From Candidatus Nanopelagicales bacterium (GTDB lineage: Bacteria > Actinomycetota > Actinomycetes > S36-B12): a stretch of DNA of 50,324 bases. A program made the translations under genes and the position numbers. The stretch's first letter is position 1. Each line of letters starts with the position of its first letter. This document shows, one piece after another, positions 1-50,324 of this stretch. Where the stretch lies: positions 1 to 50,324 of the forward strand of contig JBPCSL010000115.1 of assembly GCA_051007175.1 (NCBI GenBank), read 5' to 3'. Under the pieces are notes generated by a model, which saw only the letters and a program-made list of their open reading frames with translations, was not told the DNA's origin and did no database searches.

Positions 1-680
1 TCACAGCCGTGAGCACGGTGGCGGCTTCCCAGATCTCGGCTTCGGTCGGAGCGCCCGTCGGCGTACTCCCCAATGGCATCGATGCAGATGCGTGGCGGGC
101 CTCCGCGCCCTGGCGACAGGAGCCGGGCGTACTGCGCGTCGTGTCGGTCCTGCGACTGGCGCCGCGCAAGCGAGTGGGGGCGCTGCTGCGCGTGCTCGCG
201 CGCGCGAGCGTCCTCCTCGGTCCCGATGTGCGCGTGCAGGCCTGCCTTATCGGCGACGGCCCCGAGCGCTCCCGGGCCGAGCGCCTCGCGGGTCGGCTGG
301 GGCTCGACATCGACTTCGCCGGCCGCCTGGCCCGGGAAGGCATCACGGAGAGGTTCGCCCAGGCCGATGTCTTCGCCCAGGCGTCCGTGCGCGAGTCCTT
401 CGGCATCGCGGCGCTGGAGGCCCGCACGTTCGGCCTGCCCGTGGTCGCCCGGTCGCAGACCGGGACGGGGGAGTTCATCGCCGATGGCGTCAACGGTCTC
501 CTCGCCGGTGACGACGCCGCCCTGGCGGACGCGCTGGCACTTCTCGGCAGGGACCCGGGGCTGCTCGCACGGATGCGCTCCTTCAACGAGACCCATCCCC
601 CCGATCAGGACTGGACATCGGTCTGCGACCGTGCACAGGCCTTCTACCGGCAGGCGGGCGCGGCCGGTGGCAGCGCCTAG
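1..680 (+). CDS. GT4-like glycosyltransferase, C-terminal part (5' end outside window)
   Basis: Frame open from window edge to TAG 678-680. GT-B C-terminal motif region ESFGIAALEARTFGLPVVA...GEFI.DGVNGLL. High GC3. Confidence 0.7.
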   Translation, partial: TAVSTVAASQISASVGAPVGVLPNGIDADAWRASAPWRQEPGVLRVVSVLRLAPRKRVGALLRVLARASVLLGPDVRVQACLIGDGPERSRAERLAGRLGLDIDFAGRLAREGITERFAQADVFAQASVRESFGIAALEARTFGLPVVARSQTGTGEFIADGVNGLLAGDDAALADALALLGRDPGLLARMRSFNETHPPDQDWTSVCDRAQAFYRQAGAAGGSA

Positions 681-690
681 GCTGGGGCGC

Positions 691-1547
691 ATGTCCGGCA
701 ACCGCATCCCCGTCATCCAGGGGCACGGCACCGGCAATGACTTCGTCCTCATCCCCGACCTCGACGGGCAGGTGGACCTCACGGCCGACCTGGTGCGGCG
801 CATCTGCGACCGGCGCACCGGCCTGGGAGCCGATGGCGTCCTGCGGGTCGTGCGCAGCGAGCGTGCCGACGATCCGGCGGCCCAGGGCGCGGAGATCTTC
901 ATGGACTATCGCAATGCCGATGGCTCCGTGGCGCAGATGTGCGGCAATGGCATCAGGCTCTTCGCCGACTACCTCGTGCGAGCGGGGCTTGCCGATCCCG
1001 CCGGGATGGACATCGCGACCCGCGGCGGCGTCCGTCGCGTGGCCCGTCGGTCGGACGGGCTGTATGACGTGGCCATGGGTCCGGCCCAGCCCGTCGAGGG
1101 CGTCGCCACCGTCATGGTGGGTCGCCTCAGCTTCCCCGCGACCGGCGTGCTCATGCCCAATCCCCATGCCGTCGTGTTCGTCGGCTCCCTCGATGCCGCC
1201 GGCACCCTGGAGACGCCGCCCGAGGTGTCGGCCGAGGTCTTCCCTGACGGGGTGAACGTCGAGTTCGTTCACGTGCTGGCGCCCGCCCATCTCGAGATGC
1301 GCGTGCATGAGCGCGGGGTTGGCGAGACCCGGTCGTGCGGCACCGGCGCGTGCGCGGTGGCCTGGGTGGCACGGCGCCTCCCCGGGGCCAGTGACGCCCC
1401 CTATCGCGTCGACGTCCCGGGGGGCACCCTCCTCGTCGCGGAGGCCGAGGACGGCATGCACCTCATCGGTCCCGCCGAGATCGTGTCGGAGGGCTTCCTC
1501 GACGCGGAATGGCTGGCGAGGGCGATGGATGAGTCCAAGGGATCCGC

Positions 1548-1551
<4 letters not shown>
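691..1551 (+). CDS. dapF: Diaminopimelate epimerase
   Basis: ATG at 691 gives MSGNRIPVIQGHGTGNDFVLI. Both catalytic Cys motifs are present (MCGNGIR, SCGTGACA). The longer ORF-track start at 73 overlaps the upstream gene and is rejected. Confidence 0.9.
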
Positions 1552-2905
<1,354 letters not shown>

Positions 2906-2909
<4 letters not shown>

Positions 2910-4855
2910 GCCAGGTCGCCGACGCGCTCGCGCTGGCGGCGGCAGCCCTGGGCGGCACACCGCGCGCAGGGCAGGAGGAGATGGCCCTAGCCGTCGCCGA
3001 GTGCCTCGCCACGGCCCCGCGAGCGCGTCGCGGGGACGGTCCTCCGGCGCACCTGCTCGTCCAGGCAGGCACCGGCACCGGCAAGTCCCTGGCCTACCTG
3101 ACCCCGGCCGCGCTCCACGCGGCAAGCGGCCGGCCCGTGGTCATCTCGACCGCGACACTCGCCCTGCAGCGGCAGCTCGTCGAGCGTGACCTGCCCGTCG
3201 TCTCGGCGGCGCTGGAGCCCCTGCTCGGCCGGCCTCTCACCTATGCCGTCCTCAAGGGGCGGCACAACTACGTGTGCAAGGAGCGACTCCATCGCGCGGG
3301 CGATGACGCCGAGGACGACGACGCCATCTTCGCCGCCCCCCGCACCGAGCTCGGCCGACAGGCCATCGCCGTGCGTCAGTGGGCGCTGGAGACGCAGACT
3401 GGCGATCGCGACGAGTACGGCGAGCCGATCGACGCGCGCGTCTGGCGCGGCCTCTCGGTGGCGCGCCGCGAGTGCGTCGGCGAGTCCAAGTGCGCCTTCG
3501 GTGAGGAGTGCTTCACGGCGCGGCGTCGGGAGATCGCGATGCAGGCTGACATCGTCGTCACCAACCACGCCATGCTCGCCATTCACTATGTCGAGGGCAT
3601 CCCGGTCCTGCCCGAGCACGACGCCCTCGTTGTCGACGAGGCCCACGAGCTCGTGGACCGCATGACGCAGGCGCTCACCATGGAGTTGTCCGCTCGGGCC
3701 GTCGAGACAGCCGCCGGCCGCGCCCGCGCGTACATCACGGCCGAAGCCCTCGACGATCTCCTCGCGGCGGGAGAGGAGCTCGCGGAGGCACTGAAGGGCA
3801 TCGACGGACGATTCCGCGAGCCAGGTCGCGACCTCACCCTGGCTCTCACCCGCGTGCGCGACGCCGCCCGGGTGGCCGTGGGGCAGATCGGCTCCGAGGA
3901 CGATCTCGACACCCTGGCCGCCCGCCAGCGTGCGCGGGGAGCACTCGACGAGGTCTTCGACGCCGCGGGCCGGCTCCTCGCGGCGACCCCGCAGGAGGTC
4001 ACGTGGGGCGACGGCAGCGGGACTGCGTGCCTGGCACCCCTCGATGTCTCCGGACTCATGCGCAACGGGCTCTTCGCCGAGCGCCCGGCCGTCCTCACCA
4101 GCGCGACGCTCACGGCGGCAGGTGGCTTCGACGCCGTGGCCACGGCCCTCGGCCTGCAGCCCGGTGACCTCGAGTGGCAGGGCCTCGACGTGGGGAGCCC
4201 CTTCGACTACGCGCGCCAGGGCATTCTCTATGTCGCTCGGCACCTGCCGCCCCCGGGGCGCGAGGGCATCCCCGAGGAGTCCCTCGATGAGGTCGGTGCC
4301 CTCATCGAGGCCGCAGGCGGGCGCACCCTGGTGCTGTGCTCGTCCTGGCGTGCGGTGGAGCGCATCGGCGACTACCTGCGCGTGCGCGGTGTCGAAGACG
4401 TCCTCGTTCAGCGACGCGGGGACACCGTCGCGCCCCTCGTGGAGAGATTCGCCGCGGAGCGTGACTCCAGCCTCGTCGGCACCCTGTCGCTGTGGCAGGG
4501 AGTCGACGTGCCGGGCGCGACCTGCAGTCTCGTCATCATCGATCGCATCCCATTCCCGCGACCTGATGACCCGGTGGTGTCGGCGCGGCAGGACGCGGTG
4601 GACGCCGCTGGAGGAAGCGGATTCGCCGCGGTGTCGCTGCCTCGGGCGGGTCTCATGCTCGCGCAGGGAGCCGGGCGCCTCATCCGCGATACCGCGGACC
4701 GCGGCGTGGTCGCGGTGCTGGACCCTCGCCTCGCCACGGCCGGCTATGCACGTCGCCTGCGCGACTCCCTGCCCCCGCTGTGGTTCACGACGGATCGCGA
4801 GGCCGCACTCGGCGCGCTGCGCCGGCTGCGCGAGGAGGTCAGACCCGGCGGATGA
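2906..4855 (+). CDS. ATP-dependent DNA helicase, DinG/Rad3-like
   Basis: GTGA overlap with the hflX stop. Walker [13 protein letters not shown] and DEAH box VVDEAHEL. Cys-rich stretch (CKE...C..ESKC..GEEC) resembles an Fe-S helicase insert. Conserved position next to lexA. Confidence 0.8.
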
Positions 4856-5525
4856 CGGTGACGACCTTGCCGAGGATCGTGGCGTGGTCGCCGTCGATGG
4901 GGGAGTACGCGGGGTTGTGCGGCATCAGCCAGGTGTGGCCATCGCGGCGGCTCAGGGTCTTGACGGTCGCCTCGTCATCCAGCAGAGCGGCCACGATCTC
5001 GCCATTGTCGGCCGTCGGCTGACGGCGTACGACGACCCAGTCGCCGTCGCAGATGGCGGCGTCGACCATGGAGTCTCCGACGACGCGCAGCAGGAAGAGC
5101 TCCCCATCGCCCACGACCTCGCGCGGCAGCGGGAAGACGGTCTCCACGGCCTCCTCCGCGAGGATGGGCCCACCGGCCGCGATGCGGCCGAGGACGGGGA
5201 CATAGGCCGCATCCGGACGCGCATCGCCACTGCCGGTGGCGTCGACCTCGACAGGCGCCGCGCCGGCATCCGGATCAGAGACGACGAGAGCGCGCGGGCG
5301 ATGAGGGTCGCGTCGCAGCATGCCCTTCTTCTCGAGCACCCCCAGCTGGTGCGCCACGCTCGAGGGGGAGGTCAGCCCGACGGCCTCGCCAATCTCTCGG
5401 ACGCTCGGGGGATAGCCGCGCTCGTCGACCGTGCGCCGGATGACGTCGAGGATGTCCCGCTGGCGCCGGGTGAGGCCCTCACCGAAGTCGGCCTCGGCAG
5501 CGTCGGCGGCGGGTGGGCGGGCCAT
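4839..5525 (-). CDS. lexA: LexA repressor (SOS regulator, S24 peptidase)
   Basis: w[34 protein letters not shown]. Cleavage and catalytic region AAG...GDSM...K. Its 3' end overlaps the convergent helicase gene by 17 nt. Confidence 0.95.
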
Positions 5526-5612
5526 GAGTCCTCCTGCGATCGGTGGGCGGTGTCAGACCCCTGGGGGAGCCTGAGTCCGTGACCACGACGGTAGCGACGC
5601 GACACGCCCATT

Positions 5613-5628
5613 TCAAACACCTGTTCGA
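5613..5628. promoter_or_regulatory. SOS box 1 (LexA operator), TCAAACacctGTTCGA
   Basis: Matches the actinobacterial LexA consensus TCGAAC-N4-GTTCGA at 11/12 positions. Lies in the lexA/LysM divergent intergenic region. Confidence 0.75.
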
Positions 5629-5680
5629 TAAATCCTGGACGTGTCGTGGGGCTTGTGGTACCAATGGTACAGGTGTTCGA

Positions 5681-5696
5681 ACGAACACGCGTTCGA
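5681..5696. promoter_or_regulatory. SOS box 2 (LexA operator), aCGAACacgcGTTCGA
   Basis: 11/12 match to TCGAAC-N4-GTTCGA, about 30 nt upstream of the LysM gene start. Confidence 0.75.
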
Positions 5697-5728
5697 CCCC
5701 TCCGGGGGTCCACGAGAAGGGAGAGGCC

Positions 5729-6079
5729 ATGGCCCTCGCCTACGCCCCCGCGATCACCCCCCGACGCTGCCGCGCCGACCAGCAGGCCGGCCCGTCCCTG
5801 CGCCTCACCCGCCGGGGGCGCCTTGCCATCGTGGCCCTGGCGGCGCTGGCCCTCCTCGTCCTCGGCCCCTGGCGGGCCATGGCGGGGGCTCCGGCCGGCA
5901 CGATTCCCACGGGGTGGACCACGGTGACGGTGGCGCCTGGCGACACCCTGTGGGGCATTGCCGAGGCGGCAGATCCCGGTGCCGACCCCCGGGCACTCAT
6001 CGCCGAGATCAAGGAGGCCAACCACCTCCCCGCCTCGGTGCTGACCCCGGGTCAGCAGCTCGCTGTGCCGGTCCACTAG
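5729..6079 (+). CDS. LysM-domain membrane protein (ChiZ/Rv2719c-like, probably SOS-induced)
   Basis: ATG 5729 preceded by GAAGGGAGAGG. TM segment LAIVALAALALLVLGPW. C-terminal LysM TVAPGDTLWGIAE...LTPGQQLAVP. Same lexA-divergent, nrdR-upstream position as the mycobacterial gene. Confidence 0.75.
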   Translation: MALAYAPAITPRRCRADQQAGPSLRLTRRGRLAIVALAALALLVLGPWRAMAGAPAGTIPTGWTTVTVAPGDTLWGIAEAADPGADPRALIAEIKEANHLPASVLTPGQQLAVPVH

Positions 6080-6329
6080 CCCGTCACCGCGAGTTCCCCG
6101 CGCCGCCACCCGACGGTGCCCCTGAGACCCGTGGGGCGAGCGAGGCGAACGCGACACGCCCAGCGGAGGTCTTGCGCGGAAACGTCAGAGGGTCTAGGGT
6201 CCCCGCTACATCTAGTAGTGACACCGGTGTAGTTCCTCCACAGGTTGTGGTCGGATCCTCACAGGATGTCCCCACGTGATCCACAGGCCCATCCACGGAT
6301 GGGCCCGTCGCGCCTCGGAGGGAGGGTCC

Positions 6330-6818
6330 ATGCGCTGCCCGTATTGCCGTGACACCGACTCCCGGGTCCTGGACTCCCGCACGGCCGACGACGGCGCGGC
6401 CATCCGCCGCCGCCGGGAGTGCCAGTCCTGCGGCCGCCGGTTCACCACCGCCGAGACCGCCGTCCTGTCCGTGGTCAAGCGATCCGGGGCCAGCGAGGCC
6501 TTCAGCCGCGCCAAGGTCGTCTCGGGGGTGCGCAAGGCGTGCCAGGGCCGCCCCGTGAGCGAGGACGACCTCGCTCTCCTCGCCCAGAAGGTCGAGGACG
6601 CCGTGCGCGCCGCGGGAGCAGCGGAGGTCCCGTCCGCGGACGTCGGCGTGGCGATCCTGGGGCCGCTACGGGAGCTCGACGAGGTCGCCTACCTGCGCTT
6701 CGCGTCCGTCTACCGCAGCTTCGACACCCTCGAGGACTTCGAGGCCGAGATCTCTCTGCTCCGCTCCGAGGCCGCCCTGGCGGCCGAGGACAGTCCGACC
6801 CTGCCCACCACCACCTGA
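6330..6818 (+). CDS. nrdR: Transcriptional repressor NrdR (Zn-ribbon + ATP-cone)
   Basis: [17 protein letters not shown]...[10 protein letters not shown] Zn ribbon followed by an ATP-cone. RBS GGAGGGAGGG lies before ATG 6330. Confidence 0.95.
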
Positions 6819-6831
6819 GGAGACACCCCGC

Positions 6832-9636
6832 ATGTCCAAGATCATCAACGAGCCGAAGGTCGCCTCTGGCACAGGGCTCACGCTGCAGCGCCTTTACACG
6901 ACACCGGGTGTCCACCCCTACGACGAGGTGAACTGGGAGCGTCGCGACGTCGTGCAGACCAACTGGAAGACCGGCGAGGCCGTGTTCGAGCAGCGGGGCG
7001 TGGAGTTCCCCGACTTCTGGAGCATCAACGCCTCGACGATCGTCACCACCAAGTACTTCCGTGGCGCCGTGGGCAGCGACGCGCGGGAGTCGAGCCTGCG
7101 CCAACTCATCGACCGGGTGGTCCTCACCTACACCAAGGCGGGCCGTGAGTTCGGCTACTTCGCGACACCTCAGGACGCGGAGATCTTCGAGCACGAGCTC
7201 ACCTGGATGCTCCTGCACCAGGTCTTCAGCTTCAACTCGCCCGTGTGGTTCAACGTCGGCACGCCGTCCCCGCAGCAGGTCTCGGCCTGCTTCATCCTGG
7301 CGGTCGACGACACCATGGACTCGATCCTCAACTGGTACCGCGAGGAGGGCCTGATCTTCAAGGGCGGCTCGGGTGCCGGCCTCAACCTCTCGCGCATCCG
7401 CTCCTCGAAGGAGCTGCTGTCGTCCGGCGGCACCGCCTCGGGCCCGGTGTCGTTCATGCGGGGCGCCGACGCCTCCGCCGGCACCATCAAGTCGGGCGGC
7501 GCCACCCGTCGCGCCGCCAAGATGGTCGTCCTCGACGTCGATCACCCCGATATCGAGGAGTTCATCGAGACCAAGGTGCGCGAGGAGGACAAGATTCGCG
7601 CCCTCCGCGATGCGGGCTTCGACATGGATCTCGGCGGCGCCGACATCACCTCGGTCCAGTACCAGAACGCCAACAATTCCGTGCGCGTCTCCGACACCTT
7701 CATGCGCGCGGTCGAGGAGGGCACCGAGTTCGGCCTGCGCGGCCGCAAGACCGGTGAGGTCATCGAGACCCTCGACGCCAAGACGCTCTTCCGCACGATG
7801 AGCGAGGCAGCCTGGGCGTGCGCCGATCCCGGCATCCAGTACGACGACACGATCAACGACTGGCACACCAACCCCGAGACCGGTCGCATCACAGCCTCCA
7901 ATCCGTGCTCCGAGTACATGAGCCTCGACAACTCCTCCTGCAATCTCGCGTCCCTCAACCTGCTGAAGTTCCTCAAGGAGGACGGCACCTTCGACGCCGA
8001 GACCTTCCGCCGCGCGGTCGAGTTCGTCATCACGGCTATGGACATCTCCATCTGCTTCGCCGACTTCCCGACCGAGGCGATCGGTCGCACGACGCGCGAC
8101 TACCGCCAGCTCGGCATCGGCTACGCCAACCTCGGCGCCCTTCTCATGGCGGTCGGCCTGCCCTACGACTCCGAGGGCGGCCGTGCGCTCGCGGCGGCGA
8201 TCACGTCGGTAATGACCGGTACGTCGTACCGCCGCAGCGCCGAGCTCGCCAGCATCGTGGGCCCCTACGAGGGCTACGCCCGCAATGCCGAGGCGCACAA
8301 GCGCGTCATGCGCAAGCATGCCGCGGCCACCGACGCCGTCCGCTCGGTCACGAGCCTCGACGGAGACGTGCTCAAGGTCGCGGAGCGCGAGTGGGCCGAG
8401 AGCCTGCGCGTCGGCGAGGTCAACGGCTGGCGCAACGCTCAGGCCTCCGTGCTCGCCCCCACGGGCACGATCGGCTTCATGATGGACTGCGACACCACGG
8501 GCGTCGAGCCGGACTTCTCGCTGGTGAAGTTCAAGAAGCTCGTCGGTGGCGGCTCGATGCAGATCGTCAACCAGACGATCCCGCTCGCCCTCAAGCGTCT
8601 CGGCTATGCCGACGAGACGATCGAGGCCATCATCGAGTACATCTCCGAGAACGGCCACGTCGTCGACGCCCCCGGTCTCAAGACCGAGCACTACGCCGTC
8701 TTCGACACGGCCATGGGGCAGCGCGCCATCACCCCGATGGGCCACGTGCGCATGATGGCCGCGGTGCAGCCGTTCCTGTCCGGGGCCATCTCCAAGACCG
8801 TCAACATGCCGGAGACGGCGACGGTCGAAGAGGTCGAGGAGATCTACTTCCAGGGCTGGAAGATGGGCCTCAAGGCCCTCGCCATCTACCGCGACAACTG
8901 CAAGGTCGGCCAGCCGCTCTCGGATGCCAAGGCGAAGCCCTCCGACGTGGCCGGCGACGAGACGGTTGTGATCGAGCACCGCCCGGTGCGCCAGCGCCTG
9001 CCGAAGTCGCGCCCGTCGCGCACGACCTCGTTCAGCGTCGCCGGCGCCGAGGGCTACATGACCGCCGGCTCCTACCCTGACGACGGCCTCGGCGAGGTCT
9101 TCCTCAAGCTCGGCAAGCAGGGATCCACGCTCGCCGGGGTGATGGATGCCTTCTCCATCGCGATCTCCATCGCGCTGCAGTACGGCGTGCCGCTGGAGGC
9201 CTTCGTCTCGAAGTTCGTCAACATGAAGTTCGAGCCGGCCGGCCTCACCGACGATCCCGACATCCGCATGTCGCAGTCGATCATGGACTACATCTTCCGC
9301 AGGCTTGCGCTGGATTACCTGCCCGCGGAGAAGCGCGCCGAGCTCGGCATCTTCACCGCCGAGGAGCGCGCGGCGACGGTGGCTGCGACCTACGGCGCCC
9401 CGGCTGCGGCCGCGGTGGTCGAGGACGAGGTTGTCGCCGATGCGGTTGTCGAGGAGGCGGCCCCGGCCGCTCCGGCGGCGGCTCCGGCCAACGTCCACTC
9501 CTCGGCCGAGCTGCTCGAGGCACTCACCGGCACCGCATCGGACGCACCGCTGTGCATGACCTGCGGCGTGAAGATGCGGCCTGCGGGCTCCTGCTACGTG
9601 TGCGAGGGCTGCGGGAGCACTTCTGGCTGCAGCTAA
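6832..9636 (+). CDS. nrdJ: Adenosylcobalamin-dependent ribonucleotide reductase (class II)
   Basis: 934 aa. N-terminus ...YTTPGVHPYDEVNWERRDVV...TTKYFRG, active-site SNPCSEY, C-terminal Cys-rich tail CMTCG...CYVCEGCGSTSGCS. nrdR-nrdJ operon layout as in Streptomyces. Confidence 0.93.
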   Translation: MSKIINEPKVASGTGLTLQRLYTTPGVHPYDEVNWERRDVVQTNWKTGEAVFEQRGVEFPDFWSINASTIVTTKYFRGAVGSDARESSLRQLIDRVVLTYTKAGREFGYFATPQDAEIFEHELTWMLLHQVFSFNSPVWFNVGTPSPQQVSACFILAVDDTMDSILNWYREEGLIFKGGSGAGLNLSRIRSSKELLSSGGTASGPVSFMRGADASAGTIKSGGATRRAAKMVVLDVDHPDIEEFIETKVREEDKIRALRDAGFDMDLGGADITSVQYQNANNSVRVSDTFMRAVEEGTEFGLRGRKTGEVIETLDAKTLFRTMSEAAWACADPGIQYDDTINDWHTNPETGRITASNPCSEYMSLDNSSCNLASLNLLKFLKEDGTFDAETFRRAVEFVITAMDISICFADFPTEAIGRTTRDYRQLGIGYANLGALLMAVGLPYDSEGGRALAAAITSVMTGTSYRRSAELASIVGPYEGYARNAEAHKRVMRKHAAATDAVRSVTSLDGDVLKVAEREWAESLRVGEVNGWRNAQASVLAPTGTIGFMMDCDTTGVEPDFSLVKFKKLVGGGSMQIVNQTIPLALKRLGYADETIEAIIEYISENGHVVDAPGLKTEHYAVFDTAMGQRAITPMGHVRMMAAVQPFLSGAISKTVNMPETATVEEVEEIYFQGWKMGLKALAIYRDNCKVGQPLSDAKAKPSDVAGDETVVIEHRPVRQRLPKSRPSRTTSFSVAGAEGYMTAGSYPDDGLGEVFLKLGKQGSTLAGVMDAFSIAISIALQYGVPLEAFVSKFVNMKFEPAGLTDDPDIRMSQSIMDYIFRRLALDYLPAEKRAELGIFTAEERAATVAATYGAPAAAAVVEDEVVADAVVEEAAPAAPAAAPANVHSSAELLEALTGTASDAPLCMTCGVKMRPAGSCYVCEGCGSTSGCS

Positions 9637-9652
9637 GACCGACCATGACGGG

Positions 9653-9682
9653 ACCCCCGCGCCGGCTGAGCCGGGCGGGGGT
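9653..9682. terminator. GC-rich hairpin between convergent nrdJ and the amine oxidase gene
   Basis: ACCCCCGCGCCGGC-tga-GCCGGGCGGGGGT, a ~13-bp stem with one bulge. No clear U-tract, which is usual for high-GC actinobacteria. Confidence 0.5.
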
Positions 9683-9740
9683 TCCGCCTGTCGTGGCATC
9701 GTCACAGGCTCGGTTCGCGCCGGTGACGATCACGACTCCC

Positions 9741-11621
9741 TCAGTGGCAGTGGCCCGGCTGCGGGGCGACGTCGATGCCGGGGCTGCGTCGGAAGAACCC
9801 GACGGGCTTGAGTTGGAATCCGACGCGTTCGACCGGCATGACCGGCCAGTCCTCGGTGCGCGGGATGTGATTGGTGCCGAAGACGTACCAGAGCACGACA
9901 TCCTCATCGACCAGTGAGCGATCCGCGGCGGTCCACGCGGGCAGGCCCGCGCCGCCCGGATGCATGAAGGGGAAGTCCCCCGCGGGGTAGCGCTCCTCCT
10001 CGCGGTAGGGCGTCACCCAGAGGTGGTGATACATGAAGGCCGCGCGCCGGCCGATGAGCGACTCCGGGTCGGCCATGGGGAAGGTCGTGTGGCCGGGCAC
10101 GAGCTTGTAGCCCGTCTGCTGGCCGCCCCGGCGGTGGACGACCTTCCAGTAGCGGTTGGCGAGGGGATCGATCTCCCGCTGGGCGCGCAACTCCGAGTCG
10201 AGGACTGTCTCCCGGACCGTGTACGCCGCGCCGTGGGGATTGCGGTCTCCGGGCGGCAAGGGGACTGCGTCGACCTCGAGGACCGCATTGGGCCCGCCGT
10301 CCACGTCGAGGTCGAGCCGGGCGCAGAAGATGTGCTGGTGATACGGGGCGAAGAGTCCCGGCTCCAACTCGGTGGCGGAGTCGCCGGGCTGTCCCGGTGT
10401 CCCGCCCGTGGTGAGCACGATGCCGGTGAGTTTGGCCTCGAACTCGATCGAGCCGTCCTGGTAGAAGTACCAGAAGTAGCCGTACTCGTAGTTGTTGACG
10501 GTGACGATCGACGAGGCGACGAAGCGTCGCGAACGACGTACCTCGACATGGCCGGTCTCGTCGGTGTGCTTCCAGAGGATGCCGTGGTCCTCCTCATGCA
10601 GGCAGATGCCCTGCGGGACGGTCCGCACGCGGCCGTCCGGATCGAGCAGGTCGACGTCGAGGTAGACGATCTCGCCGAGGCAGTCGCAGCCGAGTTGCAG
10701 TGAGTTGGTGTAGCTGCCGAGGCCGAACTCTCCGGTGTCGAAGGCCTGCTTGCGGTGCGCCTCGGGGGAGGGATCGCCGTAGGGGATCACCAGTTCGGCC
10801 ACCGACATGCGATGGGCGATGCGGCGCTCGCGCCCCTCGTCGATGAAGCGCACGTCGTGGATGACGAGGCCCTCGCGCTGGTCGAATCCGATGCGCAGCC
10901 GCCAGCGCTCCCAGGCGATGGCCCACCCGTCGACGGTGAAGGAAGGGCCGTCCGGCTGGGTGATCGCCAGCTCCCGCAGGGTCACCTGCCCGCCGGTCTG
11001 GTCGCTGCGGTAGGGACCGGACGTGTCGGGGATCGGGATGAGGGCGTCATCCTCCACGGCGAGCACCTCGGCGGTATCGAGGTCGACGATCGCGCGCAGG
11101 CCGCTGATGGGATGGGCGTAGACATTCGCGCCCGGCTCGGGCCGGTGCCACATCGGTGTCCAGACCAGGCGCCGACCGGCGTCCATCCCCTCCGGGACGG
11201 TGACCCCGAAGGGCCAGGTCTCCAGGTGCACGGTTGAAGGGTTGTCGATGCCCCGGGCGGCCAAGGCGGTGGCCAGCCGAGGATCGGCCCGGACGGATTC
11301 GATGGCGCGCGCGGATTCGGTGCTCATCACGGGGGCCACCGCCCCCGGCCGGAGTCGCTCGGACACGACGGTTCCTCCGGCGGCTCCGATCGATACCAGC
11401 ACTTCGGTGACCTCGCGCGTGACGCGATTCCACAGGGTGATGCGGGTGACGCGGGGAAGGGGATCGCCGGGCGCCCACGGCACGGTGAGTTCCTTGGCGG
11501 GCTCGTCCAATTGCGCGAAGGCGATCTCGACCTCGGGGCCGCGCAGTCCGGCCGCGTCGAGGGTCGCCACGACCGCCGTCAACTCCGCGGCGCTCAGCGG
11601 GTCCAGGGGATGGGTCGCCAT
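9741..11621 (-). CDS. Copper-containing primary amine oxidase (topaquinone enzyme)
   Basis: 626 aa. TPQ precursor motif TVNNYEYGYFWYFYQDGSIEF. His-rich copper site region (HQHIF, H.W.). Similar to the Arthrobacter AGAO type. Confidence 0.9.
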   Translation of the reverse strand: MATHPLDPLSAAELTAVVATLDAAGLRGPEVEIAFAQLDEPAKELTVPWAPGDPLPRVTRITLWNRVTREVTEVLVSIGAAGGTVVSERLRPGAVAPVMSTESARAIESVRADPRLATALAARGIDNPSTVHLETWPFGVTVPEGMDAGRRLVWTPMWHRPEPGANVYAHPISGLRAIVDLDTAEVLAVEDDALIPIPDTSGPYRSDQTGGQVTLRELAITQPDGPSFTVDGWAIAWERWRLRIGFDQREGLVIHDVRFIDEGRERRIAHRMSVAELVIPYGDPSPEAHRKQAFDTGEFGLGSYTNSLQLGCDCLGEIVYLDVDLLDPDGRVRTVPQGICLHEEDHGILWKHTDETGHVEVRRSRRFVASSIVTVNNYEYGYFWYFYQDGSIEFEAKLTGIVLTTGGTPGQPGDSATELEPGLFAPYHQHIFCARLDLDVDGGPNAVLEVDAVPLPPGDRNPHGAAYTVRETVLDSELRAQREIDPLANRYWKVVHRRGGQQTGYKLVPGHTTFPMADPESLIGRRAAFMYHHLWVTPYREEERYPAGDFPFMHPGGAGLPAWTAADRSLVDEDVVLWYVFGTNHIPRTEDWPVMPVERVGFQLKPVGFFRRSPGIDVAPQPGHCH

Positions 11622-11709
11622 GCGGCCACCCTAGGCGGCGATGGCTCGGATGACTGCCGCTGCTCGGATCGGCAGGCTTGGGCGCCACTCGCCTGACTAT
11701 CGTGGAGGG

Positions 11710-13173
11710 GTGAGCCAGCGAGTGCGCGCCTGCATCGTCGGGGCTGGCTTCTCGGGCATCGGGGCGGCCATCGCCCTGCGCCGTGCCGGCGTGGTGGACC
11801 TGGCGATCCTCGACCGTGGGTCGCGCGTGGGCGGGGCCTGGCGGGACAACTCCTATCCGGGCTGCGCCTGCGACGTCCAGAGCCGCCTGTACGAGCTGGC
11901 CGTCGCCCCCTGGCCCGAGTGGACGCGCAAGTTCGCCGGGCAGCAGGAGATCGAGGCCTACCTTGAGCGCGTCGTGGAGATCTTCGGTCTGGGCCCGAGC
12001 CTGCGGCTCGGCACCGAGGTGCTGCGCGCGACCTGGGACGACGAGGCGGCTGTCTGGCAGGTGAGCACCTCCCGGGGGGACCTCACCGCCGATGTCCTCA
12101 TCAGCGCCTGCGGCGGCCTCACGGAGCCCCTCTACCCGCAGGTGCCGGGAGTCCAGGACTTCCGCGGTCCGGCCATGCACACCGCCCGCTGGGACCACTC
12201 GGTCGATCTCGCGGGCAAGCGGATCGCGGTGGTGGGCACCGGTGCCTCGGCGATCCAGGTGGTCCCGGCCATCGCGCCCATCGCCGCCCAGTTGGTGCTT
12301 CTGCAGCGCACGCCGCCCTGGGTCATGCCGCGCCGCGACCGTGCCGTGCCGGCGTGGTACCGGTCGCTGCTGGCTTCCCTCCCTCCCGTCCAGCAGGCGA
12401 TGCGCGGCATCTCGTCGTGGGCCCGCGAGGTGCAATTGCTCTCGTTCACCCGCCAGGGCGCGTTCCGGGCCCTCGGGGAGCGGATGGCGCGCCGGCACCT
12501 GGAGGCGCAGGTTACCGATCCCGAGCTCCGCGAGCGCGTCACTCCGCGCTACGACATGGGATGCAAGCGCATCCTGCTGAGCGACGACTACTATCCGGCC
12601 CTCATGCGCGACAACGTGACTGTCGCTCCCGGCCTGGAGCGCGTGACGGGCACCGGGGTCGTCGATGCCGATGGCGTCGAGCACGAAGTCGACGTCATCG
12701 TGTGGGCGACCGGCTTCAATGTCCTCGAGCCGCCGCTGGCCGACCGCGTGGTGGGCAGGGACGGCGAGACGCTGGCCGAGGCGTTCGAGCGCAACGGCAT
12801 GAGCGCCTACAAGGGCACCACGGTGGCCGGATTCCCCAATCTCTACATCCTCCAGGGCCCCAACACGGGCCTGGGGCACTCCTCGGTCGTCCTCATGTCC
12901 GAGGCGCAGATCGACTACCTCGCCCCCGCCGTCGCCTCAGGCCTGGTCCACGAGGTGGATCCGCGGCGCCAGGACGCCTACCGCGACGAGATCGATCGAC
13001 GACTGGCGTTGACCGTGTGGCAGCAGGGCGGTTGCCAGTCCTGGTACCAGAATGGCCATGGTCGCAACGTCGCCCTGTGGCCGGGCTCGACCCACGGATT
13101 CGCCCGGCTGCTGCGGCGATTCGACCCCGAGGCCTACCGCACCCGCAGGGCAGAGGAGCGCATCCATGCGTGA
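11710..13173 (+). CDS. Type I Baeyer-Villiger / flavin-containing monooxygenase
   Basis: Rossmann motif IVGAGFSGIGAA near the N-terminus when started at GTG 11710 (ATG 11641 is possible). BVMO fingerprint FxGxxxHxxxW(P/D) = FRGPAMHTARWD. Second Rossmann motif VVGTGASA. Confidence 0.8.
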   Translation: MSQRVRACIVGAGFSGIGAAIALRRAGVVDLAILDRGSRVGGAWRDNSYPGCACDVQSRLYELAVAPWPEWTRKFAGQQEIEAYLERVVEIFGLGPSLRLGTEVLRATWDDEAAVWQVSTSRGDLTADVLISACGGLTEPLYPQVPGVQDFRGPAMHTARWDHSVDLAGKRIAVVGTGASAIQVVPAIAPIAAQLVLLQRTPPWVMPRRDRAVPAWYRSLLASLPPVQQAMRGISSWAREVQLLSFTRQGAFRALGERMARRHLEAQVTDPELRERVTPRYDMGCKRILLSDDYYPALMRDNVTVAPGLERVTGTGVVDADGVEHEVDVIVWATGFNVLEPPLADRVVGRDGETLAEAFERNGMSAYKGTTVAGFPNLYILQGPNTGLGHSSVVLMSEAQIDYLAPAVASGLVHEVDPRRQDAYRDEIDRRLALTVWQQGGCQSWYQNGHGRNVALWPGSTHGFARLLRRFDPEAYRTRRAEERIHA

Positions 13174-13999
13174 TCGCTACGTCATCGACGGCGGAGTCGC
13201 CGTCGTCACCGGAGCAGCCGGGGGGATCGGCTCGGCCGTGGCCGAGCGCCTCGCGCGATCCGGCAGCCATCTCGCCCTGGTCGACAAGGACAAGGAGGGC
13301 CTCGAGGAGGTCGCGGAGTCCGTCGCGGCGCGCCGTCCGGATCGACGCATCACCGTGCATGCCATCGACCTCTCAGAGCGCGACGGGGCAACCGAGCTGG
13401 CCGAGCAGGTCGTGGCCGAGCACGCGAGGGTCTCCCTGCTCGTCAACAACGCCGGGGTCGCGCTGGGGGGCCGCTTCGAGCAGGTGTCGATGGACGATGT
13501 CGACTGGCTGCTCGCCATCAACCTGCGGGGGGTGATGGCCGTGACATCGGCCTTCCTCCCGTACCTGCAGCGAGACGCTCACATCACCAACCTGTCCTCG
13601 CTCTTCGGGATCATCGCCCCTGTCGGCAATGCGACGTACGCGGCGAGCAAGTTCGGCGTCCGAGGATTCAGCCTCGCCCTCCGGCAGGAGCTGAGGCCGC
13701 GGGGCATCGGGGTCACCGCGGTGCATCCGGGTGGCATCAGGACCGGCATCGCCCGTAGCGCCCGGCGCGGCGTCGCGCTGAGCGAGGCGGAGTGGGCCAC
13801 GGGGCAGGCCATCTTCGACAAGTTCCTCGTCATCGAGCCGGCGGTGGCCGCTCGGCAGATCGTCGAGGGCACCCGACGTCGCAAGGCGCGAGTGCTCATT
13901 GGTCCGGAGGCCTACCTCGGCGATGCCCTGGCGCGACTGGCACCGGTGGGGCATGGGGCCCTCTTCGAGAGGCTCATGCGCCTGCGGGCCCTGCGATGA
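13166..13999 (+). CDS. Short-chain dehydrogenase/reductase (SDR)
   Basis: ATG 13166 overlaps the BVMO stop by 8 nt. TGAAGGIGSA cofactor motif, NNAG, and YAASK catalytic Y-x3-K. Confidence 0.85.
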   Translation: MRDRYVIDGGVAVVTGAAGGIGSAVAERLARSGSHLALVDKDKEGLEEVAESVAARRPDRRITVHAIDLSERDGATELAEQVVAEHARVSLLVNNAGVALGGRFEQVSMDDVDWLLAINLRGVMAVTSAFLPYLQRDAHITNLSSLFGIIAPVGNATYAASKFGVRGFSLALRQELRPRGIGVTAVHPGGIRTGIARSARRGVALSEAEWATGQAIFDKFLVIEPAVAARQIVEGTRRRKARVLIGPEAYLGDALARLAPVGHGALFERLMRLRALR

Positions 14000-15201
14000 G
14001 GCGCCTGCTCGCGACTGCTGCGGCCGTCGCGCTCCTCGTGGGCGTGCCCGGCACAGCTCTGGCAGCCGACCCCGACGTCGCGATGGCCAAGGCCTTGAAG
14101 TCCCGAGCGCAGGCGGCGGCGCTGGGCGATGACGTGACCGTCTACGTCGCCGACGCGGCCACCGGCACCGGCATCTTCGCCCTGGACGCCGACGAGAAGC
14201 AGTTGCCCGCCTCGACCATGAAGGTCGTGACGGCCGCAACCGCCATGGCCACCCTGGGCCAAGACCACCGCTTCGTCACGAAGGTCGTCCGGGGGACGCG
14301 TGCGAACGAGGTCGTCCTCGTGGGTGGCGGCGACCCGATGCTCACTGCGTCGCAGTTGCAGAGGCTGGCTGCGCGCACGGCCAAGCAGTGGAAGAAGCAG
14401 GCGCTCAGCGGCCCCATCACCCTCAAGGTCGACGACTACCTCTTCCCCGCTCCCTCATCCGCCGACGGCTGGGCGCCGGGAGACAGCCCGAGCTACGCCG
14501 CGGCGGTCCGGCCGCTGGCGATGCTGGGGGAGTACTCCTCCGATCCCGTGTCGACGGCTGCGTCGGTCTTCGTGAGCGCCCTGCGTGCGAAGGGACTCGA
14601 CGTGGACTACGCCGGCCGCGCCGTGGCGCCACCGGAGGCCCAGGTTCTTGCCTCGGTCGACGACAACACGGTGGCGGATGCCGTGGAGCTCATGCTGAGG
14701 GTCAGCGAGAACAACATCGCCGAGGTGCTCTTCCGCGACGTGGCGCTGGCCCGTGGCTACCCCGCCACCTGGTCCAGTGCGGCTGCCGCGGCCTACGAGG
14801 CCCTCGGCGAGCTGGGGATCGACACGTCACCGCTGCGCCTCAAGGACGGCAGCGGACTCAGTGAGAATGACCGCCTGACCGCGCGTGCGCTCACGGAGAT
14901 TCTCGACCTCACCGTGGATCCCGACCATCCGGAGTTGGCCGCCATTCGAGGCTGGCTGCCCGTGGCGGGTCGCACGGGCACGCTCACCTATCGCTTCAAC
15001 GGTTCGGCCTCCTGCGCGCGCGACGAGGTGTTTGCCAAGACCGGGAGCATCACCGGCGTGAGCACGCTCGCCGGCCTGACCCGCGGCGCCGACGGCGAGT
15101 GGAAGAGCTTCGCGATCATGGTCAACCGCGCTCCGTGGGCCTCGAGCTCAACCAGCCTCGCGATCGACACCCTCGCGGCCACCGTGAACGGCTGCGCGTG
15201 A
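13996..15201 (+). CDS. dacB: D-alanyl-D-alanine carboxypeptidase/endopeptidase (PBP4, peptidase S13)
   Basis: ATGA overlap with the SDR stop. Signal peptide MRRLLATAAAVALLVGVPGTALA. SxxK STMK, SxN SENN, KTG AKTGS. Confidence 0.85.
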   Translation: MRRLLATAAAVALLVGVPGTALAADPDVAMAKALKSRAQAAALGDDVTVYVADAATGTGIFALDADEKQLPASTMKVVTAATAMATLGQDHRFVTKVVRGTRANEVVLVGGGDPMLTASQLQRLAARTAKQWKKQALSGPITLKVDDYLFPAPSSADGWAPGDSPSYAAAVRPLAMLGEYSSDPVSTAASVFVSALRAKGLDVDYAGRAVAPPEAQVLASVDDNTVADAVELMLRVSENNIAEVLFRDVALARGYPATWSSAAAAAYEALGELGIDTSPLRLKDGSGLSENDRLTARALTEILDLTVDPDHPELAAIRGWLPVAGRTGTLTYRFNGSASCARDEVFAKTGSITGVSTLAGLTRGADGEWKSFAIMVNRAPWASSSTSLAIDTLAATVNGCA

Positions 15202-16583
15202 GCCCCGAGGATTCCGTCCTGGCAGCGGCCGCGGCGGCGCTGGCCGACGGCGACATCGTGACGGACACCGACATCCTGGAGTCCTACCGCTTCGATAGAT
15301 CGTCGGGATCGGAGGCGGGTCAGCCCTTCGCGGTCCTCTTCCCGCGCACGGCCGATCAGGTGTCGGCGGTCATGCGAGCCTGCTACGACCAGCGCGTGCC
15401 GGTGGTCCCGCGCGGCGCCGGATCCGGACTCACCGGCGGATCGAATGCGATCGACGGCAGCCTCGTGCTGTGCCTGGAGCGGATGCGCGAGGTGCTCGAC
15501 GTCGACGTGGCCAACGGCTACGTCGAGACCCAGCCCGGGATCTTCAACACCGAGCTCCGCGAGCACGTCGCGCAGCACGGCCTGTGGTACGCCCCGGATC
15601 CCGCGAGCAAGGACTTCTGCTCCATCGGCGGCAATGTGAATACGAATGCGGGCGGACTGTGCTGCGTGAAGTACGGCGTCACTCGCGATGCCGTGCTGGG
15701 CCTGGAGGTCGTGCTGCCCCACGGACGGGTGACGCGCGTGGGCCGGCGTTCGATCAAGGGAGTGGCCGGATATGACCTGGCCGGCCTCTTCGTCGGGAGT
15801 GAGGGGACCCTCGGCATCGTCACCATGGCCCGGCTGCGTCTGCGGCCGCTGCCGCCGCCAGCCACGACCGTGGTCGCGATCTTCGACACCATGGCCGACG
15901 CGGGCCGTGCCGTCGAGGCGATCATGCGCGGTACGACCCCCAGTGTGCTGGAGATCCTCGATCGCACGACCATGCAGGCGGTCGAGCAGTGGAGACCCTC
16001 AGGCCTGCCCTCCACGGCGGGCGCACTCCTCCTCGCCCAGTCGGACCTTCCGGGGGAGTCGGCTCTCGCGGAGGCCGACGCGATCCTGGCGGCGTGCGAG
16101 GCGGCTGGCGCGACCGAGGCCTACCGATCCGAGGACCAGGAGCAATCCGAGATGCTCATGGGGGCGCGTCGCATGGCCATCCCCGCCCTGGAATCACTGG
16201 GTGACTGGCTGCTCGATGACATCTCGGTCCCGCGCTCCCGGTTTGCCGAGAGCGTTGCGCGCATCGAGGAGGTGTCGGCCCGCCGGGAGGTGATGATCGC
16301 CAGCTTCGGCCATGCCGGAGACGGCAACCTGCACCCCACGATCGTGATCCCGCGCGGTGACGAGGCGGCGGCTGCCCGGGCGCTCGCGGCCTTCGACGAC
16401 ATCCTCGACGTCGCCCTGCAGCTTGGGGGATCCGTGACGGGCGAGCACGGCATCGGCCTCCTCAAGAGGCGATCGCTCGCCGATGAACTCGATGCGCCGG
16501 CCCAGGACTTGCACTTCCGCATCAAGGAGGCGGTCGACCCCCGGGGGATCCTCAACCCGGGGAAGTCGCTGCCTCGCTGGTGA
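15198..16583 (+). CDS. FAD-linked oxidase (GlcD / D-lactate dehydrogenase family)
   Basis: GTGA overlap with the dacB stop. PCMH-type FAD-binding region VVPRGAGSGLTGG. C-terminal GSVTGEHGIGLLKR...DPRGILNPGK. Confidence 0.85.
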   Translation: MSPEDSVLAAAAAALADGDIVTDTDILESYRFDRSSGSEAGQPFAVLFPRTADQVSAVMRACYDQRVPVVPRGAGSGLTGGSNAIDGSLVLCLERMREVLDVDVANGYVETQPGIFNTELREHVAQHGLWYAPDPASKDFCSIGGNVNTNAGGLCCVKYGVTRDAVLGLEVVLPHGRVTRVGRRSIKGVAGYDLAGLFVGSEGTLGIVTMARLRLRPLPPPATTVVAIFDTMADAGRAVEAIMRGTTPSVLEILDRTTMQAVEQWRPSGLPSTAGALLLAQSDLPGESALAEADAILAACEAAGATEAYRSEDQEQSEMLMGARRMAIPALESLGDWLLDDISVPRSRFAESVARIEEVSARREVMIASFGHAGDGNLHPTIVIPRGDEAAAARALAAFDDILDVALQLGGSVTGEHGIGLLKRRSLADELDAPAQDLHFRIKEAVDPRGILNPGKSLPRW

Positions 16584-17703
16584 CGGGAGGTCCTCGGCCA
16601 GGCAGGGGATGCTCGGGGTCTCGGCCGGTCAGGTACTTCATGACGCGATAGATGGCCGCGCCGAAGGGCACGGCGACGAGCGCGCCGATGATGCCGAGCA
16701 CGATGGACCCGATGGCAATGAGGATGATGATCGCGAGTGGATTGAGGCTCACGGCCTTGCCCATGACGAGCGGCTGCATCACGTCGCCGTCGAAGGAGCC
16801 GACCACGACGGTGAGCGCGACGACGAGCAGGGCGATGATCGGGCCGCGCTCGGCAAGCGCCACGATCGCCGCGAAGAACGTCGCGATGGGTGCGCCGATG
16901 ACGGGGATGAACGCACCGAAGAAGACGATGGCCGCGAGGGCCGGAGCCATCGGGACTTGAAGAATGAGCAGCCCGATGAAGACGAGGATGGAGTCGCACA
17001 AGGCGACGATGACCACGCCTCGGGTGTAGCCGGAGAGGGAGTCCCAGGCCAGGTCACCCGAGGTATTGACGTAGGGGCGGGACCGGGTCGGCATCCAGCT
17101 CACGACCCAGCCCCAGATGACCTGCGGGCTCATCATGAAGAAGATCACGCCGAAGATGAAGACCGATCCGCCCAGCACAATGTCGCCCACCGACCCCAGG
17201 GCCGACTGTCCGATGTCGAGGGCGAAGTTCTTGCCCCAGTTCTCCGCTTCGGTGACGTAGGTGTTGAAGTCATCGTTGCTCAGGTTCAGCGGTGGCCCCG
17301 ACGCCCACTTCTGGAGCTCCGACATCGACTGTTGGAAGGAGGTGGCGAGGTCAGGCCCCTCACTGACGATGGAGCGCACCACGATGGTGAGGACCACCAC
17401 GACCGCGATGGCGATGAGGATGATCGCCAGAATCATCGCCAGGGCCTTGTGCAAGTGGGCCCGCTTCTGGAAGAAGTGCATGATCGGCGAGGCCAGCGCG
17501 GTGAAGAAGGCGGCGAGGAAGAGCGCTACCACGACGATGTAGATCGCCCCGAGGACCGTGAAGATCACCGCCAGCCCGGCGAGCAGGATCAGGATGCGCC
17601 AGGTGATGCCGGCGGCCGTCTTGAGGGTAGGAGGCACGCCGTCGCCGGGCGGGGCCGCCGGCTCGGTGGTCTCGGCGGGTGCGGACTCCGGCGGCTGGGT
17701 CAT
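16552..17703 (-). CDS. AI-2E family (PerM/UPF0118) membrane transporter
   Basis: Multi-TM protein. Start taken at MTQPPES (ATG 17703) rather than the ORF-track 17841. 3' end overlaps the convergent FAD oxidase gene by 32 nt. Confidence 0.75.
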   Translation of the reverse strand: MTQPPESAPAETTEPAAPPGDGVPPTLKTAAGITWRILILLAGLAVIFTVLGAIYIVVVALFLAAFFTALASPIMHFFQKRAHLHKALAMILAIILIAIAVVVVLTIVVRSIVSEGPDLATSFQQSMSELQKWASGPPLNLSNDDFNTYVTEAENWGKNFALDIGQSALGSVGDIVLGGSVFIFGVIFFMMSPQVIWGWVVSWMPTRSRPYVNTSGDLAWDSLSGYTRGVVIVALCDSILVFIGLLILQVPMAPALAAIVFFGAFIPVIGAPIATFFAAIVALAERGPIIALLVVALTVVVGSFDGDVMQPLVMGKAVSLNPLAIIILIAIGSIVLGIIGALVAVPFGAAIYRVMKYLTGRDPEHPLPGRGPPVTSEAATSPG

Positions 17704-17726
17704 GGGGGGACCGTAGCGGAGCGGGG

Positions 17727-18350
17727 TCAGTCGATGCGGACGAAACCCCGTGGAGTGAGGAAGTTGCAGGCGGAGATACCCCGATCCTCGGCCTCCACCC
17801 AGGTCAGCTCCACCCCGAGGTCCTGGCCAACGGGCAGCCACTCCGCCAGGGTCTCGGCGTCACCGCACATCTCGATGCTCGCCAGGCGCACGTCGCCACC
17901 GGGACTCGACGGGTGCTCAGCGCGTTGCTCCCACTGGATGAAGTACGGCAGCTGAGGATCCTCGAGCAGGTCGAGGACGCCGATCTGCTTCCAGCGCAGG
18001 TCGGAGCCGTCCGGGCGGATGCGGTGGCCGGCCACGCTGTCGCGCCCGAGGCGCTGCTCGATACCGGCGATGTCGTCGACGGCGACGACCCATCCGAGCC
18101 AGCCGCCGCCTTCCTCCGCGCGCTGACGGACGGCGCGACCGAAGGGAGCCTTGTCGGCGGCGGGGTGGTCGAGCGCCGCTACCACCTCGACGTACGTGCC
18201 ATCGGCGAGCGGCAGGATGAAGTTCCTCGTGCCGAACGACGGGTGAATCCCGCCGTCGACGAAGGGTGCGCCGAGATCCGATCCGATGCGCTGGACCACC
18301 TCGGCGAGCTGGCTGGACTCGCAGGCGTAGGACACGTGATCGAGGCGCAC
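17727..18350 (-). CDS. VOC/glyoxalase-like domain protein
   Basis: 207 aa, MRLDHVSYAC...GTRNFILPLADGTYVEVVA...GWLGWVV pattern of glyoxalase-like domain proteins. High GC3. Confidence 0.6.
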   Translation of the reverse strand: MRLDHVSYACESSQLAEVVQRIGSDLGAPFVDGGIHPSFGTRNFILPLADGTYVEVVAALDHPAADKAPFGRAVRQRAEEGGGWLGWVVAVDDIAGIEQRLGRDSVAGHRIRPDGSDLRWKQIGVLDLLEDPQLPYFIQWEQRAEHPSSPGGDVRLASIEMCGDAETLAEWLPVGQDLGVELTWVEAEDRGISACNFLTPRGFVRID

Positions 18351-18456
18351 GGCGCCATCCTGCCAAGAGCCCCCCGATGTCGATCGCCCGGACCCCCCAG
18401 CGACGGGGGCACCGACGGCGTAGGGTGCGGGCAGTCCTGATCAGCGAGGAGAGGTC

Positions 18457-19602
18457 ATGAGCGACGAGTCGGCCGCCAGCGGCGCGCCAGCCGCGGGCGA
18501 CGAGGCGGGCCCCCCCGTCGCGCCCCAGGCCCAGCAGCCAGCCCCTGTCGCCCTGGACAAGAAGAAGTCGATCATCCTCGGCATCATTGGCTTGATCTTC
18601 ATCGTGCTGATCTTCTGGAAGGTCATCCCGACGATCGGCAGCTACTCGGAGGCGCTCGCCGCCCTGCAGAACATGGGCTGGGCCTCCGTGTTCGTCATCG
18701 TCGTGGCGGTTCTCATCTACCTCGCGGTCTACGGATTCCCTTTCATGGCCGCGGTGCCGGGGCTGAGCTACTGGCACGGCCAGCAGATCAACCAGGCGGC
18801 GTTCGCGATCAGCAATGGCGTGCCCGGCGGTGGAGCCGTGGGCCTCGCGGTCCAATACGGAATGCTGGCGTCCTACGGGGTCACTCCGGCGGCATCGACT
18901 TCGGCGATCGCGGTCGTCGGCCTCTGGAGCATCTTCGTCACGCTCGGCTTCCCCATCATCGGCGTCGGCGCGCTGGTCCTCGCGGGGGCCAATGGCGGTG
19001 CTTACGTGACCGTGGCCCTCATCGGCTTCGCGGTCCTCGCCGCGGCGATCATCGTGCTGGCCCTGATTGTGCGCAGCGCGAAGCTCGCCCGAGGGCTGGG
19101 CGTGCTCTGCAACAAACTCGTCCACCCCTTCGGGCGGTGGATCAAGTCGCTGCGCGACCTCGATCTCGTCCCCGCCATCCTCAATTTCCGCGAGACGATC
19201 TACACCCTCGTGACGAAGAGATGGGCGTGGATCACGCTCGCCCAGTGCGGGGTGTTCATCACGCAGTTCTTCATCCTGTACGTCGCCCTGCGCGGAGTCG
19301 AGGGATGGTCGAACGAGGGGACGCCCATCCTCATCGCGTTCGGCGCCTTCGCCATCAGCCAGGTCGGCCTCATGATCCCCATCACGCCGGGAGGTGTCGG
19401 CACGGTGGACGCCTTCATGATCGCCATCCTCACCGCGTTCGGGGTCTCTGACGGCGCAGCGACGGCGGCCGACCTGGTGTGGCGAGCTGCCTCCTTCGTG
19501 CCCCAGATCCTCATCGGCGTGATCGCGCTCATCACGTGGTACCGCCAGGCTGGTCGGAAGTTCGCCGCGGCGAAGCCCGAGCCTGAGGCCGCAGCAGGCT
19601 GA
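18457..19602 (+). CDS. Flippase-like (lysyl-phosphatidylglycerol synthase TM region, UPF0104) membrane protein
   Basis: RBS GAGGAGAGG before ATG 18457. Polytopic. Characteristic MIPITPGGVGTVDAFMIAIL motif. Confidence 0.7.
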   Translation: MSDESAASGAPAAGDEAGPPVAPQAQQPAPVALDKKKSIILGIIGLIFIVLIFWKVIPTIGSYSEALAALQNMGWASVFVIVVAVLIYLAVYGFPFMAAVPGLSYWHGQQINQAAFAISNGVPGGGAVGLAVQYGMLASYGVTPAASTSAIAVVGLWSIFVTLGFPIIGVGALVLAGANGGAYVTVALIGFAVLAAAIIVLALIVRSAKLARGLGVLCNKLVHPFGRWIKSLRDLDLVPAILNFRETIYTLVTKRWAWITLAQCGVFITQFFILYVALRGVEGWSNEGTPILIAFGAFAISQVGLMIPITPGGVGTVDAFMIAILTAFGVSDGAATAADLVWRAASFVPQILIGVIALITWYRQAGRKFAAAKPEPEAAAG

Positions 19603-19605
19603 GCC

Positions 19606-20370
19606 ATGTGGTCGAGGTACGTCGCCCTGGGGGATAGCTTCACCGAGGGCCTCATGGACGAGTTGGGGCCCGACGGGCGCCATCGAGGCTGGGCCGACCG
19701 GGTCGCGTGCGCCCTCCTCCAGGCGAATCCCGACCTGCTCTACGCCAACCTCGCCGTGCGCGGCAGGCTGCTGCCCCAGGTGGTGGCCGAGCAGGTGCCG
19801 GAGGCGCTGGCCCTGCGGCCCGACCTCGTCTCCTTCGCCGCGGGAGTCAATGACACCCTGCGTCGCTCATACGACCTGCACGCCACCATGACGGCTCTCG
19901 AGAACGCCGTGCGCGATCTGCGCGCGAGCGGAGCGGATGTCCTGCTCGTGGCCTTCGGCGACCCGTCGCGCCGGTCGATCGTGATGGGCTCGGTGAGCGG
20001 TCGGATCCTGTCGGCCAATGCGGCCATCAGGGCCATCGCGACCCAGTACGGATGCCTCATCGTGGACTTCTGGGGCTGCGCGGTCTTCGACGACGACGCG
20101 CTGTGGGACGAGGACCGGCTGCACCTGTCGCCCATCGGTCACGCCTACGCCGCGGCGGCGGCCCTCGAGGCCCTCGGACTCGGTGACGAGTCGTGGCGCA
20201 CGCCGCGGCCCCTCCCTCCGGGACAGGGAGCTGTCCCCCGAGCGGCCGGTCACCTGCGATGGGCCGGTCGGCACCTCGCCCCGTGGGTGGGTCGCCGGCT
20301 GAGGGGGCGTAGCTCCGGGGACCTCGTGGCGCCCAAGCGGCCGACGCTCTCCCCGCCGACGTGCGGGTAG
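19606..20370 (+). CDS. SGNH/GDSL hydrolase family protein
   Basis: Block I ALGDSFTEG near the N-terminus. Later GVND and DRLHLSPIGH (block V D-x-x-H). Confidence 0.8.
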   Translation: MWSRYVALGDSFTEGLMDELGPDGRHRGWADRVACALLQANPDLLYANLAVRGRLLPQVVAEQVPEALALRPDLVSFAAGVNDTLRRSYDLHATMTALENAVRDLRASGADVLLVAFGDPSRRSIVMGSVSGRILSANAAIRAIATQYGCLIVDFWGCAVFDDDALWDEDRLHLSPIGHAYAAAAALEALGLGDESWRTPRPLPPGQGAVPRAAGHLRWAGRHLAPWVGRRLRGRSSGDLVAPKRPTLSPPTCG

Positions 20371-20519
20371 ACCGAACCTGTCCTAGCATGACGCCTGAAG
20401 GGGAGTACCCCCTCGTCGTGGTGTCGTCATCACGGGTCCGCCGCGGGCCCCGGTGCCACGGGTCGGGCAACCGGCGGCGGGAGACCTTCGGCAGCGGCTT
20501 ATGCCGCCCGGAGGTTGTC

Positions 20520-21014
20520 ATGCCCAGTCGTCCCACCACTGCCACTGTCGCGTCCACGGCCGTTCCCACCGGCATTCATCTGACGGCCGACGGCCGCGTG
20601 CTCCTGGAGCAGCGCATCGCCTGGCTGCGTGAGGATGTCCTCGACCGCCTGCGCCCGCATCTCATGGGCCCCGAGCGCGATGAGCGCGACGTGGCCCAGT
20701 TCGAGCGCACCCTCGCGGAGGTGGGTCGACTCGAAGGCATCATCGCCGCCGCCGCGACTCTCCCGACCCCCGCGACCGGCCGAGGCGCCCGCGTGGAGCC
20801 GGGTGCGCTGGTCGAGGTCGAGGCGCAGGGTCGCGTGAAGGAGCGCATCCGCGTGCGCATCGTGCACCCCGAGGAGGCCGTGCTTGACGACGAGCGCATC
20901 TCGTGGACCTCGCCGCTGGCGAAGGCGCTCGTGGGCTCACGTGTCGGGGATGCGTGCGAGGTCGTCTCGCCCAGCGGTTCCTGGACCTGCGTGGTGAAGC
21001 GGATCCTCGCCTAA
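20520..21014 (+). CDS. GreA/GreB-family transcription factor-like protein
   Basis: ATG 20520 after GGAGG. Coiled-coil N-terminal part and a GreA C-terminal-like ISWTSPLAKALVGSRVGDACEV..PSG. Confidence 0.65.
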   Translation: MPSRPTTATVASTAVPTGIHLTADGRVLLEQRIAWLREDVLDRLRPHLMGPERDERDVAQFERTLAEVGRLEGIIAAAATLPTPATGRGARVEPGALVEVEAQGRVKERIRVRIVHPEEAVLDDERISWTSPLAKALVGSRVGDACEVVSPSGSWTCVVKRILA

Positions 21015-21102
21015 CTCATCCACACGGGCGGCTGGCCGCGCGCGTCCACAGGGGTGCGGCCAGCGGTGGTCCCGTCCCAGAGGCGTCCGCAAGCCTCTGG
21101 CC

Positions 21103-22080
21103 ATGAAGAACGCCACCCTGTGTGCTCCCGCCGACTTCGTCGTCGCCATCCCGCTGATCCTGGGGTTCTCCCCGCGGCATTCCGCCGTGGTCGTGGCCCT
21201 CGGGCCATCCGACGACATTCGACTCGTTGCCCGCTGCGATCTACCGGCGACGGGGGAGAGCTCCCCGCCGCCGGAGTCCCTCGTCCATGCCGTGGCCCGC
21301 GCGGTGCCCGGCGGGGCAGCTCTCCTCGAGGGCTTCGACGAGGAGCGTGCCCGCGCTGAGTCAGTGACGGCGGTCCTGGCCGAGTGCCTCGCAGCGAAGG
21401 GCGTCGCAGTGCGGGATCGCCTGCTGGTCCGGGGGAGCCGGTGGCAGTCCCTGGACGAGGGGGGCATCGGTGAGGGCCATCCCATCGATCCGGAGCGCGC
21501 AGAGGAGATCCGACAGACCCTCGGCGTCGACAGTCCCGCGGCCGACCGTTCCGAGCTGGTGGCCGAGCTCGATCCGCTCTCATCGGAGGAGCAGGCGGAG
21601 GTTTCGTCCTTCCTCAACGGCCTGCCGGCTCCCGAGGAGGCATGCCGCGACCACTGCATCAACGTCGCGCAAGAGGTCCTGCGTCGCGGGAACCCGTCCG
21701 CGCACGAGGTCGCCTCGGTGCTGCGTGCGGTGCGCGACATGCGTGTCCGCGACACGCTTCTCTGGGACGTCCTCCACGAGGCACCCTCGACCTGGGGCAC
21801 CTATGCCGACTCGCTGAGCCGCGTCGTGCGCCTCGCTCCCGAGGAGGAAAGGGCGCCCGCAGCCACGCTGCTCGCCATCCTGCGCTGGCAGACCGGCGAC
21901 GGCGCTCGCGCACTCATCGCCCTGGACCGCGGGCTCGCGGTGGAGCCGGGCTACTCACTGGCGAATCTCGTGGCCGCCCTGGTGTGCGGGGGATACGACC
22001 CGCGCGAGTGGCGGGAGGGCCTCGAGTCCCTGAGTCGGGACGCGTGCCGAGGGGCCGAAACCCGCTCCGGAGAAGGGTGA
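21103..22080 (+). CDS. DUF4192-family protein
   Basis: N-terminus APADFVVAIPLILGFSPRHSAVVVAL is the hallmark of actinobacterial DUF4192 proteins. Function unknown. Confidence 0.6.
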   Translation: MKNATLCAPADFVVAIPLILGFSPRHSAVVVALGPSDDIRLVARCDLPATGESSPPPESLVHAVARAVPGGAALLEGFDEERARAESVTAVLAECLAAKGVAVRDRLLVRGSRWQSLDEGGIGEGHPIDPERAEEIRQTLGVDSPAADRSELVAELDPLSSEEQAEVSSFLNGLPAPEEACRDHCINVAQEVLRRGNPSAHEVASVLRAVRDMRVRDTLLWDVLHEAPSTWGTYADSLSRVVRLAPEEERAPAATLLAILRWQTGDGARALIALDRGLAVEPGYSLANLVAALVCGGYDPREWREGLESLSRDACRGAETRSGEG

Positions 22081-22129
22081 TGCGGCCCGCGGTTGATGTC
22101 GCCGTCGACGTCGGGTAATGTTTTTTTCA

Positions 22130-22236
22130 GGTCATGAGCGCCAGCGCATAGCCCCGGCTTGCTGGCCGGCAACCCTCCGACCGCGGTGGGGTGCCCCGGG
22201 TGATGACCGGGCCTGCAGAGCAGGCAAGCGCGGGTC
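22130..22236 (+). promoter_or_regulatory. SAM-IV riboswitch aptamer
   Basis: GGTCATGAGCGCCAGCG..AGCCCCGGCTTGCTGGCCGGCAACCCTCCGACCGCGGTGGGGTGCCCCGGGTGATGACC...GCAAGCGCGGGTC is almost position-for-position the actinobacterial SAM-IV consensus as I recall it. It lies upstream of metY-metX, the usual regulated genes. Confidence 0.85.
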
Positions 22237-22477
22237 TTGCACAGGGCAAGGCCCCGGATGGCACGGAGGCTGGCATGTGCGGCGATCGAATGTGTCGATG
22301 TCGTTGAGGCCCGTGGGGACGGCGTAACCGTCCTTCTCGAGCAGCGCGGCCGTCCCTGGGGCGGTCGGCACTTCCACCCATCCGGTCCGGCGCGGCGGGA
22401 CGGCGAAGCCGCCCCTGTCGGGTCCCTCCGGATCCGCGAACGACCCTTGTCCGAATCACCCTCGTAGGAGACAGAAC

Positions 22478-23794
22478 ATGAGCAACGGTTGGTCCTTTGA
22501 AACCCGGCAGATCCATGCGGGGCAGAGCCCCGACGCCGCCACCAATGCACGGGCGCTGCCGATCTACCAGACAACGTCTTACACCTTCAACGACACCACG
22601 CACGCGGCGAACCTCTTCGCGCTGAAGGAACTCGGCAATATCTACACGCGCATCATGAATCCGACCCAGGCGGCTGTGGAGGACCGCCTGGCCTCCCTCG
22701 AGGGCGGTGTCGGCGCGCTCCTGGTCTCAAGCGGCCAGGCCGCGGAGACCCTGGCCATCCTCAATGTGGCTGAGGCGGGCGACCACATCGTCTCGAGCCC
22801 CAGCCTCTACGGCGGCACCTACAACCTCTTCCACTACACCCTGCCGAAGCTCGGCATCGAGGTGAGCTTCGTCGAGAATCCCGACGACATCGAGTCCTGG
22901 CGCGCGGCCGTGAAGCCCAACACCAAGGCCTTCTACGGGGAGTCCATCGCCAACCCGAAGAATGACGTCCTGGATATCGAGGCCGTGGCGAACGTCGCCC
23001 ACGAGATCGGCGTGCCGCTCATCATCGACAACACGGTGGCTACCCCCTACCTGATCCGACCGATCGAGTGGGGCGCCGACGTTGTCGTGCACTCGGCCAC
23101 CAAGTACATCGGGGGCCACGGCACGGCCATCGCCGGCGCCATCATCGACAGCGGCAACTTCGACTATGCGCGCTACCCCGATCGCTTCCCCAACTACAAC
23201 CAGCCGGACCCCAGCTATCACGGACTCGTCTACGCGCGTGATCTTGGTGTCGGCTCGGCGTTCGGGGCCAACCTCTCCTTCATCCTCAAGGCGCGCGTGC
23301 AACTCCTGCGCGACCTGGGAGCGGCGGTGGCGCCCTTCAACGCGTGGCTGCTCTCGCAGGGCTTGGAGACGCTGAGCCTGCGCATGGACCGGCACGTGGC
23401 CAACGCCAAGCGCGTGGCGGAGTTCCTGGAGGCTCGCGATGAGGTCCTTCAGGTGAACTACGCCAGCCTGCCCTCGAGTCCCTGGCATGCCCGGGCACAG
23501 AAGTACTCCCCGAAGGGCTCGGGAGCCGTCCTCTCGTTCGAGATCGAGGGCGGCGTCGAGGCGGGGCGCAGGTTCGTGGAGGCGCTCGAGCTCCACAGCC
23601 ACGTGGCCAACATCGGAGACGTGCGCAGCCTCGTCATCCACCCGGCCTCCACGACGCACTCGCAGCTCACACCGGAGGAGCAGCTCTCGGCCGGGGTGAC
23701 GCCTGGGCTCGTGCGACTCGCCGTGGGCATCGAAGGCATCGACGACATCCTCGCCGACCTCGATGCCGGCTTCCGGGCGGCCAAGGAAGCCTGA
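22478..23794 (+). CDS. metY: O-acetylhomoserine aminocarboxypropyltransferase (sulfhydrylase), PLP-dependent
   Basis: [19 protein letters not shown]...[18 protein letters not shown] lysine region [11 protein letters not shown]. Confidence 0.93.
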
Positions 23795-23797
23795 GTC

Positions 23798-24973
23798 GTG
23801 CCGGTGCCCTACGGCCCTTTGTCCTACGAGGGACCCCCTCCTGCCAGCGGCGCCTGGCAGGAGGGGTACCCCGTAGGCGAGCGGCTTTTCCTCGACGTCG
23901 GTGACGTGTCGCTGGAGTGCGGTGAGGTTATCCCGGACGTGCGCGTGGCCTACGAAACCTGGGGGACCCTCAATGCCGACGCGTCCAACGCCGTCTATGT
24001 GTGCCATGCCCTGACCGGCGACTCCCACGTGACGGGACCGGCCGGCCCGGGACACGCGACAGCCGGATGGTGGGACTCCCTCGTGGGGCCGGGCCGTCCC
24101 GTGGACACCGACGAGTGGTTCGTCGTGTGCGCCAATGTGCTCGGCGGATGCCAGGGGACCACCGGGCCGGGCAGTGTCGCCCCTGACGGTCGGCCGTGGG
24201 GCAGCCGCTTTCCCACGGTCACGGTCGCGGACATGGTCGAGGTCGAGCGCAGGCTCAGCAACGCCCTCGGAATCGAGGAGTGGGCCCTCATGCTGGGACC
24301 TTCGCTGGGCGGCATGCGGGTCCTCGAGTGGATGGCCGAGACCCCCGAGCGTGTCCGGGTAGGCCTCGTGCTGGGCACCACCGCGGCGGTGACGGCCGAT
24401 CAGATCGCGACGCATGCGACCCAGATTGGCGCCATCCGGGCGGATCCGGCATTCCGGGGGGGCGACTACTACGACGCGTCCGCGGGGGAGGGTCCCCATG
24501 TCGGCATGGGCATCGCCCGGCGCATTGCCCACCTGACCTATCGGAGCGAGAGCGAGCTCGACCTGCGATTCGGCCGTTCGCCGCAGAGCGACGAGGACCC
24601 CTTCGAAGGCGGCCGCTTCGCCGTGGAGTCCTACCTCGACCATCAAGCCGACAAGCTCGCGCGCCGGTTCGATGCCAACACCTATGTCGCGCTCACCCAG
24701 GCGATGAGCCTCTTTGACGTGGGACGCGGGCGCGGCGGCACCGATGCGGCGCTCGGCCGGATCACGCGGCCGCTCGTGGTCGTGGGGATCGACTCCGACC
24801 GGCTTTTCCCAGTGCGACTTCAGCAGCAGATCGTGGAGACGTCGGCCGGCGCCGATGGACTGCACCTCATCCGCTCGCCCTTCGGCCATGACGGATTCCT
24901 CGTCGAAGAAGATCAGGTCGGCGAACTCGTGCGCTATGCGCTGTCCCGCGCGACCGTGCCCGACACCCTCTGA
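23798..24973 (+). CDS. metX: Homoserine O-acetyltransferase
   Basis: GTG start 3 nt after the metY stop. alpha/beta-hydrolase nucleophile elbow GPSLGGM. VCHALTGDSHV and SPFGHDGFL motifs. Confidence 0.9.
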   Translation: MPVPYGPLSYEGPPPASGAWQEGYPVGERLFLDVGDVSLECGEVIPDVRVAYETWGTLNADASNAVYVCHALTGDSHVTGPAGPGHATAGWWDSLVGPGRPVDTDEWFVVCANVLGGCQGTTGPGSVAPDGRPWGSRFPTVTVADMVEVERRLSNALGIEEWALMLGPSLGGMRVLEWMAETPERVRVGLVLGTTAAVTADQIATHATQIGAIRADPAFRGGDYYDASAGEGPHVGMGIARRIAHLTYRSESELDLRFGRSPQSDEDPFEGGRFAVESYLDHQADKLARRFDANTYVALTQAMSLFDVGRGRGGTDAALGRITRPLVVVGIDSDRLFPVRLQQQIVETSAGADGLHLIRSPFGHDGFLVEEDQVGELVRYALSRATVPDTL

Positions 24974-25048
24974 TCAACCGCGCACGCGCTGTGCACAGAT
25001 TCGACCCACGCCTGGAGTGCGGCGCGCCGTTCGCCCTAGCGTCGGGGG

Positions 25049-25840
25049 ATGCGTACACGGCTGCTCGTCCTGCTGCTCTCACTTCTGGCCGCGCTGGCCG
25101 TCCCGGGCATGTCCTCCGCGGACGTGACCGTGATCGGGGACGACCGACAGGACGCCTTCATCGGGTCCGGCAGCCTCCTGCTGCCGGGCAGCATGTACCA
25201 GCAGGGCAGGTCAGAGGCGTCTGACTGTCCAGGATGCTCGTGGCGCGCGGTGCTCGAGTGCGAGATGACGACCGCGGGCTCGTGTCGGGGTCCGGCCCGA
25301 CTGTGCGGACCGGATGGCGCCTGGTTGCGCATCTACCTGAGGCGCGCCTCAGGAGAGGAGATCGATCTCGGCGCTGCCTGCTTCGGTCCCTCCGGCCCGG
25401 TCACTCGGGAGTCCGCGGAGGCAGACCTGCGTGAGATCATCCGTCAAGGAATTCCGCCGATGAGCCCACGCATGCAGCCGCGCACCGGTGCGCTGCCGCA
25501 CCTTCCGGTCATCTTCGACTCGGGCCAGCCTGATGGGTCCCAGACCAGTCACCACAGGATCGTCGATCTCTCGGTGGACCTCACGGCCACGCCGCGTTGG
25601 CTGTGGGACTTCGGAGACGGATCGCGCATGGGGACCACGAAGGCGGGGAGCCGCTGGCCCGACCTTGCCGTGAGCCACGTCTACGACCGGGCGGGGACTC
25701 CTCACGTGCAGGTGCGCACGGTGTGGCAGGCGGTCTACTGGGTCGAGGGCCTGGGTCCCCTCGAGGTGGAGGAGTCGGTGACCCAGGAGGCCATGCTTCC
25801 GGTCTCCGTCGGCGAGGGGCGCGCCGTCCTCGTCCGCTAG
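25049..25840 (+). CDS. Secreted hypothetical protein
   Basis: Signal peptide [24 protein letters not shown]. High GC3. No recognisable catalytic motif. Confidence 0.6.
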
Positions 25841-25986
25841 CCACCCGACCCCGCCCGGATGGGATGGCCGTGGAACAATCGGGGCCGTCCGGGCGTTGTC
25901 CCGGGCAGCCGCGATACGCGGCACGGGAGCCCGGCAAGTCACCTGACTTGACTCGGGCCCTCTTCATGGGACGGATAGGAGTCAGG

Positions 25987-27468
<1,482 letters not shown>

Positions 27469-27477
27469 TGGTGCATC

Positions 27478-27711
27478 GTGGACGATGACCTGCCTCCGGT
27501 GCCGTGGTCGGCACGGCCGCCACAGCGCTATGTCTTTGCGGCCCTAGCCGTGGTGCTGGGAATCGCCGTCGTGGTCACGGCGGTGGCCTACATCCGCGCG
27601 GGCACGGGCGGAGTGGTGCCCTACCTCATGATCACGGTCGGGCCCGTCCTGGCCGTGGTGTACGTCTACTACTTCGGCTTCCGGAAGTTCGAAACCTCGG
27701 ACGAGACCTAG
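27478..27711 (+). CDS. Small two-TM membrane protein, unknown function
   Basis: GTG start 10 nt after the sigA stop. Two hydrophobic helices. High GC3. Confidence 0.5.
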   Translation: MDDDLPPVPWSARPPQRYVFAALAVVLGIAVVVTAVAYIRAGTGGVVPYLMITVGPVLAVVYVYYFGFRKFETSDET

Positions 27712-27839
27712 GCCTGCAGGCGACGATCCTGCTCGGGGGGGATGCTGCAGCAATTGCGAGCCCGCACGCGCCCGGTGATGCCCCCGACAACGAGCGCGGC
27801 CACGGGCAGCAGCACGAGCACTACCAGCACGAAACGCAT
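27708..27839 (-). CDS. Candidate 43-aa small membrane protein (not in ORF track)
   Basis: Minus-strand ATG (27839) to TAG gives MRFVLVVLVLLPVAALVVGGITGRVRARNCCSIPPEQDRRLQA. Very high GC3. Its stop shares the palindrome CTAG with the convergent gene's stop. No clear RBS. Confidence 0.3.
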   Translation of the reverse strand: MRFVLVVLVLLPVAALVVGGITGRVRARNCCSIPPEQDRRLQA

Positions 27840-27887
27840 GAGGTCACCCTACGCTGCCGTGGTGAAGCAGACCGCCTCTCGGCGGCC

Positions 27888-28103
27888 CTAGGCTTCCGGG
27901 ATCTCAGCGGCCTCGACGAGGCGATCGGTCTCGTCGAGCACCTGGGCTGCCTGAGGTTTGAGGGCGTCGGCGTGACGGCCCCAGTGATGCCCGCAGAAGA
28001 GCAGCTCCCCGCCGTTCACCAACGTCACGCGCACGTAGGCCTGGGCGCCGCAGCCGTCGCAGCGATCAGCAGGCAACAGTGATGGGGCAAGGGTGGGCGT
28101 CAT
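27888..28103 (-). CDS. Small conserved Cys/His (putative Zn-binding) protein
   Basis: 71 aa with CDGCGAQAY...FCGHHW pattern. High GC3. Divergent from the topoisomerase B gene, a common actinobacterial arrangement. Confidence 0.55.
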   Translation of the reverse strand: MTPTLAPSLLPADRCDGCGAQAYVRVTLVNGGELLFCGHHWGRHADALKPQAAQVLDETDRLVEAAEIPEA

Positions 28104-28275
28104 GCTCGCGGACCTCCTCGGCTGGGGTACGACTGCTGCAACACTCTCACATGCCGGATCTGTTCCCGCTCATCGAGGGAAGGCGACACACCGTCAGTAT
28201 GTGACCGGCTTCACAGGCTCGAGGCCTGTGGAGCGCCTCCACCGGCGGGACCCGCGGGTTGGCTAGCCTGCGGAC

Positions 28276-30402
28276 GTGCCCGCTCAGCCCCGGGCGGCCA
28301 AGGGGCCGTCAACCGCGTCGCGCTCCCGCAAGGGCGGGGGCGCTGCTGACGGCGCCAGTTACAACGCGCGCGACCTTGCGGTTCTCGAGGGCCTTGACGC
28401 GGTCCGCAAGCGCCCGGGCATGTACATCGGCTCCAACGATGGCCGTGGCCTCATGCACTGCCTCTGGGAGATCGTCGACAACGGGGTGGACGAGGCCATC
28501 GCGGGCCACGCCAAGAAGGTCGTTGTCACCCTCCACGCCGACGGCTCGGTGGAGGTGAGTGACGACGGCCGGGGCATCCCCGTCGATATCGAGCCCAAGA
28601 CCAAGCTGAGCGGGGTTGAGGTCGTCATGACGAAACTCCACGCGGGCGGCAAGTTCGGGGGCACCAGCTACGCCGTGTCCGGAGGCCTGCACGGCGTCGG
28701 CGCCTCGGTCGTCAACGCGTTGTCCGAGCGGCTCGACGTAGAGGTGGACCGCGGCGGCAAGACCCATGCCATGTCCTTCCGCCGCGGCGTCGCCGGAGAG
28801 TTTGAGGGGCCCTCACCGGGCTCCGCCTTTCAGCGGCGACACGGCCTTCGGGCCGTCGCGACCGTGCCGCGCTCGCGCACCGGCACCCGGGTGCGCTGGT
28901 GGGCCGACCCCCAGGTCTTCACCAAGGACTCCGAGTACGACGTCCAGGCGCTGCGCGACCGGCTTATTCAGACCAGCTTCCTCGTGCCCGGCCTGACCGT
29001 GACCCTGCGGGATCTCAGGGCGGGGGAGGAGGTGGAGTCCTTCACCCACAAGGGTGGTGTCTCGGAGTACGTCGAGCACCTGGCCGCGGGTGATCCGGTC
29101 ACGGGAGTGATCCGCCTCCAAGGCGCAGGACACTTCCACGAGACCGTCCCTGTGCTCGATGCCCAGGGGCACATGACCTCCCAGGAGGTCGAGCGCGAGC
29201 TGACCGTCGACATCGCCCTGCGGTGGATGGCGGGGTACGACACCGACGTCCGGTCGTTCGTCAACGTCATCGCGACGCCCAAGGGCGGCACCCACATCAA
29301 CGGCTTCGAGCGAGCCCTGGTGAAGGTGCTCAACGAGCAGGCCAAGGGCGCGCGCGTGCTGCGCTCCGCGGACGAGTCCATCACCAAGGAGGACGCCCTC
29401 GAGGGGCTCGTCGGAGTCGTGGCCGTGCGGGTGCCCGAGCCCCAGTTCGAGGGCCAGACCAAGGAGATCCTGGGCACCCCGGCGGCCTCGCGCATCGTGG
29501 CGGCCGTCGTGACGAAGGAGCTGGCCACGTGGATCGCCAGCCCCCCGCGCGGGGAGAAGGCATCGGCCAAGGCCCTGCTGGAGAAGGTGGCCGGCGCGAT
29601 GCGCGCCCGGGTCGCCGCACGGACTCACCGTGATACCCAGCGCCGCAAGACGGCGCTGGAGTCATCCGCCCTGCCGGCCAAGCTTGTGGACTGCCGCAGT
29701 GAGGACATCGAGCGCAATGAGCTCTTCATCGTCGAGGGTGACAGCGCCCTGGGCACAGCGAAGATGGCGCGCGACGCGGAGTTCCAGGCGCTGCTCCCGA
29801 TACGAGGCAAGATCCTCAACGTGCAGAAGGCCTCCCTGGCCGACATGCTGAAGAATGCCGAGTGCGCCTCCATCATCCAGGTGATCGGCGCGGGATCCGG
29901 ACGAAGCTTCGAGATCGACCAGGCTCGCTACGGGCGCGTCATCCTCATGTCCGACGCCGACGTCGATGGAGCCCACATCCGCACCCTGCTGCTGACCCTC
30001 ATCCACCGCTATCTGACCCCGCTCCTCGCCGAGGGGCGTGTCTACGCGGCCATGCCGCCGTTGCACCGCATCGAAGTGCTCGGCAGCGGTGGCAAGCAGG
30101 GTGAGGTCCGCTACACCTACTCCGATGCCGAGATGAAGTCGCTGCTCGCGGAGCTCACCAAGAAGGGGCGTCGTTGGCGCGACCCCATCCAGCGCTATAA
30201 GGGGCTGGGCGAGATGGACGCCGACCAGTTGCGGGACACGACGATGGGCTTCGGGACTCGTCAACTGCGCCGCATCACCCTTAAAGATGCGGCGGCGGCG
30301 GCCGGGGTGTTCGATCTGCTCATGGGCAGCGAGGTAGCCCCTCGCAAGGAGTTCATCGTGGCCGGGGCAGCTTCCCTGGACCGCGGTCGCATCGACGTCT
30401 AG
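28276..30402 (+). CDS. parE: Type IIA DNA topoisomerase subunit B (topoisomerase IV ParE-like / GyrB paralogue)
   Basis: GHKL ATPase motifs LEGLDAVRKRPGMYIGS, EIVDNGVDEA, DDGRGIP, GGLHGVGASVVNA. Toprim ELFIVEGDSALG and PIRGKILNV. Assignment to ParE rather than GyrB rests on the sigma-factor neighbourhood and the distal A-subunit gene. Confidence 0.85.
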   Translation: MPAQPRAAKGPSTASRSRKGGGAADGASYNARDLAVLEGLDAVRKRPGMYIGSNDGRGLMHCLWEIVDNGVDEAIAGHAKKVVVTLHADGSVEVSDDGRGIPVDIEPKTKLSGVEVVMTKLHAGGKFGGTSYAVSGGLHGVGASVVNALSERLDVEVDRGGKTHAMSFRRGVAGEFEGPSPGSAFQRRHGLRAVATVPRSRTGTRVRWWADPQVFTKDSEYDVQALRDRLIQTSFLVPGLTVTLRDLRAGEEVESFTHKGGVSEYVEHLAAGDPVTGVIRLQGAGHFHETVPVLDAQGHMTSQEVERELTVDIALRWMAGYDTDVRSFVNVIATPKGGTHINGFERALVKVLNEQAKGARVLRSADESITKEDALEGLVGVVAVRVPEPQFEGQTKEILGTPAASRIVAAVVTKELATWIASPPRGEKASAKALLEKVAGAMRARVAARTHRDTQRRKTALESSALPAKLVDCRSEDIERNELFIVEGDSALGTAKMARDAEFQALLPIRGKILNVQKASLADMLKNAECASIIQVIGAGSGRSFEIDQARYGRVILMSDADVDGAHIRTLLLTLIHRYLTPLLAEGRVYAAMPPLHRIEVLGSGGKQGEVRYTYSDAEMKSLLAELTKKGRRWRDPIQRYKGLGEMDADQLRDTTMGFGTRQLRRITLKDAAAAAGVFDLLMGSEVAPRKEFIVAGAASLDRGRIDV

Positions 30403-30411
30403 GGGGTTCGC

Positions 30412-31389
30412 GTGGATCTCGCGGGCTCGCTGTCGTTCGCGCTCACCAATCTCACCTCGCCGCCCGTCCTCGCCTTCGTCCTCGGCCTCATCGCAGTTGC
30501 CCTGCGCACCGACCTGCGGCTCCCTGACCCGGTGTACCAGGCCACGTCCATTTACCTCCTTCTCGCCATCGGCATCAAGGGTGGCGTCGCGCTGCGCAAG
30601 AGCGCGCCGGCGGATGTCGCGCTGCCGATTGCCACGGCCATCCTTCTCGGGGTTCTCATCCCCATCGCGGCGTTCTTCCTGCTGCAGTGGTGGACGCGAC
30701 TGAATCGGGTCAATCGCGGGGCCATGGCAGCGCACTACGGGTCCACCTCCCTCGTCACCTTCACCGCTGCGCTGGTCCTCCTCGAAGAGTCGGGGATCCC
30801 CTTCGAGGGGTACGTCACGACCCTCCTCACGGTCCTGGAGATCCCAGGCATTGTCGTCGGCCTGCTCCTGGCCCAGCGCCTTGAGAGAGGCACCCTCGGG
30901 GAGACGCTGCGCGAGGTCGTCTTCGGGCGTTCGGTCGTCCTCCTCGTGGGAGGCCTCCTCATCGGCGTCCTCACGGGTCCGGCGGGATACGAGCGCGTGG
31001 AGCCGTTCTTCGGAGGTCTCTTCATCGGGGTTCTCACCCTGTACCTGCTCGACCTCGGGATGCTCACGGGCCGGCATATCGGGGCAGTGCGCCAGGCCGG
31101 CCCCGGGCTCGTGGCCTTCGCGATCGTCTTCCCACTCCTGGCGGGGAGCGCAGGCGCGCTCGCGGCCACCGTGATCGGCATGTCGGTCGGCGGGGCGACC
31201 GTGCTCGCTGTCCTGTGCGCGAGCGCCTCCTACATTGCCGCGCCCGCGGCGGTCCGCCTCGCACTTCCGCAGGCCACGCCCTCCATCACGCTCACGAGCA
31301 GCCTCGGCATCACCTTCCCGTTCAATCTCATCATCGGCATCCCGGTCTACCTGCTCATCGCGGAGGCGATGGGCTCATGGCTGGGCTAG
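30412..31389 (+). CDS. sbtA: Sodium-dependent bicarbonate transport family permease (SbtA-like)
   Basis: Polytopic, 325 aa. N-terminal SPPVLAFVLGLIAVALRTDLRLPDPVYQATSIYLLLAIGIKGG resembles the SbtA family signature. GTG start only 10 nt after the parE stop. Confidence 0.7.
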   Translation: MDLAGSLSFALTNLTSPPVLAFVLGLIAVALRTDLRLPDPVYQATSIYLLLAIGIKGGVALRKSAPADVALPIATAILLGVLIPIAAFFLLQWWTRLNRVNRGAMAAHYGSTSLVTFTAALVLLEESGIPFEGYVTTLLTVLEIPGIVVGLLLAQRLERGTLGETLREVVFGRSVVLLVGGLLIGVLTGPAGYERVEPFFGGLFIGVLTLYLLDLGMLTGRHIGAVRQAGPGLVAFAIVFPLLAGSAGALAATVIGMSVGGATVLAVLCASASYIAAPAAVRLALPQATPSITLTSSLGITFPFNLIIGIPVYLLIAEAMGSWLG

Positions 31390-31402
31390 GAGAGGACGTC
31401 GC

Positions 31403-31717
31403 ATGTCCCACTTCGCCCAGGTCACCTGCGTGACCATCGTGGCCGAGAGCCTCGTCCAGGACAGGTTGCTCCAGGCCCTCACCGCGTGCGGAGCCCGCGG
31501 ATGGACCGTCACCATGGCCGATGGCCACGGGCCGAGTGCGCATGGCGTGTCCGGAATCGAGGGGGGCAATGCGCGCATTGAGACCCTCGTCTCCGGCGAG
31601 GTGGCGACGCGCATCTGGACGATGCTCGAAGCGGACTTCTTCCCGCACTACGCGGTCACCGCGTGGGCGTACGACGTGTCCGTGGCACGGGTCGCCCGCT
31701 ACTCGTCGGGTGCCTGA
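31403..31717 (+). CDS. P-II-like signalling protein (SbtB-like)
   Basis: 104 aa, ATG 31403 after GGAGAGGA. beta-alpha-beta layout with a Gly-rich T-loop-like segment GHGPSAHGVSGIEGGNARIE. Usual partner position downstream of sbtA-like genes. Confidence 0.6.
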   Translation: MSHFAQVTCVTIVAESLVQDRLLQALTACGARGWTVTMADGHGPSAHGVSGIEGGNARIETLVSGEVATRIWTMLEADFFPHYAVTAWAYDVSVARVARYSSGA

Positions 31718-31721
31718 CGCG

Positions 31722-32243
31722 TCACACTTCGAGGGGGCGCAGGGTGCCTGTGTGAACGTCGTAGACGGCGCCCCCGACCTTCGTGCCCGGGGGAAGCAGG
31801 GGATTGGCCCTCAGTCGGACGACATCGCGGCCGAGTGCCTCGTCCACGTCGCGCGCGGTGTTGAACTCGATGCTCCGCGTGTCGGTGCCCGTCTCCTGGC
31901 GGATGAGCGCATGGATGTCGGCTTCCGTCGAGCCGACCATGCGGCAGTCCGTATGGGGCATCACGAGAATGCGGGTGACTCCCAGCAGGTAGGTCGCCAG
32001 GAGGAGGGTGCGCTGCACGTCATCGGTGACGCGTGCTCCGGCATTGCGCAGGATCTTGACGTCCCCCGGCGCCATGCCGAGGGCGGCGAGCGGATCGATA
32101 CGGGAGTCCATGCACGTCACCACCGCGAGTCCGCGAGCGGCATAGCCGCTCAGCGCGCTCCCCGCGTACGAAGCGGCGTGCTCGGCATTGCCGCCGAGGA
32201 CGTCAGTGAATGCCTCGAGCGGGAAGCGACGGGAGTCAGGCAT
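31722..32243 (-). CDS. Beta-class carbonic anhydrase
   Basis: Zn ligand motifs CMDSRID and HTDCRM. Start taken at ATG 32243 (MPDSRRFPLE), which overlaps the upstream Rieske gene stop by 8 nt (ATGCCTGA). Confidence 0.85.
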   Translation of the reverse strand: MPDSRRFPLEAFTDVLGGNAEHAASYAGSALSGYAARGLAVVTCMDSRIDPLAALGMAPGDVKILRNAGARVTDDVQRTLLLATYLLGVTRILVMPHTDCRMVGSTEADIHALIRQETGTDTRSIEFNTARDVDEALGRDVVRLRANPLLPPGTKVGGAVYDVHTGTLRPLEV

Positions 32244-32613
32244 CGGGCTCCTCATGTCCGCGAGCGTGGTCGAGCAGGATCTCCCGCAGCGAGCGCGTGA
32301 CCGGAGCGGGGGGGAGGTCGACCTCGATGGTGCCATCGACGATCCGGCACGGGTAGGACGCCAGGTGAACTCCGGGCGAACCTTCGAGAGCGCCGTCGCG
32401 GAGGTCGTAGCGCCACCAGTGCGACGGGCAGGTGATGACTCCGTCTCGGCACAGACCGTCGGCGAGCGAGGCCCCTCGGTGGAGGCAGGCGTCCGACACT
32501 GCTCGAGGCACGTCGTCCACCATGGCGACGAGGACGGGAATCGCGCCGTGATCGAACCGCAGGGGCGCCGCCGCGACCTGGTCGACGGTGTAGGTCGGGG
32601 TCCAGGCCGTCAT
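32236..32613 (-). CDS. Rieske [2Fe-2S] ferredoxin
   Basis: CLHRG...CPSHWW (C-x-H / C-x-x-H) in a ~125-aa protein. ATGA overlap with the 4-OT stop. Confidence 0.8.
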   Translation of the reverse strand: MTAWTPTYTVDQVAAAPLRFDHGAIPVLVAMVDDVPRAVSDACLHRGASLADGLCRDGVITCPSHWWRYDLRDGALEGSPGVHLASYPCRIVDGTIEVDLPPAPVTRSLREILLDHARGHEEPDA

Positions 32614-32819
32614 GAGGACGGCGAGATCGGCCCGCGTGCGGAGGAGAACGGCACGCCGCCGATGCCCCATTCATCAGCGCTCACCTCGTAGAGGGCCACG
32701 CGAATGCGCTCGAGCGGCACGTCGAGGGTCTCGGCCATCGCCTCGCTGAGGTTGCGGATGAGGGCGTGCTTTTGCTCGGTCGTGCGACCGGCGACCATGG
32801 TGACCTGGATTAGCGGCAT
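32610..32819 (-). CDS. 4-oxalocrotonate tautomerase (XylH/DmpI-like)
   Basis: 69 aa starting MPLIQVTM (catalytic Pro1) ...GRTTEQKHALIRNLSEAMAETLDVPLERIRV. Confidence 0.85.
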   Translation of the reverse strand: MPLIQVTMVAGRTTEQKHALIRNLSEAMAETLDVPLERIRVALYEVSADEWGIGGVPFSSARGPISPSS

Positions 32820-33592
32820 GCGACCTCCACGGTGCCGAGTCGATCGATACGGGCGACCACGCAGTCGCCGGGCTTGACGGCGAAGGCAGCGGTGCAGGCA
32901 CCCGAGAGCACCGTCATGCCTGCGGCCAAGCCCTCGCCGCGCCGCGCGAGAGCGCGCACGAGCCAGGCCACGGACGACGCAGGGTGCCCGAGGACCGCTG
33001 CGCCGGCGGCGGTGGCCATGACTTGGCCATTGACCTCGAGGACGACTCCGCAGAGACGCAGGTCGATCCCGGTCGGGTCCACGAGGACCGTGCCGGTGGC
33101 GAACCCGGCAGAGGAGGAGTTGTCGGCGATGACGTCGGGGAGCGTGAAGGAGTAGCCCGCATAGCGCGAGTCGAGAACGTCGATCGCGGGCATCACCGCG
33201 GCAGTCGCGGCCAGCACGTCGGCGGCACCGATGTCATCGCCCTCGAGATCCTCCCCCAGGAGGAAGGCGATCTCGGCCTCGACACGTGGCTGGATGAATT
33301 GGTCGATGACCAGGGGAGCTCCCGGCTCCACGCGCATGTCGCTGGTAAGCCATCCGTAGAGGGGCTCGTCGACATTCATCTGCTTCTGCTTGGCCTCGCT
33401 GGTGAGTCCCAGCTTGGCTCCGACGACACGATGACCCTGCTCGAGGCGGTGGGCCACGACGCGCGCCTGCAGGTCGTAGGCCGTGGGGATGTCGAAGTGG
33501 CCATGATGCTCCGTCAGGGGCGTGGTCGCCGTAAGCCTGCGAACCGCGGAGGTGAGGCGCTCCACGGCGGCATCGTGATCAAGCTCGCTCAT
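32810..33592 (-). CDS. 4-oxalocrotonate (2-oxo-3-hexenedioate) decarboxylase (XylI/DmpH-like)
   Basis: 260-aa member of the hydratase/decarboxylase family (GAKLGLTS, EAEIAF). Assigned as the decarboxylase from its position in the conserved xylJQKIH order. Confidence 0.7.
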   Translation of the reverse strand: MSELDHDAAVERLTSAVRRLTATTPLTEHHGHFDIPTAYDLQARVVAHRLEQGHRVVGAKLGLTSEAKQKQMNVDEPLYGWLTSDMRVEPGAPLVIDQFIQPRVEAEIAFLLGEDLEGDDIGAADVLAATAAVMPAIDVLDSRYAGYSFTLPDVIADNSSSAGFATGTVLVDPTGIDLRLCGVVLEVNGQVMATAAGAAVLGHPASSVAWLVRALARRGEGLAAGMTVLSGACTAAFAVKPGDCVVARIDRLGTVEVACR

Positions 33593-34617
33593 GCGGTTAC
33601 CTCGGCTTCGGCGTGCTTGCGCGCCAGCTCGAGCGCCACGTCGATGATCATGTCCTCCTGGCCGCCCACGGCCTGGCGCCGGCCGAGCTCTAGCAGGATC
33701 TCGGAGATGGGGACGTTGTAGCGCTCCGCCGCGCGCTCGGCATGAAGCAGGAAGGAGCCGTAGACACCGGCGTAGCCGAGGAGAAGTCCTGCGCGGTCGA
33801 TGACCTGCTGGCGCGGCATGATCGGGCGCACCACCTCCTCGGCCACGTCCATGAGCATGAGGGGGTCGACCCCGGTCTCGATCCCGTACTTGGTCGAGAC
33901 CGCGGCGAGGATCTCGGTGGGGCAGTTGCCGGCCCCGGCGCCGAGGCCCGCGGACGTCCCGTCAAGGTTCTTGGCGCCCTCCTCGTAGGCGGCGATGGAG
34001 TTGGCCACCGCCATGGCGAGGTTGTTATGGGCATGGACACCGACCGGGATGTCGAGGGCCTTGACCAGGGCGCTCACACGGCGACGTACGTCATCGACGG
34101 TCATGGCGCCGGCGGAGTCCGCGATGTAGAGGGTGTCGGCGCCGTAGGACTGCATGAGCAGTGCCTGCTCGACGAGGCCCTCGGGGGAGTTCATGTGCGA
34201 CATCATGAGGAAGCCGATGGCTTCCATGCCGAGTCCCTTCGCCACCTTGATGTGCTGCTCGGTGACGTCGGCCTCGGTGCAGTGCACGGCGATGCGCGCT
34301 ACGGAGACGCCGAGCTCATGGACCTCCCGCAGGTCGTCGGCGAGGCCGATTCCCGGGAGCAGGAGGCAGGCGATCTGGGCCTGCTGTGCGGTCTCGCACG
34401 CCTTGGCGATGAGCTCCTTCTCCGGGACCGCGGAGAAGCCGTAGTTGAAGCTGGACCCTCCGAGCCCGTCGCCGTGGGCGATCTCGATGACCTGGACGCC
34501 GGCCCGGTCGAGCCCCTGGACGATCTTGATGACGTCGTCGGCGTAGTACTGATGGCTGAGCGCATGCGACCCATCGCGCAGGGTCGAGTCGATGAGGCGG
34601 TAGTCGGCGGTGCTCAT
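33589..34617 (-). CDS. 4-hydroxy-2-oxovalerate aldolase (XylK/DmpG/MhpE-like)
   Basis: [15 protein letters not shown] metal site (VGVHAHNN). ATGA overlaps on both sides. Confidence 0.9.
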
Positions 34618-35525
34618 GCAGAAGCCCCTTCCCTGTGGTCGGCGATCGCCTCGCCCACCCGCATGGCGGCGGCGGTCATGATGTCGAGGTTGCCCGCGTA
34701 GGTGGGCAGGTAGTCGCCGGCTCCCTCCACCTCGAGCAGGACCACGACGCGGTGCGGCACGAGGCCCCCCGGCGTGTTGTAGGGCCCCTCCTCGATGACC
34801 GGCTTGTTCTTCAGGCGGTAGCCGGGCACGTACTGGGCGACGTGCTTCTCCATGGCGTGGATGGACTCGATGACGGCGTCGTGGTCGGTGCCCTCCGGGA
34901 GCGCGCCGAAGACCGTGTTGCGCATGATGATCGGAGGATCGGCGGGGTTCATGATGATGATCGCCTTGCTCGTATCGGCGCCGCCGATCTCGCGCAGTGC
35001 CGTGGAGGTGGTCTTCGTGAACTCGTCGATGTTCTGGCGCGTCCCGGGCCCTGCCGACTCCGAGGAGACCGTGGAGACCATCTCGCAGTAGGGCAGCGAA
35101 GGGGCAGCGCGCCGGATGGCGTAGGCCATGGGGGTCGTGGCCTGGCCGCCACAGGTCACCATGTTGATATTGGGGGCGTCGAGATGCGCCGTGAGATTGA
35201 CGGCCGCGATGACCTTGGGTCCTCGCGCGGCGGGCGTCAGGTCGATGGCGGTGATCCCGGACTCCTCGTACTTCTTGTGATAGCGCACGTGGACGTAGGC
35301 GCTCGTCGCATCGAAGACCATGTCGAAGTCGTCGGCGTGGTCAAGGACCCAGTCGGGTCCCTCGTGAGGGGCATCGATGCCGAGGGCCCTGGCTCGGGCC
35401 AGGCCGTCGGAGGATGGATCGATGCCGACGAGGGCGGTGAGCTGCAGCGTGTCGCTGCGCAGCATCTTGATCATGAGGTCGGTGCCGATGTTGCCGGAGC
35501 CGATGATGGCACAGCGCAAGGTCAT
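34614..35525 (-). CDS. Acetaldehyde dehydrogenase (acetylating) (XylQ/DmpF/MhpF-like)
   Basis: Start [24 protein letters not shown] after GGAGGA. Catalytic Cys region [12 protein letters not shown]. Confidence 0.9.
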
Positions 35526-35541
35526 GACGGTTCCTCCTGAC

Positions 35542-36333
35542 TCAGGTGATGCGCAGGTTGATGGGGCCGAGGCGGTCGAAGTCGGCGCGGAAGACGTCTC
35601 CGCGCTGGAAGGGGACGGCGGCGTGCAGGGCACCGGTCATGATGATGGCCCCTGCGGGCAGGGTGACGCCGAGGGGGTGCAGCGTGTTGGCAAGCCAGGC
35701 CACGGCGTCGATGGGGCCTCCCAGCGCGGCAGCACCGGCCCCCGTGGCGACGAGATCGCCGTTGCGCGTGAAGACCATGCCAATAAGGGCAGGATCGAAG
35801 TCGCCGAGCGGCACGACCCGGCTGCCGAAGGCCACGGCACCATTGGAGGCCAGATCGGCGATGGTGTCGGGGAGCGCGATCTTCCAGTCGGCGATGCGGC
35901 TGTCCACGATCTCCAGGGCCGCCACGAGGCCACGGGTGGCGGCCCAGGCCTCGGCGGCGCTGCAGTAGGGGCCGGACAGGGGCGCGTCCAGCACGACGCA
36001 GATCTCCGCCTCCATGCGGGGCGCAATGTAGCGGTCTGCCGGCACATCGCCCCCGTCGGAGTAGACGGTGGACCCGAGGACTGGTGCGTAGTCGGGCTGG
36101 TCGACTCCCAGCATCTCCTGCATCGGCTTGCTGGTGAGGCCGAGCTTGTAGCCGATGATCGAGTCGCCTTCCGCCAGGAGACCGGCGACCAGTCCCTGCT
36201 GGACGGCGTAGGCATCCTCCGCCGTCATCCCCGGGAATCGGTCGGTCAGCGGCGCAATCGGCACCCGTGTGCGGCGCGCCTCGAGGAGCGCACCCGACAT
36301 CTCGCGCACATCGTCGGGATTCGGTCGTGTCAT
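35542..36333 (-). CDS. 2-oxopent-4-enoate hydratase (XylJ/MhpD-like)
   Basis: 263 aa, AYAVQQGLV...GYKLGLTS...EAEI. First gene of the xylJQKIH-ordered block. Confidence 0.75.
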
Positions 36334-37172
36334 GGCATGCCCTCTCCGGAGGTGTGTCGTCGGGACGTGCGGGACTCGCGATAGCCGAGCCGGCGGCTCA
36401 CCGCCAGGGCGGCCTCGACCGCCGGCCGCGAGAAGCGGCGCAGCGAGTCGCTGCCCAGCCGCTGCACCGGGCCGACGATGGACAGGGCGGCGATGACCTC
36501 GCCGCGGTCATTGCGGATAGGCGCGGCAATCGAGGCCGCACCGAGCTCAGACTCATTGACGTTCTCGGCCCAGCCCTGGCGGCGGACCTCGGCGAGCGCG
36601 GTCCGCAGGGCGCGCGGGTCCGTGATCGTGTAGGGGGTCCTGCGCACGAGCTTCCATCCGCGCAGCGTGGCCTCGAGCTCATCCTCGTGCAGGTAGGCGA
36701 GGAGCAGCTTCCCCGTGCTCGTGCAATGGGCGGCATTGCGATGACCAACGCGGCCGAAGAGGCGCAGGGTCTGGGGACTCTCGCGGCGCTCGACGTAGAC
36801 GACCTCGCGGCCGTCGAGGACCGCCACCTGCACGGTCTCGCGCGTGGCATTGCGCAGCTGGTCGATGACGGGAGAGCAGGCCTCGTGAAGGTCGTTGTGG
36901 AGGGCGACGGATGCGCCGAGCTCGTACATGGCCAGGCCGAGCCGGTACGCGCCGGTCTCTCGGTCCTGCTCCAGAAGCCTCTCCTCGGCCAGGGTGCTCA
37001 GCAGCCGGTGTGCGGTGCTCTTGCCGATGCCGAGACGGCGGGAGAGCTCGGTCACCCCGATATCGCGATCGCCGTGGCCGAATTCCTTGAGCAGGCGGGC
37101 GGCATTGCGCACGCTGGACAGAGTGGAGCGGGAGGAACGAGCGTCGGACGAATCGCCGCGCACGCCCGTCAC
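36330..37172 (-). CDS. IclR-family transcriptional regulator
   Basis: wHTH VTELSRRLGIGKSTAHRLLSTL plus a C-terminal IclR effector domain. GTG start overlaps the upstream gene stop (GTGA). Stop overlaps the hydratase ATG (ATGA). Confidence 0.85.
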   Translation of the reverse strand: MTGVRGDSSDARSSRSTLSSVRNAARLLKEFGHGDRDIGVTELSRRLGIGKSTAHRLLSTLAEERLLEQDRETGAYRLGLAMYELGASVALHNDLHEACSPVIDQLRNATRETVQVAVLDGREVVYVERRESPQTLRLFGRVGHRNAAHCTSTGKLLLAYLHEDELEATLRGWKLVRRTPYTITDPRALRTALAEVRRQGWAENVNESELGAASIAAPIRNDRGEVIAALSIVGPVQRLGSDSLRRFSRPAVEAALAVSRRLGYRESRTSRRHTSGEGMP

Positions 37173-37852
37173 CGTGCACCGCCTGGTCTGAGCGCCTCCA
37201 CGGCGCGACGCCGCAGTGCGTCGGAGTCCACGGGGTCGTCGATGTCGATGTCAGGCAGCGACGGGACCAGCTGCCGGGCGAGGAGCGCCTGGGCGCGTGG
37301 CAGCGAGGCCACGTAGGCACCGTGCCACTCGTCGATGAGTGCCTCGCGGCCCGGTGCGTAGGCGCGCAGCGCTTCGAAGTCGCGATCCGCAGCGGCGTGG
37401 GCATGGGCGAGCCCCGTGCCTCCGTGGGCTGCATGGTGGGGAGTGAGGGAGGAGCCGGGGGGCACCGCGAGGTGGTAGAGCACCGTGCGGAGGCCGAGCT
37501 GCCGGCGCACCTCGTCGAAGGCAGGCTGCTCGGTCTCGTCGATGAGGCCGAGCGGCGGGATGATCACGGGATCGAAGAACCGCACCGTCCACGACAGGTC
37601 CTCCAGGGAGTCCTCGAGGGCGATCTCGGGGCCCTGGGGGGCAGGCAGCGGCTCGGCGGTCCCGATGACGTGCAGGACCCGGACCCCGACCGCGGCCACG
37701 GAGAAGTGGCCCGCGCGTACGAGGGGCAGGCGCCCTCGGTCTCCTGGCGGGAGGAGCCGCGCGGCATCGAGGTAGGCCGCATGCAGGCCGCGGACATAGG
37801 CCGCCATGGCCGTGCGCATGGCCTCGGGGCCGGTGGCATCGGGGGCAGGCAC
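37169..37852 (-). CDS. Hypothetical protein, first gene of the IclR/meta-cleavage operon
   Basis: 227 aa, high GC3, translationally coupled to the IclR gene. His-rich segment HHAAHGGTGLAHAHAA. No family recognised. Confidence 0.55.
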   Translation of the reverse strand: MPAPDATGPEAMRTAMAAYVRGLHAAYLDAARLLPPGDRGRLPLVRAGHFSVAAVGVRVLHVIGTAEPLPAPQGPEIALEDSLEDLSWTVRFFDPVIIPPLGLIDETEQPAFDEVRRQLGLRTVLYHLAVPPGSSLTPHHAAHGGTGLAHAHAAADRDFEALRAYAPGREALIDEWHGAYVASLPRAQALLARQLVPSLPDIDIDDPVDSDALRRRAVEALRPGGAR

Positions 37853-37954
37853 GGCGGCAATCTAGCAGGGCTATCCCGCAGAGGGGAACGCCGTCCTTCC
37901 ATGCGGGACGTGGGGCGCCTAGCGTCAGCGCATTCCGAGTGCGAAGGAGAAGGC

Positions 37955-38863
37955 ATGGGGATCCTGCGGCTGGCGCACGTTGATCTCACGGTGACCGACC
38001 TCGACCTGACGACGGCGTACTACACCGAGGTCATCGGGATGATCGAAGCCGGACGCGACGAGGACTCGGTCTACCTCAAGTGCTGGGACGAGACTGACCA
38101 CCACTCGCTGCGCCTGCGCTACGCCCCCCGCGTGGGCTTCGACCTCATGTCGTTCCGCGTCGAGCGCGAGGACGACCTCGCGGACCTCGAGAACATCGTG
38201 TCGCGCTATGGCTACCCCGTGGAGCGCGTGAGCAAGGGCGAGTCGGTGGGTCAGGGTGAGTCCATCCGCTTCGATACCCCGTCGGGCCACGTCATGGAGC
38301 TCGTGTACGACGTGGAGAAGACGGGGCGCCTCACGGGCACGGTGAATCCCGCACCGTTCGTCGAAGGCCTCAAGGGGATCGCTCCTCCGCGCATGGACCA
38401 CCTGCTCGTGAAGTGCGAGGAAGTAGGCGAGGCCACGAAGTTCTACACCGACATCCTCGGCTTCCGGGTGACCGAGCAGCTCCTCGACGGCAACGGGCAC
38501 CAGACGGCCACATGGATGGAACGCTCGCACTCGCCTCACGACCTGGCCCTGGTGTCCGGGCAGAACGGCGGCTTCCACCACTTCGCCTACTGGCTCGACG
38601 ACTGGGATCACGTGCGCCGGTCAGCGGACATCCTGGCCTACAACGGCATCTCCGTCGATGTCGGGCCCACGCGCCACGGAATCACTCGGGGCAACACCAT
38701 CTACTTCTTCGATCCGCTGGGGACACGCAACGAAGTCTTCACTGGCGGATACCGACCAGACCCGGATTTCCCGACCATCACCTGGACGGAGGACAACGTG
38801 GGACGCGCTGTCTTCTACTACGAGGGCGAAGTCAACAACCGATTCATGACGGTGCACACCTGA
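37955..38863 (+). CDS. Extradiol (catechol 2,3-type) dioxygenase, copy 1
   Basis: ATG 37955 after GAAGGAGAAGG. Two-domain type I VOC extradiol enzyme. Metal ligands in MDHLLV, HHFAYW and RNEVF. Confidence 0.85.
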   Translation: MGILRLAHVDLTVTDLDLTTAYYTEVIGMIEAGRDEDSVYLKCWDETDHHSLRLRYAPRVGFDLMSFRVEREDDLADLENIVSRYGYPVERVSKGESVGQGESIRFDTPSGHVMELVYDVEKTGRLTGTVNPAPFVEGLKGIAPPRMDHLLVKCEEVGEATKFYTDILGFRVTEQLLDGNGHQTATWMERSHSPHDLALVSGQNGGFHHFAYWLDDWDHVRRSADILAYNGISVDVGPTRHGITRGNTIYFFDPLGTRNEVFTGGYRPDPDFPTITWTEDNVGRAVFYYEGEVNNRFMTVHT

Positions 38864-39774
38864 TGGGCATCCTGCGTCTCTCGCACGTCGAGATCAAGGT
38901 CCCTGACCTCGAGCTGGCCACGGCGTACTACACGGAGGTCGTGGGCCTCATTGAGACCGCGCGCACTCCGGATCGGGTGTACCTGAAGTGCTGGGACGAG
39001 CAGCAGCACCACTCGCTCATCCTCGACTACGACCCCACGCACGGCCTCGCCTACATGAGCTGGAAGGTGGAGCAGGCCGCGGACCTCGATCACTTCGCGG
39101 CTCGCCTCGAGTACGCCGGAATCGGCGTCGAGCGACTGGCGGGGGATGAGATCGGCCCAGGTGGCGGGGAGGCGATCCGCTTCACCACGCCGTCGGGGCA
39201 CCAGATGGAGCTCATCCACGGCATGGACCAGGTGGGCAACCTCCTGCCCCTCTTCAATCCGCCGCCCAAGCCCCTCAACCTCGTGGGCGTCGCCCCGCCG
39301 AGACTCGACCACGTCTTCATCACGGTGGAGGACGTCAAGGGGATGACCCGCTTCCTGCAGGACATCCTGGACTTCCACCTCACCGAGCAGGTGGTCGGCG
39401 ACGACGGCTTCCAAATCGCCACCTGGCTCGAGGTATCGCACTCCTCCCATGACATCGCGCTGGTGACCGGTCCCGACGGTGGCCTGCACCACTTCGCCTT
39501 CTGGGTGGACGACTGGAACGACATTCGCGATGCCGCCGATGTCATGGCCTACCACGGCGTGCGCATCGACACGAATCCCACGCGCCACGGCGCGACACGC
39601 GGCAACTGCCTGTACTTCTTCGATCCCGCGGGCAATCGCAACGAGGTCTTCACGGGCGGCTACTGGACCGATCCCGATGACGAGCCGGTGACCTGGACCG
39701 AGGGCGAGATGGGACGCGCGCTCTTCTACTACGACGGGGTCGTGGACCAGCGATTCCTCACGGTCCACACCTAG
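38863..39774 (+). CDS. Extradiol (catechol 2,3-type) dioxygenase, copy 2 (tandem paralogue)
   Basis: TGATG stop/start overlap with copy 1. Same length and motifs (LDHVFI, HHFAFW, RNEVF). Roughly half the residues are identical to copy 1 by eye. Confidence 0.85.
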   Translation: MGILRLSHVEIKVPDLELATAYYTEVVGLIETARTPDRVYLKCWDEQQHHSLILDYDPTHGLAYMSWKVEQAADLDHFAARLEYAGIGVERLAGDEIGPGGGEAIRFTTPSGHQMELIHGMDQVGNLLPLFNPPPKPLNLVGVAPPRLDHVFITVEDVKGMTRFLQDILDFHLTEQVVGDDGFQIATWLEVSHSSHDIALVTGPDGGLHHFAFWVDDWNDIRDAADVMAYHGVRIDTNPTRHGATRGNCLYFFDPAGNRNEVFTGGYWTDPDDEPVTWTEGEMGRALFYYDGVVDQRFLTVHT

Positions 39775-39784
39775 GAGGTCGACG

Positions 39785-40897
39785 ATGACGACGGATGCCG
39801 GACCGGACACGGGCAAGGTCGCCCTGCCCCGCACGGAGCGCCCCGACGCCCCGGCGTACCTCCAGCGCTACAAGGAGCGGCAGGCGAGAGGCTCTGCCCC
39901 GCAGGTGGAGCACGGTGACGAGGGCGACACCACTCCGCTGTATCTGCGTCGATTCCGCGAGCGGCGCGAGGAGGAGAACGCGCTGGAGGCTCCGGTCCCG
40001 CTCTGGGAGGGCGCCGAGCTGAACGCCACGCGGGCGTGGGCCGAGGTCACCAGGACGCGGGAGATCGTGCCGGAGTCCAAGGAGCAGGCGAAGACCGCGG
40101 TCACCGACATCTACTTCGTGCGGCACGGCGAGACCCAGGGCTACTCGACGGAGTCGGGTCTCACGCCGCTGGGCTCCTGGCAGGCGCATCGGCGTGGCCA
40201 GGAGTTCGCGCGACGGGTCATGACGGGCCATCACGTCACCATGGCGTGCGCCGACACCAACCGCGCGCGGCAGACTGCCGAGCACATCCGGCGCGGACTC
40301 CTGGACCAGCTCGTGCTCTTCGGTCGCGACGCCACCGTGGGAGAGGTGACTCCCTACGAGGAGTTCCGCAACTTCCAGGTGGCGACGCCCGACGGCTTCC
40401 GCGATGTCACCCAGGCATTCCGGCTCTACCACTCGACGATGGAGACCTACGAGCGCCACGGACAGGGCGGCCGTCCCACCTGGCTCGTCGAGGTCGATCG
40501 CTTCTGGGGGATCCAGCAGGCCGGAGGAGACCCCATCACCCACTGGCTCACCATGCCCATGCTCACCTTCGAGCCGCCGGTGGCCGCGGTGCGCCGCTTC
40601 TGGGCGGGGCTCATGCGGATCCACCACGAGAACCACGGCCAGACGGTCGTGGTCGCGACCCACTCCGGTCCCATCCGCGCCTTTGCCACGTGGGCGCTCG
40701 GCTACGACCCCGGCGAGCCCTTCAACACGGAGTTCGTGCGCGTCCGACTTCTCGAGGACGGACAGTCCGCCCTCGTGCTCTACCGCAACCGCGTGCAGGA
40801 GGTTGCCGTGCCCGACTTCGACGGCCTCCCCGACTGGTGGGCTGGTCTCGAGGGTCGAGCGCTTCCCATCAACAGGCGCGAAGGGACCCCCGCATGA
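39785..40897 (+). CDS. Histidine phosphatase (phosphoglycerate-mutase-like) family protein with ~105-aa charged N-terminal extension
   Basis: RHG motif IYFVRHGETQGY at residue ~113, second His in VVATHSGPIRA. The extension has high GC3 and an internal repeat. Stop overlaps the next gene's ATG (ATGA). Confidence 0.75.
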   Translation: MTTDAGPDTGKVALPRTERPDAPAYLQRYKERQARGSAPQVEHGDEGDTTPLYLRRFRERREEENALEAPVPLWEGAELNATRAWAEVTRTREIVPESKEQAKTAVTDIYFVRHGETQGYSTESGLTPLGSWQAHRRGQEFARRVMTGHHVTMACADTNRARQTAEHIRRGLLDQLVLFGRDATVGEVTPYEEFRNFQVATPDGFRDVTQAFRLYHSTMETYERHGQGGRPTWLVEVDRFWGIQQAGGDPITHWLTMPMLTFEPPVAAVRRFWAGLMRIHHENHGQTVVVATHSGPIRAFATWALGYDPGEPFNTEFVRVRLLEDGQSALVLYRNRVQEVAVPDFDGLPDWWAGLEGRALPINRREGTPA

Positions 40898-41970
40898 GCG
40901 TTGTCATGTGGTTCGAGAGCTACTGGCCCGGTATGAAGAACGAGGTGGGCGGCAAGGCCGCGAGCCTCGGCGAGATGACAGGCGCCGGCCTGCCCGTGCC
41001 GCCGGGGTACGCGGTCACCACGGCGGGTTATCGCGCGGCACATGACGCAGCAGACCTCGATGCGACGCTTGCCCGGCTGCTCCATGGCCTCGACATCGCC
41101 GATACGGGGCAGGTGAGTGCCGTGTGCTCGGAGATCCGGGAGGAGATCCGGGGGATGCCCCTGCCCGCCGATGTCGAGGATGAGATCCGGTCGGCGTACG
41201 CCACCCTGTGCCGCAAGTGCGAGGTGGAGGACCTTCCCGTCGCCGTGCGATCCTCCGCCACCTCCGAGGACTCCCCGGATGCGTCCTTCGCGGGAGAGCA
41301 CGACACGTATCTGTGGATTCGGGGTGCCGACGCCGTCGTCGATGCGGTGCGCCGGTGCTGGGCGAGCCTCTTCACCGACCGAGCCACCTGCTATCGCGTC
41401 GAGATGGGCTACGAGCACCGGTCGGTCGAGATGGCGGTCGTGGTCCAGAAGATGGTCCGTCCCGTCTCCGCGGGGGTGGCCTTCACCCTCAACCCGGCCA
41501 ACGGCGATCGCTCGCAGGTCGCCGTGGACGCGGCCTGGGGCTTCGGCGAAGCGGTCGTCTCGGGCGAAGTCACCCCCGATAACTTCCTCGTCGACAAGGT
41601 GATGCTCGCCGTGAGCAAGCGCGAGATCAGTCACAAGGCCCACGAATACCGGCTCACGGATCACGACTCCGTGGAGAAGGCGGAGGTCGACCCGGACCGC
41701 GCCGACGCCCCGTGCCTCACGGACGCCCACCTCAAGGCCATCGCGGTCCTGGCCAAGACGGCCGAGAAGCACTACGGCTGCCCCCAGGACATCGAATGGG
41801 CCGTCGACGCTGACCTGCCGGAAGGAGAGAACGTCATCCTGCTGCAGGCACGCCCCGAGACGGTGTGGAGCAAGAAGCCGCGAGAGTCGGTGACGGGCTC
41901 GGCCGACAAGAACCCCATGTCGAGCATTGTCTCGACCTTGATGAATCCGCTGTACGCACGCGACAAGTAG
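40894..41970 (+). CDS. PEP/pyruvate-binding (PPDK_N, ATP-grasp) domain protein; ATP-binding subunit of a split dikinase (PpsB/CreH-like)
   Basis: 358 aa. VGGKAASLGEMTGAGLPVPPGYAVTT, VAVRSSATSEDSPDASFAGEHDTYL, ASLFTDRATCYR, QDIEWAV..., the N-terminal nucleotide-binding module of PEP synthase. No His swivel domain. Confidence 0.8.
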   Translation: MSVVMWFESYWPGMKNEVGGKAASLGEMTGAGLPVPPGYAVTTAGYRAAHDAADLDATLARLLHGLDIADTGQVSAVCSEIREEIRGMPLPADVEDEIRSAYATLCRKCEVEDLPVAVRSSATSEDSPDASFAGEHDTYLWIRGADAVVDAVRRCWASLFTDRATCYRVEMGYEHRSVEMAVVVQKMVRPVSAGVAFTLNPANGDRSQVAVDAAWGFGEAVVSGEVTPDNFLVDKVMLAVSKREISHKAHEYRLTDHDSVEKAEVDPDRADAPCLTDAHLKAIAVLAKTAEKHYGCPQDIEWAVDADLPEGENVILLQARPETVWSKKPRESVTGSADKNPMSSIVSTLMNPLYARDK

Positions 41971-42031
41971 GCAAGAGTAAGCACACCCCAGTCGGTGCCC
42001 ACGGGCCCGCTACAAGTGGAAGGAACGACAG

Positions 42032-43840
42032 ATGGCCGATCGGTTCCCCAGCCCGTTCGACATCGAGACGCCCCCGGGCGCCGAGGGTTGGCAGGAGATG
42101 TACGTCTACTCCTCGCTGTTCAGCGAGTCGAGACGAGATTTCGAAGAGTCCATGTTCTGGTTCCAGGACGGCGTGCACTGGCCCAAGGTTCTGACGCCCT
42201 GGGATGCATCCTTCTACGAGTTTGCCATCGCGTCGCTGTCGCAGTACAACACCCGGCACCTGCAGGTGCCACCGGCGAATGGCATCGCTGCACGCATTCT
42301 CAATGGTTACGCCTATCTGACGCCGGTGCCCGCTGACCCAGCGACCATCGAGACTCGAGTGGCCAACTTCATGGATCGCGCGGGCTTCTACTTCATGAAC
42401 TGGAATGACCTCTACGACAAGTGGATGGTGAAGATCCGCGACCTGGTCAAGGAGCTTGAGGCTGTCAACTTTGAGGTGCTCCCCGAGATTGAGGATGCCG
42501 ATGAGGTCGTGAAGTCCGGGGCAGGCTTGGGTTCGGGGCAGCGCATCCAGGAGAGCTACCGCACGCTTCTCGATCTTGGCCTGAAGTTGTGGAATTACCA
42601 CTTCGAGTTCCTCAACCTGGGCTACGCCGCCTACCTCGACTTCTTCGGCTTCTGCAAGCAGGCCTTCCCCGGCATCCCCGACCTCGCTATCGCGAAGATG
42701 GTCGCGGGCGTGGAGGTCGACCTCTTCCGTCCGGACGAGGAGCTCAAGCGGCTCGCCCGCGTCGCACTCGAGTCCGGGGTGGCCGATGCCTTCGCCGTCG
42801 GGGACGTGGAGCAGACCTGCGAGATCCTCAAGGGCTCCGATGCCGGACGCGCCTGGATCGCGTCCTTCCAGGAGTCCGCCGAGCCGTGGTTCAACTTCTC
42901 CACGGGCTCAGGCTTCTACCACTCCGACAAGATCTGGATCGAGAACGTCGAGATCCCCTTCGACTTCATCAACGACTACATCGTCAAGCTGCAGTCGGGT
43001 GAGGACCTCGCACGTCCCATGGAGGCGATCCGTGCCGAGCGTGATCGCGTGGTCAACGAGTACTCCGAGCTGCTGGCCACCGACGAGGACCGCGAGGCCT
43101 TCCAGTCCAAGCTGGGCCTGGCCCGCGTGGTGTTCCCCTACGTGGAGAACCACAACTTCTACGTGGAGCACTGGAGCCATTCGGTGATCTGGCGCAAGAT
43201 GCGCCAGCTCGGCGAGGTCTTCGTCAAGGAGGGCTTCTGGAGCGAGCCCAACGACATCTTCTACCTCAAGCGCACCGAGGTCGAGGACGCACTGTGGGAC
43301 TACTACATTTCCTGGGCTACTCCGGAGCCGGCGGCAGGCCCAGGACGCTGGCCGGCCATCATCGAGAAGCGCAAGGGCATCTGCAAGGCGCTGAGCACCT
43401 GGAAGCCCGTGCCGGCCCTGGGCGCTCCTCCCGAGGTGATCACCGAGCCCTTCACCGTCATGCTGTGGGGCATCACCTCCGACAGCGTGAGCTCGTGGCT
43501 GGGCGGGGGCGATGCCAAGGAAGGAGAGCTCCGGGGCATGGCGGCATCGCCCGGACTCGTCGAAGGCCCGGCCCGGGTGATTTTCTCGCCCGAGCAGATC
43601 GGCGAGGTGCAGGAGGGCGAGATCCTGGTCGCCCCGCTCACCGCCCCCTCCTGGGCGCCGATCTTCGGCAAGATCCTGGCCACGGTCACCGACACCGGCG
43701 GGATGATGAGCCACGCGGCCATCGTCTGCCGCGAGTACGGCGTGCCGGCAGTCACCGGCACCGGTTTCGCCACGACCAACATCAAGACCGGGGACCGGAT
43801 CCGCGTCGACGGCAACAACGGGGTCGTTACCACCCTGTGA
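42032..43840 (+). CDS. PEP-utilising-enzyme mobile (swivel His) domain protein with large N-terminal domain; phospho-carrier/substrate subunit (PpsA/CreI-like)
   Basis: 602 aa. C-terminal GMAASPGLVEGPARVI...ILVAPLTAPSWAPIF...TDTGGMMSHAAIVCREYGVPAVTG, catalytic His codon at 43712-43714. RBS GGAAGGA. Confidence 0.8.
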   Translation: MADRFPSPFDIETPPGAEGWQEMYVYSSLFSESRRDFEESMFWFQDGVHWPKVLTPWDASFYEFAIASLSQYNTRHLQVPPANGIAARILNGYAYLTPVPADPATIETRVANFMDRAGFYFMNWNDLYDKWMVKIRDLVKELEAVNFEVLPEIEDADEVVKSGAGLGSGQRIQESYRTLLDLGLKLWNYHFEFLNLGYAAYLDFFGFCKQAFPGIPDLAIAKMVAGVEVDLFRPDEELKRLARVALESGVADAFAVGDVEQTCEILKGSDAGRAWIASFQESAEPWFNFSTGSGFYHSDKIWIENVEIPFDFINDYIVKLQSGEDLARPMEAIRAERDRVVNEYSELLATDEDREAFQSKLGLARVVFPYVENHNFYVEHWSHSVIWRKMRQLGEVFVKEGFWSEPNDIFYLKRTEVEDALWDYYISWATPEPAAGPGRWPAIIEKRKGICKALSTWKPVPALGAPPEVITEPFTVMLWGITSDSVSSWLGGGDAKEGELRGMAASPGLVEGPARVIFSPEQIGEVQEGEILVAPLTAPSWAPIFGKILATVTDTGGMMSHAAIVCREYGVPAVTGTGFATTNIKTGDRIRVDGNNGVVTTL

Positions 43841-43848
43841 GGACCGTC

Positions 43849-43884
43849 CTTCCGGGAAGGGGACCAAAGTCCCCTTCCCGGAAG
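43849..43884 (+). promoter_or_regulatory. Perfect 15-bp-stem hairpin / double palindrome between the dikinase and the oxygenase gene
   Basis: CTTCCGGGAAGGGGA-ccaaag-TCCCCTTCCCGGAAG. Each arm itself contains the palindrome CTTCC-N-GGAAG. Could be an attenuator/terminator, an RNA-processing site or an operator. Confidence 0.5.
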
Positions 43885-43989
43885 TGGTTCCGCCGGGAGG
43901 AACATCGAACTCCCGGGCGTCCCGCGCAATGCCTAGCGTCTCCCGCACAACCGCTACCGTCTAAGAACTGGAACGTCGGAGGGACCCAC

Positions 43990-45249
43990 ATGCTGACCGT
44001 CGAACAGAACGAGGAGCTCACCCAGGTCGGCCCCGGCACGCCCATGGGCGAGCTGCTGCGTCGGTACTGGTACCCCATCGCCTTCGAAGAGGACTTCGAC
44101 GGCGTGCCCACCAAGACGGTCCGTCTCCTCAGCGAGGACTGGACGCTCTTCAAGACACCCAAGAGCGGCAGGTATGGAATCGTTGCCGAGCACTGCCCGC
44201 ACCGCAGCGCGTCGCTGACGTACGGCGTGGTGCACGAGGACGGCATCCGCTGCGGCTACCACGGCTGGAAGTGGGACTTCGACGGCAACTGCCTCGAGCA
44301 GCCGGCCGAGGCCGACAACCAGAACTTCCGCGATCGCGTGAAGCAGAAGGCGGGCAAGGCCGAGGTCATGGGCGGCATGATCTGGGTGTATGTCGGACCC
44401 GATCCTGCGCCGGAGCTCCCTCGCTTCGATGTGTTCGTCATGGACGGCGTGAAGGACTGCGGCTACACGACACTCCCGTGCAACTGGCTGCAGATCATGG
44501 AGAACTCCGTAGATCCGCACCATGTCGAGTGGCTGCACGGCTATTACTTCAACTTCATGGGGGAGACCCAGGGCTTCGAGGCGCCGAAGGCCTTCCAGAA
44601 GAAGCACCTTAAGACCGGCTTCGAGGAGATGGAGTGGGGCATTCTCAAGCGCCGGGTGCTCGAGGGCGGGACCGAGGACAATGACGACTGGAAGGTCGGC
44701 CATCCGCTCGTCTTCCCCTACTTCATGCGCGTCGGAGGCGCGGGCATCGACCAGATGCAGATTCGCGTCCCCATCGACGACACCACGACGTGGAAGCTCT
44801 TCTACTCGAATCATGCGCCTACCGGCGGACAGTGGGAGCCGCAAGACAGGCCCGTGTTCTACGAGTACCTGTGGCGCGACGAGCAGGGCCGCTTCATCAC
44901 CGACTACATCGAGGGCCAGGACATCATGGCCTGGGTGAGCCAGGGCGCCGTCACCGACCGGACCCAGGAGCACCTCGGCCGTTCGGATGCCGGCGTGGCG
45001 ATGCTGCGCAAGATGTTCAAGGAGAACATGAAGCGCGTGCAGAACGGCGAGGATCCGCTCGGCACCGTGCGCGAGAAGCACGAGATCATCGTGCTGCCGT
45101 GCGAGCGAGACAAGTTCGGGGCCGAGCGCGAGTTCGCTCAGGCCTGGATCACCGGCGGCTCGTCGCGCTACAGCCCGATCAAGGAGCAGCTGCTCGACTT
45201 GCATGAGCAGGCGTGGGCCGACCGCGAGAAGGCGGGAGCGAGTGCCTGA
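43990..45249 (+). CDS. Rieske non-heme iron oxygenase, alpha-only type (phthalate/KshA/LigXa-like class)
   Basis: RBS GGAGGGA. Rieske CPHRSASL...CGYHGW. Mononuclear Fe motif E-x3-D-x2-H-x4-H = ENSVDPHHVEWLH. No beta-subunit gene adjacent. Confidence 0.85.
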   Translation: MLTVEQNEELTQVGPGTPMGELLRRYWYPIAFEEDFDGVPTKTVRLLSEDWTLFKTPKSGRYGIVAEHCPHRSASLTYGVVHEDGIRCGYHGWKWDFDGNCLEQPAEADNQNFRDRVKQKAGKAEVMGGMIWVYVGPDPAPELPRFDVFVMDGVKDCGYTTLPCNWLQIMENSVDPHHVEWLHGYYFNFMGETQGFEAPKAFQKKHLKTGFEEMEWGILKRRVLEGGTEDNDDWKVGHPLVFPYFMRVGGAGIDQMQIRVPIDDTTTWKLFYSNHAPTGGQWEPQDRPVFYEYLWRDEQGRFITDYIEGQDIMAWVSQGAVTDRTQEHLGRSDAGVAMLRKMFKENMKRVQNGEDPLGTVREKHEIIVLPCERDKFGAEREFAQAWITGGSSRYSPIKEQLLDLHEQAWADREKAGASA

Positions 45250-45535
45250 CGATGCTGTCTCGGATCGGGTGGGAGTCTCCTTGAGCGAGCTCCCACCCGA
45301 TCCGCATCGCCTGCCGCCGCCCGGTGCCTGGTTCGCCCCGGATGCCGAGCGCCACCTGCTCGACCGGCCAAAGTTCTGCCCCATGTGCGCGGCGAGCATC
45401 GAGGTGCATGGCGGGATCTCCACCGAGTACTGGATGGCCGATCAGCGCGTCTTCATGACCTGGTGCGGGGAGTGCGGCTGGTTCGGCGACATCGTGCGCT
45501 ACGACATGGTGACCATCACGGAGGAGGAGCACTGA
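45242..45535 (+). CDS. Small Zn-ribbon protein, unknown function
   Basis: GTG 45242 overlaps the oxygenase stop by 8 nt. CPMC...(25 aa)...CGEC. High GC3. Start uncertain (the ORF is open from 45203). Confidence 0.5.
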   Translation: MPDDAVSDRVGVSLSELPPDPHRLPPPGAWFAPDAERHLLDRPKFCPMCAASIEVHGGISTEYWMADQRVFMTWCGECGWFGDIVRYDMVTITEEEH

Positions 45536-46173
45536 CCGCTCTCGTCTTCGACTTCGGCGGTCCCGTCCTCCTCACGCCCTTCGAGCTTCGTGCCGTCGGC
45601 GAGCGGTCCATGGGACTCCCGGCCGGCACCCTGGCATGGACCGGCCCCTTCGACCCGGCCGCCGACGAGGACTGGCGCGTCTTCCAGGCCGGGGGCATGA
45701 CTGAGCGTGACTACTGGGCACGTCGCTGCGCGGAGTTCCACGAGCTCACCGGTGAGCCTGCGGAGATGCCCGCATTCATGGTGCACCTCTACGACGGCTC
45801 GGAGGACGAGATCGTCCGCCCCGGGGCGACCCGGCTCATTGCCGATGCCAAGGCGGCGGGGCTGCCTGTCGGCGCCCTCACCAACGACCTCACGGCGTTC
45901 CACGACCAGTCCTGGATCGACCGGATGAGCGTGATCGACTCCTTCGATGTCCTCGTCGACGGTCGGCGCGACGGGGTGATGAAGCCCGACCCGGCGGCTT
46001 ACCTGCTCGTCGCCGAGCGCCTGGGCGTGACCCCGCAGGAGTGCGTATTCATTGACGACCAGCCCGGTAATCTCGCGGGAGCTGAGGCTGTCGGGATGCT
46101 GCCGGTCTACCTGGACCCGGTCGATCCCGAGCCCGCCTTCCAGGAGGCGCGGCGCCTGCTCGGCCTCGATTGA
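45532..46173 (+). CDS. HAD-superfamily hydrolase (start codon uncertain)
   Basis: Motif I VFDFGGPVL, motif II LTND, motif IV FIDDQPGN. Candidate CTG start at 45532 has a CTGA overlap and follows GAGGAGGAG. Alternative starts are GTG 45463/45472 or ATG 45385, which overlap the Zn-ribbon ORF by 64-151 nt. Confidence 0.7.
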   Translation: MTALVFDFGGPVLLTPFELRAVGERSMGLPAGTLAWTGPFDPAADEDWRVFQAGGMTERDYWARRCAEFHELTGEPAEMPAFMVHLYDGSEDEIVRPGATRLIADAKAAGLPVGALTNDLTAFHDQSWIDRMSVIDSFDVLVDGRRDGVMKPDPAAYLLVAERLGVTPQECVFIDDQPGNLAGAEAVGMLPVYLDPVDPEPAFQEARRLLGLD

Positions 46174-46182
46174 GGAGTGCAC

Positions 46183-47538
46183 ATGGCACGAGCTCTGAGG
46201 GTGGCGATCGTGGGCTCCGGCCCCTCGGGCATGTACGCCGCCGACGCCCTGACGGCGCAGGACGAGATCCCAGTGTCCGTCGACATCATCGACAAGCTCC
46301 CGACTCCCTTCGGCCTCGTGCGATATGGCGTCGCGCCGGACCACCTCAGCATCCGCTCGGTGCGCGACACCCTCGACAAGATCCTCGACAAGCCGAATGT
46401 GCGCTTCCTCGGCAATGTCGAGATCGGCGCGGACCTCACGCTGGAGCAACTGCGCCAGTTCTATGACGCGATCGTCCTCACCTACGGCGCCTCGCGCGAT
46501 CGCGCACTCGGCATTCCGGGGGAGGGTCTCGACGGTAGCGTGGCCGCCACGGACTTCGTCAACTGGTACACCGGACACCCCGACATGCCCACGGACGCCT
46601 TCACCGGCTTCTTGTCATCCCGTCGGAGCGTCGCGGTGATCGGAGTCGGCAACGTGGCCGTTGATGTCACCAGGGTGCTGTCGAAGGCTCCTGACGAGAT
46701 CGAGCACACCGACATGCCGGAGCATGTCTTCGCCGCCTTGCGCGCGTCGGGGATCACCGATGTGCATGTCATCGGCCGCCGCGGGCCGGCGCAGGCCACC
46801 TGGACGACGAAGGAGCTGCGCGAGCTCGGGGAGCTCGCGCAGGCCCAGGTGATCGTGGCCGAGGGCGGCGCGGTCGATGACCCCGCGAGCCAGCGAGCGG
46901 TCGCCGACGACAAGGCGGTCGCTCGCAATGTCGCGGTGATCGAGGAGTGGGGCCAGCGTGCCGACGATGGCCGGAGCCGGCGCATTCACCTGCACTTCCG
47001 CTGCCGACCCGTGGAGATCCTCGGCAGCGAACGCGTGGAAGGCCTCGTCGTGGAGACGACGGAGGTCGACGCCGACGGCCAGGCGGTGGGCACCGGGGAG
47101 ACCCATGTCATCGCGGTCGACGGGGTGATCAGGAGCGTGGGCTACCGGGGGACAGCGCTCGCGGGCGTCCCCTTCGACGCGAGCCGTCATGTCATCCCCA
47201 ACGCCGACGGCCGCGTCCTCGATGGAGGTGCGATCGTGCCGGGGATCTATGTCGCCGGCTGGATCAAGCGTGGTCCCACGGGGATCATCGGCACCAACAA
47301 GAAGGACGCCGTGCAGACGGTGGCATGCCTCCTCGAGGATGCGGCGGATCCGTCATCCTGGACGGCGACGAGTCCTGATCCCTCTGCCGTGGACGACGCG
47401 CTGGCGGTGATCCCCGTAGTGACGACCGCGGGATGGCGCCGCATCGACGAGGCGGAGCGGGCGCTGGGCGCCGCTCGCGGCCGTGATCGCACGACGCTCC
47501 ACGACCATGACGCCCTGATGGAGGCGGCCCGGCCCTAA
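46183..47538 (+). CDS. fprA: Ferredoxin-NADP+ reductase, adrenodoxin-reductase type (FprA-like)
   Basis: RBS GAGGAG. VAIVGSGPSGMYAA, KLPTPFGLVRYGVAPDH, second Rossmann VAVIGVGNVAVD, GWIKRGPTGIIGTNK. Confidence 0.85.
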   Translation: MARALRVAIVGSGPSGMYAADALTAQDEIPVSVDIIDKLPTPFGLVRYGVAPDHLSIRSVRDTLDKILDKPNVRFLGNVEIGADLTLEQLRQFYDAIVLTYGASRDRALGIPGEGLDGSVAATDFVNWYTGHPDMPTDAFTGFLSSRRSVAVIGVGNVAVDVTRVLSKAPDEIEHTDMPEHVFAALRASGITDVHVIGRRGPAQATWTTKELRELGELAQAQVIVAEGGAVDDPASQRAVADDKAVARNVAVIEEWGQRADDGRSRRIHLHFRCRPVEILGSERVEGLVVETTEVDADGQAVGTGETHVIAVDGVIRSVGYRGTALAGVPFDASRHVIPNADGRVLDGGAIVPGIYVAGWIKRGPTGIIGTNKKDAVQTVACLLEDAADPSSWTATSPDPSAVDDALAVIPVVTTAGWRRIDEAERALGAARGRDRTTLHDHDALMEAARP

Positions 47539-48383
47539 GCGGCGATCCAGTCCGACCAGGGCTCGGGCTCGGCGCCGCACGACGCGGGACGCGTGCCGCC
47601 GGGCACCTGCGTCATGCGCACGGGATCGCAGCCGGCGAAGCGCACCGTCACGGACCCGTCGGGCTCGTCGGTGAGCATCAGACTGCCCGGGTCGGGGGCA
47701 CAGCCCTGCCCGAGGAGATGAATCTCGGCGGCCTGGGCCGCGGGGGGAAGTGATGTTCGACCGCGCATCCAGGGCACGGACCAACGCGAGAGGGATGCAT
47801 CTGCCATCCCGCCATGGCCGTCATCCGACACGAGCCGGCGGGCGACCTCTGCGGTGAGCCGCCCGTAGGCGACACCCTGTCGCACGTCGAGAGCCGTCGG
47901 GGCGAAGCGATGTCCGCCCAGGTGCGAGCACTCCCAGACGAGCGGACTGTCGACGGCCTGGGCCAGCGCGCGCCCGTCGAGACCGCAGCACAGGTCGCGA
48001 CGGGCGTTGGTGCAGATGACGAGTCGGGGTGCCTCCGGATCGGCGGCGAGGAGCCCTTCCGGCGGATGCGCGGGATCCCAGGCGAGCAACTCGCGAGGAT
48101 CGGCCACGACGGCCACGCGCGGCTGAGGATCCCCGGGGAGCGCCCCCGCCACCCAGATACGCACAGGCCCTGACGGGTCCGCCGCGGGATGCCGACCGGT
48201 ACGGCGTACGAGCAGGACACGTCGCTCCGGCGTGCTCGCGAGATCGCGGACGGCCTCCACTCGGCAGGTCGCGAGGGGATCGCGGCCCCACGGCCCCGGG
48301 ACGTCGATGAGCCACCACCATCGGGCCCGCGGGGCCGTGCCGGCCATGACCTCGCGGGCGGCGAGGGGTGAGCAGCGGGTCAT
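47535..48383 (-). CDS. Sucrase/ferredoxin-like (thioredoxin-like [2Fe-2S]) family protein
   Basis: CTNARRDLCCG...CSHLGGHRFAP pattern. ATG 48383 overlaps the parC-like stop (ATGA). Its stop overlaps the fprA stop by 3 nt (CTAA). Confidence 0.65.
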   Translation of the reverse strand: MTRCSPLAAREVMAGTAPRARWWWLIDVPGPWGRDPLATCRVEAVRDLASTPERRVLLVRRTGRHPAADPSGPVRIWVAGALPGDPQPRVAVVADPRELLAWDPAHPPEGLLAADPEAPRLVICTNARRDLCCGLDGRALAQAVDSPLVWECSHLGGHRFAPTALDVRQGVAYGRLTAEVARRLVSDDGHGGMADASLSRWSVPWMRGRTSLPPAAQAAEIHLLGQGCAPDPGSLMLTDEPDGSVTVRFAGCDPVRMTQVPGGTRPASCGAEPEPWSDWIAA

Positions 48384-50324
48384 GGGCCCGACACCGAGCC
48401 CAGGGGCGCCGCGAGCGGGACCCCGGAGGCATCGCGCTTGTCGGTGGGGGCGGGGAGCTCGACGGGCATGCCCGACGGGCTGGACCCGCGCGCAGGGCCC
48501 GGGCCGGCCCACGCGAGCTGCAGGGCATCCTCGCCGCGCAGGAACCGATGGCCGCGCACTCCGGACGTGCCGCGGCCCTTGGCGGGGAACTGGGACAGCG
48601 GCGTGACCTTGACCGAGCCGCCGGCGGTCCCGGGGAGTGCATCTAGGGATCCCGCGACCGTGACGAGGACGGCATCGGGCGATCCCATGGGGATCGCGCC
48701 GCAGTAGACGACGGAGGCGCCGCCGGAGAGTTTGATGCCGGCCATGCCCGCGGCACCGCGACCCTGCACGCGCACCGCCGATGCGGGGAATCGCAGCACC
48801 TGGGCATCGGAGGAGACGAGCACGATCTCGTCGGCGTCCGTGGCCTCGCATGCGCCCACGACCTCGTCGCCGTCGTCGAGATTGATGATGTCCCAGGCAT
48901 CCTTCGAGCCCGGAGCCTCGATGGCTGTGCGCTTGACGGTGCCGCGCTTGGTGCCGACGAGGAGGATCGCGGGAGGCTGAGTCACGTCGACCAGGCCGAG
49001 CACGCGCTCGCCCGCGGGAAGGTCGATGAGTGCGCCGAGCGGGGCGCCGCCCGCAAGGGAAGGAGCTTGCGCGGTCGTCGGGAGGGCCGGCAGGTCGACC
49101 ACGGAAAGACGCAGCGCTCGGCCTCGCGAGGTGATGAGGGCCACGCTTCCTCGCGTGGTCGCTGTCGTGCTGGCGACGATGACGTCGTGGCTCGTGCGCG
49201 GACCCTCGCGGCCGATATCGGTCCCGGCCGTGCGGGCGATGAGCCCGGTGCCGGACAGCATGACCCGGCAGGGTGCGTCCGCGACCTCGAGTGGCACATC
49301 GGGGAGCGCTGCGGCGCCGGAGTCCTCGAGCAGCACGGTGCGCCTCGGCGTCGCGTGCTCTTCCGCCGCGGCGAGGAGCTCATCGGCGATGGCCGTGCGC
49401 AGGAGCGCCTCGTCCTCGAGGAGGGCGGTGAGGCGGGTGATGGTGTCGCGCAGCTGGGAGCGCTCCTCCTCCAGCTCGATGCGCGAGAACTTGGTGAGCC
49501 GTCGCAGGGGCATGTCGAGGATGTAGGACGCCTGCTCCTGGCTTAGGTCGAAGACCGACATGAGGCGCTCGCGCGCCTGCCCGGCGTCGTCGCTCGAGCG
49601 GATCACCTCGATGACCTCATCGATGTCGAGGATGGCGACGAGCAGTCCGTCGACGAGGTGCAGACGATCACTGGCCCGCCGGCGCCGGAACTCGCTACGA
49701 CGGCGTACGACGTCCAGGCGATGCCCGACGAAGACCTCGAGTTGCTCGCGCAGGCCCAGCGTGCGCGGCTCGCCGTCCACCAGGGCCACGGCGTTGATGT
49801 TGAAGGCTTCCTCGAGCGGGGTGAGCCGGTAGAGCTGGGTCAGCAGCGCCTCGGGGTTGACGGAGGGGGCCACCTCGATGACGAGCCGCAGCCCGTGCTG
49901 TCCGTCGGTGAGGTCGACGATGTCGGAGATCCCCTGCACCTTCTTGGCCGAGACGAGTTCCTTAATGCGCTCGATGACGCGCTCGGGCCCCACGCCCAGC
50001 GGGAGCTCTGTCACGACGATGCCCCGCCGGCGCGGGGTGACCTGCTCGATACGGCAGGTGGCCCGCATGCGGAAGGAGCCTCGCCCGGTGCGGTAGGCAT
50101 CGCGGACGCCGTCGAGCCCCACGATGGTGCCCCCGCCGGGAAGGTCGGGCCCGGGGACGAAGCGCATGAGCTCGTCGTCGGTGGCCTCGGGATGCAGCAC
50201 GAGATGGCGCGCCGCGGCGACGACCTCGCCGAGGTTGTGCGGCGCCATGCTCGTGGCCATGCCCACGGCGATGCCCGAGGCGCCGTTGACGAGGAGTGCG
50301 GGGATGGCAGCCGGCAGGACCTGG
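48380..50324 (-). CDS. parC: Type IIA DNA topoisomerase subunit A (ParC-like / GyrA paralogue), N-terminus outside window
   Basis: Frame stays open to the window edge (…[24 protein letters not shown]…), so the ORF-track Met at 50266 is internal. Includes the C-terminal beta-pinwheel region. Confidence 0.85.

Follow-up and report, generated by a model that had tools for sequence, protein, structure and literature searches.

Seven same-strand genes lie at positions 39785–47538 of the window, the whole 50,324-nucleotide stretch of DNA analyzed here. All seven are real genes with domains assigned by Pfam and NCBIfam, bearing out the domain content that a sequence-only reading had listed. The same reading had described the genes as mostly coupled by overlaps. 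This holds for the ATGA overlap that joins the histidine phosphatase gene to the dikI gene and for the Rieske/small-gene and small-gene/HAD junctions, whereas gaps precede two genes: 61 nt upstream of dikH, and 149 nt upstream of the Rieske gene, the latter gap with a conserved hairpin and a motif resembling a promoter. The boundaries first drawn proved too narrow. The co-directional unit begins at 37955, with two catechol 2,3-dioxygenase genes ahead of the histidine phosphatase gene, and thus comprises nine genes rather than seven. Functionally, the unit takes in the two dioxygenases, the Zn-ribbon partner, and a conserved 227-aa protein encoded at 37169–37852, the first gene of a divergent operon that also carries an IclR regulator and meta-pathway genes. 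Among the genes of the window there is no P450 and, as had been claimed, no UbiD-type carboxylase; no side-chain dehydrogenase is present either.

The two kinase genes lie on the forward strand. DikI (40894–41970), an ATP-grasp dikinase subunit of the PpsB/CreI/HpeI type, matches PPDK_N at 379 bits; its identity is 51% with PpsB of Azoarcus KH32C and 53% with a CreI-like protein of R. ruber. It also matches the 387-aa chain 9goj_A at 273 bits; the PDB entry is titled ‘Phosphoenolpyruvate synthase’, and because of its length and its match to DikI we assume that this chain is the crystal structure of HpeI from PMC12167813. DikH (42032–43840), a substrate-binding and swivel-His subunit of the PpsA/CreH/HpeH type, matches PEP-utilizers in Pfam and PRK08296 in NCBIfam (814 bits), and its catalytic His is located in TDTGGMMSHAAIV of the PEP-utilizers swivel domain. 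Over its full length it is 48% identical to the PpsA of a ppsABC-ppc cluster, 53% to CreH-like proteins, and 44% to Hpe-like proteins, and its predicted fold resembles that of rifampin phosphotransferase (E 3e-14, about 620 columns). PMC12167813 puts the pairwise identity of HpeH, CreH, and PpsA at approximately 45% and describes an RPH-like fold together with a T/SxxGGxxxH motif in which position −2 is Met.

When compared with PpsA/PpsB, CreH/CreI, PEP synthase, and PPDK, the pair groups with the PpsA/PpsB and CreH/CreI types, as the sequence-only reading had anticipated. Names in databases, among them ‘pyruvate, water dikinase’ and ‘phosphoenolpyruvate synthase’, together with a 356-bit match of DikI to a PEP synthase model, would suggest instead a split PEP synthase or PPDK of central metabolism, serving gluconeogenesis from meta-pathway pyruvate. 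That match, however, covers only the N-terminal third of the model, scores to all PEP synthase/PPDK models fall far under their cut-offs, and the PEP/pyruvate-binding TIM-barrel domain is absent (Pfam). Outside the swivel domain the DikH fold matches rifampin phosphotransferase only, a Met rather than the regulatory Thr stands two positions ahead of the catalytic His (PMC12167813), and DikH is a full-length homologue of PpsA/CreH-type proteins at 48–53% identity. A PEP synthase/PPDK identity is contradicted by this domain and fold evidence and is hardly credible. Judged by homology and predicted fold, DikI and DikH are a genuine two-component phenolic dikinase of the PpsAB/CreHI/HpeHI family, not a PEP synthase.

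The oxygenase gene (43990–45249, forward strand) encodes an alpha-only Rieske non-haem iron oxygenase of the phthalate family, carrying ENSVDPHHVEWLH and matching Rieske at 57 bits and, at its C-terminus, LigXa_C at 53 bits. Among solved structures it comes closest to phthalate dioxygenase 7fjl (166 bits, about 30–35% identity). Homologues of 63–95% identity are abundant among Actinomycetota MAGs; no characterized close relative was found. In 69/69 loci the Rieske gene is followed by the gene for a 97-aa Zn-ribbon-like protein with four conserved Cys and no Pfam or NCBIfam family match (45242–45535, forward strand), whose most likely start, GTG at 45242, overlaps the Rieske stop codon. An FprA-type, adrenodoxin-reductase-like NADPH-ferredoxin reductase is encoded at 46183–47538 on the same strand (326 bits to M. 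tuberculosis FprA, PDB 1lqt). Its gene lies downstream of the HAD gene in 43/61 loci, and three relatives (L001, L076, L085) have a non-orthologous FNR-Fer2 reductase in its position. From these neighborhoods we conclude that a reductase always accompanies the cluster, its type differing by lineage, and the occupation of one position by non-orthologous reductases ties the reductase to the oxygenase. A Rieske-type [2Fe-2S] ferredoxin of about 125 aa is encoded at 32236–32613 on the reverse strand (Pfam Rieske, 51 bits; NCBIfam MocE/AndAb-like ferredoxin); it and the meta-pathway genes had both been named in the sequence-only reading, and Pfam and NCBIfam agree. Homologues of this ferredoxin occur near the cluster in eight loci (L001, L023, L026, L059, L076, L082, L084, L085), in some cases fused to a meta-cleavage-type alpha/beta hydrolase (L076, L085; Nocardioides, Micromonospora).

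The unit encodes two hydrolases, both on the forward strand. The branch 1 histidine phosphatase (39785–40897; His_Phos_1, 61 bits, Pfam) has an N-terminal extension of roughly 105 aa and a large insert. The motifs RHGET, TNRARQTA, and THSGP are conserved across 61 homologues, as is an N-terminal LYLRRFRER motif among homologues; no solved relative was found at E<0.01. The protein is highly divergent in sequence and could have another role. The HAD-superfamily hydrolase of subfamily IA (45532–46173; Pfam Hydrolase, 70 bits; TIGR02247, 78 bits, under cut-off) starts at a CTG at 45532 that overlaps the TGA of the small gene; relatives have ATG or GTG at this position, and three of them have in-frame stops upstream. 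Its motif I, FDFGGP, is atypical, with the general acid/base Asp+2 replaced by a Gly that is invariant in 75 homologues, and lacking the canonical residue the protein could serve as something other than a phosphatase. A HAD enzyme, HpeD, is the deprotecting phosphatase of the Hpe pathway (PMC9618137).

The two dioxygenase genes at the start of the unit (37955–38863 and 38863–39774, forward strand, with a TGATG overlap) encode XylE-type paralogues about 52% identical to each other. Both exceed the TIGR03211 equivalog cut-off of 320 bits (374 and 359 bits) and retain the catalytic residues of XylE; they match XylE 1mpy at 266 and 230 bits, and the Fe ligands and catalytic His/Tyr of the former align with it. 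That two extradiol dioxygenases and a meta-cleavage operon adjoin the module was thus confirmed (TIGR03211; Pfam/NCBIfam). On the reverse strand, the divergent operon encodes a 4-hydroxy-2-oxovalerate aldolase of the DmpG type (33589–34617; HMGL-like and DmpG_comm; TIGR03217, 503 bits) and an acetylating acetaldehyde dehydrogenase of the DmpF type (34614–35525; AcetDehyd-dimer; TIGR03215, 416 bits), both above cut-off. Two FAH-family proteins score below theirs: one best matches DmpH, a 2-oxo-3-hexenedioate decarboxylase (32810–33565; FAA_hydrolase; TIGR03218, 261 bits, cut-off 350), and the other DmpE, a 2-oxopent-4-enoate hydratase (35542–36309; TIGR03220, 250 bits, cut-off 409). In several relatives an equivalent of the DmpH-like gene lies between the Zn-ribbon and HAD genes. 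Although the DmpH-like decarboxylase is present, the 50-kb window holds no HMS dehydrogenase, hydrolase, or 4-OT, so the downstream pathway encoded there is incomplete; soil relatives additionally encode all three. The IclR-family regulator (36330–37172; HTH_IclR and IclR_C) resembles the PcaR/PcaU/PobR type, and its gene is conserved beside the cluster in relatives. The 227-aa protein (37169–37852), present and divergent in 47/48 loci, carries an invariant His-rich motif, YHLAVPPG..LT.HHA.H.GTGLAH.H. It has no match in Pfam or NCBIfam, only 545 homologues were found, none of them named, and its AF2 model (pLDDT 92) has no fold match in the PDB (best E 0.3).

Two intergenic regions share the motif CCTAGCGTC, which occurs three times in the window against 0.46 expected, a count reached in 0/100 shuffles. 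One copy (37918–37926) lies in the divergent control region at 37853–37954 and another (43932–43940) in the structured region before the Rieske gene (43841–43989, forward strand), which also contains a 14-bp hairpin (43849–43884) and the ribosome-binding site GGAGGGACC. The fold z-score of this region is −4.0, and compensatory changes maintain the stem in 10/13 pairs across 12 loci. The region matches no Rfam family, and no U-tract follows the hairpin. The hairpin and a probable internal promoter divide the unit into a kinase half and an oxygenase half.

Of 80 related genomes, nearly all show the arrangement with its gene order intact. The order EDO1-EDO2-HisP-DikI-DikH is kept in 49/50 testable loci and the Rieske-Zn-ribbon-HAD order in 69/69, including Nocardioides, Micromonospora, and Longivirga, and it also persists where Rieske identity drops to 64–67%, in Acidimicrobiia and one further lineage. 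This gene arrangement is far beyond chance. Most of the 80 loci are rather closely related (74–95% identity), so that some of the synteny reflects descent and not selection. The conservation of dikinase, Rieske oxygenase, and histidine phosphatase raised by the sequence-only reading extends across Actinomycetota and includes the HAD hydrolase. By gene order, the Rieske oxygenase, Zn-ribbon protein, HAD hydrolase, histidine phosphatase, and two XylE-type dioxygenases are co-inherited with the dikinase. Pseudonocardia and soil metagenome contigs harbor a second type of module, paralogous to the first, in which a related Rieske/Zn-ribbon/HAD set accompanies an RPH-like dikinase of a different subfamily (26% identical); one soil contig (L108) reads DikH-Rieske-small-DikI on one strand, and Pseudonocardia module A has no histidine phosphatase. 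From the recurrence of such sets beside an RPH-like dikinase, we infer that oxygenase and dikinase are functionally coupled.

Taken together, these features suggest, with a probability of about 0.58, that the cluster is an aerobic, ATP-dependent funnel from a small monocyclic phenol through an aryl phosphate to a catechol. The dikinase would use ATP, yielding AMP and Pi, to phosphorylate the phenolic OH, trapping the substrate in the cell and supplying an anionic handle. Phthalate-family Rieske oxygenases typically bind anionic aromatics, and the oxygenase here would act on the carbon adjoining the phosphoester, with electrons passing from NAD(P)H through FprA and a ferredoxin. It may form a 2-hydroxyaryl phosphate by ortho-hydroxylation or O-demethylation, or it may carry out an ipso/ortho dioxygenation in which the phosphate is lost. 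The histidine phosphatase, the HAD protein, or both would remove the phosphate or recycle any aryl phosphate left unreacted. Ring cleavage of the catechol or catechols would fall to the two catechol 2,3-dioxygenases, and the DmpE/H-like, DmpF, and DmpG proteins would convert the cleavage product to pyruvate and acetyl-CoA. IclR would control both halves, possibly via the two regions in which CCTAGCGTC recurs. As to the substrate, phenol and cresols offer the simplest guess.

Within the same pathway, the oxygenase might be an ipso/ortho (1,2-) dioxygenase for which phosphate is the leaving group, converting phenyl phosphate with O2 and NAD(P)H to an unstable 1-phosphooxy-cis-1,2-diol, whose collapse would give catechol and Pi; both hydrolases would in that case serve as safety valves that recycle surplus or incorrect aryl phosphates rather than as obligatory steps. 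Phenoxybenzoate dioxygenase and aniline dioxygenase acting on gamma-glutamylanilide would be analogues, the aniline system having the same logic with a hydrolase reversing activation (PMC11335346). The closest solved relative, phthalate dioxygenase, is truly ring-dihydroxylating, the HAD protein is without Asp+2, and each hydrolase is dispensable somewhere: the HAD in Acidimicrobiia (missing beside the cluster in L089), the histidine phosphatase in Pseudonocardia module A. The hydrolases are otherwise strictly conserved (HAD 69/69, histidine phosphatase 49/50 loci) and translation of the histidine phosphatase is coupled to that of the kinase, which together suggest a core role, and no sequence feature in the Rieske family distinguishes dioxygenation from monooxygenation. 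We regard this reading as possible, if unlikely. A methoxylated phenol such as guaiacol is a rather unlikely substrate; the kinase would form 2-methoxyphenyl phosphate, its O-demethylation by a LigXa/VanA/DdmC-like Rieske enzyme would yield 2-hydroxyphenyl phosphate and formaldehyde, and a phosphatase would release catechol. O-demethylases of anionic aromatics are numerous among the alpha-only members of the phthalate family, JGI names homologues ‘5,5'-dehydrodivanillate O-demethylase’, and lignin-derived methoxyphenols are plausible in soil and fresh water. The C-terminal match to LigXa_C, however, spans only about 57 residues, no NCBIfam O-demethylase model was matched, formaldehyde-handling and tetrahydrofolate genes are absent from the window and the relatives inspected, and the paralogous dioxygenases and both meta branches of soil relatives better fit an alkylcatechol mixture.

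That the kinase and oxygenase halves are functionally independent neighbors, kept by shared regulation or descent, is improbable. An example would be a kinase that detoxifies or senses phenolics next to a separate oxygenase whose substrate is an unphosphorylated acid, and the conserved hairpin, the probable internal promoter between DikH and Rieske, and the partly inherited synteny fit such a division. The pairing is nevertheless maintained to 64% identity in another class and recurs with the other dikinase subfamily and in other gene orders, and the oxygenase is the sole other enzyme of the cluster that might use an aryl phosphate. An arylamine substrate, with an N-phosphorylated aniline dioxygenated to catechol and the released phosphoramidate hydrolyzed by the histidine phosphatase or the HAD protein, is very improbable. 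P–N bonds are cleavable by histidine-phosphatase-type enzymes, and the logic parallels that of aerobic aniline dioxygenase. Members of the dikinase family can phosphorylate the aniline nitrogen (PMC7500099); in Desulfatiglans anilini a homologous synthase converts aniline to phenylphosphoamidate. DikH is closest to Cre-type and Pps-type phenol kinases, nitrogen-assimilation and GS-like genes are absent from the cluster, and anilines are an unlikely selective force for a cluster so widespread in freshwater and soil Actinomycetota; all three points argue against this substrate.

Under the preferred phenol-to-catechol reading, the module occupies the place that phenol hydroxylase holds in dmp-type operons. 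The aniline dioxygenase system is alike in placing ATP-dependent activation before Rieske dioxygenation to catechol, with a hydrolase as safety valve (PMC11335346). Two phosphoanhydride bonds would be spent where ordinary phenol hydroxylases use no ATP, a cost that calls for a rationale; scavenging at low concentration is a hypothesis that may supply one (PMC12167813). The incomplete downstream pathway of the window, the distance of the Rieske protein from characterized enzymes, the missing Asp+2 of the HAD protein, the divergence of the histidine phosphatase, and the hairpin and probable promoter inside the unit also weigh against this reading, whose functional links are drawn from synteny and homology. 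The sequence-only reading had proposed phosphorylation, oxygenation, and dephosphorylation by a composition not yet described. Kinase family, conservation, and the reductase link all favor that proposal, which as a whole is partly supported, and in the literature searched we found no published description of this gene combination, in line with its claim of novelty. In a combination with a Rieske oxygenase that is, as far as we found, undescribed, the cluster follows the known logic of ‘phosphorylate, oxidize, dephosphorylate’.

The seven co-directional plus-strand genes described in the sequence-only reading are all real and have the domain content claimed for them: a histidine phosphatase, HisP (39785-40897); the ATP-grasp dikinase subunit DikI (40894-41970); the substrate-binding, swivel-His subunit DikH (42032-43840); a Rieske oxygenase (43990-45249); a small Zn-ribbon-like protein (45242-45535); a HAD protein (45532-46173); and an FprA-type reductase (46183-47538). 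The co-directional unit starts further upstream, at 37955, with two genes for XylE-type dioxygenases, EDO1 (37955-38863) and EDO2 (38863-39774). The gene coupling proposed for this unit holds at the ATGA overlap between the HisP and DikI genes but is interrupted before the Rieske gene by a structured spacer of 149 nt. For the small gene, GTG 45242 is the probable start, which makes it overlap with the stop codon of the Rieske gene; the HAD gene appears to start with CTG at 45532, within the stop of the small gene (CACTGACC). When this start was compared with those at the homologous loci L007, L014, L017, L021, L022, L049, and L054, relatives were found to carry ATG or GTG at the start codon position, and in-frame upstream stops in three loci leave the HAD gene there without an alternative start. 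The CTG start is likely to reflect non-canonical initiation or termination-reinitiation.

The surrounding DNA is a segment of an actinobacterial chromosome with a G+C content of about 69%, and carries mostly housekeeping genes, including dapF, hflX, lexA, nrdR/nrdJ, and those for the principal sigma factor and the topoisomerase IV subunits. The topoisomerase IV genes (28276-30402 and 48380-50323) flank a catabolic island of about 15 kb (32236-47538), of which the cluster forms the right-hand half. In the window, the cluster is chromosomal and placed between these two genes; a plasmid megablast with the 7.7-kb region gave no useful match. Genes for an SbtA-type bicarbonate transporter, a PII-like protein, and a beta-carbonic anhydrase (30412-32336) adjoin the island, and a carbonic anhydrase gene likewise adjoins the cluster at another locus (L004, 16873-17385); this trio may be just conserved chromosomal backbone. 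Upstream, a copper amine oxidase (9741-11621, minus strand), a flavin-containing monooxygenase (11722-13173, plus strand), and an FAD-linked oxidase (15198-16583, plus strand) are encoded among the housekeeping genes.

The spacer between the DikH stop and the Rieske start (43841-43989) is both conserved and structured. It contains a perfect, GC-rich 14-bp hairpin (43849-43884; fold z-score -4.0) in whose stem compensatory changes keep 10 of 13 pairs across 12 related loci, and three invariant blocks, GGTCCCGC, AATCCCTAGCGTCACCCGCAC, and CCGGTACCGTCGAGGCACCGG, lie 3' of it. A candidate GGTCC:GGACC pairing would mask the Rieske ribosome-binding site. A terminator scan missed the hairpin because it lacks a U-tract, and an Rfam search of the spacer returned chance-level matches only. 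The spacer could combine a U-less terminator with an operator or internal promoter, or it could control translation. The 9-mer CCTAGCGTC occurs in three copies in the window (25035-25043, 37918-37926, and 43932-43940), against 0.46 expected, and sits 5' of both the EDO1 gene and the Rieske gene; TAGCGT is compatible with the actinobacterial -10 pattern TANNNT. These copies suggest two co-regulated transcription units.

The kinase genes encode two separate proteins: DikI, a PPDK_N ATP-grasp subunit of about 40 kDa (358 aa; 379 bits), and DikH, a subunit of about 70 kDa (602 aa) ending in a swivel-His domain (PEP-utilizers, 86 bits). DikI is 51-53% identical to PpsB- and CreI-type proteins, with 51% identity to the I subunit of the Azoarcus KH32C ppsABC-ppcBDAG cluster. 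It also scores 273 bits against the 387-aa chain 9goj_A, which we take to be the HpeI crystal structure of PMC12167813, the entry itself being titled 'Phosphoenolpyruvate synthase'. The swivel domain of DikH carries the T/SxxGGxxxH motif as TDTGGMMSHAAIV, and Met stands two positions ahead of the catalytic His, as in phenolic kinases, whereas PEP synthase has a regulatory Thr; a motif of this form, with Met in place of the regulatory Thr, is set out in PMC12167813. DikH scores 814 bits against PRK08296, every PEP synthase and PPDK model falls far below its cut-off, and no PEP-utilizers_C or PEP/pyruvate TIM-barrel domain was found in the protein with Pfam.

With comparators assigned by gene context and not by assay, DikH is 48.1% identical over its full length to PpsA of the Azoarcus KH32C ppsABC-ppcBDAG cluster, 52.6% identical to CreH-like proteins of R. 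ruber and R. oxybenzonivorans, and 44% identical to an Hpe-type protein adjoining a biotin carboxylase in a Rhizobium cluster. The Rhodococcus comparators come from cre-type clusters that carry P450, HD-domain, SDR, and aldehyde dehydrogenase genes. These values equal the level of about 45% identity shared by the characterised HpeH, CreH, and PpsA (PMC12167813). In a distance tree, the DikH proteins linked to Rieske genes separate as one clade, with 59-90% identity among its members, and the Cre type is its sister group. The only significant full-length structural matches of the DikH AlphaFold (AF2) model (pLDDT 80) were the RPH entries 5fbu, 5fbt, and 5hv1 (rifampin phosphotransferase; E 3e-14, TM 0.6, about 620 columns), and an RPH-like fold is likewise reported for HpeH (PMC12167813). 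The proteins do not cluster with genuine PEP synthases; they group with the PpsA, CreH, and Hpe types, and domains, motif, fold, and identity all led us to reject a PEP synthase or PPDK reading. DikI and DikH belong to the PpsAB/CreHI/HpeHI two-component phenolic dikinase family, for which the HpeHI paper itself uses the words "relatively unexplored" (PMC12167813), and ATP-driven conversion of a phenol to an aryl phosphate, with release of AMP and Pi and a phospho-His as intermediate, is their predicted activity.

The oxygenase has a CPHR/CGYHGW Rieske centre, of the CxH...CxxH form, and a mononuclear-iron motif of the DxxHxxxxH form (ENSVDPHHVEWLH). No beta-subunit-like gene was found in the cluster or the meta-pathway region, as expected of an alpha-only enzyme. 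The nearest solved structure is phthalate dioxygenase 7fjl, at about 30-35% identity over the N-terminal 190 residues, and the protein reaches no curated family threshold among the NCBIfam equivalogs. A LigXa_C match is restricted to residues 307-363, LigXa being compared through profile models only, and the LigXa-type name given to homologues at JGI (5,5'-dehydrodivanillate O-demethylase) is an automatic KO assignment. Alpha-only Rieske enzymes of the phthalate family typically recognise anionic aromatics, and the family spans ring dioxygenases as well as demethylases and monooxygenases. With phthalate 4,5-dioxygenase, LigXa, VanA, DdmC, and TsaM, the protein has in common the Rieske centre, the mononuclear-iron motif, and the lack of a beta subunit; unlike them, it is always accompanied by a downstream Zn-ribbon protein and a linked dikinase, a linkage of which we found no description for any characterised phthalate-family member. 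The Zn-ribbon-like protein, encoded directly after the oxygenase, has four Cys and no family match in Pfam or NCBIfam.

The FprA-type assignment of the reductase is borne out by a score of 326 bits to M. tuberculosis FprA (1lqt) over residues 4-440. The reductase slot after the HAD gene is filled by the FprA type in 43 of 61 loci and by an FNR-Fer2 protein in L001, L076 (Micromonospora sp.), and L085 (Nocardioides speluncae), and this non-orthologous replacement ties a reductase to the oxygenase. At L085 (1119-2351, minus strand) and L076 (1100-2296, minus strand), a Rieske-type ferredoxin and an alpha/beta hydrolase resembling meta-cleavage-product hydrolases lie in a single ORF. This arrangement hints that the ferredoxin serves ring cleavage rather than the Rieske oxygenase, perhaps through an XylT-like reactivation of the dioxygenase.

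Scanning genomes with the Rieske protein as query retrieved 80 loci at 74-95% identity, mostly from freshwater Actinomycetota MAGs, many of them labelled Candidatus Nanopelagicales, with Longivirga aurantiaca, Micromonospora sp., Nocardioides zhouii, and N. speluncae as cultured hosts; hundreds of Actinomycetota assemblies from fresh water and soil contain Rieske homologues at 63-95% identity. Where flanking sequence allowed a test, 49 of 50 loci had EDO1-EDO2-HisP-DikI-DikH in this order ahead of the Rieske gene, 69 of 69 had the Zn-ribbon and HAD genes after it, and in 47 of 48 the gene for a 227-aa protein was divergent. An Acidimicrobiia MAG and a further lineage, whose Rieske proteins are 64-67% identical, keep the gene order as well, and no HAD gene adjoins the Acidimicrobiia cluster. 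The combination of dikinase, Rieske oxygenase, and histidine phosphatase, put forward for a conservation check across Actinomycetota, is very strongly conserved and retained down to this level of divergence.

Pseudonocardia bannensis carries a second, paralogous module (L091, 1307-8838), with a Rieske protein 56%, a Zn-ribbon protein 30%, and a DxGG-type HAD protein 41% identical to those in the window. Its dikinase is RPH-like, with an H subunit only 26% identical, and is accompanied by an SDR and a Zn-ADH; the Rieske, Zn-ribbon, HAD, and SDR genes are divergent from the dikinase pair and the Zn-ADH gene. This module type is without a histidine phosphatase and recurs in soil metagenome contigs (L096, L100, L103, and L108); L108 has the order DikH-Rieske-small-DikI, all on one strand. 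The second type looks like a Rieske-based counterpart of Cre side-chain oxidation. That oxygenase and kinase are repeatedly linked, in two dikinase subfamilies and in three different gene orders, is our main argument that the oxygenase acts on the kinase product. Beside the Pseudonocardia cluster, an ORF (L091, 15828-16361) contains an in-frame TGA (LAD*GSCTSCS) and may encode a UGSC-type selenoprotein or its Cys homologue.

Two proteins of the cluster could release phosphate. HisP (39785-40897) has the features of branch-1 histidine phosphatases, namely the RHG motif, the second catalytic His, and the phosphate-pocket Arg residues; its RHGET, TNRARQTA, and THSGP segments are invariant in 61 homologues (Pfam, 61 bits), and no match among PDB sequences, and thus no solved relative, was found. 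In the HAD protein, motif I reads FDFGGP (45547-45564), DxG instead of DxD, and is invariant in 75 homologues; the Pseudonocardia paralogue (L091, 2065-2721) has LDLGG at this position. Motifs II-IV are present. Since the Asp+2 general acid/base is absent, phosphatase activity is plausible, not assured, and the protein may work by a chemistry other than that of typical HAD phosphatases. HpeD provides a precedent for a HAD enzyme as the deprotecting phosphatase (PMC9618137).

The extradiol dioxygenases and meta-cleavage genes named as neighbours by the sequence-only reading are both present. EDO1 and EDO2 score 374 and 359 bits against TIGR03211 (equivalog cut-off 320), and alignment with 1mpy places the His/His/Glu iron ligands and the equivalents of His199, His246, and Tyr255, EDO2 being checked by eye; this profile and residue evidence identifies the two mutual paralogues as true catechol 2,3-dioxygenases. 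Genes for a DmpE-like hydratase, DmpF, DmpG, and a DmpH-like 4-oxalocrotonate decarboxylase (32810-33565, minus strand) make up part of the divergent operon. Despite this decarboxylase, no HMS dehydrogenase, HMS hydrolase, or 4-OT was found within the 50-kb window, and the meta pathway as encoded there is incomplete. The Nocardioides and Micromonospora versions add an aldehyde dehydrogenase, a 4-OT tautomerase, and an alpha/beta hydrolase, giving a complete two-branch catechol meta pathway. At the head of the IclR/meta-pathway operon lies the gene for the 227-aa protein (37169-37852, minus strand). Seven His residues of this protein are invariant, and its homologues number only about 545, every one linked to this type of cluster. 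Tried as the missing meta-pathway enzyme, it gave no Pfam or NCBIfam match and no PDB fold neighbour; its fold is predicted confidently (pLDDT 92), and the protein may handle metal or act as a new enzyme.

The gap in the meta pathway bears on what the kinase acts upon. Were catechol or resorcinol its substrate, a 3-phosphooxy-catechol could be cleaved to a 2-hydroxymuconate acyl phosphate, which would explain a DmpH-like decarboxylase in a window without HMS dehydrogenase, hydrolase, or 4-OT and would give the PGM-like HisP an acyl-phosphate substrate. The Nocardioides and Micromonospora clusters speak against this, however: with their aldehyde dehydrogenase, 4-OT, and hydrolase, a semialdehyde is evidently formed there. 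We have down-weighted the idea accordingly and keep it as a lesser possibility for the freshwater lineage.

The reading we prefer is an aryl-phosphate route from phenol to catechol. Kinase family, oxygenase class, catechol-cleaving enzymes, and co-inheritance are the observed features from which we infer all of its chemistry. The dikinase would convert ATP to AMP + Pi in phosphorylating a small phenol at its OH group, the resulting anionic aryl phosphate would be the substrate of the phthalate-family Rieske oxygenase, and oxygenation beside the phosphoester, together with phosphate loss, would yield a catechol for meta-cleavage. Phenol and cresols would be the most economical substrates, given that the cluster has no side-chain dehydrogenase and that the module takes the place which phenol hydroxylase has in dmp-type operons. 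We put the probability of this general mechanism at just under 0.6. The oxygenation itself could be an ortho-monohydroxylation followed by enzymatic dephosphorylation, an O-demethylation of guaiacyl phosphate, or an ipso/ortho dioxygenation after which phosphate is lost spontaneously. The last of these would accommodate the odd motif I of the HAD protein, the absence of a HAD gene beside the Acidimicrobiia cluster, and the absence of HisP from the second module type, and would be the exact analogue of aniline dioxygenase (PMC11335346). The module of phosphorylation, oxygenation, and dephosphorylation that had originally been proposed is partly supported: kinase family, conservation, and apparent novelty speak in favour, while some component roles are doubtful. 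The accompanying claim that no pathway of this composition has been described agrees with our literature search, in which the combination of dikinase and Rieske oxygenase was not found in full-text literature, subscription-only papers being outside its scope.

In the Cre pathway of Corynebacterium glutamicum, the CreHI kinase acts with the CreJEF P450 system, the CreG/CreC dehydrogenases, and the CreD phosphohydrolase, and Cre-type clusters are also present on Rhodococcus plasmids. The present cluster resembles it in its homologous two-component dikinase, its IclR regulator, and its aerobic setting, and would follow the same logic, in which a phenolic OH is phosphorylated, an oxygenase with redox partners acts, and the phosphate is removed. 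It differs in having an alpha-only Rieske oxygenase with a Zn-ribbon partner instead of a P450, and HisP and a HAD protein instead of an HD-domain phosphohydrolase; no P450, HD-domain, SDR, or alcohol or aldehyde dehydrogenase gene was found in the cluster. Whereas Cre leads to 4-hydroxybenzoate and protocatechuate, this cluster leads to catechol 2,3-dioxygenases and a meta pathway, so that oxygenation must be on or beside a ring carbon and not at a para-methyl group. The Hpe pathway of Rhodococcus rhodochrous GD02 consists of HpeHI, HpeCBA, and HpeD, and we compare it here together with the Acv system of Sphingobium SYK-6. Its dikinase is of the homologous family, the enzyme that follows accepts nothing but the phosphorylated intermediate, as we propose for our cluster, and a HAD-superfamily enzyme deprotects the product, a role that is putative here (PMC9618137, PMC12167813). 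Its middle step, however, is carried out by a biotin carboxylase on an acetyl side chain and not by an oxygenase; HpeD is NagD-like, whereas the HAD protein here is a subfamily-IA DxGG variant; and the downstream routes differ. No biotin carboxylase or carboxyltransferase gene was found in the cluster region.

Phenol itself is the substrate of the PpsABC phenylphosphate synthase in the anaerobic phenol pathway of Thauera and Azoarcus, in which a UbiD-type phenylphosphate carboxylase also acts. The kinase is homologous (H 48% and I 51% identity with Azoarcus KH32C ppsAB), but the window's genes include neither a PpsC (CBS) protein nor UbiX nor, as the sequence-only reading had stated, a UbiD-type carboxylase (PpcABCD); the cluster instead has an O2-dependent Rieske oxygenase and extradiol dioxygenases. 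Judged by gene content, it has only the kinase in common with Cre, Hpe, and Pps, and the defining features of each are absent. In dmp, phe, and aph operons, phenol hydroxylase genes occupy the same place upstream of XylE-type and DmpEFGH-type genes, with the same presumed net conversion of phenol to catechol; their enzymes are ATP-free diiron multicomponent hydroxylases or flavin monooxygenases, neither of which is in the cluster. The closest match in pathway logic is aniline dioxygenase (AtdA1-A5/TdnQTA1A2B/NpaA1-A5), in which ATP-dependent glutamylation precedes a Rieske dioxygenase that yields catechol. A hydrolase of that system undoes the activation, its role being only to keep the activated intermediate in check, and genes for catechol cleavage lie in the same cluster (PMC11335346). 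There, however, a glutamine-synthetase-like enzyme performs gamma-glutamylation in place of dikinase phosphorylation, the oxygenase has alpha and beta subunits, and the components are non-homologous except for the Rieske fold.

To our knowledge, only two systems of phosphorylation-initiated aerobic phenolic catabolism, Cre and Hpe, have been characterised. The cluster would be a third and much more widespread one, and the first whose kinase is coupled to a Rieske oxygenase and whose product goes straight into catechol meta-cleavage. Why cells spend ATP on phenolic phosphorylation is an open question (PMC12167813). If the oxygenase needs aryl phosphates and hydroxylates the ring, it would represent a new class of phenol hydroxylase. 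Genome-based calls of phenol degradation would change, as the hosts would otherwise be scored as having no phenol hydroxylase and the kinase genes are currently named "pyruvate, water dikinase". The cluster also gives context to two orphan protein families and an atypical HAD protein, and may offer new parts for lignin valorisation. Because cultured hosts exist, including Nocardioides zhouii, N. speluncae, Longivirga aurantiaca, Micromonospora sp., and Pseudonocardia bannensis, the hypothesis is directly testable.

A broader joint reading, which we hold tentatively and at somewhat less than even odds, would define an enzyme class not recognised before, of aryl-phosphate-dependent Rieske oxygenases with a dedicated Zn-ribbon protein and a linked dikinase, divided into a phenol-hydroxylase type and a side-chain type, with the His-rich 227-aa protein, its fold being novel, as a new enzyme or metallochaperone. 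The type found here would then be a third kind of aerobic phenol hydroxylase, ATP-activated and possibly using phosphate as the leaving group, and the second type, with its RPH-like dikinase, SDR, and ADH, would oxidise the side chains of aryl phosphates. The finding would bear on the lake carbon cycling of terrestrial and phenolic dissolved organic matter. Under the joint reading, widespread freshwater and soil Actinomycetota, including Candidatus Nanopelagicales, would trap and oxidise phenolics at very low concentration.
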